The translations under genes and the position numbers were made by a program. Positions 1-64,000 of a DNA stretch of 64,000 nucleotides are shown here, in pieces. How positions within the stretch are numbered: position 1 is the stretch's first letter; the number at the start of each line of letters is the position of its first letter. Below the pieces are notes generated by a model that was not told where the DNA came from, searched no databases, and saw nothing but the letters and a program-made list of their open reading frames with translations. Source of the DNA: PVC group bacterium. Its GTDB lineage: Bacteria > Omnitrophota > Gorgyraeia > B26-G9. Location of the stretch: assembly GCA_024231215.1 (NCBI GenBank), contig JAAEQR010000003.1, positions 22,660 to 86,659 of the forward strand. The letters run 5' to 3'.

Positions 1-1
1 A

Positions 2-481
2 TTGATTGGGTTTAGAAGCGATTTCCTTGTAATGACTAGGGGTAGCGGGATTATGTACCAAAACTTTCTTGAATATCAGACCTATAAAGGCGATCTTCCT
101 ACCCGTCAAAGTGGGGTTCTTGTTTCACATGGAGCAGGTGATGCGGTGGCATACTCGCTTTTTAATTTGCAGCCGCGTGGTGAGATTTTTGTTAAGCCGG
201 GAGTGAAATTATATGAGGGAATGATTGTTGGTGTAAACAACAAGGGAGTTGACCTTGTGGTAAATGCTTTAAAGGGAAAGAAATTAACTAATATGCGTGC
301 TTCAGGAAGTGATGACACGATTTCACTTATTCCTCCTCGGCAAATGACCCTTGAGTTTGCGCTTGAGTTTATTGAGGATGATGAATTGGTTGAGATAACC
401 CCCAAACATATAAGGCTTCGGAAATTGAAATTAACAGAAGTAGATCGTAAAAGGGTGAGCCGCAGCGCTAAATCAAAATAA
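2..481 (+). CDS. typA: Translational GTPase TypA/BipA, C-terminal fragment (5' end lies outside the window)
   Basis: The ORF runs from the window edge. The translation (GFRSDFLVMTRGSGIMYQNF..LVSHGAGDAVAYSLFNLQPRGEIFV..YEGMIVG..NMRASGSDD..LEFALEFIEDDELVEITP) matches my recollection of the BipA C-terminal domain. Confidence 0.85.
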   Translation: MIGFRSDFLVMTRGSGIMYQNFLEYQTYKGDLPTRQSGVLVSHGAGDAVAYSLFNLQPRGEIFVKPGVKLYEGMIVGVNNKGVDLVVNALKGKKLTNMRASGSDDTISLIPPRQMTLEFALEFIEDDELVEITPKHIRLRKLKLTEVDRKRVSRSAKSK

Positions 482-511
482 TAGCATATTTAATATATTA
501 TTATATTTTAG

Positions 512-540
512 TTGACAAGTATTAGAAGTTAGAGTATACT
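512..540 (+). promoter_or_regulatory. Sigma70-type promoter of the cold-shock gene (TTGACA-17 nt-TATACT)
   Basis: TTGACA at 512-517 and TATACT at 535-540 with a 17-nt spacer. This leaves a leader of about 120 nt before the start codon at 665. Confidence 0.6.
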
Positions 541-578
541 TAATTTTGGTAGTAAATAAGGGAAGTAATGTCTTAGTC

Positions 579-617
579 CGCAAGGTAGAAGAATATTTGC
601 CTTGCGTTTTTTTGTTT
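579..617 (+). promoter_or_regulatory. Terminator-like hairpin plus T-run inside the csp 5' leader
   Basis: cgcaagg (579-585) pairs with ccttgcg (600-606) across a 14-nt loop and is followed by tttttttgttt (607-617). Confidence 0.45.
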
Positions 618-664
618 CTGCAATTATTTACTATTATTTTAATAAGAAGGAGGTGTAGTAAGTA

Positions 665-865
665 ATGGCAAAAGGAACAGTAAAATGGTTTAATAGTGCA
701 AAAGGTTTTGGATTTATTACTCCTGAGTCAGGCGATGATGTATTCGTACATCATAGTGCAATTCAGGGTGATGGTTATAAGTCTTTAGACGAAGGCCAGG
801 CAGTTGAGTTTGAAATTCAACAGGGCCCTAAAGGCGAACAAGCCACCAATGTAGTAAAGATATAA
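665..865 (+). CDS. cspA: CspA-family cold-shock protein (CSD, 66 aa)
   Basis: [15 protein letters not shown] (RNP1-like) and DVFVHHSAI (RNP2-like) motifs. AAGGAGG Shine-Dalgarno sequence upstream. Confidence 0.95.
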
Positions 866-878
866 TTGGTATGCAAAT

Positions 879-912
879 AAGGCCCGGCCAGAAATGTCCG
901 GGCCTTATTTAT
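879..912 (+). terminator. Intrinsic terminator after cspA
   Basis: GC stem ggcccgg / ccgggcc flanked by aa/tt, followed by a T-rich tract (ttattta). Confidence 0.7.
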
Positions 913-1082
913 AAAACCCAGAATTTACATTAGACCACAGCGAATAGCATTAATCTTTTTAGCTTAAACAAGTTCCAAAAAGCCTCGACGTACTTATGAG
1001 TATGTCTGCATTTTTTGTAACTGTTTAAACTTAAAAATTTTAGCACTTTTCGTCAGTGGTTAACGCAAAATCTAGGTTTATT
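911..1082. repeat. Imperfect palindrome of about 170 bp (arms about 911-982 and 1011-1082) with a 28-nt centre
   Basis: The reverse complement of 1011-1080 aligns by eye to 911-982, with shared blocks ACCAC, CGAA, TTTTTA, TTAAACA and CAAAAA. My rough identity estimate is about 75%. Confidence 0.5.
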
Positions 1083-1087
1083 AAATT

Positions 1088-1126
1088 CCACAGAGGTTTA
1101 GAAGCATTTACCTTGTGGTTTTTTTT
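1088..1126 (+). terminator. Intrinsic terminator-like hairpin 30 nt upstream of the ABC-F start
   Basis: ccacagagg / ccttgtgg forms 8 bp with one bulge and a 14-nt loop, followed by T8 (1119-1126). Confidence 0.6.
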
Positions 1127-1156
1127 CGGTTTAATTGTAAGGATGGATAATAGGTT

Positions 1157-2773
1157 ATGATTTCAGCTAATGGTGTGTCGCTGCAGTATGGTCAGCGGAA
1201 GCTTTTTTCAAATGTAAATATAGTTTTTAATCCGGGGAATTGCTATGGACTGATTGGTGCTAATGGTTCTGGTAAGTCTACGTTTTTAAAAATACTTTCG
1301 GGTGAAATTGATTATACAGCCGGGGAAGTTGTTGTTTCTAAGAACCAGCGGGTATCGATTTTAAAACAGGATCAGTTTGCTTTTGACGAATATACGGTAT
1401 TAAATACGGTGATTAGGGGGCATAGTAAGCTGTATGATATTATGACCGAGAAAGATGCTATCTATGCTAACGAAGATTTTACCGAAGAAGATGGGCTTCG
1501 TGTTTCAGATCTTGAGGCTGAGTTTATTGAACTAGACGGATGGAACGCTGAACCTAATGCAGCTAAATTATTAAGTAATCTGGGAATTCCTGAGAAATTT
1601 CATGCAATGCAGATGAAGCAGCTTGAGGCAGGGCAAAAGGTGCGGGTGCTTTTGTCACAAGCGCTATTTGGCAATCCTGATATCCTATTGCTGGATGAAC
1701 CTACGAACCATCTGGATGTTGAAACATGCATGTGGCTTGAGGAGTTTTTGTGTAATTTTGAAAATACAGCTATTGTTGTTTCGCATGACCGTCATTTTTT
1801 AGATAAAGTTTGTACGCATATTGCTGATATTGATTTTGGTAAGATCCAATTGTATTCTGGCAATTTTAGTTTTTGGTCAGAGTCAAGTCAGCTTGCATTG
1901 AGGCAGCGGACTGAATCTAATAAAAAGATAGGTGAGAAGAGAAAAGAATTACAGGAATTTATAGCTCGTTTTAGTGCTAACGCATCTAAATCCAGGCAGG
2001 CGACCAGCCGCAAAAAAACTTTAGAAAAACTTGCCCTTGAGGATATTAAACCGTCTTCCAGGAAATATCCATATATTAATTTTGAAGCTGAACGTGAAGC
2101 GGGTAATAATCTTTTAAGTATAGATGGCTTGTCAAAATCAGTGGATGGACAAGTTATGTTTAATGATTTGACGATACATATTAATAAGGGAGATAAGATT
2201 GCTTTTGTCGGTCAGTATAATCTTGCCAAGTCAGCGTTGTTTCAAATTTTAATGGGGGAGGAACAAACGGATGAAGGTACTTTCAAATGGGGTGCTTCTA
2301 CTAGCAGGGCATATTATCCTAAGGATAGTGCCGAATATTTTGAAGTAGATCTTAATATTGTTGAGTGGCTTAGTCAGTATACAGATAATACTGATCAGAA
2401 TTTTGTACGTGGATTTTTAGGCCGCATGTTGTTTTCCGGGGATGAATCCTTGAAAAAGGTTAAGGTATTATCAGGAGGTGAAAGGGTCAGATGTATGTTA
2501 GCGCGCATGATGTTAGTGCAGGCTAATGTATTAATCCTGGATGAACCGACTAATCATTTGGATTTAGAATCAATTACAGCTTTAAATAGAGGCCTTGAAA
2601 GATTTCCAGGGACTGTTTTCTTTTCTTCCCAGGATCATCAATTAGTGCAGACTGTGGCTAATCGTATTATTGAGATTACTCCGAATGGGTGTGTCGATAG
2701 AGCAGGGACAACATTCGATGAATATCTGTCTAATAAAAATGTTAAGCAAAAACAGCAGCAGCTCTACTCTTAA
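1157..2773 (+). CDS. ybiT: ABC-F family ATPase, YbiT-like (two ABC domains, no TM)
   Basis: Two Walker A / signature / Walker B sets (GANGSGKST, LLLDEPTNHLD; LSGGERVR, LILDEPTNHLD). The linker FSANASKSRQATSR and overall colinearity fit what I recall of E. coli YbiT. Confidence 0.85.
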   Translation: MISANGVSLQYGQRKLFSNVNIVFNPGNCYGLIGANGSGKSTFLKILSGEIDYTAGEVVVSKNQRVSILKQDQFAFDEYTVLNTVIRGHSKLYDIMTEKDAIYANEDFTEEDGLRVSDLEAEFIELDGWNAEPNAAKLLSNLGIPEKFHAMQMKQLEAGQKVRVLLSQALFGNPDILLLDEPTNHLDVETCMWLEEFLCNFENTAIVVSHDRHFLDKVCTHIADIDFGKIQLYSGNFSFWSESSQLALRQRTESNKKIGEKRKELQEFIARFSANASKSRQATSRKKTLEKLALEDIKPSSRKYPYINFEAEREAGNNLLSIDGLSKSVDGQVMFNDLTIHINKGDKIAFVGQYNLAKSALFQILMGEEQTDEGTFKWGASTSRAYYPKDSAEYFEVDLNIVEWLSQYTDNTDQNFVRGFLGRMLFSGDESLKKVKVLSGGERVRCMLARMMLVQANVLILDEPTNHLDLESITALNRGLERFPGTVFFSSQDHQLVQTVANRIIEITPNGCVDRAGTTFDEYLSNKNVKQKQQQLYS

Positions 2774-2799
2774 AAGAGCTGTAAATCTCATGATTTTAA

Positions 2800-2834
2800 C
2801 CCCTTGTAATGATATGTTTTGCAGGGGGTTTTTA
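2800..2834 (+). terminator. Intrinsic terminator after the ABC-F gene
   Basis: Stem cccctt(g) / (c)agggg with a 13-nt loop, followed by ttttt. Confidence 0.7.
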
Positions 2835-2940
2835 TTTGCTTGATATAAGATAAAAAAATGTTGTATGATTGGGGGTTTTGAAGGATAATAACGTGGTTAT
2901 TAAAAATAGGGGATTTGATTCATTGAATAGGAATAAAGCC

Positions 2941-3612
2941 ATGAGAATTTTATTAGTAGAGGATGAAAAGAAAATTGCCAGGTTCATCGAGCGCGGGTTA
3001 AGAGCAAATCGATATGTGGTAGATATTGCTTATACCGGAGAGAATGGGATGGAACTGGCAGAGATTAATCCGTATGATTTGATAATATTGGATATAATGC
3101 TGCCGGGAAAAGATGGGATAACTATTTGCCAGGAATTAAGGGAGTATAAGGTTGATGCTCCGATACTTATGCTTACTGCCAAAAGTGCAGTTGCCGAAAA
3201 AGTACTTGCTTTACAATCAGGAGCGGATGATTATCTGGTTAAGCCTTTTTCTTTTGAAGAGTTTTTGGCCAGGGTCGCGGCTTTATTGAGGCGTCAAAGA
3301 AGAGAGAAGACATCTTTTTTACAGATCGGTGATCTTGTGCTGGATCAGGTGTCGCATAAGGTTTTTAAGGCGGACAAAGAGATTGTTTTGACTCCCAAGG
3401 AGTATAGTCTTCTTGAATATATGATGCTTAATGTTGATCAGGTTGTGACCAGGGTCATGATTTCAGAGCATGTATGGAATGAGGATTTTGACAGCATTTC
3501 AAATCTAATCGATGTCTTTATCAAACATCTACGAAATAAAATTGATCCGACACGCGATAAGCAACTGATTCAAACAATTCGCGGAGTAGGATATGTCTTG
3601 AAAAGCAAGTAA
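2941..3612 (+). CDS. OmpR/PhoB-family response regulator (receiver plus winged-helix)
   Basis: MRILLVEDE..DLIILDIMLPGKDG..LMLTAK receiver motifs and a C-terminal LTPKEYSLLEYM..IQTIRGVGYVL. I prefer the ATG at 2941 over the TTG at 2869 in the ORF track. Confidence 0.9.
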   Translation: MRILLVEDEKKIARFIERGLRANRYVVDIAYTGENGMELAEINPYDLIILDIMLPGKDGITICQELREYKVDAPILMLTAKSAVAEKVLALQSGADDYLVKPFSFEEFLARVAALLRRQRREKTSFLQIGDLVLDQVSHKVFKADKEIVLTPKEYSLLEYMMLNVDQVVTRVMISEHVWNEDFDSISNLIDVFIKHLRNKIDPTRDKQLIQTIRGVGYVLKSK

Positions 3613-3614
3613 TC

Positions 3615-5096
3615 ATGAAAATCAATTCTATAAAATTTAAAATCTGCGTGCTTTATGTTGGCATATTAGGGCTGATATTGATTTCCTACCGGGGGTTGCT
3701 GTATTACAATTTATACCAAACATTATATCGAGACTCCGATAAACAGTTGATTGCAAAAGTCCGGGAAGTTCATAAAACTCTACGAATTTTTACGGTTCCA
3801 TTCGCAGAATCTAAAAGAGCTGTGATTTTTGGGGCACGAAAAATAATGGGTGTGAACGTAAACTTTCCCGATGAAGAAAAAATGAAAAAATCAGTTGCCG
3901 GATGGGAAAATAGAAGGATGCTGCTGGGGCTGAATCGGGATTATATTAATTTTTTAGATGAAAATGGGAAAACAGTAGTTAGTTCTCCGAATGTTGACCG
4001 AGGCTTAGCTAAGTTTTTGGAAGGATATGTAAGTAAAAAACCCGGCAAGAAGTCATTTTACAATATTGTTTATAAAGAAAGTTTAAATTTAAGAATTATT
4101 GTTCTGCCGGTGAATTTTGGAAAACTGGGCCGCTATACCATCCAGGTAGGAATATCTACCGATCCTATAATCTATATCTTACGCGAGCGCATTAATAAAA
4201 GTGCGATGAGTATCCCCCTGATTCTACTTCTTGCGGTTATTATCAGCTATTTTTTTGTCGGGCAGATTTTAAAGCCGGTAAAGCAACTTACAAAAATTGC
4301 GAATGATATTTCTCGCGGTAATTTAACAGCAAGAGTAAAAGTAGAGAATGTCGACGCAGAAATGAAATATCTTGCTGAATCTTTTAATGATATGTTGTCA
4401 CGTTTAGAGAAGGCTTTTACTTATGCGGGAGAATTTAGTTCATATATAGCACATGAATTAAGAACCCCTCTGACTATAATTAAAGGAGAGACAGAAGTTG
4501 CTTTAAAAACTGTCAGAAGTTTTGAAGAATGTACTAGTGTAATGGAATCGAATTTACAGGAAGTTGATAAGATTCTTGAAATCATTGACCATTTGTTATT
4601 ACTCTCAGATATTAATTTTCGCAAAGAGGCGGTAGGAGTTGAGCCATTAGATATATTAGAATTCATCAATGATATCAAAGAAAAAGCAGTACTGCTTGCC
4701 GTGCAAAAAGATATTAGTATGAAGTTTGATGTGCCGCAGGATAAAATTATGATCATGGCAAATGAAATGGAATTAAGACGATTGTTGCTTAATCTTATAG
4801 ATAATGCAATTAAGTTTACCCCCTTAAAAGGGACCATTGACCTGAGTGTTAAATGTGAGAATAAAAAAGTGTTTATTGCTATTCGTGATTCAGGTGTTGG
4901 TATTAACTCAGAAGAAATTTCCAAGATATTCAATAAATCATACCGTTCTGCTCAAGCTGAAGGAAATGCTAAGACAGGCAGCGGCTTGGGGCTGGCTATT
5001 GCACAATCTATTGCTAGAATGCACCAGGGGCATATTGAAGTGAAAAGTGTGCCTATGCAAGGCGCTGTATTCACTGTAATATTACCTATCCTCTAA
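3615..5096 (+). CDS. Sensor histidine kinase (2 TM, HAMP, HisKA, HATPase_c)
   Basis: H-box FSSYIAHELRTPL, N-box LLLNLIDNAIKFT, G1 IRDSGVGI and G2 GSGLGLAIA. The start is 2 nt after the response-regulator stop. Confidence 0.9.
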   Translation: MKINSIKFKICVLYVGILGLILISYRGLLYYNLYQTLYRDSDKQLIAKVREVHKTLRIFTVPFAESKRAVIFGARKIMGVNVNFPDEEKMKKSVAGWENRRMLLGLNRDYINFLDENGKTVVSSPNVDRGLAKFLEGYVSKKPGKKSFYNIVYKESLNLRIIVLPVNFGKLGRYTIQVGISTDPIIYILRERINKSAMSIPLILLLAVIISYFFVGQILKPVKQLTKIANDISRGNLTARVKVENVDAEMKYLAESFNDMLSRLEKAFTYAGEFSSYIAHELRTPLTIIKGETEVALKTVRSFEECTSVMESNLQEVDKILEIIDHLLLLSDINFRKEAVGVEPLDILEFINDIKEKAVLLAVQKDISMKFDVPQDKIMIMANEMELRRLLLNLIDNAIKFTPLKGTIDLSVKCENKKVFIAIRDSGVGINSEEISKIFNKSYRSAQAEGNAKTGSGLGLAIAQSIARMHQGHIEVKSVPMQGAVFTVILPIL

Positions 5097-5132
5097 ATCT
5101 CATCGCTTTATTTTTCCAAAGATTAAAAAAAA

Positions 5133-5154
5133 TTCATCTTATTTTCACCTTCTC
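5133..5154 (+). promoter_or_regulatory. Tandem 11-bp direct repeat (TTCATCTTATT / TTCACCTTCTC) upstream of a TATAAT at 5171-5176; possible OmpR-family binding site
   Basis: Two TTCAyCTT half-sites lie one helical turn apart, positioned where a -35 element would sit. They are between the two-component genes and the 845-aa secreted protein gene. Confidence 0.3.
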
Positions 5155-5230
5155 TTAATGATTGTTTAGATATAATTAATTATGAAAGAGATAAGGTATT
5201 ATTTGTGATTTCCAGGTTCAAGGAAGAAAA

Positions 5231-7768
5231 ATGGAAATAAGATATATTAAACAAGTTATTTTAGTTTTAGGAATGATAATGTGTGTGTGCGGTATCGTAA
5301 GAGATTGTACTGTTTTTGCTGCTAATCTAATGCTACCTGATAACTATTCATTTGAGATCATTATTAACCAATTTGATGACGAGGCTCCTATAGTGCAAGG
5401 GTGTGTTCCGGAAGTAAATGCCGCAGATGTTCCTCGTTCTACAAATATTCAAATGAATATTATCGATGGCAGCTCCGCAGTAGATATCAATTCCATAGAC
5501 CTTGAGGTGAACGGGGTTACAATTATTAATAATGGGATTACACAGATGTATCAGGATATTAACGGTGATATGCTTGCGTATGCGGCGGAGATCATCGAGA
5601 AAACTCCTAATGAATATATACTGATGTATGATCCAGAGGAATATCTTAATTATGAAGAAGATATTATAGTTAGTATAAGTGCAACTGATTTCGAGGGGAA
5701 TGTTCTTAATGGATACAGCTATGCTTTTAGAACGCAAAATTTCATGACCGGTTCATTTACTTCATTTGGCAGTGGCGGGACATTTGATTTTTCGATTGAA
5801 GGAGTGGAAGTGCAGACTGCGTTAACGCAATCTCTACAGGGGAATTCGTTTGTGAAAACTTCAAAGGACGGAAAATGTGTTTTTATTTGCTGGGAGCAGT
5901 TTTCTGTGAACGGGGTCTGGAATATTTACTGTGCGCGGTCAACTGATTTTGGTAAGAGTTTTGAAATGCCAGTTATGGTAAATCCTGCAGCAGTAGAATC
6001 AGAACAACGTTTTCCTGCGCTAGCGATTGATAGTGCAGATAATGTGTATATTTCCTGGCAGCAGAGATCATTGCTAGGAGATTGGGATATTTATATCTCG
6101 AAGATGGATAGTAGTGAAAGTGTGTTTGGTGATAGCTATTGTGTTTATGAAGATTTTGGGGGATCGGATCAAATCCATCCGTCAATTGCAGTTGGTCCGG
6201 CATTAACGGGGGATGGCAATCCTGCGACTTTAGAACCAGCTACTGTATATGTAGTATGGGTAGAAGATAATGGAACTGTTACGCAGATTTTTTATAACCG
6301 GACGACTGCAAATTATGGTGATCTTTGGTATGAGTTTGTACCTGTTAGCATCCGGGTGGATGATTATCGAGGGACGCAAATGCCGGCTGATCCGGAAATA
6401 AAAATAGATGACAGCGGTAGGACTTTTGTGGCTTGGAGAGGTGCAAATACCAATGATACATCGAGTCTATATTTCGATTATGCGAGTGCGATTCCCATAG
6501 ATGGCGGGGAGAGTTTTGGGTATGATGTGAGAGTTACTAGTGAGACTGCCGAAAATATTGGGGTGGATATAGCAGTATCATCTGATGGCAATAATGTTTA
6601 TCTGGTTTGGAAAGAATTAAAACAAGGGCTGAGCCGGCTTAAATTTTCTTATTACCGCTATAGTGGTTGGCGGTATGTGTTAACAGCGGATAGATATGTT
6701 AATGCTAATGCTTTAAATAATGAGGACTTGGGAGATTATGCGTTATCTATAGATAATGGTCGAGATGTATCGGTGGTATGGAGCGAGGTACGCTCAGGTA
6801 ACCGGAAGATTTGTATGGCCGGGGCATCATACAATAGTTATCAATTTTCTGAATATACCGCGCTTAGCACTCCCGGAGAACAGAAAAATCCTTCTGTGTC
6901 CATGGATGAAAATGGCGGACATTATTATGTTAGTTGGACGGATAATAGTAATGGCTATGATGCGATTTATTTTTGTCGGAATACATTTATAGTAACTGAT
7001 GAGATTACTTCTCAAAAAATAGAAAATGATATTGGTGGAACAATTACGGTTGATAGCGGAGCAATTGCCGGAACTATCCTTGATGTCCCAGCAGACGCAA
7101 TTGAAGCACCGATTACGATTACAATAACCGAAGTGGTGGGAGCCCCGGATGCTACGGCTGGTCTTATAAGGGTGGGTAGTGTCATTGATGTTGGGCCAGG
7201 GCAAACATTTTTTAATCTCCCGGCAAAAATAGAGATTCCTTATAAAGAAAATGATTTTATTGTCTCCGGCGTAAGTGATGAATTTTCTTTGCAGATTTAT
7301 TATTATAATATTGGTAAACTCTCTTGGGAAATCTTGCCTGGGAATTTGGTAGATATAGATAATAATAGTATTGCGGGTAATATATCTAATCTGTCGATGT
7401 ATATGATCGCCGGAGCCGATGCAGAGCAAATTCCGGATCCGAGTCCTCCTCCGTTACCGGATGATGGGCCTCCTCAGGGTGGAGAAGATAGTGAGAATAA
7501 CGGCAACGGCAATGGCGGAGGCGGTGGAGGAGGTTGTTTTATTGCGACCGCAGCGTTTGGAACAAAAATGGAGAATGAAGTGATCATCCTGTGCGAGTTT
7601 AGAGACCGCTATTTACTGACTAATGTACAGGGGAAGAAGTTTGTTAGAGAGTATTACCGATATAGTCCTCCGATGGCTGATTATATTGCGCAGCATGACG
7701 GATTAAGAGCAGTGAGTAGAGTTTACTTGACCCCTTTAGTGTTTTTAGCTAGAATGGTTTGTCAGTAG
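5231..7768 (+). CDS. Large secreted protein: signal peptide, Ig-like region, BNR/Asp-box-like beta-propeller repeats, Pro/Gly-rich linker, and a C-terminal CFIATAAFG module
   Basis: Repeated blade-like strings ([60 protein letters not shown]). Then [44 protein letters not shown] followed by [21 protein letters not shown]. Confidence 0.7.
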
Positions 7769-7804
7769 CATGTTGGCGTGAACCTACACATAAAGGTTAA
7801 TTAT

Positions 7805-8275
7805 ATGAAAAACTCTCAGAAAATAATGATATGGTTTCTTCCTGTAATTGTTATTGGTGGGCTATTTAATCCTTTGCTTGGTTATTTAGTCTTGGCAATG
7901 ATGGTGTTTTTATTAATCATGTCTTTTTTTAAAGGGCGATACTGGTGTTGGAATCTATGTCCCAGAGGTGCTTTTTTAGATATTGTATTATCGAAAGTTA
8001 GTGCTAAAAAGCCTTTGCCTAGGCTTGTCACAAAGCAATGGTTTCGCTGGATAATATTTGTTTTATTTATGAGTTTTTTGACGGTTCGAATTATTAGTAC
8101 CGGTGGAAATTACATTGCCATAGGTTTAGTTTTTGTGGTGATGTGCACAATAACAACTGTTATCTCAATTGTTATCGGTGTTGCCACAAAGCATAGGGGA
8201 TGGTGTATGATATGTCCCATGGGAACTCTTCAGGAGAAAATTCATAAAATAAATCAATCTTCCAAAAAACAATAA
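7805..8275 (+). CDS. Polytopic membrane protein with two C-x-x-x-C-P motifs (NapH/MauN-like 4Fe-4S-binding family)
   Basis: RYWCWNLCPRGAF and RGWCMICPMGTL motifs with 4 hydrophobic helices. I prefer the ATG at 7805 over the GTG at 7778. Confidence 0.6.
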   Translation: MKNSQKIMIWFLPVIVIGGLFNPLLGYLVLAMMVFLLIMSFFKGRYWCWNLCPRGAFLDIVLSKVSAKKPLPRLVTKQWFRWIIFVLFMSFLTVRIISTGGNYIAIGLVFVVMCTITTVISIVIGVATKHRGWCMICPMGTLQEKIHKINQSSKKQ

Positions 8276-8290
8276 TCGTTAGATTTATAA

Positions 8291-8328
8291 GGGAGGGGAG
8301 CTCAGAAAGAGTTCCCCCTTTTCTTTTG
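8291..8328 (+). terminator. Intrinsic terminator
   Basis: ggggagctc / gagttcccc stem with an agaaa loop, followed by ttttctttt. Confidence 0.75.
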
Positions 8329-8382
8329 ACTTTTCCCCCGGAACATGATACAAGAATAATATCATTTTAAATAGAAGGGATT

Positions 8383-9204
8383 TTGAAATTGGATATAATG
8401 TTAGAAGAAAAATTTGAAAAATTGAAGTCAATGCTAGCTTCGATGCAAAGCATCTTGATTGCATACTCCGGAGGGGTGGATAGTGCATTTTTGCTTAAAG
8501 CTGCGTCTTTAGTTGTTCCTGATAGTATTATGGCGGTAACTGCGGAATCTCCAACATATCCTTCCGGGGAAAAAGATAATGCGAAAGAAATTGCAAATAA
8601 TCTGGGTATCAGGCATATTTTAGTGAAGATTGATGAACTGGCTAATCCGGATTTTGTGAAAAATAATAAGGATCGGTGTTATTGGTGCAAAAAAGAGCTT
8701 TTTACAAAGTTCCTCGATATTGCTAAAGAGGAAAATTTAAAATATGTAGTCGAGGCAAGTAATTATGACGATACATTTGATTATCGTCCGGGGCTTAAGG
8801 CAGTAAAAGAGTTAGAGATAAGAAGCCCATTGATTGATCTGAAATTTACCAAGGATGAAATCAGGGAGGTGTCTAAATCGCTAGGGCTTTCAACGTGGAG
8901 TAAGCCTTCCATGGCTTGCCTATCTTCTCGATTTCCTTACGGAACGAAAATAACAGAAGAAGCTCTTAATCGTATAGACAAAGCGGAGATGTTTTTAAGG
9001 CAGGAAGGGTTTTCTCAGGTCAGGGTCCGACATTATGATGATCTGGCGCGAATTGAAGTTCCGGAAGAAGAATTGCCTAAATTACTGCAGGAACAGACAA
9101 GAAAGAAGATAATAGCTGAATTTAAAAAATTCGGATATGTTTATGTGACGATTGATATAGAAGGATATAGAAGTGGTAGTATGAATTTGGTGGATATGGG
9201 ATGA
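8383..9204 (+). CDS. larE: PP-loop ATP pyrophosphatase of the LarE (sulfur transferase) family
   Basis: SGGVDS PP-loop, CYWCK, and SMACLSSRFPYG near the C-terminal half. The start could be the TTG at 8383 or the ATG at 8398. Confidence 0.7.
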   Translation: MKLDIMLEEKFEKLKSMLASMQSILIAYSGGVDSAFLLKAASLVVPDSIMAVTAESPTYPSGEKDNAKEIANNLGIRHILVKIDELANPDFVKNNKDRCYWCKKELFTKFLDIAKEENLKYVVEASNYDDTFDYRPGLKAVKELEIRSPLIDLKFTKDEIREVSKSLGLSTWSKPSMACLSSRFPYGTKITEEALNRIDKAEMFLRQEGFSQVRVRHYDDLARIEVPEEELPKLLQEQTRKKIIAEFKKFGYVYVTIDIEGYRSGSMNLVDMG

Positions 9205-9252
9205 TGTCCTAAGACGCGATATGTCGCGTCTCTACGTATTGGATGATTGGGT

Positions 9253-10302
9253 ATGAAGAAAAAGGTTTTAGTAGCTATGAGCGGAGGAGTTGATTCTTCG
9301 GTAGCTGCTTTTTTATTAAAAGAGCAGGGATATGATATTGCCGGAGTAACCATGTGTCTTGGCATCTCTGATTCCGGCGATAGTTCCAGAGCCCAGTGCT
9401 GTGGAGTAGAAGCTATTGAGGATTCAAAGACTGTGTGTCGGAAGCTTGATATGCCTCATTATGTATTAAATTTTGCAAATGAATTAGAAGAATTTGTAAT
9501 TAAAAATTTTATTGATAATTACAAAAAAGGATATACTCCCAATCCATGTATTCGATGCAATCAATTTCTTAAATTTGAGAAGCTTTTTAACTATGCTAAA
9601 ACGCTGGGTTTTGATTATCTGGCCACAGGGCATTACGCAAAAATCATAAATTTAAATGAGCAGTATTATTTAAAACGTTCTAAAGACAAAAAGAAGGACC
9701 AGACGTATTTCCTATATTGCATAAAAAAAGATCAATTACAATCGATTCTTTTTCCGTTAGCCGATTATATGAAAGACCAAGTGCGCACCATTGCCAAAGA
9801 TGCTAACTTACCGGTTGCCGAAAAACCGGAAAGTCAGGATATTTGTTTTGTTAATGAAACAAATTATAAGGATTTCATTAAAAAACGTATTGGATTGCAG
9901 GAAGAAGGAGATATTGTCGATAAAAACGGGACGGTTTTAGGGAAACATAAGGGGATCATTAATTATACAAAAGGACAGCGTAAAGGCCTGGGAATAGCAA
10001 CCGGAAAACCATCGTATGTTATTGGAATTGATGCGGCGAAAAATCAGATTATTCTTGGAGACCGAGATGATCTCCTTCAAAAAAATCTTATTGCTTCAGA
10101 TATTAATCTTTTACTTGATGCTTTCCCGCAAAAAGGGAGCGCGCAGATAAGATATGCTCATCAGGAAGCGGATTGCAGTCTTGAATATAAGGATAATATA
10201 TTAAATGTTTCTTTTGATAACGCGCAAGACGCGGTAACTCCCGGGCAGGCAGTCGTGGTATATGATCATGAAACAGTTGTCGGTGGTGGTGTTATACAAT
10301 GA
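9253..10302 (+). CDS. mnmA: tRNA 2-thiouridine(34) synthase MnmA
   Basis: VAMSGGVDSSVAA PP-loop, NPCIRCN, ATGHYA and KDQTYFL motifs. Confidence 0.95.
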   Translation: MKKKVLVAMSGGVDSSVAAFLLKEQGYDIAGVTMCLGISDSGDSSRAQCCGVEAIEDSKTVCRKLDMPHYVLNFANELEEFVIKNFIDNYKKGYTPNPCIRCNQFLKFEKLFNYAKTLGFDYLATGHYAKIINLNEQYYLKRSKDKKKDQTYFLYCIKKDQLQSILFPLADYMKDQVRTIAKDANLPVAEKPESQDICFVNETNYKDFIKKRIGLQEEGDIVDKNGTVLGKHKGIINYTKGQRKGLGIATGKPSYVIGIDAAKNQIILGDRDDLLQKNLIASDINLLLDAFPQKGSAQIRYAHQEADCSLEYKDNILNVSFDNAQDAVTPGQAVVVYDHETVVGGGVIQ

Positions 10303-11069
10303 GTTCTGGAGATGATGTGATGAATTTTAATGAAGGACAATTGAAGCGGTATAGCCGGCATATTCTACTTCCGGAAATTGGAACTGAAGGACAGAGTAAA
10401 ATTAGCGCGGGCAAGGTCTTAGTAATTGGAACCGGGGGACTGGGCTCACCGGGATTGATTTATTTAGCGGCAGCTGGCGTGGGAACGATTGGGATTGCTG
10501 ATGCGGATAAAGTTGACCTTTCTAATCTGCAGCGTCAGGTTATTCATTTCACAGCTGATATAGGAAGATCAAAAGTTCTCTCGGCTAAAGAGAAGATAGA
10601 ACAGATTAATCCGGATGTTAATGTTATTGTTTATGAAGAGAGAGTAGTGGCTGATAATATCGCAGATATTATAAAAGACTATGATTTTGTTATTGATGCT
10701 ACTGATAATTTTTCAGGTAAGTTTTTAATCAATGATGCTTGTGTTATCGGGCAGAAACCGTTTTCTCATGCAGGGGTTTTGCGTTTTGAAGCTCAGACAA
10801 TGACTTATTTGCCGGGTAAAACCTGTTATCGATGTATTTTTAATAGTTCTCCGCCGGAAAATACTGTTCCTTCCGGAGCACAGGCCGGTATCTTTGGCAC
10901 AGTTCCAGGGGTAATCGGAACAATACAGGCAGCAGAGGCTTTAAAATTTCTTACTGGTGCCGGAGATCTGTTGACAGATCAGCTGTTGATTTTTAACGCA
11001 AAGACAATGGATTTTAGAAAAGTAAAATTTAATCAGAACAAAAACTGTCCGGTTTGTGGATATGATTGA
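10299..11069 (+). CDS. ThiF/MoeB/HesA-family adenylyltransferase (E1-like)
   Basis: RYSRHILLPEIG, the GxGGLG nucleotide loop (GTGGLGSP), and CYRC...CPVC zinc motifs. There is an ATGA start/stop overlap with mnmA. Confidence 0.85.
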   Translation: MSSGDDVMNFNEGQLKRYSRHILLPEIGTEGQSKISAGKVLVIGTGGLGSPGLIYLAAAGVGTIGIADADKVDLSNLQRQVIHFTADIGRSKVLSAKEKIEQINPDVNVIVYEERVVADNIADIIKDYDFVIDATDNFSGKFLINDACVIGQKPFSHAGVLRFEAQTMTYLPGKTCYRCIFNSSPPENTVPSGAQAGIFGTVPGVIGTIQAAEALKFLTGAGDLLTDQLLIFNAKTMDFRKVKFNQNKNCPVCGYD

Positions 11070-12930
11070 AATACGTGATATATCCAAATCATTTGGCGGT
11101 CAGGATCTTTTTGACGAGGGCTGTTTTGCTGTCGGGGCAAATGAAAAAATCGGCTTGGTTGGCCGTAACGGCCATGGCAAGACAACCTTGTTTAGTCTAA
11201 TCAACGGGACGTTAGAGCCTGATGCCGGAACCATAGTCATTCCTAAAAACTACCGCATTGGCTGTCTGGAACAAAATATTTGTTTTTCTCAAGATACGGT
11301 ACTTGCTGAAGCATGCCTGGAAATGCCGGCTAGCGAGAGTGAGGACTCCTGGAAAGCGGAAAAGGTTTTGCATGGGCTTGGTTTTTCTGTTTCAGATATG
11401 CAGAGATCTCCTTTGGATTTTTCCGGGGGATTTCAAGTACGCATTAATCTGGCAAAGATTCTGGTTTCTCAGGCAAACCTGTTGCTACTTGATGAACCGA
11501 ATAATTATTTAGATGTTGTAGCGATTCGCTGGCTGATTCGATTTTTGCGTGAGTGGAAAGGTGAATTAATGCTGATTACGCATGACCGTTGTTTTATGGA
11601 TGCGGTTGTTACGCATATAGTGGGAATTCATCGTAAAAAGATGCGTAAGATGTCCGGGACTACGAGCAGGTTTTATCAGCAGATTACGCAGGAAGAAGAT
11701 ATATATGAAAAAACCCGTAAACGTGACGAACGCAAACGTAAACATACAGAAATATTCATTAGTAAATTCCGCGCGAAGGCGCGACAGGCAGGGTTAGCGC
11801 AATCCCGATTGAAAAGTATTGCGAAATTAGAACAAAAAGATAAACTGGAAGAGATAAAGACATTTGATGTTTCATTTAATGCTGCATCATTTAGCGCGGC
11901 AACAATGATGGGTGTTAATAATATAAGCTTTTCTTATGGGGAGAAATATCCGCTATTATTTGAAAAGATCTTTTTTCAGGTTGGCCGGCGGGAACGCTTG
12001 TGTGTGATCGGGAAAAATGGTAAGGGGAAATCAACATTACTTAAGGTCCTTGCCGGAGAACTGAATTCGTTAAGCGGTACGATTAAATCACATCCTCGTT
12101 TGGAAACTGGATATTATGCGCAAAGTAATGCGGCAGAATTAAATTCAGAGCGTTCTGTACTTGCGGAAATCCTAAGTGCTGATCCGGCTGGGTTGCCGCA
12201 AAAAGCGCGTACTATTTGCGGATCACTTTTGTTTAGCCAGGATTTGGCTCTAAAACCTATCTCTGTGCTTTCTGGGGGAGAAAAAAGCCGGGTGTTGCTG
12301 GGGAAAGTTTTGATGCAGCCAAGCCATCTATTGCTTCTTGACGAACCGACAAATCATCTGGATATGGAATCAAGTGAAGCTTTATGCGAAGCGATTGATG
12401 AATTTGAAGGCTCGGTGATCATGGTTACACATAACGAATTATTTTTAGATCGGATTGCGGAGAAGTTACTTATATTTGAAGGAGATGGGGTTCGGTATTT
12501 TGACGGGACTTATCAGGATTTCTTGAGTCGAGTTGGTTGGCAGGATGAAGAAGGGGATTTGAAAGCATCTCCGGAATGCAAAACCCGGGAAAATCCTAAA
12601 ATGGATCGGCGTACGCACAGGCGGCTGGTTGCAGAATTGCGTCATGAGAAATCCAGAGTGCTAAAGCCGCTGGAAGAAAAAATAAAGAAACTGGAAACAA
12701 CGATAAATAATCAGGAAGCAGAATTGAAAAAGATCAATGAAGATCTTGTGACTGCTTCATATGAGTCTGACAGCCAGGCTATTGCTAAGCTTTCACGCAG
12801 GATTAAAGAACTGCCGTTGCAAATTGATGAGCATTATGTAATACTCGATCAGGTGTTTCAGGAATATGAATCACAGAGTGATAAATTCAGTCACAGACTG
12901 GCGGAGCTGAAAGCTCAGGAAAGTGAATGA
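11056..12930 (+). CDS. ABC-F family ATPase with a C-terminal coiled-coil extension (Uup/YheS-like)
   Basis: Two ABC cassettes (GRNGHGKTT, LLLDEPNNYLD; GKNGKGKST, LSGGEKSR, LLLDEPTNHLD). The K/E-rich tail is consistent with a coiled coil. Confidence 0.85.
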   Translation: MDMIEIRDISKSFGGQDLFDEGCFAVGANEKIGLVGRNGHGKTTLFSLINGTLEPDAGTIVIPKNYRIGCLEQNICFSQDTVLAEACLEMPASESEDSWKAEKVLHGLGFSVSDMQRSPLDFSGGFQVRINLAKILVSQANLLLLDEPNNYLDVVAIRWLIRFLREWKGELMLITHDRCFMDAVVTHIVGIHRKKMRKMSGTTSRFYQQITQEEDIYEKTRKRDERKRKHTEIFISKFRAKARQAGLAQSRLKSIAKLEQKDKLEEIKTFDVSFNAASFSAATMMGVNNISFSYGEKYPLLFEKIFFQVGRRERLCVIGKNGKGKSTLLKVLAGELNSLSGTIKSHPRLETGYYAQSNAAELNSERSVLAEILSADPAGLPQKARTICGSLLFSQDLALKPISVLSGGEKSRVLLGKVLMQPSHLLLLDEPTNHLDMESSEALCEAIDEFEGSVIMVTHNELFLDRIAEKLLIFEGDGVRYFDGTYQDFLSRVGWQDEEGDLKASPECKTRENPKMDRRTHRRLVAELRHEKSRVLKPLEEKIKKLETTINNQEAELKKINEDLVTASYESDSQAIAKLSRRIKELPLQIDEHYVILDQVFQEYESQSDKFSHRLAELKAQESE

Positions 12931-12950
12931 TGAAAGGGTGTTTAAATTAA

Positions 12951-14114
12951 ATGATTGATTACGATAAAAAGAAAAGTGTTTTGATTACTTGTGCGCGGGG
13001 AAATGTTCCTTATCTAACCCAGGAAATAGAACAATTAGGATATGCAGTTGAGTCTTCACATGAGACTGGGATAGAAATGTTTGCATCTTTACGCGATACG
13101 GAAAAACTTAATCTTTGTTTGCGTACGGCATTTAATGTTTTATATCTTTTAAAAAAATTCGCCTGTCGCAGTCCAAATGAACTTTATCGAGAGGTCAAAT
13201 CGATTGATTGGGAGAACATAATATCTCCAGAGGAGTATTTAAGCATTGTAACTTCTGCGAATACAAAAAATGTTAAAAATTCTGTTTTTGCCAGTCAGAA
13301 AACAAAAGACGCCGTTGTCGACCGGATTACGGAGAAATGTGGGAGCCGGCCGGATTCAGGTCCGGATCGGGATAATATCGTAATTAATCTTTATTGGAAA
13401 GATGACCGGTGTTGGATATATTTTAATACTTCCGGAAAAAAACTTGCAGATCGCAGCTATCGCAAACTTCCGCATAAAGCCCCTATGCAGGAGACTTTGG
13501 CGGCTGCAGTACTGAGCGCTTCCGGTTATGATGGGTCAATGTCTTTTATAAATCCGATGTGTGGCAGTGGTACTCTGGCGATTGAAGCGGCATTAATTGC
13601 TTCCCGCCGAGCTCCCGGGTTATTGCGTAGTAATTTTGGTATTATGCATCTGAAGAATTTTGATAAGGAAAGTTGGTATGCGACACGAAAAGAAGTGGCT
13701 CTTAACACTCGCAAACAATTGCCGAGCCGGATCATTGCCTCAGATATAGACAAAAAGGCGATCATTGCGGCAAAAAAGAACGCACAGACAGCTGGAGTGG
13801 ACCATTTGATTGAATTTCATGTCTGTGATTTTAGCGAGACTCCATTGCCGCACGAGAAGGGCATTATCATTATGAACCCGGAATACGGGATGAGGCTGGG
13901 CGAAGAAAAAAAACTTGGCGAGATTTATAAGCGTATCGGAGATTTTTTTAAACAGAAATGCCCTGGGTTTACCGGATATATTTTTACGGGGAATAAGGAG
14001 TTGTCAAAGCAGGTTGGTTTAAAAACTAGCCTGCGGCTGATATTCTTTAATGCTAAGATAGAATGCCGGCTTTTAGAGTATAAGATTTACGAAGGTAGTA
14101 AGGATGATAAATAG
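12951..14114 (+). CDS. THUMP-domain class I SAM-dependent RNA methyltransferase
   Basis: PMCGSGT SAM motif I, DID, NPEYG (the NPPY-type catalytic motif), and an N-terminal THUMP-like region. Confidence 0.8.
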   Translation: MIDYDKKKSVLITCARGNVPYLTQEIEQLGYAVESSHETGIEMFASLRDTEKLNLCLRTAFNVLYLLKKFACRSPNELYREVKSIDWENIISPEEYLSIVTSANTKNVKNSVFASQKTKDAVVDRITEKCGSRPDSGPDRDNIVINLYWKDDRCWIYFNTSGKKLADRSYRKLPHKAPMQETLAAAVLSASGYDGSMSFINPMCGSGTLAIEAALIASRRAPGLLRSNFGIMHLKNFDKESWYATRKEVALNTRKQLPSRIIASDIDKKAIIAAKKNAQTAGVDHLIEFHVCDFSETPLPHEKGIIIMNPEYGMRLGEEKKLGEIYKRIGDFFKQKCPGFTGYIFTGNKELSKQVGLKTSLRLIFFNAKIECRLLEYKIYEGSKDDK

Positions 14115-14123
14115 ATGTGATTG

Positions 14124-14486
14124 CTAATCACTGGTGACGATATCGATGGTGTTGGTTATTACTTTGCCGGCAGAATCTACTCCTTCTACCATTCCGTCGA
14201 TTACGCCTCTGGTTTCTCCTGCCGGCGCGCTCCAGACAGCGAACAATTTTTTTATCAGCCAGCCGTTTTTTTCCGGTTTTTCATTTCCGTAAACTTCGTA
14301 TCTATATATTTCTTTTATATTGTGCGGGCCTTTTATGAAAATGCCTTTTAGCGGTGCAAGGGGTATATTAATGAGGTTTTTTCCTATGTTTATGAGATGA
14401 TGCCGCGTTGAAAAAGCATATACCGGCTGTCCGGCTGTTGTGATTAATAAGATTAACATAATCCAGATACTAATTATTTTGCGCAT
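14124..14486 (-). CDS. Small exported hypothetical protein (120 aa)
   Basis: Signal peptide MRKIISIWIMLILLITTAGQPVYA. Its start overlaps the stop of the upstream phosphatase gene by 17 nt, suggesting an operon. Confidence 0.5.
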   Translation of the reverse strand: MRKIISIWIMLILLITTAGQPVYAFSTRHHLINIGKNLINIPLAPLKGIFIKGPHNIKEIYRYEVYGNEKPEKNGWLIKKLFAVWSAPAGETRGVIDGMVEGVDSAGKVITNTIDIVTSD

Positions 14487-15051
14487 TGATTAATTCCCTG
14501 GCTTTTTCAAAGTAAATAGTTTTATCTTTAAGTTGGTGAATGAAATTTTTCAGTTCAGGCGTTTCTCCGTAATAAGGCCAGAAACCGTATTTCTTTGCTT
14601 CTTGATAGCCCTGTTGTATGGTCATGCCGCAGGCAACCACACGGTACATTGCGATCATGACGCCGGTGCGGTCTTTACCTCCCGGGCAATATACGAAGAT
14701 TGGCTGATTGTTTTTAGTTAAAACTAATTCCAAGAACTTAAGTACTGTCCGGTCGTCCGGCCGCTGGTATAAAGTCATCGGAAGATGGTAAAATTTTATA
14801 CCTAAAGCCTTGGCTGTTTTTTGCTCTTGCAATGAATTTTCCTTATTATTTTTCAGGCTTATAACTGTTTTTATGCCAATTGTTTGTAATTTTTCCCAAC
14901 CCTGTTCATTGGGCACACTTCCTCGATAGAATTTTTCGTCAACCTGATGGAAGTTCGGAATATCGCCGCTTTGTTTAATAAAAGGCGCTAATTCAGCACA
15001 GCCCAAGAGCAAAAATAGGCTTATAATTAATAATGCGATATATTTTTTCAT
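14470..15051 (-). CDS. Lipoprotein, protein-tyrosine/dual-specificity phosphatase family
   Basis: Lipobox LLLGC. CX5R active-site loop VYCPGGKDRTG. I prefer the ATG at 15051, which has a GAGGGGA Shine-Dalgarno sequence, over 15078. Confidence 0.75.
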   Translation of the reverse strand: MKKYIALLIISLFLLLGCAELAPFIKQSGDIPNFHQVDEKFYRGSVPNEQGWEKLQTIGIKTVISLKNNKENSLQEQKTAKALGIKFYHLPMTLYQRPDDRTVLKFLELVLTKNNQPIFVYCPGGKDRTGVMIAMYRVVACGMTIQQGYQEAKKYGFWPYYGETPELKNFIHQLKDKTIYFEKARELINAQNN

Positions 15052-15175
15052 AATCCCCTCTAATATAAAGTATATCATATTTTTGGAAAAACAGCAGGGA
15101 TTGGTATAGTTTTGTTATAATATATCTGAGAACATAAAGCATTGTAGTATATGAAGTTGCAATAAAACATAAAAG

Positions 15176-15204
15176 TTGCAAATAAATAAAAACTAGTGTA
15201 TACT
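15176..15204 (+). promoter_or_regulatory. Sigma70-type promoter (TTGCAA-17 nt-TATACT) of the distal tagged-family gene
   Basis: TTGCAA at 15176-15181 and TG-TATACT at 15197-15204. The downstream TTTAAAGTCTTTTTA resembles the leaders of the 33-60 kb cluster promoters. Confidence 0.6.
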
Positions 15205-15251
15205 TTAAAGTCTTTTTAGAATAGAAGCCAATATCTAGTGGGAGGAAAATA

Positions 15252-16244
15252 ATGATTTTACAAAAAAACATAAGATTGATTAGTTATTGTACATTATTTT
15301 TGCTTTATTTAGTTTTTCTAAGTCCGGTTTATGCTTTTGAAAATAGTATTTCTAGAGGAAGTGCTGATAACATGCTAAGTCCACAGATACAGATCAGCCA
15401 TAAGGCGGTAAGATCTGAGATTATTGATATGGTTGCATTTGCTAAGAGTAATAATGTTTTCAATAAGTTTACTCCAATATTGTTTTGGCAAGTTAAGATT
15501 CTTAAAAAATTCGGAATGCAATCAGAGCAAAGCAGAACAGCCTCGTTGATAAGAAAGATAAATAAAGCATATGCAATTAAGGGTAACGTAGGAGGACGTA
15601 AAAGAAAGCACATGGATTTGACCTACTCTGATTTCAACTGGATATTTTCTCAAGCATTACTAAATGATCAGGTTACTAATGAGAAGCTGGAAGCAATTAT
15701 TAATTTGGGGCTTAATATTAAGCATAACTGGAATTGCCTGAGATATAATGTTCAGCTTTGTGATGCTTTTGATCCAGGGCCATCGACATTTGCTATAAGT
15801 GATACCAGAGAGCTTTTACTTGCTTGTGTCAAGTTTGCAAGCGATTTTTCTGATGAAGATTTTTTTGCTGTGATGAATTTTTTTGAGACGGTTGTGTCTG
15901 AGGGGTATGAGATGCATTATGCCCTAAGCATGGCCAAAGAGATTGATGCTCAGAAAGGATTGAATTCTGCTGGGTTTAGTGCTTATGCGGTTGAGGTATC
16001 TAAAGTTCTAAAGATAATGAAAGACGAGCAATATAACCGAGAGACAATAGAGGTTCGCTCAATAGTAAGCAGCCTGATTGAAGCTGTAAGTAAAGGGAGA
16101 ACATTGCGTATAGTAGAAAGTAAAAAAATACCAAAGAGAAGCTTTCTCAGCTCAGAAATTAATATGCTAGACACTTCTTCGTTTTATCGTCAGGGAATAT
16201 CTATTGAAAGTGTGGATACTAGTCTAGTAGAATATGCTATTTAA
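15252..16244 (+). CDS. Hypothetical exported protein, distal member of the leader / L-S-P box / ..YAI-COOH family
   Basis: Signal peptide ..LVFLSPVYA, then MLSPQIQIS. The C-terminus is SLVEYAI. GGGAGGA Shine-Dalgarno sequence. Confidence 0.8.
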   Translation: MILQKNIRLISYCTLFLLYLVFLSPVYAFENSISRGSADNMLSPQIQISHKAVRSEIIDMVAFAKSNNVFNKFTPILFWQVKILKKFGMQSEQSRTASLIRKINKAYAIKGNVGGRKRKHMDLTYSDFNWIFSQALLNDQVTNEKLEAIINLGLNIKHNWNCLRYNVQLCDAFDPGPSTFAISDTRELLLACVKFASDFSDEDFFAVMNFFETVVSEGYEMHYALSMAKEIDAQKGLNSAGFSAYAVEVSKVLKIMKDEQYNRETIEVRSIVSSLIEAVSKGRTLRIVESKKIPKRSFLSSEINMLDTSSFYRQGISIESVDTSLVEYAI

Positions 16245-16319
16245 GGTTAAATTCAGGAATTAATATATTGTAATTAAAGTGTTTGCAATAGGATACGATT
16301 TGGTGTAATATATTGATCG

Positions 16320-17795
16320 ATGAAAGCAATATCTTTTTGGAAGAAACTTTTATTTACTTTGTTCGGGTGTTTAATATTTCTGGCTATTCTCGAATTTGGA
16401 TTGAGGATTGGAGGCCAGATTTTTTTGTCTTTGCAGGAACATCGTAATGAAATTTCTTTAAAACAAAAGGATTCATGTCGGATCCTTTGTTTGGGGGAAT
16501 CTACTACAGCTTTAGGGGGAAATTATTCTTATCCACGTCAGCTGGAAAAAATTCTAAATCAAAGTAAAGATATAAATAAAAAATTTACAGTGATTAATAA
16601 GGGAATCCCGGCAATTAATACAGGATTGTTATTGTTGCAGCTTCAGGACAACTTAGATAAATATAAGCCGGATATTGTTATTACCATGATTGGAATAAAT
16701 GATAAATTGGGGGAAATAAGAAACAAAGAAGATAATTATTTTACTTCATTTAGAGTATATAAGTTGGCAAAATTTATTTATTCCAGCTTAAGCAATAAAG
16801 GACATAAGCCTAAGGATGTTCAGGATATAGCTGTTGCTTTGAGCGATGCACAGTTAGAATCTTTGCAGGTTATGGAAAAAGATTTGAAAAAGAAAATAGA
16901 ATCCAACCCGCAAGAGTATGAATTATATACTGATTTGGGAATATGCTATCTGGATCAAGGGAAATATTTTGAGAGTGAAAAGAGTTTAAAGCAGGCTGTG
17001 GCAATGAACCCGAAAAGTATGCGGGCATATTTTGAATTGGGAGTATGTTTACAAAAACAGGGAAAATATCAAGAGAGTGAAAAAGTTTTTGTTCGAGCAA
17101 TAGAAATTTCCGAGGATAATTGGATGCCGTATGTCCAGTTATCAGCTTGCTATAGAAGTCAAAGAAAATATGAACAGAGCCGGCAGATACTGGAAGAGGC
17201 TATTGAAAAACATCCAGAGGTACATTGGCTTTTTTCTGAGCTGGGTATGGTTTGCAAAGAACAGGGGAAAACTGAGCAAGCCAAGTTGTTTTTGCAGAAA
17301 GCAATAGAGTTAAATCAGAAAAAAGATCATGTTTGGCCATATATAGAATTGGGGCGATTGTATCGAAGTGAGGGCCGAAATGATGAAGCTAAAGAAATGA
17401 TCAAACAGGCAATTTTAATTGATCCGAAAAATAAGTGGGCTAAATTCGAAACAGATGGTTTTAATAGTAATCAGGTAAGATTGGAATCAAATAGTCCGGT
17501 TACAGCTTATAATTATCAAAAAATAGCAAAAATGATTGCAGATAGGGGGATCAGGCATTTGTGCGTGCAGTATCCCATGCGTAAAGTTAGTGATTTAGAA
17601 AGAATATTAAAATCTTATCGGAAAAACATTGTTTTTATCGATAATAAATTAGTATTAAAAGAAGCAGTTGAGAAAGACGGATATAAAGAGTATTTTACGG
17701 ATAGATTTGCCGGAGATTTTGGGCATTGTACCGCTAAAGGGAATCGGCTCTTGGCGGAAAATATTGCAAAATTCATTATTGACATAATGGATTAA
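16320..17795 (+). CDS. Membrane-anchored SGNH/GDSL-like hydrolase interrupted by a TPR-repeat insert
   Basis: Block I ILCLGESTT, block III MIGINDK and block V GDFGHCTAKGN. About 230 aa of TPR-like repeats (YTDLGICYLDQGKYFESEKSLKQAVAMNP..) lie between blocks III and V. Confidence 0.7.
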   Translation: MKAISFWKKLLFTLFGCLIFLAILEFGLRIGGQIFLSLQEHRNEISLKQKDSCRILCLGESTTALGGNYSYPRQLEKILNQSKDINKKFTVINKGIPAINTGLLLLQLQDNLDKYKPDIVITMIGINDKLGEIRNKEDNYFTSFRVYKLAKFIYSSLSNKGHKPKDVQDIAVALSDAQLESLQVMEKDLKKKIESNPQEYELYTDLGICYLDQGKYFESEKSLKQAVAMNPKSMRAYFELGVCLQKQGKYQESEKVFVRAIEISEDNWMPYVQLSACYRSQRKYEQSRQILEEAIEKHPEVHWLFSELGMVCKEQGKTEQAKLFLQKAIELNQKKDHVWPYIELGRLYRSEGRNDEAKEMIKQAILIDPKNKWAKFETDGFNSNQVRLESNSPVTAYNYQKIAKMIADRGIRHLCVQYPMRKVSDLERILKSYRKNIVFIDNKLVLKEAVEKDGYKEYFTDRFAGDFGHCTAKGNRLLAENIAKFIIDIMD

Positions 17796-17878
17796 TAAAT
17801 ATTGTTATCCAGGATGATGCTGTGGTAAAATATTATTTAATTGTTATATAATGTGGTAGAAAGGATGTAAGTTGTGTT

Positions 17879-19588
17879 ATGAAATTGTTTAAAGATTTGG
17901 GATTATCTCCAGAGATATTGGAAGTACTTAAGAGAAAAGGGTTTGAAGTGCCTACTCCTATCCAGGAACAGACGATTCCGGCTGTGCTGAGTGGAGATAA
18001 AGATATTGTTGGACAGGCTCAGACGGGTACCGGGAAAACAGCGGCTTTTGGTCTTCCAATAATCGAGTTGTTAGAGGAAAATTCAAGTGTAGTTCAAGCG
18101 CTTGTATTGACTCCGACACGTGAGTTGGCGATTCAGGTAGCAGAGGAGATATTATCATTAAAGGGTAAAAAAAAGCTGAGTGTTGTGCCGATATATGGAG
18201 GGCAATCAATTTCTTTACAGTTGAGAAGCTTGAAAAAAGGGGTAGATGTGGTTGTTGGTACTCCAGGCAGAATATTAGATCATCTTAAAAGAGGCACATT
18301 AAAGGTGAATAATATTTCTTATCTTGTCCTGGATGAGGCGGATGAGATGTTAAATATGGGGTTTCAGGAAGATGTAGAGAAAATAATGAAGAAAACATCA
18401 GAGGATAAGCGGACATTGCTGTTTTCCGCGACCATGCCTGCGGCAATAATGAAGATTGCAAAACAGTACATGGGTGAATATGATGTTTTCAAAGTAGCGC
18501 ATGGCCAGCTTACGGTAAATTCAACCGACCAGATATATTTTGAAGTTAGAATGTCGGATAAATTTGAGGCTTTGTGCCGAATTATTGATATTGAGGAAGA
18601 GTTTTATGGGCTTGTTTTCTGCCGGACGAAAATAGATGTTGATACAGTTGCCAGGCATCTTAGTGAACGAGGTTATGATGCTGAAGCTTTGCATGGTGAT
18701 ATTACTCAGAACTTAAGAGAGAAAATACTTAATAAACTTAAAAAGCGTTTGATCAATATCCTTGTTGCGACAGATGTAGCGGCCAGGGGAATCGATGTGC
18801 AGGATCTGACGCATGTTATCAACTATGCTATTCCACAGGATCCGGAGTCATATGTTCACAGGATCGGGCGGACCGGCCGGGCCGGGAAAAAAGGAATTGC
18901 TATAACTTTTGTTACTCCTTCGGAGTACAGAAAACTTCAGTTTATAAAGCAAAAAGCTAAGACAGATATACGCAAGGTGAAACTGCCGAAGGTCAAAGAT
19001 GTTATTAACGCAAAAAAACTTCGAGTTAAGACCCAGATTGAAGAAATAATGCAGACAAACCTTCAACCGGATTATCTTGCTATGTCTGAAGACCTTTTGA
19101 ATAATCATGCTCCCGAACAAGTTCTTGCGGCACTTTTACAGTATTCTTTTCGCGGAGAGTTAAGTGAAAAGAATTATGCTCCAATAGAAGAGAGAGGTGG
19201 TGGAGACGGCGGTGGGGTAGACCGGCAGGGTAAGACGCGTCTTTTTGTTCAACAGGGAAAGAATAACGGGCTGACAGCTAGAAGTCTAGTAGAGATCATT
19301 ACGGATAAATGCAATATCCGGGCAGATAAAATCAGAGATATCCAAATACTTGATGCTTTTTCTTTTGTAACTCTTCCGTTTAATGAGGCAGAAAAGGTAT
19401 TGTCTTATTTTCAGAAAAGACGGAAAGAGTCAGATTTGTTAATTGTGAAAGCTAAGACTGAAAGAACAGGGAGAAGTGATCGAAAAGGCAGAGACAGGGG
19501 AAGAGGCAGAAGTAGTAGGCCGGGCAGAAGTGGTGGTAAAGGTCGTAAAGATAGACAAAGTAAAAGTAGGAGTAGGGGAAGAAAATAA
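17879..19588 (+). CDS. deaD: DEAD-box ATP-dependent RNA helicase with a DbpA-type C-terminal domain and an Arg/Gly/Ser-rich tail
   Basis: Q-motif, AQTGTGKT, PTRELA, DEAD, SAT and HRIGRTGRAG motifs. The tail is GRSDRKGRDRGRGRSSRPGRSGGKGRKDRQSKSRSRGRK. Confidence 0.9.
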   Translation: MKLFKDLGLSPEILEVLKRKGFEVPTPIQEQTIPAVLSGDKDIVGQAQTGTGKTAAFGLPIIELLEENSSVVQALVLTPTRELAIQVAEEILSLKGKKKLSVVPIYGGQSISLQLRSLKKGVDVVVGTPGRILDHLKRGTLKVNNISYLVLDEADEMLNMGFQEDVEKIMKKTSEDKRTLLFSATMPAAIMKIAKQYMGEYDVFKVAHGQLTVNSTDQIYFEVRMSDKFEALCRIIDIEEEFYGLVFCRTKIDVDTVARHLSERGYDAEALHGDITQNLREKILNKLKKRLINILVATDVAARGIDVQDLTHVINYAIPQDPESYVHRIGRTGRAGKKGIAITFVTPSEYRKLQFIKQKAKTDIRKVKLPKVKDVINAKKLRVKTQIEEIMQTNLQPDYLAMSEDLLNNHAPEQVLAALLQYSFRGELSEKNYAPIEERGGGDGGGVDRQGKTRLFVQQGKNNGLTARSLVEIITDKCNIRADKIRDIQILDAFSFVTLPFNEAEKVLSYFQKRRKESDLLIVKAKTERTGRSDRKGRDRGRGRSSRPGRSGGKGRKDRQSKSRSRGRK

Positions 19589-19622
19589 AGCAGGACAATC
19601 AGAGATAATATGAGTTTATAGC

Positions 19623-19662
19623 AAGCCCTTACTGGTAAAAACCCGGTAAGGGCTTTATTATT
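19623..19662 (+). terminator. Intrinsic terminator after the helicase gene
   Basis: Long stem aagcccttac..gtaagggctt followed by tttattattt. Confidence 0.75.
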
Positions 19663-19716
19663 TAGTTATAAATAAATGGTTCTAAATATTAGAGAGATAT
19701 AATATAATATAAAATA

Positions 19717-19731
19717 CCGAATAATATTCGG
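19717..19731. promoter_or_regulatory. Perfect 15-bp palindrome CCGAATA-A-TATTCGG just downstream of a TATAAT (19703-19708); possible operator for the FIST gene
   Basis: Read directly from the sequence. It is located 40 nt upstream of the 19772 start codon. Confidence 0.3.
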
Positions 19732-19771
19732 GATTTTAAAATGCAAGATTAAAAAACAGAGGGGAATATTT

Positions 19772-21073
19772 ATGTTAAAGAAAATTACAATTTTAGTTTT
19801 GTTGTCTTTATTATTTTTTTCGATCAATGGGGACGGTTTGGCCGAAGAAAATAAAAACGTGTGGGTGGGAGTCGGCAGCTCGGTAAATACGGATTTAAAA
19901 GAAGCAGTAAAGGAAGCAGGAGCTCAGATAGAAGAACGGCTGGGGAAATATAAGCCAGATTATGTAATCTTATTTTCGACAATAGGATATAATCCGGTAG
20001 AGTTGTTAAAAGAAGTAAAAAATGAATTAGGTAAGAATGTCAAAATATACGGGGGGACTTCTTGTTTGGCTGTTTTTGATCAGAATGGGTTTCATCAGGG
20101 GGAGATTGCTTCTCTTTCGATGTTAGCGGTTTCGTCTGATGAAATAAAATTCGGAGTAGGCGGGGCTGATTTAGATGCAACCAGTCCTTTTGAAGCAGGG
20201 AAAACAGCGATTATAAAAGCCATGGAAAATTCAGGAAGTAAAGAGGAAAAACCTGATTTAATTCTAATTACCGCTGCTCCCGGTGCGGAAGAATTTATTA
20301 TCGAAGGGATTCAAAGTGTTGTAGGAGATGTCCCGATTACCGGGGGGTCTTCCGCGGATAATTCGATCGAAGGTCAATGGCTGCAGTATGCGAATGGTGA
20401 TTTTTTTAGCAATGGAGTTGTCTTAACAGCTATCTATACAAAATTAAAAATTGGCATTTCTTTTGAAGGAGGATATGGCCGGACGGTTAATACTGGTATT
20501 GTTACTAAAGCTGAAGGCAGGGTTATATATGAGATAAATAACAGGCCTGCGGCAGTTGTATATAATGAATGGGTTAACGGTGAATTTAAAGATGTCTTAA
20601 CGGACGGAGGAAATATTTTATCCCGGGCTACTTTTTATCCTTTGGCTAAAAGCATTAGAGGGAGCGGGGATGTCTGGTATTCTTTGACTGTGCATCCGAG
20701 TACTATAAATGCTCCGGAACAGTCATTATCCACATTTGTTAAGGTAGAAGAAGGGGACAATCTAACTCTTATGAGGGGGGATTGGGAGATACTTCTTAAT
20801 AGAGGAATGTCAACACCAAAGCTGGCTTTAAAAAACGGAGGGTTAGATAGGGATAATATTGTTTTTGGTATTTATACTTTTTGCGGGGGATCTATGCTGG
20901 CTATACCGGAAAGCGAGAGACCCAAACTGTCTTTGTTAGCAAATAGGGTATTAAAAGATATTCCTTATGTTGGAACATTTACGTTTGGAGAGCAGGGCTA
21001 TGTTTCCGGGATAGGTAACATGCATGGTAATTTAGTAAGTACAATGGTGTTGTTTAGCGATAGCGAGGAATAA
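19772..21073 (+). CDS. Exported FIST-domain (FIST_N plus FIST_C) sensor-like protein
   Basis: Signal peptide. The overall pattern fits my memory of FIST proteins (..YVILFSTIGY.., ..GGSSADN.., ..FTFGEQG..). Confidence 0.65.
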   Translation: MLKKITILVLLSLLFFSINGDGLAEENKNVWVGVGSSVNTDLKEAVKEAGAQIEERLGKYKPDYVILFSTIGYNPVELLKEVKNELGKNVKIYGGTSCLAVFDQNGFHQGEIASLSMLAVSSDEIKFGVGGADLDATSPFEAGKTAIIKAMENSGSKEEKPDLILITAAPGAEEFIIEGIQSVVGDVPITGGSSADNSIEGQWLQYANGDFFSNGVVLTAIYTKLKIGISFEGGYGRTVNTGIVTKAEGRVIYEINNRPAAVVYNEWVNGEFKDVLTDGGNILSRATFYPLAKSIRGSGDVWYSLTVHPSTINAPEQSLSTFVKVEEGDNLTLMRGDWEILLNRGMSTPKLALKNGGLDRDNIVFGIYTFCGGSMLAIPESERPKLSLLANRVLKDIPYVGTFTFGEQGYVSGIGNMHGNLVSTMVLFSDSEE

Positions 21074-21271
21074 AGGCTTCTATGTTAATGAGAAAAAGAG
21101 TTTATCCGCTTTGACGATTGTAAAGAAGATCGTACAATTCTAGCAAAAAAAGCAGCTTGACCTTACCACGGGTGAAAAAAATCACTAAAAACCAATGTTA
21201 TGTAACATGTTGAAAACAAATAAATTGATTCAGACTTCCAGCCACAATTCAAAATAAATTCAAAAAACAAG

Positions 21272-21299
21272 TTGACAAAGTAATTTTTTATGGTATATT
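21272..21299 (+). promoter_or_regulatory. Sigma70-type promoter of rex (TTGACA-16 nt-TGg-TATATT)
   Basis: TTGACA at 21272-21277 and an extended -10 TGGTATATT at 21291-21299. Confidence 0.6.
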
Positions 21300-21317
21300 A
21301 GTGAATAAATTCACAGA
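21298..21317. promoter_or_regulatory. Rex operator (TTAGTGAATAAATTCACAGA)
   Basis: The inverted repeat GTGAA-N4-TTCAC fits the known Rex box TTGTGAA-N4-TTCACAA. It overlaps the -10 and transcription start region of rex itself. Confidence 0.7.
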
Positions 21318-21334
21318 TATACTTGGAGGGGTTG

Positions 21335-21958
21335 ATGGATTTTTCGAATAACACAATTGATCGGATTTGCCGGATATTTGGATATCTTACAGTATTAGAG
21401 AAAAAAGGTATTGATTTTATTTCGTCAAAAGAGTTAGCCGAAGCTATCGGAGCTACAGAATATACAATCCGCAAGGATTTTAGTACTTTAAATTTTAAGG
21501 GATATACAAGAAGAGGGTATGCGGTTAAATCATTAAAGAATAAAATCGGCGATAAGTTTCTTTTAAATCAAAAACGAAGAGCGTGTATTGTCGGGTTGGG
21601 ACGGTTGGGAACGGCATTACTTGATTATGAAAAATTTCAGGAAGACGGATTTGAAATTATTGCCGGGTTTGATATAAGCATTAATAAAATAGAGCGTATT
21701 CAGACAGATATTGATGTATTTGCGATAAGCCGTTTGCCGGATATTGTGAAAAGTAAAAATATAGAGTTAGGCATTATTACTGTGCCAGGGGAAGCAGCTC
21801 AAAAGGTTGCGGATATTTTAATTAAGGCGGGAGTTAAAGGTATTTTAAATTTCTCTCCGGCCAAGATAAATGTGCCGCAATCTATTGTTCATCTGGATAA
21901 AGATTTTACAAGTGCTTTGCGGTTTATTGCCGCAAGGTTTATGGTGGAGAGGAAGTAA
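21335..21958 (+). CDS. rex: Redox-sensing transcriptional repressor Rex
   Basis: An N-terminal winged helix (SSKELAEAIGATEYTIRKDFS) and a Rossmann GLGRLG motif. The start could be the ATG at 21335 or the TTG at 21323. Confidence 0.9.
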   Translation: MDFSNNTIDRICRIFGYLTVLEKKGIDFISSKELAEAIGATEYTIRKDFSTLNFKGYTRRGYAVKSLKNKIGDKFLLNQKRRACIVGLGRLGTALLDYEKFQEDGFEIIAGFDISINKIERIQTDIDVFAISRLPDIVKSKNIELGIITVPGEAAQKVADILIKAGVKGILNFSPAKINVPQSIVHLDKDFTSALRFIAARFMVERK

Positions 21959-22071
21959 TGATTCCGGGCACTAAGAGAGTAGGGGGTACCCTACAGTGCC
22001 ACGGACATAATTCACGCATATAAATTACATCACTTTGTTCTGTAATTTATGCGTTCATTGAGGAGGTAGTT

Positions 22072-23160
22072 ATGACAGAGATTTATAATTTTAGTGCAGG
22101 TCCGGCAGTATTGCCGAAAGAGGTATTACAAAAAGCAGCTGATGAATTATTGAATTATAATGGATCAGGTATGTCTGTGATGGAGATGTCCCATAGAAGC
22201 GCTGATTTTAAAAACATTATTGATTCTGCGGAATCTAATTTAAGGCAGATAATGGGGATTCCGGAAAATTATAAGGTGTTATTTTTACAGGGAGGTGCGA
22301 GTTTACAGTTTGCAATGATCCCGCTTAATTTAATGAATAAAAATAAAAAAGCTGATTATGTGCATACAGGACAGTGGTCGAAAAAAGCAATAGCTGAAGC
22401 TAAAAAATTTGGAGATGTAAATATCGTTGCTAGTTCGGAAGGGGATAATTATACTAATATTCCAAAGCTTGATCCTGCTATATTTTCTGAGGATGCTGAT
22501 TACTTTTATATTGTAAGCAATAACACTATTTATGGTACTACTTATAATGATTTGCCGGATACGGGCAATGTCCCTTTGGTAGCAGATATGTCCTCGAATA
22601 TTTTATCTGAGCCAATTGATGTTTCAAAATTTGGCGTGATTTTCGCCGGAGCTCAAAAAAATATAGGCCCAGCCGGAGTAACGATTGTGATTATTCGTGA
22701 AGATTTAGTTGGTAATGCTGTGGATAATATCCCAACGATGTTGAACTATAAAACACATGCTGATGCCGGATCCATGTTTAATACGCCGCCGTGTTATTCA
22801 ATTTATATGGCTGGATTGGTATTTGCCTGGATTAAGCAAAAAGGCGGCTTGGCCCAGGTGAAAAAGATCAACGAAGTAAAAGCGAATATGTTATATGATT
22901 ATCTGGATAATTCTAAACTTTTTAGTAGTCCGGTGCAGAAAGAAAATAGATCCTTGATGAATATTCCTTTTGTTACTGGTAATGAAGAGATTGATGCTAA
23001 GTTTATTAAAGAAGCTTCGGCGCGTGGATTAAAAACACTTAAAGGTCATCGTACAGTTGGAGGGATGAGGGCAAGTATTTATAATGCGATGCCGATTGAG
23101 GGAGTTAAGGCTTTGGTTGAATTTATGAAGGAGTTTGAGAAGGAGGTTGGAAATGCATAA
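22072..23160 (+). CDS. serC: Phosphoserine aminotransferase
   Basis: NFSAGPAVLP, SHRS, GAQKNIGPAG (PLP lysine region) and GGMRASIYNAMP motifs. Confidence 0.95.
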   Translation: MTEIYNFSAGPAVLPKEVLQKAADELLNYNGSGMSVMEMSHRSADFKNIIDSAESNLRQIMGIPENYKVLFLQGGASLQFAMIPLNLMNKNKKADYVHTGQWSKKAIAEAKKFGDVNIVASSEGDNYTNIPKLDPAIFSEDADYFYIVSNNTIYGTTYNDLPDTGNVPLVADMSSNILSEPIDVSKFGVIFAGAQKNIGPAGVTIVIIREDLVGNAVDNIPTMLNYKTHADAGSMFNTPPCYSIYMAGLVFAWIKQKGGLAQVKKINEVKANMLYDYLDNSKLFSSPVQKENRSLMNIPFVTGNEEIDAKFIKEASARGLKTLKGHRTVGGMRASIYNAMPIEGVKALVEFMKEFEKEVGNA

Positions 23161-24325
23161 AGTTTTAAAACTTAATAAGATTGCGGTTGAAGGTTTGAGC
23201 ATGTTTCCGTTAGATCAGTATGAGATTGGAACAGAGACTAAAGATCCTGATGTGATATTGTTACGTAGCTATAAGATGCATGACATGACGTTGGGAGACA
23301 ACTTATTGGCAGTTGGCAGAGCCGGAGCTGGTGTAAATAATATTCCGGTTGAAGAATGTTCGAAAAAGGGAATTGTTGTGTTTAATACTCCCGGGGCAAA
23401 TGCTAACGCGGTAAAGGAAATGACTATAGCTAGTCTTCTTTTGTCTTCGCGGGATATTGTGGGCGGGGTTAATTTTACCCAAACTTTGAAAGATAAGGGA
23501 GCTGAGGTTCCGGCACTTGTCGAAGCGAATAAAAAGAATTATGCTGGGCAGGAGATAATGGGTAAGAAATTGGCTGTTATTGGTCTGGGCAAAATAGGTG
23601 TAATGGTTGCTAATAGCGCGGTTGATTTGGGCATGGAAGTTATGGGGTATGATCCGTTTATTTCGGTTGAATCTGCTTGGGGATTATCCAGAGCGGTAAA
23701 GAGAGCCGAAGGGTTGGAAGCGTTAATTGCCGAAGCTGATTATATTTCAGTACATACGCCGTTAACAGACAAAACGCGCGGCATAATCAATGTGGATAAA
23801 TTTAACTGCATGAAAAAAGGCGTGCGTATTCTGAATTTCTCCCGCGGTGGGATTGTGAATAATGATGATTTAAAAGCGGCAATTGAAAAGGATATTGTAG
23901 CACGTTATGTAACTGACTTTCCGGATGATGAGCTTTTAAACATGAAGAATATATTAACCATCCCTCATCTAGGTGCTTCAACCCAGGAATCAGAGCGCAA
24001 CTGTGCGGTAATGATTGCTAAAGAGATGCGGGATTTTGTGGAGACAGGAAAGATCAAGAATTCGGTTAATTATCCGGATTGCAAATTAGATCAGAGTACG
24101 GATTTTCGGGTTATTGTTATGCATGAGAATATTCCGAATATGGTACGTCAGGCAACGGAAATCCTGGCAGATGCAAAGATCAATATCAACGAGATGTTGA
24201 ATAAGAGTAAAGGAAACTATTCCTGTACGATTATTGACGCTTCTGATGAGCCGAGTGAGAAGCTGATAAAGGCTATATGCGCGGTAGAGGGAGTTTCTAA
24301 GGTCAGGATGTTGTGTTTTAAGTGA
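23153..24325 (+). CDS. serA: D-3-phosphoglycerate dehydrogenase with a C-terminal ACT-like domain
   Basis: GLGKIG NAD-binding motif, SVHTPLT, FSRGG and HLGAST motifs. I prefer the ATG at 23153, which overlaps the serC stop by 8 nt. Confidence 0.9.
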   Translation: MHKVLKLNKIAVEGLSMFPLDQYEIGTETKDPDVILLRSYKMHDMTLGDNLLAVGRAGAGVNNIPVEECSKKGIVVFNTPGANANAVKEMTIASLLLSSRDIVGGVNFTQTLKDKGAEVPALVEANKKNYAGQEIMGKKLAVIGLGKIGVMVANSAVDLGMEVMGYDPFISVESAWGLSRAVKRAEGLEALIAEADYISVHTPLTDKTRGIINVDKFNCMKKGVRILNFSRGGIVNNDDLKAAIEKDIVARYVTDFPDDELLNMKNILTIPHLGASTQESERNCAVMIAKEMRDFVETGKIKNSVNYPDCKLDQSTDFRVIVMHENIPNMVRQATEILADAKININEMLNKSKGNYSCTIIDASDEPSEKLIKAICAVEGVSKVRMLCFK

Positions 24326-24341
24326 TAAAGGGAGGGAAGAG

Positions 24342-25091
24342 ATGAAGAATGTTATTAGAAATACAATAGGATTATTGTTGGCCAGCCAGACTGCGGCTTA
24401 TGCATATACAAGTAAGCGTGAGATTAACTGGAATGATCAGGTTTTGCAGCCGCTTAAAAACGCATTGGTGGATGCTGTAAGTTTTATCCCGGATATTGTC
24501 TTTGCTGTGTTGATTTTGGTTTCGGGGTGGTTAATAGCTAAAATTGTGCAGTTTGTGATATCCCGTTTTCTTCTATCTATAAAATTTGATAACTTTGCCC
24601 AAAAAATGGGAATTACTGAATTATTAGGTGAAGGAAAAGAACCAATTGCGCCGCATCGCTGGATAGGTAATTTGTCGTTCTGGGTGGTTATTGTAATAAG
24701 TATTATTTCAAGTCTAAATCAGCTTCAGCTTAGGCTTGCTTCAGCCAGGTTAGATGGGTTGCTGCATTTTCTGTCTACTATTTTCAGCACTGTGGTTATT
24801 TTTATTATTGGTATGTTTTTGAGTTTTATCGCGGCAAAATTAATACGAGTAATTGCTCAAAATCTTAAGATGCAGAAACCGGAATTGTTTGCAAATTTAA
24901 CGAAGTGGACGGTTCTTGTGTTTACGGCTATGGTGTGTTTAATGGAAATCGGCTTACCTCCGCAGATAGTGCTTATTGCTATTACTATTGTTTTTGTGAC
25001 TTTGTGTATTACTTTTGTTATCGCCTTTGGTACGGGGGGCATTGGTTGGGCATCAAAAGTACTGGATAGGACTTTAGAGAAAAAAAATTAA
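24342..25091 (+). CDS. Polytopic membrane protein with a signal peptide (possibly a TM-helix-repeat or mechanosensitive-channel-related family)
   Basis: Signal-like N-terminus followed by about 5 hydrophobic helices. I recognised no catalytic motif. Confidence 0.5.
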   Translation: MKNVIRNTIGLLLASQTAAYAYTSKREINWNDQVLQPLKNALVDAVSFIPDIVFAVLILVSGWLIAKIVQFVISRFLLSIKFDNFAQKMGITELLGEGKEPIAPHRWIGNLSFWVVIVISIISSLNQLQLRLASARLDGLLHFLSTIFSTVVIFIIGMFLSFIAAKLIRVIAQNLKMQKPELFANLTKWTVLVFTAMVCLMEIGLPPQIVLIAITIVFVTLCITFVIAFGTGGIGWASKVLDRTLEKKN

Positions 25092-25114
25092 TCTAAAACG
25101 ATAATAATTTTAGA

Positions 25115-25146
25115 ACAGCCGGCAAGATATTAGCCGGCTGTTTTTA
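25115..25146 (+). terminator. Intrinsic terminator
   Basis: 9-bp stem acagccggc / gccggctgt with a 9-nt loop, followed by ttttt. Confidence 0.85.
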
Positions 25147-25175
25147 TTTATGGGGATATGGTAAAATAGCACATT

Positions 25176-25919
25176 ATGGGAAAGAAACTATTAGGGATAG
25201 TAAAAACAAAAGATAATATTAAAATATCGTATGAGCACCGGCAGAATGGATTTCCTTCGGTGGTGATCGTGTGTCCTGGTTTTTTTAACAGTAAAAAGAA
25301 CCGATGGATACGTCGGACTGTGGATATTGTCAGTGAAGAGCATGATGCGATTGTGCTTGATTTTCGCGGGCATGGAGATAGCGGAGGATTATTTACCTGG
25401 TCTGCTAAAGATTATTATGATGTTCAGGCAATAGTTGAATACGCGCGGTCTTGCGGTTATGAATCGATTGGGATTTTGGGATATTCTCTAGGTGCCGCCG
25501 CCGCAGTAAATGCGGTAAGTTATACGAAGGATATAAGGAGTATGATCCTGATTAGTGGACCGTATGATTTCTGGCAGATAAATTATCATTTCTGGGAGCC
25601 GGAGGTGATTTCGGATTTAAAGGATAATATTGATTGTGCCTGGGAGGGAAAAGGTGCGCGGGTTGATAGTTTGTTTATTCCTAAGCCAAAACCAATTACA
25701 CAGATAAAACGTATTACAGAAACACCGATACTGCTTATTCATGGTACACGAGATTGGATCATAAAAGATTATCATTCTCAGAAGTTATTTGATGCAGCGC
25801 CGGGAGAGAAAAAAATAGAACTAATAAAAGGTGGTTTGCACGCGGAACGGCTGATTCAGCAGTACCCGGAGCGGATGAAGCGGTTAATACTAGGCTGGCT
25901 GAAGAAAACAATGGGTTAG
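25176..25919 (+). CDS. Alpha/beta-fold hydrolase
   Basis: Nucleophile elbow GYSLGA, HGTRDW (Asp region) and GGLHAE (His region). Confidence 0.75.
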   Translation: MGKKLLGIVKTKDNIKISYEHRQNGFPSVVIVCPGFFNSKKNRWIRRTVDIVSEEHDAIVLDFRGHGDSGGLFTWSAKDYYDVQAIVEYARSCGYESIGILGYSLGAAAAVNAVSYTKDIRSMILISGPYDFWQINYHFWEPEVISDLKDNIDCAWEGKGARVDSLFIPKPKPITQIKRITETPILLIHGTRDWIIKDYHSQKLFDAAPGEKKIELIKGGLHAERLIQQYPERMKRLILGWLKKTMG

Positions 25920-25924
25920 TACAA

Positions 25925-28153
25925 ATGATTATTTTCCGAAGTTTATTTAAATTAAAATGTGTTTGTTGTTTCATTTGCCTGGTATTGGCTGTCCCGGTCT
26001 TTGCGCAGGAATATGTGGTAACTCGACCGAAGATTGCCTTGGTGTTGGGAGGAGGGGGAGCACGCGGAGCGGCTCATGTAGGAGTTCTAAAAGTTCTCGA
26101 AGAGCAGCGTGTTCCGGTTGATTATATTGTGGGGACAAGCATGGGGGCACTTGTGGCCGGATTGTATGTGTCTGGAATTTCCCCAGAAGAGATGGAAACA
26201 TTATTTAACGAAATTGATTGGGATAGTCTTTTTAAGGATAAACCGACCGATGATTACTTGCCGTTCCGGCTAAAAGGTGATGAACAGCGCTTTATGGTAC
26301 TTGAGACAGGTATCAAGCAAGGTAAGATTGTTTTGCCGCGCGGATTTATTGCCGGGCAAAAACTCAGTTTTTTTCTTAAAAAAATGACTCTACCGGTTTC
26401 GGATATAGAAAACTTTGATCAATTGCCGATTCCTTATCGTGCGGTAGCTGCTGATATCGGCACAGGAGATGCTTTTATATTTGATCATGGTAATATTGCG
26501 GAAGCTATGCGGGCAAGCATGACTATCCCTGGGGTATTTTCACCAGTGGAGATTGATGGGCATGTACTGGTTGATGGTGGGGTAGTAAATAATGTGCCGA
26601 TTGATGTTGCCCGAGATATGGGTGCGGATATTATTATTGTGGTTGAAGTTGGGCCGGTGCTTGAAAATACCGAAAAATTAAAATCTGCCGTAGCGATTAT
26701 GATGCAATCTCTTGATATTTTGGGCAAGGGGGATGTACAGCGTAAGCTTGCTTTACTTTCAGAGGATGATATTTTAATTCAGCCGGATGTGGGCAGTATT
26801 GAAACCGGAAGTTTTTATCAGGCCCCGGAAGCGGTTATTACCGGAGAAAAAGCTGCACGAAAGGCTGAGAATAGCTTTAGTAAGTTTGGTGTTTCGGCAA
26901 AAGAGTATGAGGCATATTTAACTAGGTTGCGTCCAGAAAAAAAAGATCCGATAACTATAGATTTTATTGAAGTGGCAAATCCTGAAAAATTAAGACCGGA
27001 AATAATTAAAGGCAGGCTTTCTGTTAAGACCGGAGAAGAACTTGATTTGAAGCGGTTACAAAAAGATCTTACGCGTGTGTATGCTATGGGTGATTTTGAA
27101 AAAGTAGAGTTTGATGTTGTTCGTCGGGATAGTCAACGGGGGTTGTATATTAAAACCAAAGAAAAAGAATGGGGACCGGATTATTTGCGTTTTGGCCTTA
27201 ATCTGAATAGTGATTCTACGGGTGATAGTGAATATACCGCACTTGCAGATTATCGCATGACCCAGATTAACTCATTGGGAGGAGAATGGCGGAATATCTT
27301 TCAGTTTGGAGCGACTACCGGACTTTTTTCTGAATTTCATCAGCCCCTGGACGTATACAATCGTTTTTTTATCGCGCCTAATTTTAGAATTGAACGGTAT
27401 TTGTCAGATGTATATGAGAATGATGATCGAGTTGCGGAATACCGGGTTGATTATCACGGAGCCGGAGTTAATTTGGGAGTGAATGTTAGTTCATATACAC
27501 AGTTTAAAATGGGATTAACACGCGGTAGTATAGAGGCAAATTCGGGCATAGGAGGGGTGGCTCTTCCTGAATTTAATAGTATTCAGGAAGGAGCTTTTAC
27601 GGCGAAATTAATATATGATCAGCTGGATAGTCATATCTTTCCGTCCCGCGGAATTCAATCGCAGTTAGCTTTATATCTTTCCGATAAAAAACTCGGAGCT
27701 GATTTTAATTATGAAAAATTGAAATTCGATCTGATGAAAGCCAGAACATATTATAGAAAGCATACTTTTGTGGCTGGTTGCGAGGCCGGGATGAGTGTGG
27801 ACGAGGATACTCCGTTTTATGATCAGTTTACATTGGGTGGTTTCTTGTCTCTTTCTGGCTATGAAGAAAACCAGTTGCGAGCTCAGCACAGCGGATTGGG
27901 AAGATTGATTTATTTTTACACGCTGGGTGACGATGCGTCCGGGGTAGCTCGCAATATTCATTTAGGTGCGGCGCTTGAGTATGGTAATGTCTGGGATGAC
28001 TTTGATGATATTGCGTTTAATGACTCGCGTTTAAGCGGCACGGTTTTTGTCGGAATGAAAACTATGCTCGGTCCATTGTATTTTGGTTATGGGCTGGCTG
28101 AGGGGTATTCTGACGGCAGGCTGTATCTTTTCTTAGGGCAGACATTCTATTGA
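25925..28153 (+). CDS. Patatin-like phospholipase fused to POTRA and an Omp85-type beta-barrel (PlpD-like, type Vd architecture)
   Basis: Signal peptide, GGGGARGAAHVG, GTSMGA and DGGVVNN motifs. A POTRA-like segment (IDFIEV..VYAMGDFEKVEFDV) is followed by a C-terminal barrel ending ..LFLGQTFY. Confidence 0.85.
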   Translation: MIIFRSLFKLKCVCCFICLVLAVPVFAQEYVVTRPKIALVLGGGGARGAAHVGVLKVLEEQRVPVDYIVGTSMGALVAGLYVSGISPEEMETLFNEIDWDSLFKDKPTDDYLPFRLKGDEQRFMVLETGIKQGKIVLPRGFIAGQKLSFFLKKMTLPVSDIENFDQLPIPYRAVAADIGTGDAFIFDHGNIAEAMRASMTIPGVFSPVEIDGHVLVDGGVVNNVPIDVARDMGADIIIVVEVGPVLENTEKLKSAVAIMMQSLDILGKGDVQRKLALLSEDDILIQPDVGSIETGSFYQAPEAVITGEKAARKAENSFSKFGVSAKEYEAYLTRLRPEKKDPITIDFIEVANPEKLRPEIIKGRLSVKTGEELDLKRLQKDLTRVYAMGDFEKVEFDVVRRDSQRGLYIKTKEKEWGPDYLRFGLNLNSDSTGDSEYTALADYRMTQINSLGGEWRNIFQFGATTGLFSEFHQPLDVYNRFFIAPNFRIERYLSDVYENDDRVAEYRVDYHGAGVNLGVNVSSYTQFKMGLTRGSIEANSGIGGVALPEFNSIQEGAFTAKLIYDQLDSHIFPSRGIQSQLALYLSDKKLGADFNYEKLKFDLMKARTYYRKHTFVAGCEAGMSVDEDTPFYDQFTLGGFLSLSGYEENQLRAQHSGLGRLIYFYTLGDDASGVARNIHLGAALEYGNVWDDFDDIAFNDSRLSGTVFVGMKTMLGPLYFGYGLAEGYSDGRLYLFLGQTFY

Positions 28154-28207
28154 AAATTATGGTTTAAAGCGCCACGAAAAGAGTATTTTTGCTTTAGCTA
28201 ATTTAAA

Positions 28208-29371
28208 GTGAAATATATGAAAACTTATAAAACAAAAATATATGATTTATCATTTGGCGGTGCCGGAGTTGGCAAGGTTGACGGTAAGGTGTGTTTTGTC
28301 CGCGGGGCTTTGCCGGAAGAAGAAGTTGTTTTTAACGTCGAGAAAGAGACCTCGAGCTATATTAAAGGTTTGGTTATTGAATTGCTTAATACTTCTTCTG
28401 ATCGCATCGAACCAAAATGTAAATATTATAATGTTTGCGGGGGATGTCAATACCAGCATCTTACCTATGAAAAAGAAATTTTCTATAAAAAACTGCAAGT
28501 TGAAGATTTAGTTCGAAGGTTTGGCGGCATCAATGATTTTAAAACCGAAATTATAGCTTCAAAAGATCCTTATGAGTATCGTAGTAGTATTACCTTGCAT
28601 AAGGCGGATAAAGGGTATGGGTTTTGTCGGTATAATTCAAATGAAATTATAGGAATAGATCAGTGTTCAATAGCATCTAAGAGTATAAATAAGTTATTGC
28701 CCATAGCCGGCGAAGGAGCGCAGAAAGATAGATTGACATTGAAGGAAGATTGTAGCGGAAGGGTTTGGCGTTCTGATAGAAAAGAAGATAAGTTTTTCAC
28801 GGATACATATGCAGATAAGGATATGGTTTTTTCTCCTCGCATATTTTCACAGTGCAATCGCTATATTGCCTTAAAAATAGCCGAAGAGTTGAAGGGATGG
28901 ATTCAGGAGACAGATAATGATTCAGCATTTTTTGATATGTATTGCGGTGCGGGATTTTTTTCGTTTCTTCTGCCGGATTTTGTTTTAAAAGTGGGAATGG
29001 ATTATGAAGGTATTGCTATTGACTGCGCAAAAAAAACATTGAAAAATGTTGGGTTTAAAAACCACAGGTTTTATAAAGGTGATGTGGATAGATTGTTCAA
29101 ATCTGTTTTCAATCGCAATAAAAAAGCTAAAAACATTTTACTTTTAGACCCGCCGCGTAAAGGATTGAGCAAAAATCTCATCAAAATATTAACAGCTATG
29201 AATGATATCGATGCGTTCTATTATGTGTCCTGCGATCCTTCTACATTAGCTAGGGATATAAAACTGTTATGTTCTGGTAGTTGTTGGCAGCTTGAAAGGT
29301 TTAAGGTTTTTGATATGTTTCCCCGTACATATCATGTGGAGTGCTTGGCAGAGTTTAAGCGTGGTGAATAG
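28208..29371 (+). CDS. TRAM-domain 23S rRNA (uracil-5-)-methyltransferase, RlmD/RumA family
   Basis: CGGCQYQH Fe-S cluster motif, a SAM fold (DMYCGAGFF, LLLDPPRKG), and the catalytic YVSCDPSTLARD. Confidence 0.85.
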   Translation: MKYMKTYKTKIYDLSFGGAGVGKVDGKVCFVRGALPEEEVVFNVEKETSSYIKGLVIELLNTSSDRIEPKCKYYNVCGGCQYQHLTYEKEIFYKKLQVEDLVRRFGGINDFKTEIIASKDPYEYRSSITLHKADKGYGFCRYNSNEIIGIDQCSIASKSINKLLPIAGEGAQKDRLTLKEDCSGRVWRSDRKEDKFFTDTYADKDMVFSPRIFSQCNRYIALKIAEELKGWIQETDNDSAFFDMYCGAGFFSFLLPDFVLKVGMDYEGIAIDCAKKTLKNVGFKNHRFYKGDVDRLFKSVFNRNKKAKNILLLDPPRKGLSKNLIKILTAMNDIDAFYYVSCDPSTLARDIKLLCSGSCWQLERFKVFDMFPRTYHVECLAEFKRGE

Positions 29372-29568
29372 GGGAGTGTTTTTTTAGGTATTGTAAAATA
29401 AAATGTTGTATTTTCGCCCAGTATTGATTCTACCCAAATTGTTCCTTTGTGCATTTGCACGATTTTTTTTACGATGGCAAGGCCTGCTCCGGTGCCTTCA
29501 GAATTCTTACGTTTTTCAAGCCTTTGGAAAATCTCAAATATTTTTGCAATTCTCGGATCATTTTGCAT
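29332..29568 (-). pseudogene. Remnant of a sensor histidine kinase (only the extreme C-terminal HATPase_c G2-box part)
   Basis: The 78-aa ORF contains GTGAGLAIVKKIVQMHKGTIWVES..GTTFYFTIP. An in-frame stop lies 30 nt upstream, there is no H-box or N-box region, and the ORF overlaps the convergent methyltransferase 3' end. Confidence 0.6.
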
Positions 29569-29892
29569 TTCATGTATCGCATTTTTTCTGGAAAGTTTTT
29601 AGCCAATTCAATGCTTCTTCTTCTGCAGTAAACATTAAATCAGACCAATATATCAAGATGTAACTTAGTATATACTGATGATTGTATCATAAGATATAAT
29701 TGGGTGCAATATTATTTCATATAGAGTTAAATATTAATATAATCTTAAAAAATCTTATAAACTTAGTAAAATTGAATTGGGCGTTACGATCAACAAAAGA
29801 AAGGTTGAAAGTTTTCAGTAAATGAAGTAACATATAAAAATAACTCTTATTTGTTCTTAGTTGCCGGGAAAAAAGGAAAATCTGACGATATA

Positions 29893-30852
29893 ATGGAGAG
29901 ATTAGTAAATACCCAAAGTGGAAAGCATAGCTTGGTTGGTCGAAGTAATTCGATGCTGACTGTCTATGAACTAATAGAAAAAATTTCTCCGGTTGATGTC
30001 GGGGTCTTATTGATCGGGGAGAGTGGAACGGGTAAAGAGTTGGCAGCACATGCAATACATGGTAAAAGCGCACGAAAAGATATGCCGTTTGTTGCTGTAA
30101 ACTGTGCTGCGATTCCGGATACTTTAGCGGAAAGTGAATTGTTTGGACATGAAAAAGGGGCGTTTACCGGTGCGCAGGCAAAACGCAAGGGGAAGTTTGA
30201 ACTTGCGGATAAGGGTACTTTGTTTTTAGATGAGATCGGGGATATGAGCCTTGAAGCACAGTCCAAGATGCTTAGGATACTTGAAGAAAAGAAGTTGGAG
30301 ACGGTTGGGGGAGAGCAGAGTATTTTAGTAGATATCCGAATTATTGCCGCTTCAAACAAAGATCTTCTTCAAAAAGTAAAAGAGAGAACATTTCGGTCGG
30401 ATCTCTATTACCGACTGAATGAAATGAGAATAGACCTGCCTCCGCTAAGAGAAAGAAAAGAAGATATCTCGTTGCTGGTAAAGCATTTCATTGAGTTGTT
30501 TAATCAAGATTTTAACAAAAAAGTAAAAGGGGTTTCTGATACTGCTTTAAGTTATCTTATTAAACATAGTTGGCCTGGTAATGTTCGGGAATTGAAAAAC
30601 GTGATTAAAAGGGCAATTGCTTTAATGGAATCAGAAGTCATTTGGCTGGAGCATCTGCCGTTTGAGGTAAGGTTGCAGGCAAAAGATTATCTTAAAGACG
30701 ATTTCTCCTTGAAACAGATAGAAAGGTGTCATATTGCCGCGATATTAAATAAAACGAAATGGAACAAGAAAATGGCGGCAATGATTCTTGAAATTTCGAG
30801 GCCAAGATTAGATCGTAAAATAAAAGAGTATAATTTGACGGAGGGTAAGTAA
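29893..30852 (+). CDS. Sigma54-dependent transcriptional activator lacking any N-terminal sensor or receiver domain (AAA+ plus Fis-type HTH only)
   Basis: GESGTGKE Walker A, GAFTGA loop (EKGAFTGAQ), DEIGDM Walker B, and a C-terminal HTH (KKMAAMILEISRPRLDRKIKEY). The AAA+ domain begins about 15 aa after the ATG at 29893. Confidence 0.85.
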   Translation: MERLVNTQSGKHSLVGRSNSMLTVYELIEKISPVDVGVLLIGESGTGKELAAHAIHGKSARKDMPFVAVNCAAIPDTLAESELFGHEKGAFTGAQAKRKGKFELADKGTLFLDEIGDMSLEAQSKMLRILEEKKLETVGGEQSILVDIRIIAASNKDLLQKVKERTFRSDLYYRLNEMRIDLPPLRERKEDISLLVKHFIELFNQDFNKKVKGVSDTALSYLIKHSWPGNVRELKNVIKRAIALMESEVIWLEHLPFEVRLQAKDYLKDDFSLKQIERCHIAAILNKTKWNKKMAAMILEISRPRLDRKIKEYNLTEGK

Positions 30853-31266
30853 GTGATTAAAAAAATAAGTATAGGTAGAGAGATTTGTGTGAGTGTTTTA
30901 AATGAAGTTGGCGTATTATCCCGGACAACTTCATTTTTAGTAAATAATGGTATAAATTTAGAGGCGGTTACCGGTTACGCGAGGAATATAGGAGAACCAG
31001 CTGAACTTATGTTTGTAACTAATGATAACCTGGCGGCAATTGATATATTGACTGAAGCTGGATATGATTCTGTGGAGGAAAACGATGTGCTTGTCGTGGA
31101 ACTTGAAAATACTCCGGGAGCATTAAAGAATATTTCTGTGCTTTTATCTCAGAACGGACTAAATATTATATATATATATGGAACTACTTGTAACAAAGGA
31201 TGTCCGGCCAAGATTATTTTAGCAACATCGGATAATCGTCGGGCTCTGGCGTTGCTGAAGAGTTAG
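30853..31266 (+). CDS. Stand-alone tandem ACT-domain protein
   Basis: Two ACT-like units (ICVSVLNEVGVLSRTTSFLVNNGINL.. and VLVVELENTPGALKNISVLLSQNGLNI..). The GTG start directly follows the activator's stop codon. Confidence 0.65.
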   Translation: MIKKISIGREICVSVLNEVGVLSRTTSFLVNNGINLEAVTGYARNIGEPAELMFVTNDNLAAIDILTEAGYDSVEENDVLVVELENTPGALKNISVLLSQNGLNIIYIYGTTCNKGCPAKIILATSDNRRALALLKS

Positions 31267-31352
31267 AATCGGCTTGAAAATAAAAGATTGTAGTAGTATT
31301 ATAAATATTGTTAATAGATAATGTTTTTTTATAACAAGAAAGGGGGCAGTAC

Positions 31353-32825
31353 ATGAGGAAGGGACGGTATGTTGTTGTCGTTGCGGTAGCGGTTGCTTTG
31401 TTGTTGGCAGGGACTCAGTCAGCTTGGGCGCTGGACAGATTTTTAATTGGAGCACGCGGCGCAGGGATGGCTGGAGCTAATGTAGCGTGTGTAAATGATA
31501 CAACCGCGCAGTATTATAATCCGGCGGCGTTTGGTTTTATGGTTGAAGAAAGAAAAAAAGATACTGATCCGGGTAATTTTGCATGGGATACTAATATGGG
31601 GCTTGGATATCGTGTCCATGAAAATCTGGGAAAACTTTTGGATGATTTATCTAAAATAGATATTACGGAATTGGGTGCAAATGATATTCAGAACGAAACA
31701 GATTTGCAGAACTTGACTAAGGCGGCTGAGTTTATTAGCCGGCTTGATGATAAGGGAAACGCGATTAGTGTGGATGGCAATGCCGGCACAGGTGTTCGGA
31801 TAAATAATTTCGCGATCGGGGTGCGTGCTATGTATCAGGCTAGCGCAAGAGTTGCCACTGTTGATATAGCCAATCTGGGAATTGGAGTTAATATTGCTGG
31901 ACTAAATACTGATATTAATGCTGTTACATTAACGGGCGATGATGGACTGACATCTCTTTTCACCGGAGCGCAGGTAACACAGCTGACAACCGCAGGTTTA
32001 AATGCGGCTTCGATTCAACAGCTTGATTTCGCGGCAAGGCAAGCAGGGGTTAGTAGCGGGTCTACTGAATTACAACAGGCAGTTGACATGCTTGGTAGCG
32101 TTGCTACGGCAACAGCCAGTGCAACTGGTGGAGAAATTGAAAATAACACCACCAGCGCTGTATTAGAAGGATTTGGAGTGTATGAGATCCCGATTTCTTA
32201 CGGACGTGCCTTGAATGAGCATGTATCTATTGGTGGAAATCTGAAAATAATGAAGGGTAAAGTCTACGGGACCGAGATGATTGTTTTTAAAAATGATTCC
32301 GGCGATATTATGAAGGAAGCGGATGAAAATTATAAAGAGACTACGACTTTTGGTTTAGACCTGGGTGTAATGGCTAAATACGGAAAATTTAGCTACGGGC
32401 TTGTTGGCCGCAATTTAAATTCTCCAAAATTTGACGGGCCTACGGTTAATGCCAGAGTGTTCAATGATGTCACTATTGATCCTCAGGTTACTGCGGGTGT
32501 GGCATATCTTCCGTGGAACGGGTTGGTCTTAGAGTGTGATTATGATCTGACCAAGAGTGAAACAGGGTTGCCGGGATATGATACAAAGAACCTGTCTTTA
32601 GGTGTGGAATGGATGCTTATGCGGATTCTTTCTTTACGTGGTGGTATGTATGATAACATGGAAGAAAGCGATATCGGTTGGGTATATACAGCTGGTGTTG
32701 GTATAAATCTGCCATGGGTAAGCCTGGAAGTAGCCGGGGCGATGTCTTCTGATAAAAGTGATTATGACGGAGATAGTATTCCAGAAGAAAGTCGTGTTAC
32801 TGCACAGCTGAGCATTGGGTTTTAA
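31353..32825 (+). CDS. Outer-membrane beta-barrel protein, TraF_2/PorV/FadL-like
   Basis: Signal peptide ..TQSAWA, N-terminal GARGAGMAGANVACVNDTTAQYYNPAAFG, alternating beta-strand patterns, and a terminal ..AQLSIGF. Confidence 0.7.
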   Translation: MRKGRYVVVVAVAVALLLAGTQSAWALDRFLIGARGAGMAGANVACVNDTTAQYYNPAAFGFMVEERKKDTDPGNFAWDTNMGLGYRVHENLGKLLDDLSKIDITELGANDIQNETDLQNLTKAAEFISRLDDKGNAISVDGNAGTGVRINNFAIGVRAMYQASARVATVDIANLGIGVNIAGLNTDINAVTLTGDDGLTSLFTGAQVTQLTTAGLNAASIQQLDFAARQAGVSSGSTELQQAVDMLGSVATATASATGGEIENNTTSAVLEGFGVYEIPISYGRALNEHVSIGGNLKIMKGKVYGTEMIVFKNDSGDIMKEADENYKETTTFGLDLGVMAKYGKFSYGLVGRNLNSPKFDGPTVNARVFNDVTIDPQVTAGVAYLPWNGLVLECDYDLTKSETGLPGYDTKNLSLGVEWMLMRILSLRGGMYDNMEESDIGWVYTAGVGINLPWVSLEVAGAMSSDKSDYDGDSIPEESRVTAQLSIGF

Positions 32826-32860
32826 GAATAAATTGTAAGTGTTTTAAAGTAGTAGATAGA

Positions 32861-32896
32861 AGAGGAATTCCCTTTATGGGGATTCCTCTTTTTTTG
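32861..32896 (+). terminator. Strong intrinsic terminator after the beta-barrel gene
   Basis: 12-bp stem agaggaattccc / ggggattcctct with a 5-nt loop, followed by T8. Confidence 0.9.
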
Positions 32897-32958
32897 AGCC
32901 TTCCTTTAGATGTATTAATACATATTTTCTTTATTTGTAATAAGATAGGATTATTGAT

Positions 32959-32987
32959 TTGCTGAGAATAGAAAAATATGGTATACT
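32959..32987 (+). promoter_or_regulatory. Cluster promoter P1 (TTGCTG-17 nt-TATACT, embedded in ATATGGTATACTT)
   Basis: Read directly from the sequence. It shares the ATATGGTATACTT block with P2-P6. Confidence 0.6.
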
Positions 32988-33020
32988 TCACTACTTTTTT
33001 TAGATCTATGTAAATTAAAA

Positions 33021-34271
33021 ATGACTGGATATGAAATGCGAAAAATATTAAAAATAACCGGATGTATTTTCCTGTTAGCGGGAGTTTTATGTAATGCGCA
33101 AATTGGGGTTTCTCAAGAAGCGTGTTCTAATAATTTACTATCTCCGCGGCTTTCATTACAGCAGGAACATTTTCTTAGGATTTTTTCTGCAGATAAAATT
33201 CCGGCTATTAGACGGACTACGGATAGTAAAACTACTTATTTACCTGCGGATTATAGTTTGGAGGTAAAGGAAATACTTGTCCAGGTGAATTATTGGGGAA
33301 CTATGGAATATGTGATAGACGAAATACATCAAAAACTTCCGCAAGATATTGCGATGGTTATCATTTTTAATGAACGCATTAAGCCGTATTTAGATTATGC
33401 TAAAAACAAGTTATCTTCTCGAAAAGTAAGATTTATAATGTCTGAAAAAATCAGCGTTTGGGCAAGAGATAATTATATCTATTCTTTTTCTAAAAACAAA
33501 CCGATAATGGTGTTTCCAGACGGAGAGTTGCTGCGTAATATGATAGAATTGACGACAGATAAAAGAGCTATCTATAAACTCGCGAAGAAGTTGAAAATAA
33601 AAATAAAACAGGCAAAGTTTCATTTTACCGCGGGTGATATTATGACGGATGAAGAAAATATATTTGTCGGTGCGGCTACTATGCAGGATAACTTTAATAG
33701 ATATAAAATGTCTTGGAAGGAAACGTCTAAAAAAATGCAGGCTTTATTTGGAAATCCGATAGAAGTTCTGCAATTAGATGTAAATGATATTGATAATGTG
33801 CTTACTCTTTTACCGGGCAAGCGGGCAGTATTGGGTAATAATGAGCAGTTTGATAGTTTTTTAAAGGGCCATTATCATGAAAAAGTTGGTGACATTAAAA
33901 AACGTTTACTGGAGTTAGGATATGCGGTTATTGATATCCCCTGGCGGCCGCATGAAATTGATCATGGCCATGCTGATACGACTACGCTGATCTCTTATAA
34001 TAATGTTGTCTTTTTAGACCGTGATAGAATACTTTTGCCTCAGTATGGAATACCGGCAGATAAGGAAGCCATAATGACTTGGGAGCAATTAGGCTATAAG
34101 GTTATCCCGGTTCAGGCATTTTGTAACGGGGAGCATGGCGGAAGTATTCGTTGTTTTACGAATATTATCAACGCTGATTTTATTAATTATGATTCCGAAG
34201 ATTCTTCTAGAATATTCTGTCCCTCAGTTTCTCTTCAGCCGTTAGAACAATTGATTGAAATGGCTATATAA
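33021..34271 (+). CDS. Tagged-family member 1: exported agmatine/peptidyl-arginine deiminase-like protein (guanidino-group-modifying fold)
   Basis: VWARDNY, FHFTAGDIMTDEENIFVG, HGHADTT and GEHGGSIRCFTN (catalytic Cys context). The leader is followed by LLSPRLSLQ and the C-terminus is QLIEMAI. An alternative start is the ATG at 33036. Confidence 0.75.
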   Translation: MTGYEMRKILKITGCIFLLAGVLCNAQIGVSQEACSNNLLSPRLSLQQEHFLRIFSADKIPAIRRTTDSKTTYLPADYSLEVKEILVQVNYWGTMEYVIDEIHQKLPQDIAMVIIFNERIKPYLDYAKNKLSSRKVRFIMSEKISVWARDNYIYSFSKNKPIMVFPDGELLRNMIELTTDKRAIYKLAKKLKIKIKQAKFHFTAGDIMTDEENIFVGAATMQDNFNRYKMSWKETSKKMQALFGNPIEVLQLDVNDIDNVLTLLPGKRAVLGNNEQFDSFLKGHYHEKVGDIKKRLLELGYAVIDIPWRPHEIDHGHADTTTLISYNNVVFLDRDRILLPQYGIPADKEAIMTWEQLGYKVIPVQAFCNGEHGGSIRCFTNIINADFINYDSEDSSRIFCPSVSLQPLEQLIEMAI

Positions 34272-34372
34272 AGTTCAGAATCCACCCCATTTTTACAAGC
34301 TACTTAAAAAATTGTCAAATCTAAGCCGTAACTAGCTGCGAGTAAAAGGGATATGTAAAACATGTCCTTACC

Positions 34373-34401
34373 TTGACAGAAGTATATACCTATGGTATAC
34401 T
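34373..34401 (+). promoter_or_regulatory. Cluster promoter P2 (CCTTGACA-17 nt-TATACT)
   Basis: TTGACA at 34373-34378 and TATGGTATACTT, with the hexamer at 34396-34401. Confidence 0.7.
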
Positions 34402-34457
34402 TTTGAGTCTTTTTATTTTACCTAATAAAAATATATAAAAAAACAAGGAGATTTGTT

Positions 34458-37400
34458 ATGATTTCAGTATTAAGTCGTAATTTTTTCTTTAGAACAACCG
34501 CAATTATTTTAATTCAAGCATTTTTATTAATAGACATATCGTGGGCCTGTGGTGGGAGGCTTAATGATATTGATGACAGTAAGGTTTTTGAAGATAACTA
34601 CCTTGCTCCTTCCTTAATTATTAATCACTCTGACTTTTCAAGTTATTTTTCTAGTCCAGAAGATATTACTGCGAATCAATTCAGTAGTTTAAGTTCTGCA
34701 GAAATCGAAACCTTAACATATAAACTTGGCCTAACTCTTACCAATGAAAAGCAAGCAGCAAGAGAGATTGAAGAGATTAAGAAAGAACAATTTAAAATAA
34801 TGGATCAGTTTAGTGAAGGGTTAGAGAACAAGGAGCAACGTGAAAAAGCTTTGAATCAGGTAGTAAGAGATACCAATAAAGCGATTGATACTTTAAGGGC
34901 TGATTTTGTTGTGCAGGAGAGGGCAAAAGCTGAGTTAAAAATTAAAGCAGAAGAGTTGAAAATAGAAGCAGAAATTGCAAAGCTAAAATTAGGCAAAGAG
35001 AGAAGAGAAAACTTTGCGAAAGAAGCTCAGCAGGCATATGATCAGGAAATCGCCAAGCTTATTAAAGAAATCAAAGATGCCGCGAAATCAAAAAAAAGAA
35101 AGGCAGAGGAAGAGTATAAGGAACGTGTTAGCAAAATTGAGGAATGTGTTAGCAAAATTAAGGAGGGACTGCTTGAAGGAATATACATATCTGATTCGCT
35201 GGCTCAGGATATTGAAAAAATCAAGCAGGATACAAATGCCAGGATCCAAAAGATAGCTGCGGATATGCGTACTGAGAAGGGCTTTTTAAGCGATACAGTC
35301 AGGGGTATTATTATTGGCGTGTTTAAAATCGCCTGGTATTGGCCAAAAGGTAAGATAGCTGTTTTAAAGATTGAATTGAGCACTCATGAAGGTTATGATC
35401 TTAGCAAGTCTCGTAGTAGATTTAAGGCAGAAGTTAAGGAAATTAATAAATCTGCCAAGGCAGAGATAGAAGCGGTTAGGGACGGAAAAGATAAAAGGAC
35501 ACATAAACTTAAAGAAGAGCTTGATCAGGCTGGTTTAAATATTGAAAAAGATAAAACGAGGCTGGAACAGCTGGAATCAGATAAGAAAAAACAGCCGGAA
35601 ACAATTAGACAAGAAGTAGAAAACGCAATAAAAGAAGCTCAGAAAGATGCAGCTTTAAAAATCCTTAGCGGTCTTCAAGGTGATGAATATGTAGAACTCA
35701 GGCTGAAGGCTTTAGAAACTGTTTTGCCGCTGGTTAAATTATACGAAGACCGCCAGTCAGAAGGCCAGATGGACATGAGAATTGAAAGTAGGGAGGAGTC
35801 CATTGCCGCTTTATTTTTACGCGCGTATCGGGAAGGGCTTAGCGCTATTTCGATTACCGATGCTAAGCAATTACCTTCTCCTGAGGCGGCTAAGGCACAG
35901 CAGATTGTGAACAGACATATCAAGCGTTCTCGAAAGAAAAATGAAGATAAAAGAAAACCGCTGAAATATATTCCGGGAATCGAATTAGTCGTGTCTCTGG
36001 ACGGAGAGAAAGTTCCGGTAATTATCTATCTGCCGGAAAATTCACGTAACTTGGCGAACGATAAGACTGTTCAGGATTTGCTGGCGCGTAGAAGACCGTT
36101 TATGTTACAGGAACTCGCCCATATTTTATACGTATATAACGGAAAGATTGCTTTAGCCGATGCTCATAAATCTCTAAAAGCAGCGCAGATATTTTTTGAA
36201 CGCATGGCGGAATTTGTAATTAAAGGCAGGATCCCGTTGCGGTCCGTATTAGGGGTCGTATATTATGAAGGAACAAAGCAAAAATCTGATGAGCCGGACA
36301 GTCCGGAGAAACAGAAGCTGATGGAGTATATCGCCCGGCTTTGCGTACACCATCCGGTTTATAAACAGAGTGAGCTTTTCTTTCTGCCGGGAACTAATTT
36401 CAGCGGTAGTGTAGATCTGGAAAAGGAAAATATGCTCGGCAGCGGAGCGGATCGTCATCCGCATGAAACGAGTTATCGAGATAGGATTTTAAAGGCAGTA
36501 AATTATAAATCGGGATTATGGGAGAAGATTGTTTATGAATATGAGGGGTTTTTAAAAAACGTTTATATTTGGGGTTTAATGATTACGGCAGGTGTAACGA
36601 TTGTTGGGACACATTCACTTATTTTGGCCGGACTTTTTGCGGTGATGTTCTATTATTTGATTGCGACATATCCTGGATCTAAAAAAAGTGCATTAAAACA
36701 ACAGGTGCAAGTAATTCCCCAGGCAGATATTGCGTCAGAGGAAATGATGAAATACAAAGATTGGAAATTTGATCCGGCTAAAATTCCTCAACCCAAACCA
36801 GAAAGCGAAAAGAGTGCTTCTAAATGGGGAAAAGTGATGGAAACCGCAGGAAATATTTTTGATAAACTGGATATATTAGAAAATCTTTTTTATAGAGCGA
36901 CAGCCGGGACTAAGTATTTTGCCGGCAGTTTGAGAGAGCATTTAAATAAAAATAAGATCACAAATAACTTTTTCAGAAACGATTTGAAGCCCTGGCAAAA
37001 ATGGACTTTCTTTATTTCCAGTTTGACAATAAGCGGAGTATTGGCCGGTTGGTTGGCCGGCAGTGCATGGCTCGGAATTAAAATAGGGGCATTAGTCTGG
37101 GGTATTGCAATAGCGTTAAAGATTTTTGTGTACATAACCGATTGGGATATGGTGCTTTTACTTTTTGGATTTGCTGGTAGTGGGATAGCCGGATGGTTCT
37201 TGGGAAAAGACTACCCGTGGCAAGGAGCTTTTATTGGTCTTACCGGGTGGACGGGTTTTTTAAATAGGAAAGGAATAATATCCTTTTTTAGAGACAGAAT
37301 AAGAAAAGAGATTGATTTTTATAAACGTTTTAGGATGCTTGGGCCCAAGGCTGTTTTTATCCGAAAGACTCTGAAATTACAGCAGGATATGGCTAAGGGA

Positions 37401-38723
37401 ATTGTATATGTGAATATGGTGGGAAAATCGTTTGGCCTGAGAAAAATAGAGGTTGTGAATGTTTTGGCTAAACATGGTTTTGAATATGTAAAGATACAAG
37501 ATGCCAGCACATTGGTATTTGCCAAAAAGGACGTGATGAGAAGGATCGGAGCGGAATTTTTGAAAACAGCTTTAGAAAAATCCGGCACTTCCTGGGAGAA
37601 GATGACCGAGACTTTAAATAAGATCACAGAACATTTTGAAAAAATGCTGGTCGAGGTAACGCTGAGCACAGGGAACGGCAGGACACGTAAAATGTTTATC
37701 CCGGATCCGAGAGAAATTGCCGATGATCAGGTTATGTATAAGCTTTACCGGATTATCGCCATGTACAAGGCACAGGGATTAGTTTTGGAAAATCCCCAAA
37801 CCCGTCTGGTGGTTGATGTAAAAGGAGCGGACGGACAAGTCAGACCAGTTACAGCAAACGAATTGGCCTTAGTTATGAATAAATATTTTGACATTGTAGT
37901 ACCCATGCCGGAGGAGGGAAGTACGCCGGTGAAATCCAGGATTAGTCAGGGGGAGGTAAGGATACTGGAAGCTACCGGACAGCTTAATGAACTTTGGGAA
38001 CAAGGGGTTAAATCTTTAGTTTCGATCAACCTTGGTTCGCAGATCAGAGTGATTGTTGCGGAATTGCTCAAAGATGAAAAAATCGGAACAATTCGGGTAA
38101 CCTCTTATCCGACAGAATTAGGGCGTGACCTGATTGATTTTAGCTCCGAGGCCGGGAAATCGGTAGAAAGTTTGATCAGTGATCAGGCAATATTGGAGGC
38201 GGCGGAAGAGATGGGCTTACTGGAAACGATTGCGCGAGAGTTTAATATGGATAAGGAGAGCGTAACCCCTGAGCATATCGGACTGATCGCTGCCGGGCGA
38301 AATCCTTTTAATCAGGAGCAAGAGTTATACCAGCCTGTAGAGGTTAAAAAGTCGACGATGCATATGGGCAGTAAATATTTTGGCGGAGACACCGGGTCTA
38401 AGCTTGAGCGATTAGAGGCTGTGGCCCAGGAGTTATGGAAAAAGATAGATCGCAAAATAGCGGATTTTATCATCAAGCTGGATGCGGATAGAGCTGCGGA
38501 ACCGGGAAAGACCTCTTATCATCTTAGCGGAGAAACAATGACTTTGGATATCGCTAAGTTAAGAACGGAAAATTTGCGCCGGTTTCTTGAAGAGAAAAAG
38601 GCTGAGCATATCGAATTTTCCTGCGGGGAAGACCCCCTATCGGGAAACGCAATAATCGACCATGATTTAGAGCGGTCTTCTGAGATTACCGAACCTGCTT
38701 TGTTGGTTGAAATGGCGATTTAG
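34458..38723 (+). CDS. Tagged-family member 2: 1421-aa protein with a K/E-rich coiled-coil region and an internal multi-TM block
   Basis: Leader IILIQAFLLIDISWA, YLAPSLIIN box, Lys/Glu-rich heptad-like sequence at about nt 34720-35700, 6-7 hydrophobic helices at about nt 36560-37265, and C-terminus LLVEMAI. Confidence 0.85.
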   Translation: MISVLSRNFFFRTTAIILIQAFLLIDISWACGGRLNDIDDSKVFEDNYLAPSLIINHSDFSSYFSSPEDITANQFSSLSSAEIETLTYKLGLTLTNEKQAAREIEEIKKEQFKIMDQFSEGLENKEQREKALNQVVRDTNKAIDTLRADFVVQERAKAELKIKAEELKIEAEIAKLKLGKERRENFAKEAQQAYDQEIAKLIKEIKDAAKSKKRKAEEEYKERVSKIEECVSKIKEGLLEGIYISDSLAQDIEKIKQDTNARIQKIAADMRTEKGFLSDTVRGIIIGVFKIAWYWPKGKIAVLKIELSTHEGYDLSKSRSRFKAEVKEINKSAKAEIEAVRDGKDKRTHKLKEELDQAGLNIEKDKTRLEQLESDKKKQPETIRQEVENAIKEAQKDAALKILSGLQGDEYVELRLKALETVLPLVKLYEDRQSEGQMDMRIESREESIAALFLRAYREGLSAISITDAKQLPSPEAAKAQQIVNRHIKRSRKKNEDKRKPLKYIPGIELVVSLDGEKVPVIIYLPENSRNLANDKTVQDLLARRRPFMLQELAHILYVYNGKIALADAHKSLKAAQIFFERMAEFVIKGRIPLRSVLGVVYYEGTKQKSDEPDSPEKQKLMEYIARLCVHHPVYKQSELFFLPGTNFSGSVDLEKENMLGSGADRHPHETSYRDRILKAVNYKSGLWEKIVYEYEGFLKNVYIWGLMITAGVTIVGTHSLILAGLFAVMFYYLIATYPGSKKSALKQQVQVIPQADIASEEMMKYKDWKFDPAKIPQPKPESEKSASKWGKVMETAGNIFDKLDILENLFYRATAGTKYFAGSLREHLNKNKITNNFFRNDLKPWQKWTFFISSLTISGVLAGWLAGSAWLGIKIGALVWGIAIALKIFVYITDWDMVLLLFGFAGSGIAGWFLGKDYPWQGAFIGLTGWTGFLNRKGIISFFRDRIRKEIDFYKRFRMLGPKAVFIRKTLKLQQDMAKGIVYVNMVGKSFGLRKIEVVNVLAKHGFEYVKIQDASTLVFAKKDVMRRIGAEFLKTALEKSGTSWEKMTETLNKITEHFEKMLVEVTLSTGNGRTRKMFIPDPREIADDQVMYKLYRIIAMYKAQGLVLENPQTRLVVDVKGADGQVRPVTANELALVMNKYFDIVVPMPEEGSTPVKSRISQGEVRILEATGQLNELWEQGVKSLVSINLGSQIRVIVAELLKDEKIGTIRVTSYPTELGRDLIDFSSEAGKSVESLISDQAILEAAEEMGLLETIAREFNMDKESVTPEHIGLIAAGRNPFNQEQELYQPVEVKKSTMHMGSKYFGGDTGSKLERLEAVAQELWKKIDRKIADFIIKLDADRAAEPGKTSYHLSGETMTLDIAKLRTENLRRFLEEKKAEHIEFSCGEDPLSGNAIIDHDLERSSEITEPALLVEMAI

Positions 38724-38772
38724 CGATAATAGTTTATAACTATCTTAAAATAAATAAGTTACATTCTATCCC

Positions 38773-38801
38773 TTGACGAAGTATGCCTTATATGGTATAC
38801 T
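38773..38801 (+). promoter_or_regulatory. Cluster promoter P3 (CCTTGACG-17 nt-TATACT)
   Basis: TTGACG at 38773-38778 and TATGGTATACTTTAC, with the hexamer at 38796-38801. Confidence 0.7.
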
Positions 38802-38861
38802 TTACTACCTATTTTTAAATAATCCAAACTATAATAATAACCTATTGGGAGAAAACAAGTT

Positions 38862-41800
38862 ATGGGTATCAATAAGAAATACCTATATCTAAGAATTATT
38901 GCATGTATTCTAATACAGGCGGTTTTGTTTGGTAACAGCGGCTTGATCGGAGTAGTGCGCGCAGAAAACTTCCTGTCGCCGGTTTTAGAAATAAATAATA
39001 AGCTGGTTAAGACTTCGTTTGAAACTCCTCAGGTAAAAAGTCGTCGTTTTGTTCATAATCTGGATGATTTATCAAAACTTTCCCGCCGCAAAAGAGATGA
39101 TCTCGAAATAAATGTTCTTAAAAGAATTAGAAATATTAATCTCAAAGGTTTTAATTTTTTATCAAGGGAGGAGCAGGAGAATTTCATTTTTGTTGATTTG
39201 GACTTTGCGGAGTATGTGTTAAAGACTATCTTTACCGATAAGATTAAAGAGGACATGTCTCAGAAGAACGTATCTTATGAAATCATAACAAGGATTATAG
39301 TAGACATGTTTATTCTTTTAAACAAGGTGTTAGAACAACAAGAAGGACAGGATAATACCTATATCGCATGCACTAATTATACTTTTTCTAAAGATAGAAA
39401 AGGACAGACATATGTACTCACGGTTAATTTTGAGAAAAAAGGAGTGGAAGCTAAAATATCAAAATTTATAGCCGAAGAAATTGATGCAGAAATGCCGAAT
39501 ATTGTCTCAGTGTCCGGGCCGATAGAAAAAATCACTGGAAATAAAAGTATAGATGTTAGTTTTTACGGGGTTTCAAAAAATAACAAAGTGCTTACCCCAT
39601 CGGAAATAACCCGAGCAGTGAAGAAGCTGCCGCCGAACGCAGAGAATATAGATATTTCGGAATTAAGAATTGCGCATAAAAGATTACTTAATTTGGCCAG
39701 AGATCGTTACGAAAAACAGGATATTTTAAAAGAAATAACCCCAGCCATAGAGAGGAAAATAAAAACAGGTATTGTTGCGGAAGGGACATCTTCTTTTACC
39801 CCGATTACTGAGAAGGCTTTTGTGGGAAAGATTATTTGCGCGGAAGTGGTAGAAAAAGAGAAAAAGCCGACATATCCTTTAGTTTCATATTATTCGGAAA
39901 CATTGAGGAAAGATCTGAGATTATTAGATAATGCTATAAATACGGCTATGTATAAGTATGAAGGTATAGATATTAATACGGTTCATCATTTTTTGCAGGA
40001 TGCCTTTGCGTTTGCAAGACATGATTCTCGGGAAACACGCAAGGCTCCGACAGCTCAATTTTTATCGCATCTTATGGATGAGCGGAAGGCAGTGCGGGTT
40101 AGAATTCGAAAGGAATTATTGGAGATTATTACATATACGCCGATGTTAAATAAAGACAATGAGCCAAGAGAGATTTCGGAAATCATGGAGGAAGAGCTAG
40201 CTGAGTTAGCGGAACTGCAAGATTACGAAGACAATATGTATATCTGGGGAGAACTGAACAGGCTTAATCAAGAGGATTTGCTATGGGATAACATCATGTC
40301 TCAAGCAAATGAAATTGTGGGTAATATATATCAATATATAGAAGGAGTGGACCCTGAACCTAAAAATGAAAAAGAGCAGATGGCTTTAGATGCGATTGAA
40401 AATGCGAGGAAGGCAGTCCCAACAGATACTCAAATTGGGTCTATGGTCGATACTGTATTACAAGATCTGCCGCGGCAGTTATTTGCCTGGTTAAGAAAAT
40501 ATGATTGTTCTTTACATGAGGCGTTTTTTCGGTCTATGCAACCTATTGTAGACCAGTTAGTTCAAGCTCAAGAACATACGTCGCAAATGAAAGGAGGGCT
40601 TTCTTTAAATCTCCATACCGAACTTTGTACTTTTGTGGATACTGTATTGTTGGAACTGGGAGAGTATGAATCGCGGCATGTAGTGGTACATAATGACTCG
40701 GAGAAGGAGCCATTTATATTATATGTGCCGGGAGACCTAGGAGGGCCGGAGGAATATTTGCGTTTTCGGCGTCTTTATCCGAATATGGTAGGGATTGTAG
40801 TTAAAGAAGGAGCTAAACATTATGCGGTAATGGCCGGAGATCACGGATTCCCGGTGATTAATAAAATTGATTTAATTGAAATGAGCGAAGGAAAATTGCC
40901 GTTAGAGCTGGTGTTAAAAAAGAAAACTAATGGAATTATGCGTATTAGCAGGGGAGGGAAAGCGTTTTTATATATAAACCCTTCATTGAGGGATACCCTT
41001 GAGGCGGAAACTATTATAAAAACAGCGCAGGCAATTAAAATATTGTGTGAAGCTAATATAGATTTAGAAGGAGAAGATGGGAAATTAAAGACGTATGATG
41101 GAGTAGAAGCGCCTGAGATAATGATGAATTTGGATATTGCCGAAGATGCGGAAGACTTGCCGAGCCGGGTAATACGGAAAATAGGTCTTTATCGTACAGA
41201 ATATGAGTATGAACGTCATGGAGAGTTAACAGAAGAAGCATGGTATAAAATTTTTAAGAAAATTGTTAAAGATTCAGAGGGCGATTTTATCGCTGTACGT
41301 TTACCGGATAGAAAAGTATCCGGAGAAGGTGGGGATATAAAAAATCCTAAAGCTTTTGGAAAAAGTAATCTTGAAGGACTTGATTTTTTGCTTGATGAAA
41401 GAGCTAAGGGCAGGCGAATCTCAACGATAATATTAAGGGCCCTTATGAGAGTATATGCAGAAGACGGAGTCGTAGGTGCTCTTTTTCCCATGGTTTCGCA
41501 AGAAAGAGCCGAAGGAATAATCGACTTTGTCGAAGAAATAAAAGAGAATTTAATCTTTGAACAAAAAAATAAAAATAAGCGGGAAGCTTTGGAAGAGGCG
41601 TTAGACAGCTTTTCCGTGGGAGCGATGTTTGAAACTCCTCAGGCTTTTGAATTTAAAAAAGAGCTTATGGAGATTTTTGATTTTGTAAGTTGGGGGAGTA
41701 ATGACTGGAAGATGGCTTCTTCCGGGAAGTCAAGAGGTGCTCAGGGAACGACCAAAGAATTGATTTCATTTACGCCTGAGGTTGTAAAAACCGCATTAGC

Positions 41801-42191
41801 GGCAGGTAAGATGAGCAGGAAGAAGGAAGTACCTTTTTCTATCTGTGGTAAGCTTGCGTCTACCCCTGAATTCATTCTATTTTCACTATATGCAAAGTCG
41901 TTGTCGCTTTTTGATATCCGACTAAGCGTTGGTAAAGATTCTATAGCGTACGTCAAAGAATTTATTCGCCATGTCGATACTAGACGCATTAAAGATATCT
42001 TTAATGATTATCGAAAAGGTTATGATCAGAATAAATTTGATGAGAAAATAGCAGATGAAATAGAAAACATAGTGCTTTCTATGGGAGAATTAGCCAAGCC
42101 TTTTCTACAGGGACAAGTTAAGATGTCGTTACAGAAGAAAAGGGGGCAGGCATCGAAGGCTCCTGTGTTAGTGCATGAGTATGCAATATAA
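38862..42191 (+). CDS. Tagged-family member 3: 1109-aa protein whose C-terminal half resembles PEP-utilising enzymes (swivel His-domain plus TIM barrel, PtsI/PPDK-like)
   Basis: GAKHYAVMAGDHGFPVI (compare GGxTSHAAIxARxxGIPAV), GLYRTEYEY (compare GLFRTEFL), LFPMVS, VGAMFETPQAF, FVSWGSNDW (compare SIGTNDL) and FSICGKLAS (compare CGEMAG). Leader ILIQAVLF, FLSPVLEIN box, C-terminus LVHEYAI. Confidence 0.8.
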   Translation: MGINKKYLYLRIIACILIQAVLFGNSGLIGVVRAENFLSPVLEINNKLVKTSFETPQVKSRRFVHNLDDLSKLSRRKRDDLEINVLKRIRNINLKGFNFLSREEQENFIFVDLDFAEYVLKTIFTDKIKEDMSQKNVSYEIITRIIVDMFILLNKVLEQQEGQDNTYIACTNYTFSKDRKGQTYVLTVNFEKKGVEAKISKFIAEEIDAEMPNIVSVSGPIEKITGNKSIDVSFYGVSKNNKVLTPSEITRAVKKLPPNAENIDISELRIAHKRLLNLARDRYEKQDILKEITPAIERKIKTGIVAEGTSSFTPITEKAFVGKIICAEVVEKEKKPTYPLVSYYSETLRKDLRLLDNAINTAMYKYEGIDINTVHHFLQDAFAFARHDSRETRKAPTAQFLSHLMDERKAVRVRIRKELLEIITYTPMLNKDNEPREISEIMEEELAELAELQDYEDNMYIWGELNRLNQEDLLWDNIMSQANEIVGNIYQYIEGVDPEPKNEKEQMALDAIENARKAVPTDTQIGSMVDTVLQDLPRQLFAWLRKYDCSLHEAFFRSMQPIVDQLVQAQEHTSQMKGGLSLNLHTELCTFVDTVLLELGEYESRHVVVHNDSEKEPFILYVPGDLGGPEEYLRFRRLYPNMVGIVVKEGAKHYAVMAGDHGFPVINKIDLIEMSEGKLPLELVLKKKTNGIMRISRGGKAFLYINPSLRDTLEAETIIKTAQAIKILCEANIDLEGEDGKLKTYDGVEAPEIMMNLDIAEDAEDLPSRVIRKIGLYRTEYEYERHGELTEEAWYKIFKKIVKDSEGDFIAVRLPDRKVSGEGGDIKNPKAFGKSNLEGLDFLLDERAKGRRISTIILRALMRVYAEDGVVGALFPMVSQERAEGIIDFVEEIKENLIFEQKNKNKREALEEALDSFSVGAMFETPQAFEFKKELMEIFDFVSWGSNDWKMASSGKSRGAQGTTKELISFTPEVVKTALAAGKMSRKKEVPFSICGKLASTPEFILFSLYAKSLSLFDIRLSVGKDSIAYVKEFIRHVDTRRIKDIFNDYRKGYDQNKFDEKIADEIENIVLSMGELAKPFLQGQVKMSLQKKRGQASKAPVLVHEYAI

Positions 42192-42202
42192 AAGAGGATA
42201 TT

Positions 42203-44296
42203 ATGGGATTTTCTGGTAAAAAAAGATCGGGCAAATCAATATCTTCACGAATTATCACCCTGATAATTCTACAGATCTTTTTTGTCTCAGGATTGTTGTC
42301 CCTAGGCAATAGCTTTGCTGCGGATACTCACCAAACCTGCCTTTCTCCCCGTGTAAATATATCTAATGCGCTAGTCAAAAATTCTTTTAGTACCTTTAAA
42401 AAGCTTAATTTAAATGATTTGTTTGAAGGATTTGCAGAGGGTATTCTAGACATCGATAAGGTAGATCACTGGTTAGTTGGTCGCAATGAATCTATCGCTT
42501 ATGAGTTTAAAACAGATTTAGTTCCTAAAATTGTACAACAACCCAATGCAAAATGGTTTTTAGAACAAATACTTGCAGAAGATAAACTTAAGCCATTACA
42601 TTTTGAAGCCCAAGCTGTTCTTTTGCAGATACGTTTTAAAGAGCTTGGATATCCTAACCATAACCCAGCCTGGAGACATTTTATATCTTCGATGAAAGAA
42701 GGGCTTCAATTCCTGGAAAACCCTGAAAACTTAGAGAATAAGGATGTAGTTATCGGCACTTGTCATGTGGCTGCGGATTCGGATTCTGTGGCTGCGGCAA
42801 TTACGTGGTATGAACGGGAAAGAATGTTAGCAGAGAATCGAGGAAAGGTTTTTATTCCTTTGATCTCTAATGAGGACAGGGATATAAATCTTGAAACAGA
42901 GAGACAATTGCATATTTGTGGGATAATAGCAGAGGATCTGATATACGCTTTTCCTAGTAAAGAGATGGAGAAAAGAGGCGAGGTTAAAAGCCTGATACAG
43001 CAGAAACTTGAGGCTATTGCTAAAACAAAATATAAGAGTAGAATAAAAATTGATTTGCTCGATCATAATGCGGTACAGGTTGACTGGTTAAAACCTTTTA
43101 AAGTACGTAAGATATATGATCATCATAACCCGGAAGTGGATATGCCGGAATTGGCCCCGGGAAATGATTATGTCCGCATTGAAGCCTCCACGACAACCAT
43201 AATTGCTCAGGAAAACATGAAAGATCGTATTTTCCATAGATCATTTCCACAGATAAAGTTTTTGACTATGGCTACCTTGCTTTCAGATACAGACTGTTTA
43301 AATTCAGATATTACACAGCAAGAAACTCTCGGGATTTTATCTCGGATGGCAAAGGATATGGGTTTTTTAAAAAAAGTGCAGTTAAATGGCGGCATAGGCT
43401 CTAGTGGTAAGATTGATTTTGAAAAAATGGAACGCTATTTTGAAATCATAGTTGATAGGGTTTATCTGAACCGGCATTCTTATGTAGAGGAATGGCTGAG
43501 GGATTGTAAGACATATAATGGGTTTGAATTCGGCCAGTCAAAAGTTATATCTTGGGAAGAGTTGTCTGAGAAAAAAGAAATGGAATTAATCGAAGGCATG
43601 AGAAATAAACTTAATGAAAACGATGACAATGAAGCTATTGTTTGGATGGTATCTTCAATGAATCCGTCTGAGTATGGCAGTAAATTTTATGCAATATGTA
43701 AAGATGACCCAGATGGGGCTAAGGCAGAACAGATTATTAGCCAGGTGATGTATCAAAGTCCGGTAAGGATCGGGCTGGTGCGGTCGATATATGTGAATCC
43801 GGCAATACATGCGTACCAGAAAGACTCTCCGGTGAATCCAGTGAGAGTTTTGAATAGAGCTTATAGACAATTTGATCTTAATCTGGATAGATCAACCAAG
43901 AAACAGATGATGGAAAAGATAAGCAATTTGATACAAGATTATGGAAGTAGATTGAAAAGGGATTTGGTTTATAGATATTATTCGTATGAAATAACCAGTG
44001 ATATAATTGAATTTCTGGAGTCAAAAGGCATATCCTGGATACATGCGGAAGTAATGAAGCCGGAAAAAATATATATCGAGGAAATAGGATTAAAAAACGA
44101 AAGAACGCGCAGGGTTCAAATGCCTGGATTTGCTTCCCGGAAGAATATAAAAAATGAGGTTGAAGGCGCAGTCGCGGAAATCATCAGAATAAATAAAGCT
44201 GAGAGGACATTGCGTTTGAACCTCCGCAATGAAATTATGGGCGCTGATGCTGCTTTTGGAATTCAAGCAAAAGAGTTAGTCTTACAGGCTATTTGA
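42203..44296 (+). CDS. Tagged-family member 4: DHH-family phosphoesterase-like protein (family II pyrophosphatase / nanoRNase-type motifs)
   Basis: CHVAADSDSVAAA (DxD), LLDHNAV, IYDHHNP (DHH) and TLLSDTDCL motifs. Leader IILQIFFV, CLSPRVNIS box, C-terminus ELVLQAI. The start is 11 nt after the previous stop. Confidence 0.8.
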   Translation: MGFSGKKRSGKSISSRIITLIILQIFFVSGLLSLGNSFAADTHQTCLSPRVNISNALVKNSFSTFKKLNLNDLFEGFAEGILDIDKVDHWLVGRNESIAYEFKTDLVPKIVQQPNAKWFLEQILAEDKLKPLHFEAQAVLLQIRFKELGYPNHNPAWRHFISSMKEGLQFLENPENLENKDVVIGTCHVAADSDSVAAAITWYERERMLAENRGKVFIPLISNEDRDINLETERQLHICGIIAEDLIYAFPSKEMEKRGEVKSLIQQKLEAIAKTKYKSRIKIDLLDHNAVQVDWLKPFKVRKIYDHHNPEVDMPELAPGNDYVRIEASTTTIIAQENMKDRIFHRSFPQIKFLTMATLLSDTDCLNSDITQQETLGILSRMAKDMGFLKKVQLNGGIGSSGKIDFEKMERYFEIIVDRVYLNRHSYVEEWLRDCKTYNGFEFGQSKVISWEELSEKKEMELIEGMRNKLNENDDNEAIVWMVSSMNPSEYGSKFYAICKDDPDGAKAEQIISQVMYQSPVRIGLVRSIYVNPAIHAYQKDSPVNPVRVLNRAYRQFDLNLDRSTKKQMMEKISNLIQDYGSRLKRDLVYRYYSYEITSDIIEFLESKGISWIHAEVMKPEKIYIEEIGLKNERTRRVQMPGFASRKNIKNEVEGAVAEIIRINKAERTLRLNLRNEIMGADAAFGIQAKELVLQAI

Positions 44297-44379
44297 TCAA
44301 TTTGTACCCAGTCGTAAACCCGCCGCAAAATTTATTTCTAACCATCTGAAAATAAAAGACTTAAAAATCTCGCCAGACC

Positions 44380-44408
44380 TTGACAGGTTGTATTTCATAT
44401 GGTATACT
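44380..44408 (+). promoter_or_regulatory. Cluster promoter P4 (CCTTGACA-17 nt-TATACT)
   Basis: TTGACA at 44380-44385 and ATATGGTATACTTTACC, with the hexamer at 44403-44408. A GC hairpin gggccg/cggccc (44436-44456) lies in the leader. Confidence 0.7.
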
Positions 44409-44480
44409 TTACCGCTTTTATAATAATTAATGTAGGGGCCGCGCTCGGCTCGGCCCGAATAGTCTATAGAAGAGGTAAAT

Positions 44481-46349
44481 ATGCTATCCAAACGAATAAT
44501 AAAAGTTGTTGCAGTTGTTATTATCCAGATGTTTTTATTTATGGATTTTGCCTGGGCAGCGGATTGTCTAAGTCCTTCTTTGAATTTTAGCGGAACTCAA
44601 TTTTCCTCTCATTACAATATTATTTCTGAGGCAATTAAGATTTTTGAAGAATTAGAAGGAGCTCAGGAACAATTTGTTATCAAATCAGGTGATAATTATT
44701 TTTACGTTTATAATCCTAATAATGCTTCAAAAACATTATTAACAAATGCAGAAGTTATTATTAATAATGAAGACGTAGCAGTTGCTTTATTGGGTGATTT
44801 TAAATACCAGAAGACAGAAAAGAAGCTAGTAGAGCCGGTGAAAAATGTAAATATTATTACGGATTTATATTCAGTTCAGCAATGGCGTTCAATATTTGAA
44901 ATGATTATTCACGGGGTTGGTCCGAATAAACCAGGATATTCTCGGGACTATATCCCGCATGTCAAACGATGGTTTAGGCTTCTTTTTAAACAGATAACTG
45001 GGGTAGAGCCTCCAGCTGAAGCTGTTTATTTTTTCGAGGCAGTATATGCGGATGTTGTTACTAGCCGGGTTAATCCTATGGTAAAAAAATACAATAAAGA
45101 AGAAGAGCGTTATGGGGTGCGTGAAATAGAATTAACTCAAAAGGCGATAGGTAATTTTGCGGCAACGCCCTACGCATACATGGATGCAGGTGTTAGAGAA
45201 GAGATGTATAAAAAATTAGATGCGGTTTTAGCAGAGATAGTAGAGATAGCTCTAGCTCAAGGAGCGACTGGCGATTGGCCGACAGCATTAAATGCAATAA
45301 TGCACAGCCAGGGAACGGTCACCGGAACTGAATGGATCCAGGACCGATTAGAAAAAGGAATGTGGCCGGATGTATTGCAGACAGATAAAATAATATTAAT
45401 TGGTGGGGTGTTATGGCTCAAATCAATTCTTAGAAGCAGACCTTTAAGTGATCCTTTAAGAGTTCAAAAATTTGGAGGAATGATTGTAAATATTAAAGAC
45501 CCGCAAGATGCAATTGGAAGATTTTTAAGGCTATTGAGCCCTGAATTTGCGGATGCGATATTTGCTGATGGGTATCTTAATGTGGGAAGTTTTTTAAACC
45601 CATTATCACATACAATTGCTTCTCATACTAAGTATTGGAATAGTCGTAGAATCGCTAAAATCAAGGCAATGATGCTTGTATTTAGCGCATTAAGGCAGAA
45701 TCCCGCGTGGTTAACCAAATACGGACGCAAGTCTTTAGATATTAATGCAGCAGAAACTGAATTCAGAAGAGATCTTCTAAAATTACTTAGAAGTGACTTA
45801 TCCTCCTTGCCCCAGCATGATCCGGAACTTATTGGGCCGGGGTATAAATTTGTGTCTAATGATGAGAATGAGGCTACGGGAGGTATCTTTGTTTTAAATG
45901 AAGCGGCTGAAAAAATTGGATTTTATGCGGACAATAAAACAGTTGCTGCAAATAATGATATCATTGAGCCGATCAAAGCAAAAGTTAAATTTACAAAAAA
46001 TCTTACAGCTAAAGTAGAAGAGTTAAATAAAATCACTCCGGATAGAGCAAATAACCAGGGGTATATGATGATTAATTCTTTGAATCAGGAAGCGGCGAAT
46101 CAAATTAGAGACAAAATTAAAGAAATCAGTTTATTTGTAGAACAGTTTCAGGGTGCAGATACACGGGAGCTTGCTGTACGGATTAAGGAAGTGCAGGATT
46201 TAGCTAGACAGAATATGGACATTTCTAAATTAGATGAAATTAAAGTAAAAATGCAGAATTTGCTTAGTACTACTATAAAGTCAATTGAAGTTTGTAAGCC
46301 TGCTTCAGGGCAGAGTTCAATTATTGCTGCAATCAGTATATCAATATAA
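44481..46349 (+). CDS. Tagged-family member 5: 622-aa protein of unknown function
   Basis: Leader VVIIQMFLFMDFAWA, CLSPSLNFS box, C-terminus IAAISISI. I recognised no catalytic motif. Confidence 0.8.
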   Translation: MLSKRIIKVVAVVIIQMFLFMDFAWAADCLSPSLNFSGTQFSSHYNIISEAIKIFEELEGAQEQFVIKSGDNYFYVYNPNNASKTLLTNAEVIINNEDVAVALLGDFKYQKTEKKLVEPVKNVNIITDLYSVQQWRSIFEMIIHGVGPNKPGYSRDYIPHVKRWFRLLFKQITGVEPPAEAVYFFEAVYADVVTSRVNPMVKKYNKEEERYGVREIELTQKAIGNFAATPYAYMDAGVREEMYKKLDAVLAEIVEIALAQGATGDWPTALNAIMHSQGTVTGTEWIQDRLEKGMWPDVLQTDKIILIGGVLWLKSILRSRPLSDPLRVQKFGGMIVNIKDPQDAIGRFLRLLSPEFADAIFADGYLNVGSFLNPLSHTIASHTKYWNSRRIAKIKAMMLVFSALRQNPAWLTKYGRKSLDINAAETEFRRDLLKLLRSDLSSLPQHDPELIGPGYKFVSNDENEATGGIFVLNEAAEKIGFYADNKTVAANNDIIEPIKAKVKFTKNLTAKVEELNKITPDRANNQGYMMINSLNQEAANQIRDKIKEISLFVEQFQGADTRELAVRIKEVQDLARQNMDISKLDEIKVKMQNLLSTTIKSIEVCKPASGQSSIIAAISISI

Positions 46350-46363
46350 AGGAAGGTAAAAAT

Positions 46364-49183
46364 ATGTTATCTAAGAGATTCGTAAAAATTATTTCAATTG
46401 TAATCATTCAGGCATTTTTGGTTTTGGACTTTGCCTGGGCCATGGGGCCTGATGCCAGATTTTTTGATGCCGGAGCACAGGAATATCTTGCTCCGACATT
46501 AACTATTAACAGCGCGCCGATTCAGGCAACTTTGCAAAATATGATGGCGCGTGAGAAATCACTTCAGGATGTTATTGATTTTGGCAAAGAAGAAAAAACA
46601 GAATTCTTTGCCGGGTTATCTAAAGAAGAAAAAATAAAACAGCTTGAACAATGGATGGCTGCGTCTTTTGAAGGCGGCGGACCCAAAGGCGCTTATGAAG
46701 CAGGGATTGGACAACTGTTTATGGAGTCATGGATGCATTTGAAAAACCAGGGCAAGGAAGATGTTACCGGGTTTGATGTTATCGGGGGTAACTCCGCAGG
46801 TGCAATTAATGCTTTGTTTTTTAGTTTAGCAATAATGTATGATCCGACTTTTGTTAAATATAATGAAATTACCTGGGTAAAACATTTAAATTTAAAGAAT
46901 TTATTAGAACCGGGCCAAAATTATAATCCTAAGAACGCAGTTTTTTCCAGCCAAATAATAGATCGCGCAATAAAAGCCATAGAGCAAAAGTTGGAAGAGT
47001 GTAAGAATAACGACAAGACTCTTTCTTATGCTCCGGAAGAGATAAGAGTTGTTTTTTCAGTAACCAATCTTAGTGGAACTCCTTATTGGGATGAAGTGAA
47101 GAATCTTCTGGATGGTAAAAAAGGTATTAGATATGACCACCAGGGGAAAATCCATTTTACAATTAAAAAGAAAGACCGCTACAGTCCTGAGACTATGGAA
47201 ATGCTTACATTGATGATGAAAGTTGCGGTAGCTTCAGCATCAATTCCAATTGTTTTTGAAGCGCGAAAAATAGCTCAGTCAGTTAGAGCTTATCCTGGCA
47301 GCATTTTGGCAAACATGGCTGTGAAAGCCGGGAAATGGCTTACCGAAAAAATCACATCAATTTTTGTCGATGGAATGCTTGTAGACAACAAGGCGATAAA
47401 AACAGTAGCAAAGCTAGCTAGGAAGAAGGATATTGAAGAGGGAATGCTGAACAGCAATTTGCGCAATAGATTGCAAGTGGCTATTTCACCGAATGTAATA
47501 GATGATACCGAAGGAGAAAGATTTGATAAACAGGATATCCCTTCTGTTGCTATGAAGAGCCTTAGTGCGGTTATGGCGCAAGTTCTTTATCAGAATGAAA
47601 AGATTGATGAGATAAATAAGAAAAACACGCTGATTACGCATTTCATACAGGATATACAGAAACAGGCTGAAAAAGTAAAGCGTTATAAATGGAGTAAGAA
47701 GCGACTAAAGCAGGAGATTGATGAGTTATTATTCGGATCAAGTTACAGTCTTATTAAACGCAAAAGTGAAAATAGAGCCAAAAGACACATTCTAAAGGAA
47801 ACAGGAAAAGAAGTGGAATATGAAGCGACCAAGGATGAAGTAGCCTGGTATATAAAAAGAAATAAAGAACGTGTAATCAGGCAGCGTTTGCTGGCCAACG
47901 GAATTATTACCGAAGCACAGCTTAACAGTCAGGATGAACGGGATAAATTGTTTATTGATTACTTGGCACTTTTTACGTTTGTCGAGGAATGCGGTCGTGA
48001 TTTAAGAGGCAGGGAAGAAGTATACGTACATCAGATTGCGCCAACTAAGCATCCTTTGGCATCTGATCTCTTGCTCGGGTTTTTGAGTGAGGATGTCAGG
48101 CAGGCTGATTTTAATCAGGGATATGAAGATGCACGATTGGCATTGGAGGCGCTTTTAGGTGTGGATCTTTCTGGTTTGCGCCGGCAGGAATCGGTTCAGC
48201 AGACGGAAGGTTATCAGTTTGCTTATAGCAATGTTTCTTTGACAGAAAGAAAAGAAATAGTAAATATGCTTATTGCCAGAGCAAAACTTATTGTTAAAAC
48301 TATCTTAAGCAAAAAACATTCGTCCTTGGTGGGTAAAATATTCGCTCAGCCGGGGATTGTGGGAAGAAATATTCTGCTTAGTGGTGCTTTAATATTTGTT
48401 AAAAAAATGCTGGCAAAACAATTTCATATTCCTCAGGATGAAAAAAATGCTAAAGCAAGAAGAGTCGAGTCTTTAAAGCTAAATATGCGTAATAATATTT
48501 TATATAAAGAGAATGAACTTTATAATTTAAAGGAAACAAAAGCAAGGCTGGAGCAAATAGCTAATTCTAAGAAGCCGGTTGCAGTTATTGTAGGTAGTGA
48601 TTTAGAAACTTCATTTGAGGCAATGTCTGTGATTAGTAGGTATAGAAAAGATATTACTATTCTTAAAGCACCACATGGAGAGACCCCTGGACAAGCTTTG
48701 CGAACAAGTTATACAAAAGGAAAAGAGACTATTGATTTACATAAATCTACCCAATATAACAGAGATGTTATTTTAAAAACTTTTATTTTAAATTCAGGAA
48801 TTTTAATTAGTACTAAAAAGATGCTGGATAAATATTCTCGAATTGGAGGTAATTACAAAATTACAGAATTGGGGGAAAAAGCAGAAGCCGAGTGGGCAAC
48901 AATTATTAATAATAAAGAACATATAATTATATTGGGAGAGACCCCGGAACAATTAAAACCGATATTAAAGGATAAGGATGTATTAGAAATAGAGACAGCA
49001 AAGCATAGGAAGGCTTTGAATAGAAAAATCCCCTTTGTCGGCAGGAATGTTTGGGAGAAATATTTTGGCAAAGATAAGCAAGCTAAAACACGTAATTTAC
49101 TGGACCTTCGTTATGTACCTAGTTTTGGTGGATATAAACAACCATTGATGATGCATAATAATCTGGTGAATATAGCAATTTAA
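46364..49183 (+). CDS. Tagged-family member 6: 939-aa patatin-like phospholipase with a long C-terminal extension
   Basis: FEGGGPKGAYEAG (oxyanion GGGxxG), GGNSAGA (GxSxG) and VDGMLVDN (catalytic Asp region). Leader VIIQAFLVLDFAWA, YLAPTLTIN box, C-terminus NLVNIAI. Confidence 0.85.
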   Translation: MLSKRFVKIISIVIIQAFLVLDFAWAMGPDARFFDAGAQEYLAPTLTINSAPIQATLQNMMAREKSLQDVIDFGKEEKTEFFAGLSKEEKIKQLEQWMAASFEGGGPKGAYEAGIGQLFMESWMHLKNQGKEDVTGFDVIGGNSAGAINALFFSLAIMYDPTFVKYNEITWVKHLNLKNLLEPGQNYNPKNAVFSSQIIDRAIKAIEQKLEECKNNDKTLSYAPEEIRVVFSVTNLSGTPYWDEVKNLLDGKKGIRYDHQGKIHFTIKKKDRYSPETMEMLTLMMKVAVASASIPIVFEARKIAQSVRAYPGSILANMAVKAGKWLTEKITSIFVDGMLVDNKAIKTVAKLARKKDIEEGMLNSNLRNRLQVAISPNVIDDTEGERFDKQDIPSVAMKSLSAVMAQVLYQNEKIDEINKKNTLITHFIQDIQKQAEKVKRYKWSKKRLKQEIDELLFGSSYSLIKRKSENRAKRHILKETGKEVEYEATKDEVAWYIKRNKERVIRQRLLANGIITEAQLNSQDERDKLFIDYLALFTFVEECGRDLRGREEVYVHQIAPTKHPLASDLLLGFLSEDVRQADFNQGYEDARLALEALLGVDLSGLRRQESVQQTEGYQFAYSNVSLTERKEIVNMLIARAKLIVKTILSKKHSSLVGKIFAQPGIVGRNILLSGALIFVKKMLAKQFHIPQDEKNAKARRVESLKLNMRNNILYKENELYNLKETKARLEQIANSKKPVAVIVGSDLETSFEAMSVISRYRKDITILKAPHGETPGQALRTSYTKGKETIDLHKSTQYNRDVILKTFILNSGILISTKKMLDKYSRIGGNYKITELGEKAEAEWATIINNKEHIIILGETPEQLKPILKDKDVLEIETAKHRKALNRKIPFVGRNVWEKYFGKDKQAKTRNLLDLRYVPSFGGYKQPLMMHNNLVNIAI

Positions 49184-49215
49184 GTGACAAGTTACGAGTG
49201 ACAGGTGAGAAGTTA
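49184..49215 (+). repeat. Short tandem AGTGACARGT-type motif block immediately after the stop codon
   Basis: GTGACAAGTTAC (49184-49195), GTGACAGGTGAG (49198-49209) and AAGTTA (49210-49215). A related block occurs at 60734-60778. Confidence 0.4.
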
Positions 49216-49217
49216 AT

Positions 49218-49255
49218 GCCCCCCTTCCGGGAATATCCGGGAGGGGGTTTTTGTT
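49218..49255 (+). terminator. Strong intrinsic terminator
   Basis: GC-rich stem ccccccttccgg / ccgggaggggg (about 11 bp) followed by tttttgtttt. Confidence 0.9.
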
Positions 49256-49380
49256 TTGTACTCGTATAGTTTGGCAATCATCCATCGCTATGTGGCGCTT
49301 AAGCCGCAGCGCATCTTTAACTCTCTGCGAATAAAACACTTAAATCTTCCATTTTTTTATAATAAAATCCCTTCTAGCTA

Positions 49381-49409
49381 TTGAAAAAAGCCAAATCATA
49401 TGGTATACT
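49381..49409 (+). promoter_or_regulatory. Cluster promoter P5 (TTGAAA-17 nt-TATACT)
   Basis: TTGAAA at 49381-49386 and ATATGGTATACTTTACC, with the hexamer at 49404-49409. Confidence 0.65.
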
Positions 49410-49475
49410 TTACCGATTTTATTTATCATTTTTTAGCAACTTTTTAAAGTGTATTTAAGAAAGAAGGAGTTTTTT

Positions 49476-52400
49476 ATGTTATCGACGAAAAATAATCAAA
49501 AAATTGGTTTCAAATTAATATCTTTTGTTCTTATCCAGGCTTTTCTTTTAATGAATGTTTCCGGTGCCTTTGCCGGACTGGCTGTGGCTCAAAACAGCGT
49601 GGAAAATCAAACTACACTCGCTCCGAATATTGCGATCAGCCATAATGCTTTGCAAGGCATGTTTATGGTTGAACAAGCTCCGGTGATCAAAGTGCCGGAA
49701 AGTTTAATCGACGTAGATTATTTTATGAAGACAGTACGTCGGGCATACTTGACTCGCAAGGTTAATGCTGTGAAAAAAGCTGAAGATTTAGAAACTGCGA
49801 TGCTGGGGATCGTGGAAAAGTATACATCTGCGGATACTGATAAAGTGCGTAGTGCGATCATTACTAAAGTTCGCAAGGCTGGTAAAGAACTTCCTATATA
49901 TAAAGAAGTGGAAAAAATGCTGACTAAAAAGTCTCTGCATATGGAAATGATAAAACATGTGCTTAAGAAAAAACAACTTGGTGAAAAGGTATTTACGGCT
50001 AATAGTGCTGGTGAGTTGTTGAAAACTTTTGGCGTGGATGAAGAGACGCAGCAGCAGGCAATAAATGATGCTAAGCAGACAATAGGTCTTGGTGTAAAAC
50101 TTACCCGTAAAGAACTCAAAAACATTTTAACCCAGATTCCAAGTAAAGAAAAAATTCCCTCTTTGGCTATAGAATATCTGGATAATAAATACAAAATTAA
50201 AGAATGGTGGGGGGTGCAGCTATTTAAAGGAATATGGATGTGTAAGATCGGACAAATGTCTTGGCCGGTGTTAGGGGTGAAAATAGTTCGCTTTGTAAAA
50301 GAGAATGATTTGCTTTCTAAATTCTGGGGAAAGTTTGTGGCTTGGTGGGAAGGCTCATTTAAAAGTTTTATTATTAACTATATAAAAGGAATAAAATTCC
50401 AGTATTCCCAGGGCTCAGGGTATAATTTCGAAACAGCGCGTAACTGGCTTGATACTTTACTTCGTCTTTATATAGATAAATCTGATCGTGAGGATGCTGA
50501 GATTGACCAGGCGCAGACAAGAGAATATATATTTGACCAAATGCGAAAAAAAGGGATTGTTCCGGAAGAGTATAAGCTTTTATTTGCGTCAATGGTTTCA
50601 AAACAGCCTGTGCCTGAAAACATCGAAGGCTTTGCTAAGACAGCAAGTGAAAAGAGATTAACAAATGAAGATATAAAAAAATTGACAATTATGCTTGATA
50701 AGGTAATTGACCGGGCAGAAATCGCGATTTCTCAATACGAATTATCAGGAAATTCCCGGACAGATGAAAAAGCCTGGGATATGCTGGATAAGCGTTTTGA
50801 AGTATATTTAAGCGTGGTTGAGAAACCGTTAATTACGGTGTTTGATATGTGTTCTAAATATCGCATTATCAGTGATATGGTATTTATGATGTTTAAAAAT
50901 TCAGGACTGCTGCTAGAGAATGACAAATATTTATTTAGCCGGATAGGCGATAAAAATATATTTGAAGATGTAAAAATACAGATCAGAGAAAGAATAGAGG
51001 ATAACCGGAAAATATTATCCGGGAAATTAGACAAAAACGATTACACCATAACTACAGCTGGCAACAACCTTAAAATAATTCTCCAGTATATTCTAATGAT
51101 AAAGCAGACAGCTTTTGCAGATGGAAAAGTTGATTTATATGAAGCTAAAAACTGGTTTGGTAAGTTATTTGATTTTTATAAGCAAAGTACTCCTGAATCT
51201 CGCAGGGATATTATTAAAAGACTGAAACGCGCGGAATTGATCCTCAGCGATAAAGATGAAGCATTGTTTAGTGAGTTGCTGAAATCAAAGCCGGGAGTTA
51301 CTGAAAAAATTATTATTGCCATGACTAAAAATGTAAAGACAAAGAGAGCCGGGGAGTCGAAAAGACAGAAATTGATAAAACAGATTCTAAGCGATAAATA
51401 TAGATATGTCTCCAAAATAAACGCACAGGTATCTGATGAGACTGTATTAAAATCAGTAGATAAAAAAGAATTAATCGGAGTTATCGATAGGTTTGTGCGG
51501 GCGCAAAACCTGATTATGGAAGCGGATAAGGTATACCTGGCCGCGGCAACCCCAGAAGAATATGCAGTCGCAGGGGAGATATTAGAAGATGTCCTAAGTA
51601 TTTATAAACTGACGAAATATCGTATGGAACGAAATATTATTTTTAAAATGCTGATAGAGGCAAGATTAGTAACGCGTGAACATAAAGGATTATTTGATTT
51701 GCTATATGCAGGTTCTGCAACCGCAGTCGAAGATATTAAAGATGCAGTTACGGCTCAAGTACAACAGCGCAAAAAAGATTTGGAAGAGTCTTTTATTGAA
51801 ATTCGTGAAGCTGTGAATAAGTCAGTAGAGCTTTATGAGAAAGCTGCGGAGTTATCTAAGGAGCAGATTGATGAATTTCTTAATGAAAAAATGGCTAAAG
51901 TTATAAGTGATTTTACCCAGGAGTATTCGTTTGAACAGGTATTAGAGAGTATCCGAAGGATGGAGACAGGAGAAAAAATAGATTTCTTAGTTGATTTATA
52001 TGAAGACGATAAAGCTAGGCCTGATCAAAAGAAAAGAATATTTGAGATATTAAAAGAAGTGGGATTGCTGGATGGTTTTTGGGTAAATGTTCACAATTTT
52101 TTCAGTAAGCTTGGGCTTACTAAGCGTTTTGCTGCAATTAAGGAACGTTTAAAAGAAACGATCCTGGGTAAAGTTTACTCTGTGCTAGGTGAAAAGAAGC
52201 TGAAGCTCGGGGGGCAGGCTATAGTTTATGCGAAGGCAGCTCAGGCTTTGGATCCGGCGTTAAAGATATATGTCAAAGAACCTTTAGCCAGGCAATTTAT
52301 AACTGAGAGACTGGAAGCGGCAAATTTAATTGATAATTCGATTCAGATGAAGGCAATGTTCTGGTTCTTAGCCGGAGCTAAGCCGTTTGAACCAACTAAT

Positions 52401-55019
52401 ATTATTATCCGGTTAATAAATATTCCGATAAGTGCAATCGGATTACTTATACAGTATCCGGCAAAATTGTTGATTAAATTCATGGTAAAAATAGTCATCA
52501 CTCATCGTCAGATACAAGAATCAGCACGGATTGAGCAGCTGATTATTGCCGCAAGGAAAAATATCGAAGAGGCTGTTAGTTTGTATTCTAAGGGTGATAA
52601 ACCAACCGCGGAAGTAAAAATAGATGCAGCTTTAGATACTTTTGGAGATGCAAAACAGACGCAGGCTAAAATTTTGCAGGCTTTTAAAGATAATGGTTTT
52701 CTTACGGAAGATGACACAGAGTTGAATAGCTTGTTTGATCAGTTGGCACAAAGCACAGATTATGCGCAAAAAGAATCTGTGAAGGCGGAGATTGTACAAA
52801 AGATAAGCATGAATCAGCCGGATCCTCTTCCGAGCGTAGACGTAATACTTGAAACAATAATTCCGGCGGCAGAGCAAGCATATATTGATAAGAATTGGGC
52901 TAGTTTGGAAGCTGCCCTGGATGTCTTTTTGAATTTTTATGAAAAGGTAAAAGAGCCTAGGGAGGAAGAGATTGTATTAAATGGTTTTGCGGGTGCTTTT
53001 CGTGAACATGATATATGGAGCGATACCCTGGATGTATTATTTGAAAAATTAAGAAGTCCGGGGCAGAATTATGAGCAGATTAGAAATGATATCAAAAGTT
53101 ACATTCAGAAAAAAATGAGTGGCACAACTCCGGAAGTGCCTGATTTAGATCAGGCACTTACTGCAATAGCAGAAGCGACGGGGTTATATGCGGATAAAAA
53201 ATATGAAGAAGCCGAAGCTGAATTACTTAAAGTATTGCAGTTTTATGCATTAAATACAGTAAGCGAACGAGAGCGTACAATTGTCATGGATAATATTAAG
53301 CCTTTGTTGCCTACAGAGGATAAGCAGTTAGAAGCGTTTTTTAGATCAATTGCCGATCAAAATACTCCGGATGAAGATAAACAAAGTTTGATAGCTGCGA
53401 TTATAGAAAAAATAACTATTTATCAGAAGTCCCAAGTTGATCCGACTCCGGAAATGCCGGATTTGAATAAAATACAGAGGGATGTGAATAAGGTCGTTAA
53501 TTTATATAAAGAAAAGCAAGATAATACTGCGGAAGAAATATTAGGATCGATACTGAATCTGGCAATAACTCACAAAGATAATGCAGAGGTTATAACTCCA
53601 ATATCCAATATGCTGGTGACTGCGGGATTATGGAATGATGCGGATAAGCAGTTGTTTTCGGAATTATTGCAGAAAAATGACTTGCAGGGGATAAAAGATA
53701 AGATTTCTGCAATCGTATTAAAACATAGAAATGAAATAAGATCAGCAACCGAATATATTAATACTGTAAAAGTTTTTTGTTACGAAAGAAAGTTTAATTG
53801 GGAAGTTGCGTCACAGTCGATTGATTCAGCCTTAACTCTTTATGAGGAAAATGCATGGGTGAGAGATTCAATAGCAGTAGCTTTAACCATGGAAAAAGCA
53901 TTGCTGGATAATGTTACCCGAAATGAATTAATTGGGAAGTTTAATAATGCGATAAAAAATAATGAAAATACAACCGGGATAAAGGGTGAGATAAAAGCGG
54001 CTATAAAAACTTATGCAACAGCGCAGTTAGAGAAAGTAGAGAAGGTAAAGCAAGTTGCGGCGAAAGATAAAGTTAGCAGTTTGACAATAATTATGCGTAA
54101 CAGCTATTACGCGAATGATCTGGATCTTCCGATACAGGCACGGGATGATTTGTTAGCAACATATGTTAAGGTTATGCCATTGCGGAGCTTAATAAAAGAA
54201 CAAATTATAGAAGCTGATTTAATGACAGAAGAGGATGTGAATAGATTATTCGGAGCTTTGGATAGGGTTTCTTCTGATGATGAAATAAAGGATGCACTAG
54301 ACGCTATCGAGAATAATATGTTAACCCATGTGTTGGAGCAACGGCTTGATAAGGCGCAGACCACTATTATACTTATAGCTGATCGTTATGAGGTGGCGGT
54401 AAAAGATGAAGACTATAAGAAAGCAGAGGATCTTTTGAATTATCCTTTGGCTGTGGCGTTAGATTGTAATGAGCATGCAGAGGCTATCTTGACGGAACTG
54501 GAAAAACAGAAATTAGTAACTACTAATGAAGTTAAAGGACACTTCCGGGACTATGTGAATTCCAGGGATGCCGGGTATCTCGATCTTTTAAAACGTAAAA
54601 TAACCGAAGCACAAAAAGCTCTTAAACAGATAGAAGAGCCGAAACAGCCGGATGATGGACAGCAGAATGATATTATTCAGTTGAAAATGAAAGTGGTAAA
54701 CTTTATTGCTGAGGCATGTGGTAATTATTATGTAACTGAAGATTTTGACGCGGCAGGAAAATCTCTTAATGAAATATTGAATGCATATATGGAACATCCT
54801 GAAATACGTGATTTTATCACTGAAATCATGGAGAAGAATGACTTGATGAACGATACTATTAAGGGGTTATTTAAAGACTTAGGAGTCTTGTCCGATAATA
54901 ATATTTCCGAACAACAGATTGATAGTATAAGAGGAAAGATACAGGATGCTGTAAAAGCAAATGTAAAAGCAGTAAAAAGAAATAAAAAGATGCTGGAATT
55001 AATTGGCATGGCGATTTAA
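49476..55019 (+). CDS. Tagged-family member 7: giant (about 1847 aa) alpha-helical repeat protein
   Basis: I prefer the ATG at 49476 (AAGGAG Shine-Dalgarno sequence 7 nt upstream) over the GTG at 49449. Leader VLIQAFLLMNVSGAFA, TLAPNIAIS box, C-terminus ELIGMAI. There are at least 12 degenerate repeats of about 90-110 aa. Confidence 0.85.
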   Translation: MLSTKNNQKIGFKLISFVLIQAFLLMNVSGAFAGLAVAQNSVENQTTLAPNIAISHNALQGMFMVEQAPVIKVPESLIDVDYFMKTVRRAYLTRKVNAVKKAEDLETAMLGIVEKYTSADTDKVRSAIITKVRKAGKELPIYKEVEKMLTKKSLHMEMIKHVLKKKQLGEKVFTANSAGELLKTFGVDEETQQQAINDAKQTIGLGVKLTRKELKNILTQIPSKEKIPSLAIEYLDNKYKIKEWWGVQLFKGIWMCKIGQMSWPVLGVKIVRFVKENDLLSKFWGKFVAWWEGSFKSFIINYIKGIKFQYSQGSGYNFETARNWLDTLLRLYIDKSDREDAEIDQAQTREYIFDQMRKKGIVPEEYKLLFASMVSKQPVPENIEGFAKTASEKRLTNEDIKKLTIMLDKVIDRAEIAISQYELSGNSRTDEKAWDMLDKRFEVYLSVVEKPLITVFDMCSKYRIISDMVFMMFKNSGLLLENDKYLFSRIGDKNIFEDVKIQIRERIEDNRKILSGKLDKNDYTITTAGNNLKIILQYILMIKQTAFADGKVDLYEAKNWFGKLFDFYKQSTPESRRDIIKRLKRAELILSDKDEALFSELLKSKPGVTEKIIIAMTKNVKTKRAGESKRQKLIKQILSDKYRYVSKINAQVSDETVLKSVDKKELIGVIDRFVRAQNLIMEADKVYLAAATPEEYAVAGEILEDVLSIYKLTKYRMERNIIFKMLIEARLVTREHKGLFDLLYAGSATAVEDIKDAVTAQVQQRKKDLEESFIEIREAVNKSVELYEKAAELSKEQIDEFLNEKMAKVISDFTQEYSFEQVLESIRRMETGEKIDFLVDLYEDDKARPDQKKRIFEILKEVGLLDGFWVNVHNFFSKLGLTKRFAAIKERLKETILGKVYSVLGEKKLKLGGQAIVYAKAAQALDPALKIYVKEPLARQFITERLEAANLIDNSIQMKAMFWFLAGAKPFEPTNIIIRLINIPISAIGLLIQYPAKLLIKFMVKIVITHRQIQESARIEQLIIAARKNIEEAVSLYSKGDKPTAEVKIDAALDTFGDAKQTQAKILQAFKDNGFLTEDDTELNSLFDQLAQSTDYAQKESVKAEIVQKISMNQPDPLPSVDVILETIIPAAEQAYIDKNWASLEAALDVFLNFYEKVKEPREEEIVLNGFAGAFREHDIWSDTLDVLFEKLRSPGQNYEQIRNDIKSYIQKKMSGTTPEVPDLDQALTAIAEATGLYADKKYEEAEAELLKVLQFYALNTVSERERTIVMDNIKPLLPTEDKQLEAFFRSIADQNTPDEDKQSLIAAIIEKITIYQKSQVDPTPEMPDLNKIQRDVNKVVNLYKEKQDNTAEEILGSILNLAITHKDNAEVITPISNMLVTAGLWNDADKQLFSELLQKNDLQGIKDKISAIVLKHRNEIRSATEYINTVKVFCYERKFNWEVASQSIDSALTLYEENAWVRDSIAVALTMEKALLDNVTRNELIGKFNNAIKNNENTTGIKGEIKAAIKTYATAQLEKVEKVKQVAAKDKVSSLTIIMRNSYYANDLDLPIQARDDLLATYVKVMPLRSLIKEQIIEADLMTEEDVNRLFGALDRVSSDDEIKDALDAIENNMLTHVLEQRLDKAQTTIILIADRYEVAVKDEDYKKAEDLLNYPLAVALDCNEHAEAILTELEKQKLVTTNEVKGHFRDYVNSRDAGYLDLLKRKITEAQKALKQIEEPKQPDDGQQNDIIQLKMKVVNFIAEACGNYYVTEDFDAAGKSLNEILNAYMEHPEIRDFITEIMEKNDLMNDTIKGLFKDLGVLSDNNISEQQIDSIRGKIQDAVKANVKAVKRNKKMLELIGMAI

Positions 55020-55048
55020 TTGGTGAATGGTTGATCGTGAATAGTTTT

Positions 55049-55070
55049 TGGGCCGGTTGAGACCGGCCCA
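55049..55070. other. GC-rich hairpin (tgggccggt / accggccca) without a downstream U-tract
   Basis: 9-bp stem with a tgag loop, flanked by T5 upstream and A3 downstream. It lies between the giant gene and the next family member. Confidence 0.4.
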
Positions 55071-55088
55071 AACTGATATATAATTAAT

Positions 55089-56639
55089 ATGAAAATAATT
55101 ACAAGTATAATCATACAGATATTTTTATTTACTACCTTGTGCTTTGGCGCGGGAGCGAATAGCTATCTTTCCCCTGAGATATCCATGGCTAGTGAAGGAG
55201 TAAAGGACAGGATATCTCAGGTATCCGAGCAAGATAATACTGCGTCTATTTTTCCTACCTATGATGTGATTAAAGAACTCAAGAAAGAAAATTATATTTC
55301 AGGTAAAATTGGCCAGCATGATTTTGCCGGAACAGTAAGACGACGGAAAGGTTTTTTATTTATCCATAATGTATATAAGCCTCAGAGCAAGAAAGATATC
55401 CGATGCTGGGGCGGTGTTTTATTTAAGGTTCCGTATGAAATAATACCTTCTGAAGACGAGGATAAAGGTGTGTTTTTGAAAATGCGTATAAAAGATGTAT
55501 CTAAAAACGGAAAGTTTTCTCTTACCTTGCAATGGCCGGAATTAAAGAATGATAGTTATGTGCGGCTTGTCTATGATACGGATAAAACAGGGGAGATCAC
55601 TATAAACTTATCTAAACTGGTTAAGGACAGAGGATTGCCGGCTGGGGATCAGTTTTATGTACAGGTATTGCCGGTTGGTCATAATGCTAAAGTAGAAATA
55701 GATGAATTTGTTTTAGAAAATATTCCGGTGCGGCAGGAAGAAAATGCTGTGTATAACCGGCATATATACCCTATATATAAAGAAGGGGAATATCCAATTA
55801 ACTTAACTTCGTATCAGGCGGAACAAATTCGCGTGTTTTTGTCTGCAATTTACTCGATTTCAGAAGAGAGCAAAAGGAAAGATGTTTCCAAAGTAGAAAT
55901 AGGTGGTGAGTTGTTTGATTTGCTTAATCAGATAATGGAAGAGCAGGAGAGTTTATGTCTTTTAATGGAATTGGGATATGAAGAGCCGCTGTTGAAAATA
56001 TTAACAGTATTAAAAAAGAAGTTTTTGCGTATGTCTAACATAGCAGTAAAGGTTGAAAAGCTAAAAATAGAAATGCAGAGTAATTCTCGAATGTTAAGAG
56101 TAAGAAGACTGGAAAAAGAGTGGTCTTATATTAATAATCAGTTCGAAGAAAAAAATGCGCAGTACACTGAGACTTTACGCCAGCATCGGGTATTTGGTTC
56201 ACCTCATCCGGGAAGCTATGATGAGATTATGTCCTTGTTTGAAATAAAGAATCATTTGTTTGGAGAATTGAATCGGACAAAAGATGAGTTATTTCGTAAG
56301 GTGGTTGAATACTATAATCATTGTCGTAACTTTTGTAAATTTAAAAGGACCTTAAAGCAGAAGATGGAAGAGATAAATACCATATTAAACAGCAAAGAGG
56401 AGGCTAATATATATTCGAATCCGGAATTATTAGCAAAAGAATTTAAAAAATATTCGTCTTTGATGGGCTCTCCTTCGAAGGCGAGCCGCCTGACTGCCGA
56501 AGATAAAAAATCTGTTATAAAGATGGTTATGTCTTATATTTCTTCGCAATCCGATAGACGCGAGGAAAATATCACTTCGGTGAAATCAATTAAAGAGATT
56601 TCTCGTCCTGCTTTATCTTTCGTGGAATCAGCAATATAG
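55089..56639 (+). CDS. Tagged-family member 8: 516-aa protein of unknown function
   Basis: Leader SIIIQIFLFTTLCFGAGA, YLSPEISMA box, C-terminus SFVESAI. There is no obvious Shine-Dalgarno sequence. Confidence 0.75.
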   Translation: MKIITSIIIQIFLFTTLCFGAGANSYLSPEISMASEGVKDRISQVSEQDNTASIFPTYDVIKELKKENYISGKIGQHDFAGTVRRRKGFLFIHNVYKPQSKKDIRCWGGVLFKVPYEIIPSEDEDKGVFLKMRIKDVSKNGKFSLTLQWPELKNDSYVRLVYDTDKTGEITINLSKLVKDRGLPAGDQFYVQVLPVGHNAKVEIDEFVLENIPVRQEENAVYNRHIYPIYKEGEYPINLTSYQAEQIRVFLSAIYSISEESKRKDVSKVEIGGELFDLLNQIMEEQESLCLLMELGYEEPLLKILTVLKKKFLRMSNIAVKVEKLKIEMQSNSRMLRVRRLEKEWSYINNQFEEKNAQYTETLRQHRVFGSPHPGSYDEIMSLFEIKNHLFGELNRTKDELFRKVVEYYNHCRNFCKFKRTLKQKMEEINTILNSKEEANIYSNPELLAKEFKKYSSLMGSPSKASRLTAEDKKSVIKMVMSYISSQSDRREENITSVKSIKEISRPALSFVESAI

Positions 56640-56667
56640 TTAATATTTATAGGAAAAAAATTAAATT

Positions 56668-57936
56668 ATGAGTAGTAGATTTGGAGTAATATTTAAAATC
56701 ATTGTAATAGTACTTGTGCAGGCATTTTTGACGTTAGATCTTGCTTGGGCTGCGCAGGGGAATCTGCGTTCGTTTCAAGCGGATGATACTATTTCTCCTT
56801 ATATCCAGGTCGAAAATATTTCTTTGCAGGCCGGATTTTCTGTTTTATTTACTAAGGTTGCTGTGAAAGATATTGCTCAGATTGAAACTATTGAGAGTAT
56901 AGAGCAAAACACTACTAACTCATCCATCCTATCTCAAATCAGAAATTGGATGGAAAGATTTTTTCTAAAAATCACATTTTCTTTAGGACAGATATTGTTA
57001 GGGTGGACTGGACTTGTTTGGGCGCAGGAGCATATAGAAGAATATAACGGCCCTTATTTTGATAACGTATGGTCGTATTGGTGGTATCGGACATGTAATT
57101 TTTTTACAAATCCAGTTGTTTTTAAGACTGTATTGGTTATCTCAGGTGTAGCAATGGTTTTTTTAGTCGCGAGTTTTGTTGTAGCTAACCTGATGACAAG
57201 TAAAAAAGATAGAAGCAATCTGGGAATGGTGATATTGATTGGTTTGATTGGTTATTTGGTTCTAAGCAGTGATATAGGCAATAAAGTACAAGACTTTTTC
57301 TTTCCCGATGTTATGCCTGATATGAAGACTTCGACACAAAAGAGTATTATGGAGCACAAATTAGGACTCCCTGGAGTAGGCATACAGACAAATGCGGTGC
57401 ATTCGGAAGTAATACAAGAATTCACCTCAAAAGGAAAAACAAGGAAAAATGTAATTATAAACGGAAAGATAGTAGGAGATAATATTCCTCAGAAGAGTTT
57501 TACACTTGATCAGAATGAGATTGTCTTGGCTGTATTGTTCATGCTTGCAGGGATTTTTTTAATTGATCATGCAATAAACAAAAATAAAAGAGGTCAGAAA
57601 ACATTAATAGATATATCTTTTGCTTTCTGGGGCCCGATAATAGAGGAGATAATTGAGATATTGAAAGCGTCATCTCAATCTGCAGGCCAGCTGGTAACGA
57701 TTAATGAATCAGACATAGCTGATTTACCATCAGAGACTGAGACTGTGTTGGATCAGTCAGGGGTGTTTTTCTCGGATAAGAATTCTGCCCAGGGAGAGCT
57801 TCAGCTTTATATGGAACAATTCGGGGCGCTTCTTTATCCTACAAACTGGGATGATTTTCGAAAAGCAGAACAGGTGCATCGTAACCGGCTGAATAATTGT
57901 AGTACATCATATGTTTTGCTGGAACAGGCTGTTTAG
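56668..57936 (+). CDS. Tagged-family member 9: 422-aa polytopic membrane protein
   Basis: Leader VIVLVQAFLTLDLAWA, TISPYIQVE box, about 4 internal hydrophobic helices, C-terminus VLLEQAV. Confidence 0.8.
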   Translation: MSSRFGVIFKIIVIVLVQAFLTLDLAWAAQGNLRSFQADDTISPYIQVENISLQAGFSVLFTKVAVKDIAQIETIESIEQNTTNSSILSQIRNWMERFFLKITFSLGQILLGWTGLVWAQEHIEEYNGPYFDNVWSYWWYRTCNFFTNPVVFKTVLVISGVAMVFLVASFVVANLMTSKKDRSNLGMVILIGLIGYLVLSSDIGNKVQDFFFPDVMPDMKTSTQKSIMEHKLGLPGVGIQTNAVHSEVIQEFTSKGKTRKNVIINGKIVGDNIPQKSFTLDQNEIVLAVLFMLAGIFLIDHAINKNKRGQKTLIDISFAFWGPIIEEIIEILKASSQSAGQLVTINESDIADLPSETETVLDQSGVFFSDKNSAQGELQLYMEQFGALLYPTNWDDFRKAEQVHRNRLNNCSTSYVLLEQAV

Positions 57937-58013
57937 CTCCATAACTTTACGCCTTCCAATAAATATCAATTGCAACCAATTGTAAATAAATAGCTTACAG
58001 AAATAGACCTGCC

Positions 58014-58042
58014 TTGACAAGCCTGCCTATATATGGTATACT
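58014..58042 (+). promoter_or_regulatory. Cluster promoter P6 (CCTTGACA-17 nt-TATACT)
   Basis: TTGACA at 58014-58019 and ATATGGTATACTTTA, with the hexamer at 58037-58042. Confidence 0.7.
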
Positions 58043-58096
58043 TTAAAACCATTTTTAATGTGTAATTTATTGGGATAATTTGAGTTATGAATTTTA

Positions 58097-60730
58097 GTGA
58101 AAAACGGGGTGCAGGTTTTGTTAGTAAAACATTCTAAAATATTGATTCTTACTAAGCTTTTTGTATTGCTTCTGGTGCAGGCGATGTTGATGACAAATAT
58201 TGTCTGGGCTGGAGGGTGGGAAGTCTTATGTCCAGATACCAGAGAAATGCTTGCTCCTACTCTTCAAATCAATAGCACTGTGATACAGGATAGTCTTGCT
58301 GCATTTAACCCTGAACATCCAACTAATCTGAAATATCTTTCCACAGAAGATGAAGTCTTTAAACTGTCCGAATATGTAAAACAACGTGTTCGGGAACTTG
58401 GATACCAGAATAGGGAGATAGATAAAATATCTAATAATTTGCTTGATCTTTTTCTATCTCAAAAAGATAACGGAGGAAGTGCAAGTTTATTGAAATTAAA
58501 GCAGCAGTTGGCAGTTTTGAAAGAATCAAAAGATAGTTTTCCGGCAGAAAGATTTGAAAATCAGGAGATGCAAATTATAATCCAGGTGATGGATATGATT
58601 ACTGCGGTTATCAAGCCTACTTATGATGAATTTGAGGGAATGTTTTTAGAAGATGTATTGAAAAATAAAAAGGCGCAGGGACTAGGCTATACGCAGTTGT
58701 TTTGTATTTTAGCCGGAGCCATCGGCTTGGAAGCATTTCCCGCATCGACAATGTATAATGTGGAAAATCTGGATAAGAAGTTTAATATGTTGAATTATGT
58801 CCGACTTATCACAGGAAAATTTGTTCGGGTCGATCTGATTAATACTCGATTACTGATAAAGGGGCCTTTTCTTTTAACGGAGGAATATTATATTAGAGAC
58901 AATTACTTTATCCCTTTGGAAAGTTCTGCAGATAAATCTTTGTACTCGTGTATTCGTATAGAGTCTTTTTCTAAACTACCAGCGTATATTTGGGATGTCA
59001 AAGGAGCTTTGGCCTATAGGAAGTTTAGCAAAGAAAAATATAAAGATGAGGAGAGTGTTTTAAGAAAGTTGGAACTTGCTAAAATAATCAAGATTTTTCT
59101 AAGAGCTAAAGCAATAGACCATGATGATTTATTAGTGCATTTACACTTAGCTAATATTTATGCTTTGACTGGAATTTATCAAAAGTCGGTTGAATACATA
59201 AGCACGGCAATTCAATTGACCAAACATATTTTTCCCCGAAAATTTGTGGCTGATTTATATCAATTTCGTGGGGAACTATATTTAGAAATGAAACGGAATC
59301 AAGAGGCAAGAAAAGACTTTGTTCAGGCGATTGAGTTAAATCCATTGTTAGAAAAGGAGATTTTAGAATGCTGGAAGGCTGAAACAAAGAAGCCATTTGC
59401 TTCGGCATTGAATAAAAACAGTAAGCCGGTAGTTAATATTGATGATTTAGTGCCGGCAATTGAACTGCCTGGCGCAAAGGGGAGGATTCTAAGCCACAAA
59501 GACAATGTACTATTGTTAGCAAAAGGTAAGATCCCAAAGGTAGGTTCCGGAAAATTTCGGGATAATGCCCTCAAACTTAAAAGGGCAAGCAGTTTTTTAA
59601 GAGAATATTATAAAAAAGAAGATAAATTTGGTGCTAAAGCTGAAATGCTTAAGAAAATCAGTATATCCGGAGTAGATATGAAAACCAATTTATTATATTA
59701 CGATCCTGTGTATAATTTATGTGTGCCGGCTCATATAGTCAGAAGAGCCCAACTGATTGAATTCTCCATGAAGTTTCTTGAACAGTGTGATGTAAAAACA
59801 GATAATGGTATTCGTCTCTTAGCTAAATATATTGACCAGGCAATTAAATTTTTTGTTAAATATGAACAACTTAAAAAAGAGGTCAGGAATAATCCGACAG
59901 ATTCAGATGCTATGTATGAAGCTTTGTTGCCCTTGACTAGGCTATATGAGAACAGGAAGCAGGGAAATATTTTTTCCAAAAAGGCGATGAGAAAAGTGCT
60001 GGCCGGCCTAATAGAAAAAGATAATATTATCGAACAGAAATTGAGCAAGAAAGTTGAGACGGCTGAACGAAAAGTAAAGAAAATGATAATGAATTTGGAA
60101 AAACAAATGCCGAACTTGCTGGGGTATCAAATCCGGGATAAGATTTTAAAAATTACTCCGTTATGTGAAAATATTGGCGAGGACCTGGACCAGGCTGGGA
60201 AGTTTGATGAAGCAAGAAAATATTATTTGGAGGTTGTACGACTGCTTAAATTATCCGAGTTGGATTTGGGTGCCTGGCCGGTAATGTGCCAGAAGAGAAT
60301 TACTTACTTTTTACTGGAACATGGGTTGTTTATTGAACTTATTGAATTGCTTGGTATATTTTGGGATCCGGATGAATTTATCCGGGACATTTCTCAGTTG
60401 CATGAAACAGAATCCGGATATTTGAAAAATATAGAGGGGAAAGAGAGAGCAGAATATTTGTTAGATCAACAGGGGCTGTGGAAAAATATTATAGAAGGAG
60501 ATCATTCTATTTTATGGAATGAGCTTTATTATCAAATGTCGGTACGGAAATCTCAAGCTAGTTTTGCTTTCGCTTTGGAAATTGAGTATCTTCAGAAAAA
60601 GGCAGAAGGATTATATGAAAAGTTATGCCGAAAATTAAGAGAATTGGATGCTCAGCATGAAAGAGGTAACGCGTGGAGAGAGAACGAGTTAGATTTATCG
60701 AATGATATCTTAGTGGAACAGGGAGTATGA
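58097..60730 (+). CDS. Tagged-family member 10: 877-aa protein with TPR repeats and a possible transglutaminase-core-like (SirB1-like) region
   Basis: Leader LLLVQAMLMTNIVWA, MLAPTLQIN box, C-terminus ILVEQGV. GLGYTQLFCILAGAIGLEA..LNYVRL..VRVDL is followed by TPR-like LHLANIYALTGIYQKSVEYISTAIQL..RKDFVQAIELNP. The true start may be the TTG at 58118. Confidence 0.75.
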   Translation: MKNGVQVLLVKHSKILILTKLFVLLLVQAMLMTNIVWAGGWEVLCPDTREMLAPTLQINSTVIQDSLAAFNPEHPTNLKYLSTEDEVFKLSEYVKQRVRELGYQNREIDKISNNLLDLFLSQKDNGGSASLLKLKQQLAVLKESKDSFPAERFENQEMQIIIQVMDMITAVIKPTYDEFEGMFLEDVLKNKKAQGLGYTQLFCILAGAIGLEAFPASTMYNVENLDKKFNMLNYVRLITGKFVRVDLINTRLLIKGPFLLTEEYYIRDNYFIPLESSADKSLYSCIRIESFSKLPAYIWDVKGALAYRKFSKEKYKDEESVLRKLELAKIIKIFLRAKAIDHDDLLVHLHLANIYALTGIYQKSVEYISTAIQLTKHIFPRKFVADLYQFRGELYLEMKRNQEARKDFVQAIELNPLLEKEILECWKAETKKPFASALNKNSKPVVNIDDLVPAIELPGAKGRILSHKDNVLLLAKGKIPKVGSGKFRDNALKLKRASSFLREYYKKEDKFGAKAEMLKKISISGVDMKTNLLYYDPVYNLCVPAHIVRRAQLIEFSMKFLEQCDVKTDNGIRLLAKYIDQAIKFFVKYEQLKKEVRNNPTDSDAMYEALLPLTRLYENRKQGNIFSKKAMRKVLAGLIEKDNIIEQKLSKKVETAERKVKKMIMNLEKQMPNLLGYQIRDKILKITPLCENIGEDLDQAGKFDEARKYYLEVVRLLKLSELDLGAWPVMCQKRITYFLLEHGLFIELIELLGIFWDPDEFIRDISQLHETESGYLKNIEGKERAEYLLDQQGLWKNIIEGDHSILWNELYYQMSVRKSQASFAFALEIEYLQKKAEGLYEKLCRKLRELDAQHERGNAWRENELDLSNDILVEQGV

Positions 60731-60733
60731 GGG

Positions 60734-60778
60734 AAGTTACAGGTAAAGAGTGGCAAGTAAAGGGTGACAAATTACAAG
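60734..60778 (+). repeat. Tandem AGTKRCAAGT-type motif block immediately after the last cluster stop codon
   Basis: AAGTTACAGGTAAAG, AGTGGCAAGTAAAG and GGTGACAAATTACAAG in tandem. GTGACAAATTAC (60764-60775) differs by 1 nt from 49184-49195. Confidence 0.4.
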
Positions 60779-60862
60779 ATTCAGCATATTTTTACTTATC
60801 CCATTGTAAATAATTTGGTTATGTAATAAAGATAGTGTTTGGTATTATAGTTAAATAAGTCC

Positions 60863-60891
60863 TTGATTTTGTATTTTTAATTAGTTATAAT
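60863..60891 (+). promoter_or_regulatory. Sigma70-type promoter of nifJ (TTGATT-17 nt-TATAAT)
   Basis: TTGATT at 60863-60868 and TATAAT at 60886-60891. Confidence 0.6.
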
Positions 60892-60979
60892 ATTTTTTTA
60901 AGTAGGTGGCTTTTTGTCTCTAATCAAAACATAAAGAGGTCCGTAGGGACCTGTTATTTTTTTATAAGGAGGGAAATAG

Positions 60980-63900
60980 ATGGCACGAAGAAAAATTGCA
61001 ATGGATGGAAATACCGCGGCGGCATATGTCGGCCACGCGACTAATGAGGTAATTGCTATTTACCCAATTACTCCTTCTTCTGGTATTGGTGAAATGGCTG
61101 ATGCTAAATCAGCTAAAGGTGAAAAGAATATATGGGGACAAATTCCGGTTGTATCCGAATTACAGTCCGAAGGCGGGGCTTCTGGAGCAGTGCACGGGGC
61201 TTTAAGTGCGGGTAGTTTGACGACTACATTTACTGCGTCTCAGGGGCTTTTACTTATGCTTCCGAATATGTTTAAGATTTCCGGAGAGCTTACTCCGGCA
61301 GTGTTTTATGTTACCGCACGTACAGTAGCATCGCATGCGTTATCTATTTTTTGTGATCATTCGGATATTATGGCTGCACGTTCTACGGGGTTTGGTGTTT
61401 TGTTTGGAGGTAGTGTGCAGGAAGTCATGGATATGGGTTTGATTGCTCAAGCGGCAACCTTAGAAGCTCGCGTTCCTTTACTTATGTCTTTTGACGGGTT
61501 CCGGACTTCGCATGAAATTCAGAAAATTGAAGAGCTTACATTTGATGATATGCGTCAGGTGATAAAAGATGAGTATGTGCAGGCACATCGCAGCCGTGCG
61601 CTTAATCCTGATTGTCCGACGATAAAAGGAACTTCTCAGAACCCGGATGTATTTTTTCAGGAAAGAGAGACGGTTAATCCGTATTATGATAAAGCAGCTT
61701 CTGTTATTCAGGGCGTAATGGATCGTTTTGCTAAAGTTGTTGGTCGTCAATATAAGTTATTTGATTATTTCGGAGCGCCGGATGCAGAGCGTGTGATTGT
61801 AATTATGGGATCCGGAAGCGGTGCAGTGCTTGAGACAGTAGAAGAGATGAATAAAAACGGAGAGAAGGTCGGGATGGTTAAAGTTAATGTATATCGTCCT
61901 TTTTGCGTAGAAAGCTTTGCCAAAGCATTACCGGAAAGTGTAAAAAAGATTTCTGTATTAGATAGAACTAAAGAACCGGGTGCAATAGGAGAGCCTTTAT
62001 ATATTGATGTTCGTTCTGCAATTGGAGAGGCTTTAGAAATTGGTATTGCTACATTTAAAGAATGGCCGGTGATTGTCGGAGGTAGATACGGTTTAGGTTC
62101 TAAGGAATTCAATCCTTGTATGGCAAAAGCAGTGTTTGACAGTCTAAAAGGTGAAAAGGCTAAAAATCATTTTACTGTTGGGATTAATGATGATGTGACT
62201 AAAACAAGTATTGAATTTGATACTTGTTTTTCAGCTGAAGATGTAGATACGTTCCGCGGGGTGTTTTACGGGTTAGGGTCTGATGGTACTGTTGGTGCAA
62301 ACAAAAATTCGATAAAAATAATCGGTGAGTTGACTGATAATTACGTGCAGGGATTTTTTGTCTATGATTCTAAAAAAGCTGGTTCACGAACGGTATCCCA
62401 TCTGAGATTTGGCAAGAAACCAATCAACAGTACTTATTTGATTCAGCAGGCTAATTTCGTTGCTTGTCATAACTTTAGCTTTTTGGAAAAGTACGATATG
62501 CTTTCCGGGGCTGATGAAGGAGCTACTTTCTTGCTGGCAAGCCCGTATGGCAAAGATGAAGTTTGGGATAAGATGCCAAAAGAAGTGCAAAAACAGATCA
62601 TTGATAAAAAGATAAAATTTTATGTTATTGCGGCATATGACCTGGCGAAAAAGATAGGGTTAGGGGCTAGAATAAATGTGATAATGCAGACTGCGTTTTT
62701 TAAGATTAGTAATATTATTCCGACAGATGACGCAGTAAAGGCGATCAAAGATGCGATTAAGAAAACCTATGGGAAAAAAGGTGATAAGATTGTAGAGATG
62801 AATAATAAGGCGGTTGATGTGGGCTTAAACGCGATGGAAGAGGTGAAAGTTCCGGCAGAGGCTACCAGTAAGATAACTATTCCAGATATAGTTCCGAATG
62901 ATGCGCCTGAATTTGTGAAGAATGTAACTTCTCAGATCATCTCTTGTCGTGGAGATGATTTGCCGGTATCCGCGTTTCCAGTAGACGGAACTTGGCCGAC
63001 TGCTACTTCTAAGTTTGAAAAGCGTAATATTGCGGTGCAAATACCGGAGTGGATCCCGGATTTGTGTATTCAGTGTGGACAATGCAGTTTTGTGTGTCCA
63101 CATGGTGTTATCCGAATGAAAATATATGATTCAGATCTGGTCAAAAGTGCTCCGGAAAAATTCAAGAGTTCTAAAGCTACAGGAAAAGGATTGGATAATA
63201 AATCGTTTACTTTACAGGTGGCCCCGGAAGATTGTACGGGTTGCGGAGTTTGTGTGAATAAATGTCCGGCTTTGGAAAAAGATGCAGATAAACAACCTAC
63301 CGGGAAAAAGGCGATCAATATGGTCTCTCAGGTTGAATTGAGAGATCAGGAAAAGAAGAATTTTGAATTTTTCTTGTCTATCCCGGATATGAAGGTAAAA
63401 GATTTACCGATTGGTATTGATACAGTAAAAGGGGCACAGCTTATGCGTCCTTTGTTTGAGTTCTCCGGTGCTTGTGCAGGTTGCGGAGAGACTCCTTATG
63501 TTAAGCTGATGACCCAATTGTTTGGAGACCGGGCGATTATTGCTAATGCAACAGGATGCTCTTCTATTTATGGGGGAAATCTACCGACTACACCTTATTG
63601 TGTGACAGAAGATGGTAGAGGTCCTACCTGGTCAAATTCTTTATTTGAAGATAACGCTGAATTCGGGTTTGGTATGAAGCTGGCAGTTGAGCAGCTTACC
63701 GAACGCGCACGTGCACTGTTGAAGGAGGTGAATTCAGATAGTTTAACTGAGGATGTTCTATCAGCTGAGCAAAAAACTCATCAGCAGATAGAAGAACAGC
63801 GTGAACGCATTGCGAAGTTGAAAGAAATACTGGCTAAGAAGTCTAATGATCCTAAAGTAAAAGAATTACTTGGCATCATAGATTATTTAGCCCAAAAGAG

Positions 63901-64000
63901 CGTTTGGATACTTGGCGGTGACGGATGGGCTTATGATATTGGTTATGGTGGACTTGATCATGTATTGGCATCTGGAAAAAATGTAAATGTTCTGGTGCTT
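60980..64000 (+). CDS. nifJ: Pyruvate:ferredoxin (flavodoxin) oxidoreductase, single-polypeptide NifJ/PFOR type; 3' end outside the window
   Basis: This ORF is not in the supplied track because it is open to the window end. My translation from the ATG at 60980 gives MARRKIAMDGNTAAAYVGHATNEVIAIYPITPSSGIGEMAD. Two ferredoxin motifs (CIQCGQCSFVCPH, CTGCGVCVNKCP) lie at about 63.07-63.27 kb and the TPP motif GGDGWAYDIGYGGLDH at about 63.91 kb. AAGGAGGG Shine-Dalgarno sequence. Confidence 0.9.
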   Translation, partial: MARRKIAMDGNTAAAYVGHATNEVIAIYPITPSSGIGEMADAKSAKGEKNIWGQIPVVSELQSEGGASGAVHGALSAGSLTTTFTASQGLLLMLPNMFKISGELTPAVFYVTARTVASHALSIFCDHSDIMAARSTGFGVLFGGSVQEVMDMGLIAQAATLEARVPLLMSFDGFRTSHEIQKIEELTFDDMRQVIKDEYVQAHRSRALNPDCPTIKGTSQNPDVFFQERETVNPYYDKAASVIQGVMDRFAKVVGRQYKLFDYFGAPDAERVIVIMGSGSGAVLETVEEMNKNGEKVGMVKVNVYRPFCVESFAKALPESVKKISVLDRTKEPGAIGEPLYIDVRSAIGEALEIGIATFKEWPVIVGGRYGLGSKEFNPCMAKAVFDSLKGEKAKNHFTVGINDDVTKTSIEFDTCFSAEDVDTFRGVFYGLGSDGTVGANKNSIKIIGELTDNYVQGFFVYDSKKAGSRTVSHLRFGKKPINSTYLIQQANFVACHNFSFLEKYDMLSGADEGATFLLASPYGKDEVWDKMPKEVQKQIIDKKIKFYVIAAYDLAKKIGLGARINVIMQTAFFKISNIIPTDDAVKAIKDAIKKTYGKKGDKIVEMNNKAVDVGLNAMEEVKVPAEATSKITIPDIVPNDAPEFVKNVTSQIISCRGDDLPVSAFPVDGTWPTATSKFEKRNIAVQIPEWIPDLCIQCGQCSFVCPHGVIRMKIYDSDLVKSAPEKFKSSKATGKGLDNKSFTLQVAPEDCTGCGVCVNKCPALEKDADKQPTGKKAINMVSQVELRDQEKKNFEFFLSIPDMKVKDLPIGIDTVKGAQLMRPLFEFSGACAGCGETPYVKLMTQLFGDRAIIANATGCSSIYGGNLPTTPYCVTEDGRGPTWSNSLFEDNAEFGFGMKLAVEQLTERARALLKEVNSDSLTEDVLSAEQKTHQQIEEQRERIAKLKEILAKKSNDPKVKELLGIIDYLAQKSVWILGGDGWAYDIGYGGLDHVLASGKNVNVLVL

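What the first reader, a model, noticed from the sequence alone, without database searches (positions are those of the whole stretch)
33021..34271. Exported deiminase-like enzyme (guanidino-modifying fold) carrying the family tag
The motifs VWARDNY, TAGDIMTDEENIFVG, HGHADTT and GGSIRCFTN follow the order and spacing I associate with agmatine deiminase and Porphyromonas-type peptidyl-arginine deiminase, including the catalytic Cys near the C-terminus. A signal-bearing member of this fold suggests modification of an extracellular or foreign-cell arginine or agmatine substrate. The best-known secreted example, PPAD, is a cargo of a dedicated secretion system with a C-terminal signal. That parallels the tag seen here.
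Basis: partly seen in the sequence, partly recalled or inferred. Interest (0 to 1): 0.6.

Follow-up and report, generated by a model that had tools for sequence, protein, structure and literature searches.

The report
Exported deiminase-fold protein lacking catalytic histidine
This gene encodes an exported protein of the agmatine/peptidyl-arginine deiminase fold that keeps the reactive cysteine but has aspartate in place of the usual catalytic histidine. It is one of at least eleven proteins in this probable Omnitrophota genome that share an apparently undescribed N-terminal leader and a short C-terminal tail.

Summary
The ORF is real: 33021..34271 on the + strand, with the likely true start at 33036. 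It belongs to the Porphyromonas-type PAD / agmatine deiminase family. Pfam PF04371 scores 36.4 bits against a cut-off of 25. The AlphaFold model has pLDDT 83, and its best Foldseek matches are agmatine deiminases and PPAD (E about 1e-18 to 1e-15). NCBI already names it "agmatine deiminase family protein" (MCP4648502.1, PVC group MAG).

The fourth, HGHADTT, is not the histidine motif. It lies in a lineage-specific insertion. The canonical H-x-D position reads D256-I-D258. Asp occupies that column in 7 of 151 aligned relatives, and those relatives share other rare residues. The protein is therefore a His-less Cys/Asp variant. Its activity and substrate are unknown.

Export is plausible, because it has a Sec-type signal. 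The "tag" is real: an LSP box after the signal and a ...L[IV]E-x-A-I-COOH tail, on 11 otherwise unrelated proteins here and on proteins in other Omnitrophota MAGs. It is a tail of 6-9 residues, not a T9SS C-terminal domain. The adjacent PorV/TraF-like barrel gene is not conserved next to tagged genes elsewhere. This is a new variant of a known kind, of moderate interest.

The parts
32862..32895 (+). Terminator-like hairpin (GAGGAATTCCC...GGGGATTCCTC followed by a T run) that ends the upstream TraF_2/PorV-like gene. It separates that gene's transcript from the deiminase-like gene.
   Evidence: Sequence; the scan flags the inner stem at 32869-32882.
32959..32987 (+). Promoter-like element TTGCTG-N17-TATACT with an extended -10 box (TGGTATACT at 32979-32987). 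The same extended -10 box precedes five other tagged genes in the window.
   Evidence: TGNTATACT gives 8 matches against 1.96 expected, and 0 of 100 shuffles reach 8. A TGATATACT box sits at the equivalent place upstream of the homologue on L001.
33021..34271 (+). ORF of the deiminase-fold protein, 416 aa from the first ATG. The probable true start is ATG 33036 (411 aa, identical to NCBI MCP4648502.1).
33036..33098 (+). Sec-type signal peptide MRKILKITGCIFLLAGVLCNA. It has a basic n-region, a 13-residue hydrophobic core and a small-residue C-N-A site. It is not a credible lipobox.
   Evidence: Hydropathy peak of 2.3-2.6 at aa 9-16. AF2 models helix 3-30 followed by disorder. The cleavage site is inferred, not predicted by a dedicated tool.
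33138..33161 (+). 'LSP box' (LSPRLSLQ), the N-terminal half of the family tag, with consensus [LI]-[SA]-P-x-[LIV]-x-[ILFMV]-[NSQ]. It lies in a low-confidence linker.
   Evidence: The box is aligned in all 11 tagged proteins, with P invariant. P0002 conserves it as LSPQLSLQ. pLDDT is below 50 at aa 29-53.
33228..34190 (+). Pentein (five-bladed alpha/beta propeller) domain of the PAD_porph / agmatine deiminase family, about aa 70-390.
   Evidence: Pfam PF04371. AF2 pLDDT is mostly above 90 here. Foldseek matches 2ewo, 6b10, 2jer, 3h7c and PPAD. The profile matches PDB sequences at E=1e-13.
33456..33476 (+). VWARDNY. W147 and D150 are the W-x-R-D motif, and D150 is the first guanidinium-binding Asp (equivalent to PPAD Trp127 and Asp130).
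   Evidence: Residue roles are from PMC4893104.
33627..33671 (+). TAGDIMTDEENIFVG, the repeat-II 'EGG' motif. The usual acidic residue at aa 203 is Thr, as in PPAD (QTGGNYMTDG).
   Evidence: Position 203 is E or D in 122 of about 148 relatives, but never in the D256 members.
33783..33842 (+). NDIDNVLTLLPGKRAVLGNN, the true His-motif position. D256 (33786-33788) replaces the catalytic His. D258 (33792-33794) is the retained second guanidinium-binding Asp.
   Evidence: Column counts are H 144 and D 7. In the direct alignment, Q N-D-I-D equals 1xkn G-H-V-D and PPAD N-H236-V-D238. Two independent MAFFT alignments agree.
33963..33983 (+). HGHADTT, a lineage-specific insertion in the loop before the SYNN strand. 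It is not the family His motif.
   Evidence: It is an insert state in hmmalign, is gapped in 39-51 of 74 relatives, and reads FETETD or FGTETD in P0002 and P0003.
33993..34004 (+). SYNN. N328 is invariant and is the equivalent of PPAD Asn297.
   Evidence: N328 is present in 155/155; alignment; role from PMC4893104.
34137..34163 (+). GGSIRCFTN. C378 is the nucleophile (equivalent to PPAD Cys351). R377 replaces the His of the canonical G-x-x-H-C, as in most of this clade.
   Evidence: C378 155/155, G374 155/155, R377 139/155; alignment.
34242..34268 (+). C-terminal tail LEQLIEMAI-COOH, the C-terminal half of the family tag. The stop codon is at 34269-34271.
   Evidence: The tail is conserved as EQLVEMAI and EKLIEMAI in P0002 and P0003, while the preceding ~20 residues diverge. 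The same kind of tail ends 10 other proteins in the window and leader-bearing proteins in other Omnitrophota MAGs.
31353..32825 (+). Context: an outer-membrane beta-barrel of the TraF_2 / PorV-PorQ-like (FadL-type) superfamily, immediately upstream.
   Evidence: Pfam TraF_2 1.4e-31. NCBIfam PorV_fam scores 50.8 bits, below its cut-off of 90. The adjacency is not seen in L001-L006.
34458..60730 (+). Context: nine further contiguous genes with the same leader, LSP box and tail. They are 34458-38723, 38862-42191 (PEP-utilizers_C), 42203-44296 (DHH), 44481-46349, 46364-49183 (patatin), 49449-55019, 55089-56639, 56668-57936 and 58097-60730 (TPR). An eleventh member lies at 15252-16244.

Best explanation
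The gene encodes a Sec-exported protein whose body is a pentein-fold domain of the agmatine deiminase / Porphyromonas-PAD family. It belongs to a small, old sub-branch in which the general acid/base histidine is replaced by aspartate (D256) and the acidic residue of the repeat-II 'EGG' motif is also lost.

The rest of the guanidinium-handling site is intact: W147, D150, D258, N328, G374 and Cys378. The most likely function is therefore still to bind a guanidino group (an arginine side chain or an arginine/agmatine-like small molecule) outside the cytoplasm and to attack it with Cys378. The D256 carboxylate would shuttle protons in place of the imidazole. The result would be a deiminase, or a related amidino-transfer or adduct-forming enzyme, with altered kinetics or specificity.

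The protein is one member of a co-regulated set of at least eleven otherwise unrelated proteins. They share an N-terminal leader with an LSP box, a C-terminal L-[VI]-E-x-A-I tail, and in most cases a near-identical promoter. Several carry enzyme domains that normally work in the cytoplasm (PEP-utilising, DHH, patatin). This set looks like a secreted or surface-displayed arsenal of an Omnitrophota bacterium, routed by a sorting mechanism that is not described in the sources I could search.

Shown: fold, family, residue pattern, tag, promoter sharing and purifying selection. Inferred: export, catalytic competence, substrate class, the role of D256, and the meaning of the tag.
For: Family and fold. 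Pfam PAD_porph is above its cut-off. The profile matches solved agmatine deiminases and PPAD at E=1e-13 to 1e-12. The AF2 model has pLDDT 83.1 and pTM 0.77. Foldseek top hits are agmatine deiminases (TM 0.67-0.77) and PPAD, with DDAH, amidinotransferases and PAD2 far behind.

Active site. Of the five polar residues that PMC4893104 calls strictly conserved in these enzymes (Asp130, His236, Asp238, Asn297 and Cys351), four are kept (D150, D258, N328, C378) and His is Asp256.

The Asp variant is not a one-off. It occurs in the window protein, its two homologues, P0111 (a module in a 6938-aa protein), P0107 and P0153. All of these keep Cys, both Asp and Asn, and all lack E/D at position 203. They share rare residues at positions 75, 108, 143, 228, 260 and 331, and a basic residue at 372.

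Selection. dN/dS is 0.24-0.36 against the two homologues.

Export. The N-terminus has a basic n-region and a hydrophobic core.

Tag. 10 of 35 plus-strand ORFs end in [AG][IV], against 0 of 33 on the minus strand. Tagged proteins share only their first 50-100 aa. The leader and tail recur together in four loci from three other Candidatus Omnitrophota MAGs.

Shared promoter. TGGTATACT lies 40-73 nt upstream of six tagged genes.
Against: In every characterised hydrolase of this superfamily the His is the general acid/base (PMC6447857 and PMC4893104). I know of no biochemically characterised member with Asp there, so activity is unproven and the protein may be inactive. I could not read model coordinates, so I could not test whether D256 or any His (H311, H315, H317, H372) lies near Cys378. 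Only three sequences of the immediate lineage exist, so conservation arguments are thin. No signal-peptide predictor was available. The tag's function is entirely inferred. The deiminase-like protein's own leader lacks the IQAFL...D..WA core that the other tagged proteins share.
Confidence: 0.5

Rival explanations
1. It is a pseudoenzyme: a pentein scaffold that has lost turnover because the catalytic His is gone. It would be kept as an exported guanidino/arginine-binding module, for example an adhesin or a substrate trap for arginine-rich surface molecules of a host or prey cell.
For: The canonical His is Asp and the repeat-II acidic residue is lost. The superfamily does contain non-catalytic members: Foldseek also hits T. 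brucei RESC5, which I recall, from my own knowledge, as a DDAH-fold protein without enzyme activity. dN/dS of 0.24-0.36 is somewhat relaxed.
Against: Cys378, D150, D258 and N328 are retained in all D256-type sequences across very distant organisms. Retaining the nucleophile is not needed for binding alone. No sequence among the 155 relatives has lost the Cys.
Confidence: 0.28
2. It is an ordinary agmatine deiminase (AguA/AIH, EC 3.5.3.12) of polyamine metabolism, as the database name suggests.
For: NCBI names it 'agmatine deiminase family protein'. The best structural matches are agmatine deiminases.
Against: No NCBIfam agmatine deiminase equivalog hit at E<=0.1. Identity to solved agmatine deiminases is only 12-16%. 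The catalytic His and the EGG acidic residue are missing. The protein carries an export signal and the family tag. No arginine decarboxylase, N-carbamoylputrescine amidase or putrescine carbamoyltransferase gene lies in the 64 kb. Its closest relatives are a large uncharacterised clade with signal peptides and a GGA[VI]RC motif.
Confidence: 0.04
3. It is a PPAD-like protein citrullinase secreted by a type IX-like system. The C-terminal tag would act as the secretion signal, and the adjacent PorV-like barrel as its shuttle.
For: A PorV/PorQ/TraF_2-like barrel gene lies directly upstream. The repeat-II motif T-[AG]-G-x-x-M-T-D resembles PPAD's QTGGNYMTDG. PPAD is among the structural hits.
Against: Only 38 residues follow Cys378, and only a 6-9 residue tail is conserved, so there is no room for a T9SS beta-sandwich CTD or for PPAD's Ig-like domain. 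PPAD's C-terminal-arginine-binding Arg152 and Arg154 align with I175 and L177. The barrel scores below the PorV family cut-off. It is separated from the gene by a terminator. No such barrel lies near tagged genes in L001-L006. No other T9SS component was detected in the window.
Confidence: 0.06
4. The scaffold has been recruited for a different chemistry or substrate. For example, it could be an amidinotransferase, or a Cys-dependent hydrolase acting on a non-guanidino amide or ureido compound of a target cell envelope.
For: The superfamily spans hydrolases and transferases that use the same Cys (PMC6447857). Positions 203, 256, 260 and 372 change together in the D256 subgroup. The co-tagged neighbours are diverse enzymes.
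Against: Both guanidinium-clamping Asp residues and the Asn are retained, which argues for a guanidino ligand. There is no positive evidence for any other substrate.
Confidence: 0.12

Closest known systems
Agmatine deiminase / agmatine iminohydrolase (AguA, AIH; PDB 6B10, 2JER, 2EWO, 3H7C, 6NIB)
   Same: It has the same pentein fold (Foldseek E 3e-18 to 1e-16, TM 0.67-0.77) and the same Pfam family. The order of motifs is the same: W-x-R-D, x-G-G, [H/D]-x-D, S-Y-x-N and G-G-x-x-x-C. The Cys, both Asp and the Asn are conserved.
   Different: Identity is only 12-16%. The catalytic His is Asp256, and the EGG Glu is Thr203. The motif G-G-S-I-R-C has Arg where agmatine deiminases have His. The protein has an export signal and a tag. 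It has no pathway neighbours and no equivalog HMM hit.
Porphyromonas gingivalis peptidyl-arginine deiminase (PPAD; PDB 4YT9, 4YTG, 5AK7)
   Same: It shares the Pfam family and fold. Like PPAD it is an exported member of the family. It has a similar repeat-II motif with Thr in place of Glu. Four of PPAD's five catalytic residues are matched.
   Different: His236 aligns with Asp. Arg152 and Arg154, which give PPAD its C-terminal-Arg specificity, are not conserved. There is no Ig-like domain and no T9SS C-terminal domain, only a short tail. The organism is not a Bacteroidota member.
Uncharacterised PAD_porph-like clade with C-terminal GGA[VI]RC[LV]TNV
   Same: These 226 cluster representatives at E<1e-3 are the nearest sequence relatives. 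Most have an N-terminal signal or membrane anchor. R377 precedes the Cys, the Y-N-N motif is present, and P340, Y342 and D347 are conserved.
   Different: 95% of them keep H-x-D and an acidic residue at 203. None outside the immediate lineage carries the ExAI tail. The window lineage is a very rare branch: only two hits have E<1e-30 among 1.84 billion representatives.
C-terminal sorting and secretion signals (T9SS CTD; T1SS C-terminal signals; PEP-CTERM, GlyGly-CTERM and LPXTG-type sorting domains)
   Same: A conserved motif at the extreme C-terminus is shared by many unrelated exported proteins of one organism. From my own knowledge, the acidic-then-hydrophobic ending is reminiscent of the endings of some T1SS protease substrates.
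   Different: It is not a folded CTD. It has no transmembrane segment or basic tail like the sortase, exosortase and rhombosortase signals. It is combined with a Sec signal, which T1SS substrates lack, and is paired with an N-terminal LSP box. No NCBIfam or Pfam model recognises it.

Membership tests
Pentein / guanidino-group modifying enzyme superfamily, PAD_porph family (PF04371) | Significant match to the family HMM above the curated threshold | tested here: met
   36.4 bits against a gathering score of 25, E=4.6e-9, covering profile positions 48-318 of 321. A profile of relatives hits 6B10, 1XKN and PPAD at E 1e-13 to 1e-12.
Pentein / guanidino-group modifying enzyme superfamily, PAD_porph family (PF04371) | Five-repeat alpha/beta propeller (pentein) fold | tested here: met
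   The AF2 model has pLDDT 83.1 and pTM 0.77. Foldseek top hits are agmatine deiminases and PPAD, with probability 1.00 and TM up to 0.77.
Pentein / guanidino-group modifying enzyme superfamily, PAD_porph family (PF04371) | Nucleophilic Cys near the C-terminus (PPAD Cys351) | tested here: met
   C378 lies in GGSIRC, a column that is Cys in 155/155 relatives and aligns to the Cys of 1XKN and PPAD.
Pentein / guanidino-group modifying enzyme superfamily, PAD_porph family (PF04371) | Two acidic guanidinium-binding residues (PPAD Asp130, Asp238) and the conserved Asn (Asn297) | tested here: met
   D150, D258 and N328 lie in the corresponding columns. Residue roles are from PMC4893104.
Pentein / guanidino-group modifying enzyme superfamily, PAD_porph family (PF04371) | Catalytic general acid/base His (PPAD His236, MtAIH His224) | tested here: not met
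   The column is His in 144 relatives and Asp in 7. The window protein has D256. The direct alignment gives N-D-I-D against G-H-V-D and N-H-V-D. HGHADTT is an insertion elsewhere. Whether another His reaches the site in 3D could not be tested, because no coordinates were available.
Agmatine deiminase proper (AguA/AIH, EC 3.5.3.12) | Match to a curated agmatine deiminase equivalog model | tested here: not met
   No NCBIfam family of this kind matches at E<=0.1.
Agmatine deiminase proper (AguA/AIH, EC 3.5.3.12) | Genomic association with agmatine/putrescine pathway genes | tested here: not met
   Pfam scans of the window's ORFs found no arginine decarboxylase, N-carbamoylputrescine amidase or putrescine carbamoyltransferase. 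Only 64 kb were examined.
Agmatine deiminase proper (AguA/AIH, EC 3.5.3.12) | Conversion of agmatine to N-carbamoylputrescine | not testable with these tools
   This needs an enzyme assay.
PPAD-type T9SS cargo | Folded C-terminal beta-sandwich secretion domain (CTD) after the catalytic and Ig-like domains | tested here: not met
   The protein ends 38 residues after Cys378. Residues 391-416 are modelled at low confidence (10-residue block means 49-59, with pLDDT below 50 at 399-406) and contain short helices. Only the last 8-9 residues are conserved among homologues.
PPAD-type T9SS cargo | Arg152 and Arg154, which bind the free carboxylate of a C-terminal arginine | tested here: not met
   These columns hold I175 and L177 in the window protein. 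The alignment in this loop is of modest reliability.
PPAD-type T9SS cargo | T9SS machinery in the genome | tested here: inconclusive
   Only a TraF_2/PorV-PorQ-like barrel is present, and it scores below the PorV cut-off. No other component is seen in 64 kb. The rest of the genome was not available.
Omnitrophota leader/tail-tagged protein set (not described in the sources searched) | N-terminal signal followed by an [LI]-[SA]-P-x-[LIV]-x-[ILFMV] box | tested here: met
   The LSPRLSL box lies at aa 40-46, after the signal. The hydrophobic core lacks the IQAFL..D..WA signature of the other members, so the leader is a divergent example.
Omnitrophota leader/tail-tagged protein set (not described in the sources searched) | C-terminal hydrophobic-[VI]-[E/x]-x-[AS]-[IV]-COOH tail | tested here: met
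   The protein ends ...LIEMAI. The neighbouring gene ends with the identical EMAI, and the tail is conserved in P0002 and P0003. The same class of tail occurs on leader-bearing proteins in L003-L006.

The most novel reading that the evidence does not exclude
The most novel reading has two parts. First, the protein would represent an old, functionally distinct sub-branch of the PAD/agmatine-deiminase family that works with a Cys-Asp rather than a Cys-His active site. The same module also appears inside a giant multi-enzyme protein of 6938 aa. Second, it would be delivered by a previously undescribed, Omnitrophota-wide, two-ended sorting signature: a leader with an LSP box plus a ...E-x-A-I-COOH tail. 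That signature would mark a co-regulated arsenal of exported enzymes (deiminase-like, patatin, DHH, PEP-utilising) aimed at a host or prey cell.
Probability: 0.3. Interest if true: 0.7.

Novelty: new variant of a known kind. Interest (0 to 1): 0.45.

Why it matters
Omnitrophota are uncultured, ultra-small bacteria suspected of living as predators or parasites, and how they attack or attach to other cells is unknown. This window offers a defined, co-regulated set of exported enzymes marked by a simple two-ended signature. That signature would give a handle for listing the phylum's secreted proteins from sequence alone, and for finding the machinery that recognises them. The deiminase-fold member is the one with the clearest chemistry to test. 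Does a Cys/Asp site still deiminate arginine-type groups, and on what target? For enzymologists, a conserved His-to-Asp swap would test how essential the histidine is in a superfamily where the Cys/His pair is treated as invariant. If the protein proves inactive or ordinary, the finding reduces to a divergent, already annotated family member.

Tried and rejected
- Single-sequence search against PDB sequences found nothing relevant. The four-sequence lineage profile also found nothing. Only the 37-sequence profile reached solved structures.
- NCBIfam gave no family for this protein or for the tag.
- The word-indexed protein search found only 4 relatives, then 6 with a profile. The exhaustive HMMER search was needed to see the wider clade.
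- The exact-sequence contig look-up for the window protein itself found no record.
- A genome-collection scan with the TraF/PorV-like protein found no relatives.
- The full 11-sequence leader alignment was too divergent for a locus scan. As a protein profile it returned only one fragment. A four-sequence leader alignment worked.
- I tested whether gene order around the deiminase-like gene is conserved. It is not: the contigs of P0002 and P0003 have different neighbours.
- I tested whether PorV-like genes accompany tagged genes elsewhere. They do not.
- I considered a lipoprotein signal (I-T-G-C at aa 12-15) and rejected it. Only about 9 residues precede the Cys, and the motif is not conserved in P0002.
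- I considered double-glycine (C39 peptidase) leaders and prepilin signals as explanations for the leader and LSP box. I rejected both from my own knowledge of their consensus sequences, because the spacing is wrong, there is no G-G, and there is no G-F-T-L-I-E.
- I looked for a compensating His shared by all Asp256-type sequences and found none.
- A neighbour-joining tree at these distances (about 0.8) was too noisy to decide whether the Asp256 sequences are monophyletic. Their shared rare residues suggest that they are.
- The literature I could search on Omnitrophota giant and secreted proteins mentions neither a deiminase nor this signature.
Full report
**The object.** The window has a 416-codon ORF at 33021..34271 on the + strand. 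Its product is identical, from Met6 onward, to NCBI protein MCP4648502.1, [quoted passage not shown], on a 104-kb contig. The ATG at 33036 is the likelier start. It is the one NCBI uses, and it is the one conserved in the closest homologue's gene on locus L001, where the upstream ATG is absent. A hairpin with a T run follows the upstream gene at 32862-32895. A promoter-like TTGCTG-N17-TATACT with an extended -10 box (TGGTATACT, 32979-32987) precedes the ORF, so the gene appears to be transcribed on its own.

Pfam PAD_porph (PF04371) matches at E=4.6e-9 and 36.4 bits against a gathering score of 25, over almost the whole profile. An AlphaFold2 model built on a 37-sequence alignment has mean pLDDT 83.1 and pTM 0.77, with the core at aa 70-390 mostly above 90. 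Foldseek against the PDB puts agmatine deiminases first (2EWO, 6B10, 2JER, 3H7C, 1VKP and 6NIB; E 3e-18 to 1e-16; target TM 0.67-0.77). PPAD follows at E about 1e-15. DDAH, amidinotransferases and mammalian PADs are well behind. The fold and family assignment is solid. It is also not new, since the database already carries that name.

**The catalytic residues.**
- PMC4893104 lists five polar residues as strictly conserved in these enzymes and as mediating PPAD catalysis: Asp130, His236, Asp238, Asn297 and Cys351. The His acts as general acid/base on the face opposite the Cys.
- PMC6447857 describes the same roles for His224, Asp226 and Cys366 of plant agmatine iminohydrolase. [quoted passage not shown]
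- I aligned the window protein with 154 relatives from the exhaustive HMMER search. The family columns are C378 (155/155), N328 (155/155), G374 (155/155), D150 (144/144 ungapped), W147 (142), D258 (133 D, 15 G) and position 256 (144 His, 7 Asp).
- The window protein has Asp at 256. Two independent MAFFT alignments give the same placement. So does a direct profile alignment with fragments of two solved structures: window V-N-D-I-D-N-V-L, 1XKN T-D-G-H-V-D-D-M, PPAD Y-I-N-H236-V-D238-C-W.
It is an insert state relative to the profile and is gapped in most relatives. The two nearest homologues read FETETD and FGTETD there.

**Is the Asp an accident?** Probably not.
- The seven Asp256 sequences are the window protein (present twice in the alignment, as the 416-residue ORF translation and as NCBI's 411-residue call, P0001), P0002 (69% identical), the fragment P0003, P0111 (a module inside a 6938-aa protein), P0107 (350 aa, with a signal peptide) and P0153 (499 aa, from a GC-rich organism).
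- All of them keep Cys, both Asp and the Asn.
- All lack the acidic residue of the repeat-II "EGG" motif at position 203 (T, T, gap, L, V, H), which is E or D in 122 of about 148 His-type relatives.
- Three or all four lineages share residues that are rare elsewhere: P75, Q108, K143, Y228, V260 and F331. They also share a basic residue at 372 (H, R, K, R).
- No histidine is common to all four lineages, so there is no shared compensating His.
- A neighbour-joining tree was too noisy to show monophyly.
- Within the immediate lineage the gene is under purifying selection, with dN/dS 0.24-0.36.
- I read this as a conserved sub-branch with a remodelled active site rather than a decaying gene. No tool here can say whether it turns over substrate. 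I also could not access model coordinates to check the geometry around Cys378.

**How rare is it, and what are its relatives?** Among 1.84 billion cluster representatives, only two hits have E<1e-30 and 226 have E<1e-3. The wider relatives form an uncharacterised clade. Most have N-terminal signals or anchors, and they share a C-terminal GGA[VI]RC[LV]TNV motif instead of the GGG-x-HC-x-TQQ of textbook agmatine deiminases (the textbook motif is from my own knowledge). There is no NCBIfam agmatine deiminase equivalog match. No polyamine-pathway gene lies in the window. The substrate is therefore open. One small pointer is the repeat-II motif F-T-A-G-D-I-M-T-D, which resembles PPAD's Q-T-G-G-N-Y-M-T-D more than the E-G-G of agmatine deiminases. 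Against that, PPAD's carboxylate-binding Arg152 and Arg154 align with I175 and L177.

**Export.** From Met6 the sequence reads MRKILK, then a 13-residue hydrophobic core (ITGCIFLLAGVLC, hydropathy 2.3-2.6), then N-A-Q. AF2 models a helix here, followed by a disordered linker. This is a typical Sec signal. A lipobox reading is not credible. No dedicated predictor was available, so cleavage is inferred.

**The family tag.**
- Eleven + strand ORFs in the window have three things in common: a signal-like N-terminus, a box [LI]-[SA]-P-x-[LIV]-x-[ILFMV]-[NSQ] a few to about 25 residues later, and a C-terminus of the type L-[VI]-E-x-A-I. The endings are LVEYAI, LIEMAI, LVEMAI, VHEYAI, LVLQAI, AISISI, LVNIAI, LIGMAI, FVESAI, LLEQAV and LVEQGV.
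- Ten of 35 long plus-frame ORFs end in [AG][IV], against 0 of 33 on the minus strand.
- Apart from the first 50-100 residues the proteins are unrelated. Their bodies include PEP-utilizers_C, DHH, patatin and TPR domains.
- In the deiminase-like lineage the last 8-9 residues are conserved (EQLIEMAI, EQLVEMAI, EKLIEMAI) while the preceding 20 diverge. The LSP box is conserved too.
- Scanning one genome per GTDB species with the leader found four loci, all in "Candidatus Omnitrophota bacterium" MAGs. In each locus the leader-bearing large proteins end in the same kind of tail: LLEQAI, VGSAI, IMQAI, LVEQAI, LVSQSI, LVGQAI, LIEQSI, IVESAI and YIAQSI.
- The window is therefore most likely from Omnitrophota, and the two-ended signature is a trait of that lineage.
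- Neither Pfam nor NCBIfam recognises the signature. Two Omnitrophota papers on large and secreted proteins that I could search do not mention it.

**Shared promoter.** TGGTATACT occurs six times on the + strand, each time 40-73 nt upstream of a tagged gene (33036, 34458, 38862, 44481, 49449 and 58097). The consensus is CCTTGACA-N17-TATGGTATACTTTAC. The looser pattern TGNTATACT gives 8 matches against 1.96 expected, and none of 100 shuffles reaches 8. The eleventh tagged gene, at 15252, has GTGTATACTTTA. None of the housekeeping genes in the first 31 kb has the box. The tagged genes thus look co-regulated, or descended from a duplicated promoter-plus-leader cassette.

**The T9SS/PPAD parallel.**
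- The gene upstream (31353-32825) is a TraF_2-family barrel (1.4e-31) with a sub-threshold PorV/PorQ match (50.8 bits against 90).
- Against it, the tag is a short tail and not a folded C-terminal domain.
- The barrel gene is followed by a terminator.
- The homologues P0002 and P0003 have different neighbours.
- No such barrel lies near tagged genes in the four other Omnitrophota loci. One of those loci has PilM/N/O genes nearby instead.
- No other T9SS component is in the window.
- I therefore treat the parallel as unsupported, though the whole genome was not examined.

**Verdict.** What is actually there is a rare, exported, His-less (Cys/Asp) variant of the PAD/agmatine-deiminase fold. It is embedded in a co-regulated island of leader/tail-tagged proteins that appears characteristic of Omnitrophota.

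My best explanation, at confidence about 0.5, is a still-functional guanidino-binding and Cys-dependent enzyme, with Asp256 taking over proton transfer, acting outside the cell. A pseudoenzyme or binding module is the main rival (about 0.28). An ordinary agmatine deiminase or a T9SS-type PPAD analogue are both unlikely.

The deiminase-like protein on its own is a new variant of a known kind and is moderately interesting. The sorting signature and promoter regulon seen alongside it may be the more valuable lead.

Noticed in passing
window 15252-16244 and 33021-60730; loci L003 43-12532, L004 130-2601 and 9986-13054, L005 9965-17852, L006 9998-19925: A two-ended signature marks large, otherwise unrelated proteins here and in three other Candidatus Omnitrophota MAGs. 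It consists of a leader (...IILIQAFLxLDFAWA...), an [LI][SA]PxLxI box and a C-terminal ...[VI]-[E/x]-x-[AS]-I tail. No Pfam or NCBIfam model recognises it, and it is not mentioned in the two Omnitrophota papers searched.
   Followed up: partly
window 32979, 34393, 38793, 44400, 49401, 58034 (+ strand); variant at about 15200: An identical extended -10 box, TGGTATACT, lies 40-73 nt upstream of six tagged genes. The consensus is CCTTGACA-N17-TATGGTATACTTTAC. It is not seen before the housekeeping genes in the window, which suggests a regulon or a duplicated promoter-leader cassette.
   Followed up: partly
window 38862-42191, 42203-44296, 46364-49183: Enzyme domains that normally work in the cytoplasm carry the export leader and the tail: the PEP-utilising enzyme PEP-binding domain, DHH phosphoesterase and patatin-like phospholipase. 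This pattern is typical of effectors acting in another cell.
   Followed up: no
window 25925-28153: A patatin-like phospholipase is fused to an Omp85-type barrel. From my own knowledge this is the architecture of PlpD-like type Vd autotransporters. It does not carry the family tag.
   Followed up: no
window 29851-32825: A sigma-54 activator (AAA+ domain plus Fis-type HTH, with no receiver domain found), an ACT-pair protein and a TraF_2/PorV-PorQ-like outer-membrane barrel lie directly upstream of the tagged island. The barrel's adjacency is not conserved in other loci.
   Followed up: partly
proteins P0111 (6938 aa), P0015 (3569 aa), P0085 (2959 aa), P0138 (1000 aa): The same PAD_porph-like module occurs inside giant multi-domain proteins. 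P0111 and P0015 also contain a repeated ...L-T-E-[LI]-A-K-E-V-H-P-G-Q-G-[MK]-G... element between modules (three copies in P0111, one in P0015). This could be a linker or a processing site. It is absent from the window.
   Followed up: partly
relatives P0020, P0031, P0037, P0042, P0059, P0062, P0088, P0089 and others: A second active-site variant exists in the wider clade. In 15 of 155 relatives the motif reads H-x-G (e.g. HHIGM) instead of H-x-D, so the second guanidinium-binding Asp is lost while the His and Cys are kept.
   Followed up: no
window 1-64000: Nearly all genes are on the + strand, and GC skew is strongly positive throughout (0.13-0.32 per 2 kb). GC content is about 38%. Only 14124-15078 appears to be coded on the - strand.
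   Followed up: no
window 34458-38723; protein P0158: The 1421-aa neighbour shares the identical EMAI ending with the deiminase-like protein. It has a long Lys/Glu-rich, coiled-coil-like N-terminal half and hydrophobic segments in the middle. A 77-aa fragment from another sample (P0158) is a close match to its leader (E 1.7e-14 against the leader profile).
   Followed up: no

Follow-up and report, generated by a model that had tools for sequence, protein, structure and literature searches.

The question raised by this locus is whether a large, export-tagged protein with internal membrane segments is an enzyme, an effector inserted into a foreign membrane, or a component retained in the envelope of the cell that produces it. 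The answer favored here, on an even balance of probability, is that the 1421-aa gene encodes an Omnitrophota-specific, Sec-exported, membrane-embedded and non-catalytic anchor or scaffold, rather than an enzyme, with the scaffold role being proposed because the catalytic residues have been lost. The genomic context within the window (the whole stretch of 64,000 nucleotides that was analyzed) is what matters most for the interpretation of this gene.

The open reading frame is a real gene, and its product is identical to the NCBI entry “MAG: hypothetical protein GY853_00290 [PVC group bacterium]”. Its delimitation in the initial annotation is borne out by a promoter, a ribosome-binding site and one full-length homologue, P0002, from an Omnitrophota metagenome-assembled genome (MAG). 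This homologue is collinear, and carries the leader, the box, the helices, the dead PHP domain, the hydrophobic block, the kinase-like domain and the tail. Only six relatives were found among 1.84 billion representative proteins. The features of the locus are:

34373..34403, + strand: near-consensus sigma-70-type promoter, TTGACA-17-TATACT (34373-34401, TG extension included), with the extended element TGGTATACTTT, an 11-mer at 34393-34403
34445..34450, + strand: ribosome-binding site AAGGAG, 7 nt from the ATG
34458..38723, + strand: whole ORF, ATG start, 1421 aa plus stop
34458..34547, + strand: leader, aa 1-30, with a basic n-region, the h-region TTAIILIQAFLLIDI, and SWA before the predicted signal-peptidase I site
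34599..34625, + strand: N-terminal box YLAPSLIIN, aa 48-56, consensus L-[AS]-P-x-[LIV]-x-[IV]-[NSQ]
34695..35747, + strand: K/E-rich long-helix region, aa 80-430
35295..35372, + strand: Trp-rich hydrophobic amphipathic insert, aa 280-305, TVRGIIIGVFKIAWYWPKGKIAVLKI, muH 0.30
35748..36410, + strand: PHP-fold pseudoenzyme domain, aa 431-651
36561..36671, + strand: hydrophobic block 1, aa 702-738, with a central GTHS turn
36672..37001, + strand: polar K-rich loop, aa 739-848
37002..37262, + strand: hydrophobic block 2, aa 849-935, about four helices
37263..37847, + strand: R/K-rich juxtamembrane helix followed by an alpha/beta domain, aa 936-1130, shared with P0002 and P0006
37848..38669, + strand: probable ROK/ASKHA sugar-kinase-like remnant, aa 1131-1404, N-lobe missing
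38700..38720, + strand: C-terminal tail LLVEMAI, consensus hydrophobic-hydrophobic-x-x-[AGS]-[IV]-COOH

The leader and the box, both recognized in the initial annotation, are not peculiar to this gene: together with the C-terminal tail, they are common to 11 ORFs of the window, all on the + strand. The leader is predicted to be of the cleavable Sec type, with a conserved polar Q in its h-region and, in 11/11 tagged ORFs, a small residue at both -1 and -3, while the IQAFL motif is absent from the ordinary exported proteins of the window (31353, 25925). Box and tail occur together in all 11 tagged + strand ORFs and in none of the other window ORFs of at least 100 aa (Fisher p = 2e-10), and the tail codons differ synonymously among the 11 genes, which indicates that selection acts on the protein. 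The promoter element TGGTATACTTT precedes at least six of the 11 tagged ORFs, the 1421-aa gene included, being exact upstream of 38793, 44400, 49401, and 58034, and with one mismatch upstream of 32979.

Tags and promoter also recur elsewhere in the Omnitrophota, where they accompany nucleotide-dependent enzymes encoded on other contigs. The box is found in P0002, P0004, and the L004, L005, L006, and L008 proteins, and both L004 and L008 have the 11-mer ahead of tagged genes. The combination is specific to the tagged gene set and kept in other genomes, and no description of the leader, box, and tail was found in NCBIfam, Pfam, or the searchable literature. Because tag and promoter are shared, the 1421-aa gene is tied to its neighbors. 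The tagged proteins, in the cluster and elsewhere, include patatin, PAD-like, PEP-utilising, DHH, cytidylyltransferase, APH-kinase, and NAD(P)HX-dehydratase-type enzymes, and these cluster mates and relatives retain recognizable enzyme domains, unlike the 1421-aa protein.

Catalytic residues have been lost in the region that follows the helices, described initially as soluble, which fold analysis identifies as a PHP-fold domain, although the 1421-aa protein itself gives no Pfam match for it. The closest known systems include the PHP phosphoesterases (PF02811; RNase AM/YciV, 7ug9 and 9etk; BAD_1165, 3e0f/3o0f; the PHP domain of Pol III alpha), in comparison with which the present domain lies behind an export leader and beside transmembrane (TM) helices. 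The metal ligands HxH, SDG, DH, and a later His are replaced by R-I-E, a deletion, D-A, and P, respectively, leaving the Glu of IPGxE as the single ligand retained, and ligands have been lost in P0002 as well. Judged by its residues, the domain is catalytically dead, yet no other part of the protein is as well conserved, and this highest identity to P0002 (42%) points to a retained, non-catalytic function.

The C-terminal part was also described as merely soluble, and its stated length of about 480 residues after the hydrophobic block, the closing LLVEMAI included, agrees with the 485 counted. Its last 270 aa or so align to the second half of a module of P0002 and L008, in which the GxDxGGT-like and LGTGxG...ELGH motifs of the ROK/ASKHA sugar kinases (PF00480) follow one another in the correct order. 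In the 1421-aa protein, by contrast, the entire N-lobe, which P0002 and L008 mark with the motif GVDVGGGT, is absent, and the signature Gly and His are lost (LGTGVG becomes LGSQIR, and ELGH becomes ELGR). The module reads as a related domain without the nucleotide-binding lobe and signature residues. It is probably the remnant of a ROK-type kinase, an assignment based on weak matches, given that the Pfam match of P0002 is sub-threshold (E = 0.011) and that the best Foldseek matches of a low-confidence model, to hexokinases and glucokinases, are not significant (E 0.13-1). The degeneration of both modules, in a cluster whose other members keep their enzyme domains, supports the earlier suggestion of an anchor rather than a payload.

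The hydrophobic block placed initially at nt 36560-37265 was recovered at aa 702-936, and its hydrophobic character was confirmed (Kyte-Doolittle 19-residue peaks of 1.8-2.06), although the single block of six to seven TM helices resolves into two blocks separated by a loop of 110 aa (20 K+R versus 13 D+E), in which an amphipathic helix is predicted at aa 784-828. In the AF2 secondary structure, which is of low confidence, there are at most six helices, arranged as 2 + 4, and strongly hydrophobic cores are found in only three to four of them, so that “6-7 TM” represents an upper bound. Block 1 may be a hairpin of two helices or a single long one. R/K-rich flanks follow aa 738 and aa 935, and the positive-inside rule is thus satisfied for an N-out/C-in inner-membrane topology; this charge distribution favors a topology in which aa 702-738 would cross the membrane once and four further spans would come after it. 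The soluble parts may instead all lie on one side, with 2 + 4 tight hairpins dipping into the membrane. The six-hairpin topology breaks the positive-inside rule, while the N-out/C-in topology puts the tail in the cytoplasm, but the identical tail of the soluble tagged proteins would be exported.

When hydrophobic segments come after a signal peptide, the Sec translocon normally releases them into the inner membrane. Under the anchor reading, Sec export would come first, and the hydrophobic blocks would then serve as stop-transfer or hairpin anchors, keeping the 1421-aa protein in the cytoplasmic membrane of its producer. The helical stalk and the dead PHP domain would face the periplasm, as a putative platform to which the co-regulated tagged enzymes, or else a partner in the envelope, would bind. 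Against this stands the position of P0002, which is not clustered with tagged genes, and for the same reason little weight can be given to the earlier emphasis on the 1421-aa gene as the first large gene of its cluster.

Long Omnitrophota proteins commonly combine a signal peptide and TM segments, and it is their exported side that carries the enzyme-like domains (bioRxiv 10.64898/2026.06.07.730766; 10.1101/2023.11.21.568195). The long and giant proteins of the phylum, Archaeovorin-type and related (10.64898/2026.06.07.730766; 10.1101/2023.11.21.568195; PMC10066038), resemble the 1421-aa protein in their origin, in the signal peptide with internal TM segments, and in the export of cytoplasmic-type enzyme-like domains in divergent, mostly unannotated sequences. 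The 1421-aa protein is nevertheless far shorter (1.4 kaa), lacks SecA_DEAD, C39, dockerin, and CAZyme domains, and has enzyme-like domains that are catalytically dead. No mention of the box, tail, and promoter signature was found in term searches of these three papers.

The combination of an export leader with membrane hairpins, which the initial annotation had emphasized, is present, and may also be read as that of a membrane-inserting effector or translocon. The protein would leave its producer, its tight, Gly-rich hairpins would enter the membrane of a prey or host from the cis side, with all the soluble domains on one side, as in chlamydial Inc proteins, TM effectors of the T3SS and T4SS, and glycine-zipper toxins, and it would anchor or help to deliver the other tagged enzymes. 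This is less likely than the anchor reading, though it is the most probable of the alternatives. The interhelix turns of block 2 are only 0-3 residues long, the K/R-rich flanks are on the same side as the soluble domains, and block 2 has three glycine-zipper motifs, with 17% Gly and 9% Trp. The number of TM helices changes in pairs, from six to about four in P0002, which would leave both ends on the same side. The Hessa sums of the TM cores (0.0 to 1.1) indicate less hydrophobic cores than those of the native inner-membrane proteins in the window (-1.2 to -5.0), a property shared by secreted TM effectors. The tagged enzymes require cytoplasmic cofactors, yet bear export leaders, and the Omnitrophota have been inferred to be predators or parasites (PMC10066038).

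The likeness to chlamydial Inc and other secreted TM effectors extends to a bilobed, uncharged stretch of about 40 aa with a tight hairpin, large flanking soluble domains, moderate TM hydrophobicity, and coiled or helical regions. Strict membership of the Inc group is contradicted by the Sec-type cleavable leader, which is not a type III or IV signal, and the protein differs further in its phylum, in the absence of sequence similarity, and in its extra four-helix Gly/Trp-rich block. Such a leader, followed by hydrophobic helices, should lead to stop-transfer in the producer’s own membrane. No T3SS, T4SS, or T6SS domain was detected among 18 window ORFs (three Pfam scans; nine ORFs also against NCBIfam), and the other loci have no conserved synteny to an outer-membrane or secretion component.

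The K/E-rich region raises the improbable alternative of a membrane remodeler similar to a dynamin without its GTPase. About 320 aa are indeed K/E-rich (30% K+E in aa 88-415, versus 19% across the whole protein) and form long amphipathic helices, predicted in the AF2 model at aa 80-121, 125-238, 246-291, and 315-405, but the heptad-like pattern proposed initially is not supported, as the hydrophobic periodicity is strongest at 3.65 residues (11/3) over aa 90-405 and has nearly no power at 3.5, and a crude heptad score scarcely exceeds that of shuffled sequences. The helices would resemble the middle domain, paddle, and GED of bacterial dynamin-like proteins, with the N-terminal helices as stalk and the conserved Trp-rich insert that breaks them in the middle (W293 and W295 are kept in P0002), possibly a membrane-contacting tip, as the hydrophobic tip at the expected paddle position. 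Vesicle formation or tethering would then release the tagged enzymes, as in LeoABC-dependent vesicle secretion, in which LeoA resides in the periplasm and LeoA/B promote the release of vesicles (PMC4159319). Positions 307-584 of the 601 in the PADLOC LeoBC profile, its stalk half, match aa 98-396 (E = 1.2e-6), and P0002 matches the same region (E = 3.4e-5), while the reversed sequence gives E = 3.2, and neither a shuffle nor the K/E-rich helical neighbor 49476 gives a match. The scores are low, however (21-26 bits), the sequence is compositionally biased, and the AF2 confidence of the helices is only about 50-60. Fold searches give no support for the likeness to LeoBC (Eleos/LeoABC), and no GTPase domain was found anywhere in the protein (Pfam, NCBIfam).

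It is similarly improbable that this is an ordinary lineage-specific envelope protein, unrelated in function to its neighbors, in which fused modules that once were enzymes are decaying, with a leader and C-terminus that are merely typical of the lineage. The tiny family, the degeneration of both modules, and the location of P0002, alone among untagged genes, are consistent with such decay, but the 42% identity of the dead PHP domain across two distant genomes and the wholly collinear architecture argue for purifying selection, and the tag and promoter are specific to one gene set.

A housekeeping inner-membrane protein is not indicated, as Pfam and NCBIfam gave no match to such a family. The notion that the hydrophobic block lies in no membrane but is buried as the core of some soluble domain, for which the poor AF2 model of the C-terminal half (pLDDT 39) leaves some room, is highly improbable, given that block 1 has 37 uncharged residues in a row (0/37 charged, corrected P about 3e-3) and block 2 only six charges in 87 (corrected P about 2e-4), that the blocks behave as membrane segments, with an Eisenberg hydrophobicity that averages 0.56-0.79, a hydrophobic moment that is very low, and TM-length helices joined by minimal turns, and that P0002 has an equivalent, yet sequence-divergent, block at the same position (34% identical over the aligned part).

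The open reading frame at 34458-38723 (+) is a real gene, and its description in the initial annotation was largely right. The ATG start is preceded, 7 nt upstream, by AAGGAG and, 57 nt upstream, by a promoter composed of TTGACA, a 17-nt spacer, TATACT and a TG extension, which is the best sigma-70-like match within the scanned 14 kb (31000-45000). NCBI lists an identical sequence, annotated as a hypothetical protein, from a MAG named 'PVC group bacterium'. The product, of 1421 aa, opens with a classical n-h-c signal up to SWA, carries the box YLAPSLIIN 18 residues further on, and has LLVEMAI as its C-terminal end.

The box and the tail occur together in 11 open reading frames of the window, all on the + strand, and in no other of at least 100 aa (Fisher p = 2e-10).

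Tagged open reading frames in the window (box and tail)
15252-16244, + strand, tagged
33021-34271, + strand, tagged
34458-38723, + strand, tagged, the 1421-aa protein
38862-42191, + strand, tagged
42203-44296, + strand, tagged
44481-46349, + strand, tagged
46364-49183, + strand, tagged patatin
49449-55019 (start 49449/49476), + strand, tagged
55089-56639, + strand, tagged
56668-57936, + strand, tagged
58097-60730, + strand, tagged

The leader of these proteins is of the cleavable type, with a small residue at -1 and -3 in all 11 and a Gln within the h-region (IQAFL...WA) in nine of the 11, the latter being a feature that the ordinary exported proteins of the window do not have. The box, L-[AS]-P-x-[LIV]-x-[IV], lies 3-20 residues past the predicted cleavage site, and the tail (hydrophobic-hydrophobic-x-x-[AGS]-[IV]-COOH) is 6-8 residues long, follows variable linkers, and is encoded by codons that differ synonymously. 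A C-terminal domain of the T9SS type was considered and rejected, given that the shared C-terminus is only these 6-8 residues, and not a domain. [quoted passage not shown]

The cluster mates include PAD-like, PEP-utilising, patatin, and TPR proteins, as well as a DHH-like protein (sub-threshold in Pfam), while the 1856-aa product of 49449-55019 is all-helical, with no Pfam, dynamin-like, or PADLOC match. On other Omnitrophota or metagenome contigs, the tagged proteins contain cytidylyltransferase, NAD(P)HX-dehydratase, APH-kinase, and methyltransferase domains (Pfam), and the sequences of the contig L004 presumably include guanylate-kinase-like and glycogen-synthase-like regions. The tagged proteins of L004, L005, and L006 are large proteins in which nucleotide-dependent enzymes of the cytoplasmic type are fused behind an export leader, and they share with the giant Omnitrophota proteins the same paradox of localisation.

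Tagged proteins on other contigs (same export-type leader)
L004, 1-4872, 5395-9666, and 10001-12538
L006, 1865-6643
L005, 5375-7114

The tagged genes are also linked by a promoter element. The exact 11-mer TGGTATACTTT is found five times in the window, in each case 50-90 nt 5' of a tagged gene, and a one-mismatch copy precedes 33021; at up to one mismatch there are 11 matches where 1.6 would be expected (0 of 100 shuffles), and the element was not found before housekeeping genes in the window. Its full form is TTGACA-N17-(TA)TGGTATACTTT(A). The same element lies 5' of tagged genes on two other contigs (L004 and L008), and a two-mismatch variant, TTGACA-N16-GGTAAACTTT, lies 5' of the gene of P0002, the only full-length homologue of the 1421-aa protein. 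This conservation across Omnitrophota contigs suggests a regulon, and the regulon defined by tag and promoter is a more interesting object than the single gene.

Positions of the promoter element
32979, 34393, 38793, 44400, 49401, and 58034, + strand of the window, 5' of tagged genes
L004, 5315 and 9889
L008, 1751
L001, about 9910

The family to which the protein belongs is extremely small. An exhaustive phmmer search with aa 431-1421 recovered only six matches (P0002 to P0007) in 1.84 billion representative proteins, and it was only through this search that the relatives surfaced; the word-indexed homology searches, whether started from the whole protein, from the leader/box alignment, or from the profile of alignment A2, returned the protein itself or nothing. 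The family scans of the protein in Pfam and NCBIfam found nothing, and neither it nor P0002 has a meaningful match among the PDB sequences. The homologues belong to Omnitrophota MAGs. P0002 (1443 aa, from a Candidatus Omnitrophota MAG) is collinear over the full length, from the leader and box, through the helices and their hydrophobic, Trp-rich insert, the central domain, the hydrophobic block, the alpha/beta domain, and the C-terminal domain, to a tail ending in GSSI, with an identity of 42% in the central domain, 40% in the leader and box, and 22-34% elsewhere. P0003 to P0005 match the central domain only, and P0006, P0007, and a fragment on L008 match the C-terminal part only, which indicates that the protein is a fusion of modules that are also found separately, often in proteins that bear the same tags. 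P0005 (aa 30-290) and P0006 (aa 1-170) have in common an N-terminal domain with no Pfam match and with the motifs …LWVNLSPYE… and …LRQ[AI]YNS[IM]ILATW[FY]K…; since LSPYE resembles the box, the box might be the remnant of a larger module.

The central domain (aa 431-651) is a PHP-fold pseudoenzyme. It has the distorted (beta/alpha)7-barrel fold of the PHP family (PF02811), and it is related in sequence to bona fide PHP domains through an indirect link: phmmer aligns it with P0003 (E = 2.7e-18) and P0004 (E = 2.3e-10), which score 36.4 bits and 26.5 bits, respectively, in Pfam PHP, the latter barely over the 26.4-bit cutoff, and the protein itself has no Pfam PHP match. P0003 aligns, in turn, with the RNase AM of E. 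coli (7ug9) over the HxH, SDG, TDHD, GVEI, and EIH motifs. In comparison with these motifs (alignment A2 together with the 7ug9 alignment), the metal-binding His/Asp/Glu residues of the family (HxH, the D of SDG, DH, E, H, and DxH) are lost from the 1421-aa protein, with LHSH replaced by MRIE, SDG deleted, TDHN replaced by TDAK, EIH by KVP, AHPNE by ADAHK, and GDSHG by GTNFSG. The ligand positions thus read R-I-E for H-S-H, D-A for DH, P for H, D-A for H, and T-N-F for D-S-H, and the sole metal-ligand residue retained is the Glu of IPGIEL. P0002 has the same losses. The dead domain is most simply regarded as a binding module, because both lineages have lost the metal site, yet no other region of the protein is better conserved.

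The C-terminal part is probably a remnant of an ASKHA/ROK kinase without the nucleotide-binding lobe. The phosphate-1 motif of the N-lobe (DxGxT / GxDxGGT) is found in P0002 (LGVDVGGGTIRL; LGVDVGGGT) and in the L008 relative (LGEDFGGGTSRL; LGEDFGGGT), in both of which the GGGT motif is followed by LGTGVG...ELGH, an order typical of ROK kinases. Approximately 200 aa, including the phosphate-1 motif, are absent from the 1421-aa protein, in which LGTGVG ... ELGH has become LGSQIR ... ELGR, so that neither the N-lobe motif nor the LGxGxG ... ExGH signature of the ROK/ASKHA proteins (PF00480) is found. The C-terminal part of P0002 scores 15.7 bits in Pfam ROK, under the 22.9-bit cutoff (E = 0.011), while the 1421-aa protein has no Pfam ROK match, and a PDB search with the C-terminal profile found nothing meaningful. 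The AF2 model of the C-terminal half has a pLDDT of 39, and its top Foldseek matches are hexokinases and glucokinases at a non-significant E of 0.13-1; a fold assignment from this model was dropped, the pLDDT being too poor for reliability. On L008, which is a close relative (its orthologue of the window gene 46364 has 79% identity) with a gene order unlike that of the window, a similar kinase module, its GGGT N-lobe intact, is divided between two open reading frames (2-1168 and 1173-1538), either by a frameshift or as a genuine split, directly 5' of the patatin orthologue (1833-4853).

Long helices lie N-terminal to the central domain. The initial annotation described a Lys/Glu-rich, heptad-like coiled coil here, of which the composition (30% K+E in aa 88-415 vs 19% across the whole protein) and the four very long helices predicted by AF2 hold, while the heptads are not supported. 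In a Fourier analysis, hydrophobic residues recur most strongly every 3.65 residues, a peak that exceeds the 95th percentile of shuffles, and there is almost zero power at 3.5; a heptad-like coiled coil is thus left unsupported, as it is by a crude heptad score. The helices here are long and amphipathic, have an 11/3-type repeat, and are broken up by a hydrophobic, Trp-rich insert (aa 280-305). In a PADLOC scan, aa 98-396 match positions 307-584 of the 601 of the LeoBC profile (E = 1.2e-6), which is the stalk half of a bacterial dynamin-like protein, and P0002 matches the same profile (E = 3.4e-5), whereas the reversed sequence gives E = 3.2, the shuffled sequence has no match, and neither does another K/E-rich helical neighbour. 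The dynamin-type GTPase domain of the LeoBC/BDLP proteins is lacking, with no P-loop or GTPase domain in Pfam or NCBIfam, and the fold searches show no dynamin-like structure. A PDB search with the profile of the helical region gave no meaningful match. A dynamin-like stalk with a hydrophobic tip is thus a lead rather than a classification. LeoA itself is located in the periplasm, and the release of vesicles is promoted by LeoA/B (PMC4159319).

The hydrophobic region is found where it was first placed, although it forms two blocks of at most six helices rather than one internal block of 6-7 TM helices. The first block (aa 702-738) has no charges in 37 residues (corrected P about 3e-3), and the second (aa 849-935) has six in 87 (corrected P about 2e-4), with a K-rich loop of 110 aa between them; these long-window and charge-free-run statistics supersede a single-window hydropathy shuffle that was uninformative, its threshold being reached in 78% of shuffles. 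AF2 secondary structure, at low confidence, gives six hydrophobic helices (2 + 4), and as only 3-4 segments contain strongly hydrophobic 19-residue cores, six TM helices represent an upper bound. All six have a low hydrophobic moment and a mean Eisenberg hydrophobicity of 0.56-0.79, and they fit membrane segments, not a soluble core. In simple Hessa-scale sums, the best cores score 0.0 to 1.1, against -1.2 to -5.0 for the best TM segments in the housekeeping membrane proteins of the window. The first block has a central GTHS turn, between AF2 helices at 687-714 and 720-737; turns of 0-3 residues join the putative helices, and the second block is rich in Gly (17%) and Trp (9%), with three glycine-zipper motifs. 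The flanks are rich in R/K (15-residue windows of +3 after aa 738, +3 before 849, and +6 after 935), and the first 50 residues past the hydrophobic region contain 14 K+R vs 4 D+E.

Two self-consistent topologies follow. In the first, the leader would be cleaved, the N-terminal 670 aa would be periplasmic, aa 702-738 would form a single span and the loop would be cytoplasmic, followed by four further spans and a cytoplasmic C-terminal domain. This topology obeys the positive-inside rule, but it would place the tail in the cytoplasm, in conflict with the soluble tagged proteins, whose tail would be exported. The tagged 422-aa protein of 56668-57936 has 3-4 hydrophobic segments, and its K/R-rich flanks also favour a C-terminus on the inside if it resides in the producer's inner membrane, which raises the same conflict. 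In the second topology, three tight hairpins would leave all the soluble parts on one side. Box and tail would then share the compartment that they occupy in the other tagged proteins, and this layout agrees with the helices being gained or lost in pairs between the protein and P0002; as an inner-membrane topology, however, it breaks the positive-inside rule. Sec stop-transfer behaviour is established, and for this reason the first topology, or an own-membrane version of the second, is the default. A hairpin layout of the second type is expected of proteins that insert from outside, such as Inc proteins, TM effectors, and glycine-zipper toxins.

Residence in the envelope of the producer itself is given even or slightly better than even chances, and insertion into the membrane of another cell is considered unlikely. 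The translocon or Inc-like role initially suggested stays a minority reading: the bilobed hydrophobic domain of approximately 40-60 aa of chlamydial Inc proteins has a counterpart in aa 702-738, at the lower edge of that length, but strict membership fails, given that Inc proteins have a type III signal and a T3SS, with no Sec signal peptide, whereas the leader here is a classical one, and no T3SS domains were found in 18 open reading frames of the window (three Pfam scans, nine of the frames being also scanned against NCBIfam). The suggestion of an anchoring component rather than a payload is supported by the loss of the catalytic residues. The description that suits the protein best is that of a lineage-specific pseudoenzyme scaffold, exported and embedded in a membrane. 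In its layout, the protein corresponds to the descriptive 'SP+TM' class of long Omnitrophota proteins, which have a signal peptide, TM helices, and metabolic or enzyme-like domains on the exported side (bioRxiv 10.64898/2026.06.07.730766). [quoted passage not shown]

The Omnitrophota are uncultured, ultra-small bacteria that export many proteins with enzyme domains of the cytoplasmic type, a recognised puzzle that this gene extends to mid-sized proteins. They are thought to be predatory or parasitic (PMC10066038). The gene is one of a clearly delimited set, apparently undescribed so far, with a two-ended peptide tag and a common promoter, and a membrane-embedded, catalytically dead member is the natural candidate for the anchor or docking part of a pathway that reads the tag. 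If this holds, it would help to explain how the Omnitrophota handle or deliver their enzyme arsenal, and would offer an entry point through surveys of the motif, study of the promoter, and localisation of the protein. If the protein is only an inner-membrane protein specific to the lineage, its value is modest, as a case in which pseudoenzyme domains (PHP, and probably ROK) have been recruited to the envelope and kept for a long time. A bolder proposal, which is regarded as quite improbable, is that the protein is the membrane part of an undescribed Omnitrophota export and delivery pathway under the TGGTATACTTT promoter. The Gln-containing cleavable leader, the L-[AS]-P-x-[LIV]-x-[IV] box, and the hydrophobic-hydrophobic-x-x-[AGS]-[IV]-COOH tail would form its tag, and nucleotide-dependent enzymes bound for the prey cell would be its cargo, while the GTPase-less, dynamin-like stalk and the glycine-zipper hairpins would anchor in or remodel a membrane (its own, that of a vesicle, or that of the prey), with the dead PHP domain as the docking site.

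Three further genes lie directly upstream of the tagged cluster.

Genes upstream of the tagged cluster
29851-30852, sigma-54 enhancer-binding protein (activator), directly upstream
30853-31266, ACT-domain protein, directly upstream
31353-32825, TraF_2/FadL-like outer-membrane beta-barrel, weakly PorP/SprF-like, directly upstream

Conserved synteny with these three was rejected, as none has a homologue in the eight related loci. Sigma-54 promoters were sought because of the enhancer-binding protein and were also rejected, the -24/-12 consensus having 18 matches vs 23.5 expected. An untagged PlpD-like protein at 25925-28153 (patatin, POTRA, and Omp85, in a type Vd autotransporter architecture) lies a few kb 5' of the tagged patatin at 46364-49183, and an exported 845-aa open reading frame at 5231-7768 has no Pfam match. 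There are no rRNA, tRNA, or Rfam elements across the window, and its seemingly empty last 3 kb are the start of a pyruvate:ferredoxin oxidoreductase (PFOR) gene, which runs from 60980 off the edge. Of the 38 open reading frames of at least 150 aa, 34 are on the + strand and four on the - strand, three of the latter lying inside longer + strand frames, and the GC skew is positive throughout (0.13-0.32).

What the first reader, a model, noticed from the sequence alone, without database searches (positions are those of the whole stretch)
42203..44296. Tagged DHH-family phosphoesterase, translationally coupled to the PEP-utiliser gene
All four DHH motifs occur in canonical order: H-x3-D-x-D (CHVAADSDS), DHN (LLDHNAV), DHH (IYDHHNP) and SDT (LLSDTDCL). 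The protein begins 11 nt after the previous stop. DHH enzymes hydrolyse pyrophosphate, nanoRNA, pAp or cyclic dinucleotides, which are all intracellular metabolites. An exported copy could deplete signalling nucleotides in a target cell, or it may act together with the upstream phosphotransferase.
Basis: partly seen in the sequence, partly recalled or inferred. Interest (0 to 1): 0.55.

Follow-up and report, generated by a model that had tools for sequence, protein, structure and literature searches.

The report
Exported polyphosphatase-like DHH enzyme, doubly tagged
The gene encodes a very divergent DHH-family phosphatase whose nearest relatives split polyphosphate or pyrophosphate rather than signalling nucleotides. 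It is one of at least eleven unrelated proteins in this window that share an export-type leader and a six-residue C-terminal tail, a tag pair that recurs on other contigs, one assigned to Omnitrophota.

Summary
ORF 42203..44296 (+) encodes 697 aa and starts 11 nt after the upstream stop, behind its own Shine-Dalgarno sequence. All four DHH motifs are present in order (H188/D192/D194, D287-H288-N289, D306-H307-H308, D362-T363). Pfam DHH is significant but below its cut-off (22.8 against 28.1 bits). An independent profile of 40 PPX1-like proteins gives 53 bits and hhalign 97.3%.

The protein is almost an orphan: two remote relatives among 1.84 billion representatives. Everything it resembles belongs to DHH subfamily 2 (DHH+DHHA2): yeast exopolyphosphatase PPX1 and family II pyrophosphatases, by sequence and by fold (TM 0.62-0.68). 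The DHHA1 nucleotide and nanoRNA enzymes match much less well (TM 0.42-0.48). Polyphosphate or pyrophosphate hydrolysis is therefore more likely than destruction of cyclic dinucleotides. The DHHA2 half alone is only weakly supported by sequence.

The "tag" is real and has two parts: a Sec-type leader (LIQAFL..D.AWA, then a [TC]L[SA]PxIxI box) and a tail h-h-x-Q-A-I at the C-terminus (here LVLQAI). Eleven of eleven tagged window proteins have both parts, and none of 22 untagged ones has the tail. At least 21 more occur on metagenome contigs, one of them assigned to Omnitrophota. A conserved promoter box makes the PEP-utiliser and DHH genes one transcription unit. A tagged PEP-utiliser orthologue elsewhere has no DHH gene next to it. 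I judge it a new variant of a known enzyme kind; the tag system is the more interesting part.

The parts
38773..38801 (+). Promoter-like box of the two-gene unit: TTGACG, 17 nt, TATACT, with the extended -10 TGGTATACTT
   Evidence: 10 of 12 matches, TG present; exact TGGTATACTT occurs six times in the window, each time upstream of a tagged gene unit. Aligned.
38862..42191 (+). Tagged PEP-utiliser gene (1109 aa). Enzyme-I-like PEP-binding domain at aa 744-1039; N-terminal leader plus LSPVLEI box; C-terminal tail ..HEYAI.
   Evidence: Pfam PEP-utilizers_C E=2.2e-23. PDB Enzyme I C-terminal domain 6vu0 E=2e-10, with YRTE, ETP, GSND and CGK aligned to the Enzyme I motifs. Tag.
42192..42202 (+). 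11-nt intergenic spacer AAGAGGATATT with a Shine-Dalgarno-like GAGG
42203..44296 (+). The DHH-family gene, 697 aa plus stop
42203..42319 (+). Leader, aa 1-39: basic n-region (KKRSGK..R), hydrophobic core RIITLIILQIFFVSGLLSLG, SFA|A cleavage-type site
   Evidence: The only strongly hydrophobic 19-aa window of the protein is at aa 17-35 (Kyte-Doolittle 2.35). AF2 predicts a helix at 13-35. It aligns with the family leader. Cleavage is inferred from the -3/-1 rule and was not tested.
42341..42361 (+). Post-leader box LSPRVNI (aa 47-53), the [TC]L[SA]PxIxI element of the tag
42362..42742 (+). Helical N-terminal extension, aa 54-180. No family match. Only aa 152-180 align to the N-terminal helix of PPX1-like proteins.
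   Evidence: (no Pfam family), (helices, pLDDT 60-84)
42743..43372 (+). DHH catalytic domain, aa 181-390
   Evidence: Pfam DHH at aa 186-336. hhalign and hmmsearch with profile A4. AF2 pLDDT about 90.
42764..42787 (+). Motif I: H188-x3-D192-x-D194-S195
   Evidence: D194 invariant; D192 and S195 conserved in at least 90% of 48 sequences
43061..43069 (+). Motif II: D287-H288-N289
   Evidence: D287 and H288 invariant
43118..43126 (+). Motif III: D306-H307-H308
   Evidence: invariant
43283..43291 (+). Motif IV: S361-D362-T363
   Evidence: D362 invariant
43475..43912 (+). DHHA2-like domain, about aa 425-570. Motif V is R433-D434-x-K436. The best candidate for the SRKK-type motif VI is R563-S-T-K566-K567-Q. 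The alternative is S645-R646-K647.
   Evidence: hhalign runs on in register to aa 512. D434 and K436 are invariant in 48 sequences. The DHHA2 part alone is weak: 5.4 bits with 15 of 1799 scored shuffles as high, and hhalign P=0.0015. The AF2 model matches PPX1 and family II pyrophosphatases over both domains.
43913..44275 (+). C-terminal helical extension, aa 571-691. No family match; low model confidence for aa 611-646.
44276..44293 (+). C-terminal tail L-V-L-Q-A-I-COOH, the second part of the tag
   Evidence: 11 of 11 tagged window proteins and 16 of 17 complete tagged proteins in the metagenome loci end h-h-x-[QMSY..]-[AGS]-[IVL]. None of 22 untagged window ORFs does.
44380..44408 (+). Promoter-like box of the next unit (TTGACA, 17 nt, TATACT, TG-extended). 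It marks the end of the PEP-utiliser/DHH unit.

Best explanation
The gene encodes a metal-dependent phosphoanhydride hydrolase of DHH subfamily 2 (DHH plus a DHHA2-like domain). Its relatives are exopolyphosphatase PPX1 and family II inorganic pyrophosphatase. The most likely chemistry is removal of phosphate from short polyphosphate and/or pyrophosphate at a two-metal centre formed by H188, D192, D194, D287, D306, H307, H308 and D362. The DHHA2 lysine and arginine residues (K436, and R563/K566/K567 or R646/K647) would hold the substrate. The enzyme core is framed by a Sec-type leader with a family-specific LSPxIxI box, a helical N-terminal extension, a helical C-terminal extension and a six-residue C-terminal tail. 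The leader places the body outside the producer's cytoplasm. The gene is transcribed with the tagged Enzyme-I-like PEP-utiliser from one regulon-type promoter. It is one cargo among at least ten consecutive, otherwise unrelated, tagged proteins.

Shown: ORF, motifs, superfamily, subfamily affinity, tag at both ends, operon layout.
Inferred: export and cleavage, substrate, activity.
Speculative: delivery into a prey or host cell, where it would destroy polyphosphate or pyrophosphate stores while its partner consumes PEP.
For: Motifs and their order. DHH profile matches. NCBIfam hits only to Mn-dependent pyrophosphatases. Remote relatives P0002 and P0003 both carry Pfam DHH above threshold, and P0003 also carries DHHA2. 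All 120 listed hits of the three-sequence profile are DHH and/or DHHA2 proteins (most carry both), and where a source names them they are called exopolyphosphatase or Mn-pyrophosphatase. Independent profile A4, which excludes the query: 53 bits over aa 158-503; hhalign 97.3%, E=2e-11 over aa 152-512. PDB by profile: PPX1 2qb6 at 5e-22, family II pyrophosphatases at 1e-12. Fold of the MSA-based AF2 model (pLDDT 70, DHH domain about 90): PPX1 TM 0.68 and family II pyrophosphatases 0.62-0.68, against DHHA1 enzymes at 0.42-0.48 with rmsd 13-15 Å. The DHN + DHH signature marks the exopolyphosphatase/pyrophosphatase group, and His in motif I is typical of pyrophosphatases (PMC3022644). Leader and tail. 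One transcription unit.
Against: Pfam DHH is below the gathering score (22.8 bits for the full protein and 26.0 for the excised domain, against 28.1). No Pfam DHHA2 hit. The DHHA2 region alone scores only 2-5 bits, and the position of motif VI is ambiguous. The structural match comes from a model built on an alignment of PPX1-like sequences, so it is biased towards that fold; the single-sequence model was uninformative (pLDDT 37.6). There are no orthologues, so conservation under selection cannot be judged. Export and cleavage are inferred from hydrophobicity, charge distribution and the -3/-1 rule only. No substrate was tested.
Confidence: 0.6

Rival explanations
1. One reading: an exported nucleotide phosphodiesterase (c-di-AMP, c-di-GMP, pApA/nanoRNA or pAp) that depletes signalling nucleotides in a target cell.
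For: The DHH catalytic motifs are shared by all subfamilies. Foldseek still finds NrnA, GdpP and DhhP at E of about 1e-8 through the DHH domain. Human Prune, a DHHA2 protein, was once reported to have cAMP phosphodiesterase activity, as mentioned in PMC3022644.
Against: No DHHA1 hit in Pfam or NCBIfam. No GGGH motif in the sequence. The DHHA1 enzymes superpose poorly (TM 0.42-0.48, rmsd 13-15 Å). All sequence relatives are DHH+DHHA2. The same paper found no cAMP phosphodiesterase activity in TbrPPX1.
Confidence: 0.12
2. An obligate two-enzyme module. The PEP-utiliser runs a PPDK/PEP-synthase-type or Enzyme-I-type phosphotransfer, and the DHH enzyme pulls the reaction by hydrolysing the pyrophosphate or phospho-product. 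On this view the tight gene spacing reflects a functional, possibly physical, complex.
For: One promoter box serves both genes and the gap is 11 nt. The PEP-binding domain keeps its catalytic-type motifs. The DHH enzyme has the His of pyrophosphatases in motif I. Another tagged cargo elsewhere is a clear PPDK_N + PEP-utilizers protein (L076 13209.., E=2.4e-78), so PEP/PPi chemistry recurs among the cargoes.
Against: The tagged orthologue of the PEP-utiliser in L079 (phmmer 2e-45) stands alone, transcribed divergently from its array, with no DHH gene nearby. No DHH protein occurs in any of the 11 related loci. No ATP-grasp or swivel domain was detected in the window's PEP-utiliser. Neighbouring tagged genes are packed just as tightly (14-nt gap at 46349/46364) without any evident functional link.
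Confidence: 0.2
3. A housekeeping envelope enzyme. The leader acts as a signal or anchor, and the enzyme works in the producer's own periplasm or on its surface, scavenging phosphate from environmental polyphosphate or pyrophosphate. It would not be an effector.
For: The Sec-type leader has a basic N-flank. Secreted phosphatases used for phosphate acquisition are common (general knowledge). Unlike kinase or methyltransferase chemistry, polyP or PPi hydrolysis needs no ATP.
Against: The same tag and promoter serve cargoes that need cytoplasmic cofactors and so make little sense in a periplasm: PEP-utilisers, PPDK_N, ATP-grasp + methyltransferase. The tag conserves polar Q and D residues within the hydrophobic core and adds a C-terminal tail, which an ordinary Sec substrate does not need.
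Confidence: 0.2
4. A catalytically dead scaffold, as Cdc45 is among DHH proteins. The DHH fold would then serve only as a binding module within the tagged protein set.
For: Extreme divergence (two remote relatives only), large non-catalytic extensions, a Pfam score below threshold.
Against: Every metal-binding and catalytic position that is invariant in 48 subfamily-2 sequences is retained: D194, D287, H288, D306, H307, H308, D362, D434, K436.
Confidence: 0.08

Closest known systems
Saccharomyces cerevisiae exopolyphosphatase PPX1 (PDB 2QB6/2QB7) and the PPX1-like DHH+DHHA2 proteins of protists and bacteria
   Same: Best sequence-profile and fold match. Same order of motifs I-IV. DHN in motif II and DHH in motif III. 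It shares the long motif I to motif II spacer with the 'IPxIN..D..L.TE' stretch (here IPLISNEDRDINLETE). The R-D-x-K motif follows the linker.
   Different: PPX1 is a cytosolic protein of about 390 aa with Asn in motif I. This protein has His there, and also has a leader, a 130-aa N-terminal helical extension, an insertion in or after the DHHA2 domain, a 120-aa C-terminal extension and a tail. Identity is only about 16-20%. Pfam DHHA2 is not detected.
Family II (Mn2+/Co2+-dependent) inorganic pyrophosphatases, e.g. Bacillus subtilis PpaC (1K23, 2IW4)
   Same: The only NCBIfam families hit (NF003877, E=2.6e-7). H-x3-D-x-D in motif I, LxDHN, DHH, SDT. Fold TM 0.62-0.68.
   Different: The score is far below the equivalog cut-off (30 against 283 bits). 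Family II pyrophosphatases are about 310 aa, cytoplasmic, and have a short motif I to motif II spacer and a clear SRKKQ motif.
Prune / PRUNE1 short-chain exopolyphosphatases
   Same: Same subfamily 2 architecture. One of the two remote relatives (P0003, a eukaryotic transcript) belongs to the same PPX1/Prune-like subfamily-2 set. Its own motifs read DHN and DHH, so by the rule it is PPX1-type rather than Prune-type.
   Different: Prunes carry DHH in motif II and DHR in motif III (PMC3022644). This protein has DHN and DHH, so it is not of the Prune type.
DHH+DHHA1 nucleotide enzymes (NrnA, GdpP, DhhP/Pde2, RecJ)
   Same: Same DHH catalytic domain and metal chemistry.
   Different: No DHHA1 domain and no GGGH motif. 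Whole-chain superposition is poor. These enzymes are the ones that act on cyclic dinucleotides, nanoRNA and pAp.
Known protein-sorting tags (Sec signal peptides; C-terminal tags such as PEP-CTERM/exosortase, LPXTG/sortase, the T9SS C-terminal domain)
   Same: A short conserved terminal sequence shared by many unrelated cargo proteins that are encoded in clusters.
   Different: Here the tag has two parts: a leader with conserved Q and D inside the hydrophobic core followed by a [TC]L[SA]PxIxI box, and a bare six-residue tail with no transmembrane helix or folded domain. No Pfam or NCBIfam model matches either part. No dedicated sorting enzyme was identified.

Membership tests
DHH phosphoesterase superfamily (Pfam PF01368) | Motif I, DxD | tested here: met
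   D192-S-D194, preceded by H188. D194 is invariant and D192 is conserved in at least 90% of 48 aligned sequences.
DHH phosphoesterase superfamily (Pfam PF01368) | Motif II Asp, motif III DHH and motif IV Asp, in that order | tested here: met
   D287, D306-H307-H308, D362. One of 20,000 shuffles reproduces a loose version of the arrangement.
DHH phosphoesterase superfamily (Pfam PF01368) | Score at or above Pfam's gathering threshold | tested here: not met
   22.8 bits for the whole protein and 26.0 bits for the excised domain, against 28.1. E-values of 1e-4 to 1e-5 are nevertheless significant, and an independent profile gives 53 bits and hhalign 97.3%.
DHH phosphoesterase superfamily (Pfam PF01368) | DHH fold | tested here: met
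   AF2 model with alignment: DHH domain pLDDT about 90. Foldseek hits to 64 DHH-family chains at E<=1e-3. Caveat: the model depends on an alignment of family members.
DHH subfamily 2 (DHH+DHHA2: PPX1, family II pyrophosphatases, Prune) | DHHA2 domain C-terminal to the DHH domain | tested here: inconclusive
   No Pfam DHHA2 hit. The DHHA2-only profile gives 5.4 bits, reached by 15 of 1799 scored shuffles, and hhalign P=0.0015. In favour: the full-length hhalign runs in register to aa 512, and the two-domain model superposes on PPX1 and the pyrophosphatases.
DHH subfamily 2 (DHH+DHHA2: PPX1, family II pyrophosphatases, Prune) | Motif V (DxK) and motif VI (SRKK-type) of DHHA2 | tested here: inconclusive
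   R433-D434-C-K436 is present, and D434/K436 are invariant in 48 sequences. Motif VI has two candidates, DRSTKKQ at 562-568 (chosen by MAFFT and AF2) and ASRKN at 644-648 (chosen by hmmsearch). They were not resolved.
Exopolyphosphatase/pyrophosphatase group within subfamily 2, as opposed to Prune | DHN in motif II and DHH in motif III (Prune has DHH and DHR); Asn in motif I for exopolyphosphatases, His for pyrophosphatases (PMC3022644) | tested here: met
   D287-H288-N289 and D306-H307-H308, with H188 in motif I, which is the pyrophosphatase-type residue. The overall sequence is nevertheless closer to PPX1-like proteins.
Family II inorganic pyrophosphatase (NCBIfam NF003877, equivalog) | Score at or above the curated cut-off | tested here: not met
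   30.4 bits against 283. It is a relative, not a member.
DHH subfamily 1 (DHH+DHHA1: NrnA, GdpP, DhhP, RecJ) | DHHA1 domain with the GGGH motif | tested here: not met
   No DHHA1 family in the Pfam or NCBIfam output. No GGGH in the sequence; NGGIGSSG at 395-402 lies in the low-confidence interdomain linker. Whole-chain TM 0.42-0.48.
Any DHH enzyme | Metal-dependent phosphoesterase activity and substrate | not testable with these tools
   Requires enzyme assays.
Sec-exported proteins | Cleavable N-terminal signal peptide: basic n-region, hydrophobic core, small residues at -3 and -1 | tested here: inconclusive
   n-region KKRSGK..R, a single hydrophobic segment at aa 17-35, and S37-F-A39|A40. 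The same layout is seen in 31 aligned leaders. No signal-peptide predictor or experiment was available.

The most novel reading that the evidence does not exclude
The leader plus LSPxIxI box and the C-terminal h-h-x-Q-A-I tail together form a previously undescribed two-part sorting tag of an Omnitrophota-like (PVC-group) lineage. The tag would direct a co-regulated arsenal of cytoplasm-type enzymes out of the cell and into a prey or host cell. The cargoes seen so far are a PEP-utiliser, PPDK-like proteins, this polyphosphatase-like DHH enzyme, patatin lipases, a PAD-like enzyme, an ATP-grasp/methyltransferase protein, and HEAT and TPR proteins. The DHH enzyme would then be the first exported subfamily-2 DHH effector, attacking the target's polyphosphate or pyrophosphate pool.
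Probability: 0.3. Interest if true: 0.75.

Novelty: new variant of a known kind. Interest (0 to 1): 0.42.

Why it matters
The enzyme core is a familiar kind, so the gene alone is a modest find: a highly divergent, export-tagged relative of PPX1 and family II pyrophosphatase with no orthologues in public data. Its setting is what matters. It is one of many unrelated, mostly cytoplasm-type enzymes that share a leader, a short C-terminal tail and a promoter box, on contigs from several metagenomes, one of them assigned to Omnitrophota. That phylum consists of tiny, uncultured bacteria suspected or shown to be predators or parasites. If the tag marks delivered effectors, it gives a sequence handle for listing the whole effector repertoire of these organisms and for finding the machinery that recognises it. 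It would also point to polyphosphate, pyrophosphate and PEP metabolism of the victim as targets.

Tried and rejected
- **PDB by sequence.** phmmer of the whole protein and of the excised DHH domain against PDB sequences found nothing meaningful.
- **Homologue search.** The word-indexed search found only the protein itself.
- **Single-sequence AlphaFold model.** Unusable, pLDDT 37.6.
- **Pfam on parts.** The C-terminal 297 aa and the N-terminal 186 aa hit no family.
- **Tag profile search.** Searching the 5.8-billion-protein index with the 11-tag profile found nothing, because the profile is too short and weak for that database size.
- **PEP-utiliser in genome contigs.** Nothing found.
- **The look-up of encoding contigs.** The DHH protein is not on record. 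The closest relative, P0002, sits on a 2.9-kb contig with no context.
- **Shared leader with P0002.** Rejected; BLASTP of the N-terminal regions gives E=8.9.
- **Taxonomy from MnmA.** Ambiguous: 60% identity to a MAG labelled Planctomycetia and 52-57% to Syntrophales. The Omnitrophota link rests on the NCBI label 'PVC group bacterium', on a tagged protein annotated as Candidatus Omnitrophica, and on NCBI taxonomy.
- **afdb50 fold library.** Not available.
- **Motif VI.** Attempts to choose between the two SRK-type candidates by deleting segments were inconclusive.
- **Swivel phospho-histidine domain in the PEP-utiliser.** It looked plausible by eye ('GAKHYAVMAG'), but Pfam did not detect it, so I make no claim.
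- **TraF_2-like barrel or sigma-54 activator next to other tagged arrays.** Not found.
- **Literature.** Searches for the tag string and for secreted DHHA2 enzymes found no description.
Full report
**Observation**

The ORF is as described: 42203..44296 on the + strand, ATG start, 697 aa. The upstream ORF (38862..42191) ends with TAA at 42189-42191. The 11-nt spacer reads AAGAGGATATT, so the gene has its own Shine-Dalgarno-like GAGG 5 nt before the ATG.

In 20,000 shuffles of the protein, DHH appeared 310 times. A loose four-motif arrangement in the right order and spacing appeared once. The pattern is therefore not chance.

**Is it a DHH protein?**

- Pfam DHH matches aa 186-336 with E=1.2e-4. 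The score is below the gathering threshold: 22.8 bits for the whole protein and 26.0 for the excised domain, against 28.1.
- The only NCBIfam families matched are manganese-dependent inorganic pyrophosphatases (NF003877, E=2.6e-7, aa 275-387), far below their equivalog cut-off.
- The protein is nearly an orphan. The word-indexed search of 5.8 billion proteins returned only itself, annotated 'MAG: hypothetical protein GY853_00300 [PVC group bacterium]'.
- The exhaustive HMMER search of 1.84 billion cluster representatives returned two remote relatives. P0002 (960 aa, E=1.3e-10) has a DHH region, then a hydrophobic segment, then a DOT1-like methyltransferase. P0003 (a eukaryotic transcript, E=4.6e-6) has DHH plus DHHA2.
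- A profile of the three sequences found 300 proteins. All 120 listed carry DHH and/or DHHA2, most of them both, and those that a source names are called exopolyphosphatase or Mn-dependent pyrophosphatase.
- To avoid circularity I aligned 40 of those hits without the query, P0002 or P0003 (A4). That profile finds the query at 53 bits over aa 158-503. hhalign gives 97.3% probability and E=2e-11 over aa 152-512.
- In a 48-sequence alignment, D194, D287, H288, D306, H307, H308, D362, D434 and K436 are invariant. D192, S195, N289 and T363 are conserved in at least 90% of sequences.

Superfamily membership is well supported, and the catalytic set is intact.

**Which subfamily?**

PMC3022644 summarises the classification. 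Subfamily 1 has a DHHA1 domain (RecJ-type; the later-described NrnA, GdpP and DhhP nucleotide enzymes also belong there, from my own knowledge). Subfamily 2 has a DHHA2 domain with two extra motifs and comprises pyrophosphatases, exopolyphosphatases and Prunes. [quoted passage not shown] Exopolyphosphatases have Asn in motif I where pyrophosphatases have His.

The query has DHN (287-289), DHH (306-308) and His188. That places it in the exopolyphosphatase/pyrophosphatase group, with the pyrophosphatase-type histidine. Its long motif I to motif II spacer (IPLISNEDRDINLETE) resembles PPX1-like proteins.

Further evidence on the subfamily:

- A profile search of PDB sequences gives yeast PPX1 (2qb6) at 5e-22 and family II pyrophosphatases at about 1e-12 (partly driven by P0003).
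- The single-sequence AlphaFold model was useless (pLDDT 37.6). With the 48-sequence alignment the model reached pLDDT 70 and pTM 0.68, with the DHH domain near 90.
- Foldseek against the PDB ranks PPX1 first (E=9e-15, target-normalised TM 0.68). Eleven family II pyrophosphatase entries follow (TM 0.50-0.68).
- NrnA, GdpP, DhhP and RecJ-like chains come later, at TM 0.42-0.48 and rmsd 13-15 Å, meaning that only the DHH domain fits.

The caveat is that the DHHA2 half is weak on its own. There is no Pfam hit. A DHHA2-only profile gives 5.4 bits, which 15 of 1799 scored shuffles reach. hhalign gives P=0.0015, aligning LRDCK to LRKDYK. The SRKK-type motif VI could be DRSTKKQ at 562-568 (MAFFT and AF2) or ASRKN at 644-648 (hmmsearch). 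I could not decide between them. No GGGH motif and no DHHA1 match exists.

My reading is that the enzyme is a subfamily-2 phosphoanhydride hydrolase. PPi and/or short polyphosphate are the likely substrates. The cyclic-dinucleotide, nanoRNA and pAp options are unlikely.

**Anatomy beyond the core**

- aa 1-39: basic n-region, the only strongly hydrophobic segment of the protein (aa 17-35, Kyte-Doolittle 2.35), and an S-F-A|A site.
- aa 47-53: the box LSPRVNI.
- aa 54-180: a helical extension with no family match.
- aa 181-390: the DHH domain.
- About aa 425-570: the DHHA2-like domain.
- aa 571-691: helices of low to moderate confidence.
- The last six residues: L-V-L-Q-A-I.

**The tag**

Eleven ORFs of the window share an N-terminal module: 15252, 33021, 34458, 38862, 42203, 44481, 46364, 49449, 55089, 56668 and 58097. 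The module has a basic start and a hydrophobic core with conserved Q and usually D or N (consensus K-I-I-A-V-V-L-I-Q-A-F-L-L-L-D-V-A-W-A-G). It continues with 8-25 variable residues and then [TC]-L-[SA]-P-x-[IL]-x-I-[DNS]-x3-h-[QK]-x2-F. Apart from these first 60 or so residues the proteins are unrelated.

A metagenome scan with the leader pattern found 11 loci holding at least 20 more tagged ORFs. These again form same-strand tandem arrays of large, unrelated proteins. One of them is MBU1087610.1, annotated Candidatus Omnitrophica bacterium. NCBI places Omnitrophota within the PVC group, which fits the label of this MAG.

An HMM of 31 leaders separates the 11 window ORFs (40-69 bits) from everything else (9 bits or less).

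While checking gene junctions I saw that the tagged proteins also share their C-terminus:

- All 11 window proteins do so: LVEYAI, LIEMAI, LVEMAI, ..HEYAI, LVLQAI, AISISI, LVNIAI, LIGMAI, FVESAI, LLEQAV, LVEQGV.
- 16 of 17 complete tagged proteins in the loci end in h-h-x-[QMSY]-[AS]-[IV], mostly ..EQAI.
- None of 22 untagged window ORFs does.

No Pfam or NCBIfam model covers either element. I found no description in the searchable literature.

**Cargo and what it suggests**

Window cargoes include:

- a PAD_porph-like enzyme
- the Enzyme-I-like PEP-utiliser
- this DHH enzyme
- a patatin lipase
- a TPR protein
- several large unknowns

Cargoes elsewhere include HEAT-repeat proteins, an ATP-grasp plus methyltransferase protein, a PEMT-like protein and a clear PPDK_N + PEP-utilizers enzyme.

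The basic N-flank and acidic C-flank of the hydrophobic core predict that the body lies outside the cytoplasmic membrane, whether or not the leader is cleaved (inference from the positive-inside rule). Enzymes that need ATP, SAM or PEP have no obvious use in a periplasm. Delivery into another cell is therefore an attractive reading, and predation is documented or inferred for Omnitrophota (10.1101/2023.11.21.568195). This is inference, not demonstration.

**Operon**

A box TTGAC(A)-N17-TATACT with the extended -10 TGGTATACTT(T) lies 60-80 nt upstream of each tagged unit. Exact copies are at 32979, 34393, 38793, 44400, 49401 and 58034. The same box recurs before arrays in L074, L076 and L079.

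There is none between 38862 and 44296, and the next is at 44380-44408. The PEP-utiliser and the DHH gene thus form one two-gene unit. Co-transcription is well supported. Translational coupling in the strict sense is not demonstrable, and the gene has its own ribosome-binding site.

The PEP-utiliser's aa 745-1039 align with the PEP-binding domain of Enzyme I, with YRTE, ETP, GSND and CGK aligned to the Enzyme I motifs.

The pairing is not conserved. A tagged orthologue in L079 (1110 aa, phmmer 2e-45, tail ..VGSAI) is monocistronic with no DHH gene nearby. None of the 11 loci encodes a DHH protein.

**Verdict**

DHH membership, the tag, probable export and co-transcription hold. The signalling-nucleotide idea does not hold.
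- The best explanation is an exported PPX1/family-II-pyrophosphatase-like phosphoanhydride hydrolase. It is one cargo of a doubly tagged, co-regulated protein set (confidence about 0.6 for enzyme class and location, lower for an effector role).
- Novelty: a new variant of a known enzyme kind. The two-part tag noticed along the way is, as far as I could search, undescribed, and it deserves its own follow-up.

Noticed in passing
window 15252, 33021, 34458, 38862, 42203, 44481, 46364, 49449, 55089, 56668, 58097 (N-termini); L070-L079: A shared N-terminal module on 11 otherwise unrelated window proteins and at least 21 proteins in metagenome loci. It has a basic start, a hydrophobic core K-I-I-A-V-V-L-I-Q-A-F-L-L-L-D-V-A-W-A-G with conserved polar Q and D/N, a variable linker, and then a [TC]L[SA]PxIxI...[QK]xxF box. 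No Pfam or NCBIfam model covers it.
   Followed up: partly
window: last 6 codons of the same 11 ORFs (e.g. 44276-44293, 42171-42188); L071-L079 tagged ORFs: A second, C-terminal tag. All N-tagged proteins end in h-h-x-[QMSY]-[AGS]-[IVL]-COOH, typically LVEQAI. This holds for 11 of 11 in the window, 16 of 17 complete ones elsewhere, and 0 of 22 untagged ORFs. It could be a PDZ or tail-specific-protease ligand, a secretion signal or a degron; none of these was tested.
   Followed up: partly
window 32979, 34393, 38793, 44400, 49401, 58034 (+); L074 about 3117, L076 about 10432, L079 about 5376: A conserved promoter-like box TTGACA-N17-TATACT with the invariant ATATGGTATACTTTA upstream of each tagged gene unit. 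It also occurs upstream of tagged arrays in other genomes, which suggests a dedicated regulon.
   Followed up: partly
window 29851-30852 and 31353-32825: A sigma-54-dependent activator (E=2e-70) and a TraF_2/PorP-SprF-like outer-membrane beta-barrel (E=1e-31) lie immediately upstream of the ten-gene tagged array. The barrel is a candidate partner for the tagged proteins, but no homologue sits next to the arrays in the other loci.
   Followed up: partly
window 25925-28153: A patatin + POTRA + Omp85 fusion protein (742 aa), the architecture of PlpD-type (type Vd) secreted lipases. It is untagged and separate from the tagged patatin at 46364-49183.
   Followed up: no
window 33021-34271: A tagged protein with a Porphyromonas-type peptidyl-arginine/agmatine deiminase domain (PAD_porph, E=4.6e-9).
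   Followed up: no
L076 13209-14765 (runs off the locus): A tagged protein with a strong PPDK_N domain (E=2.4e-78) followed by the PEP-utilizers mobile domain. It is an ATP-dependent PEP synthase/PPDK-type enzyme behind an export-type leader. Together with the window's PEP-utiliser and its L079 orthologue, this makes PEP chemistry a recurrent cargo.
   Followed up: partly
L001 (GCA_028710405.1, JAQTUD010000109.1), protein P0002: The closest relative of the DHH protein is a fusion: a DHH/DHHA2-like region, then a hydrophobic stretch, then a DOT1-like SAM methyltransferase. It sits on a 2.9-kb contig (GC 46%) and is truncated at both ends.
   Followed up: partly
window 44436-44457: A GC-rich inverted repeat (GGGGCCGCGCTCGGCTCGGCCC) in the 5' leader between the promoter box and the start of gene 44481. 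It is unlike the AT-rich leaders of the other units.
   Followed up: no
whole window: Gene orientation is almost uniform: 34 of 38 ORFs of at least 150 aa are on the + strand, and three of the four on the - strand lie inside longer + strand ORFs. GC skew is strongly positive and constant (0.13-0.32), with GC at about 38%.
   Followed up: no
L079 7880-7955 and 10450-10483; L074 12351-12410: Short simple repeats lie in the spacers between tagged genes in other genomes, for example (GGTGTAGG)n and (AAAGTTAA)n.
   Followed up: no
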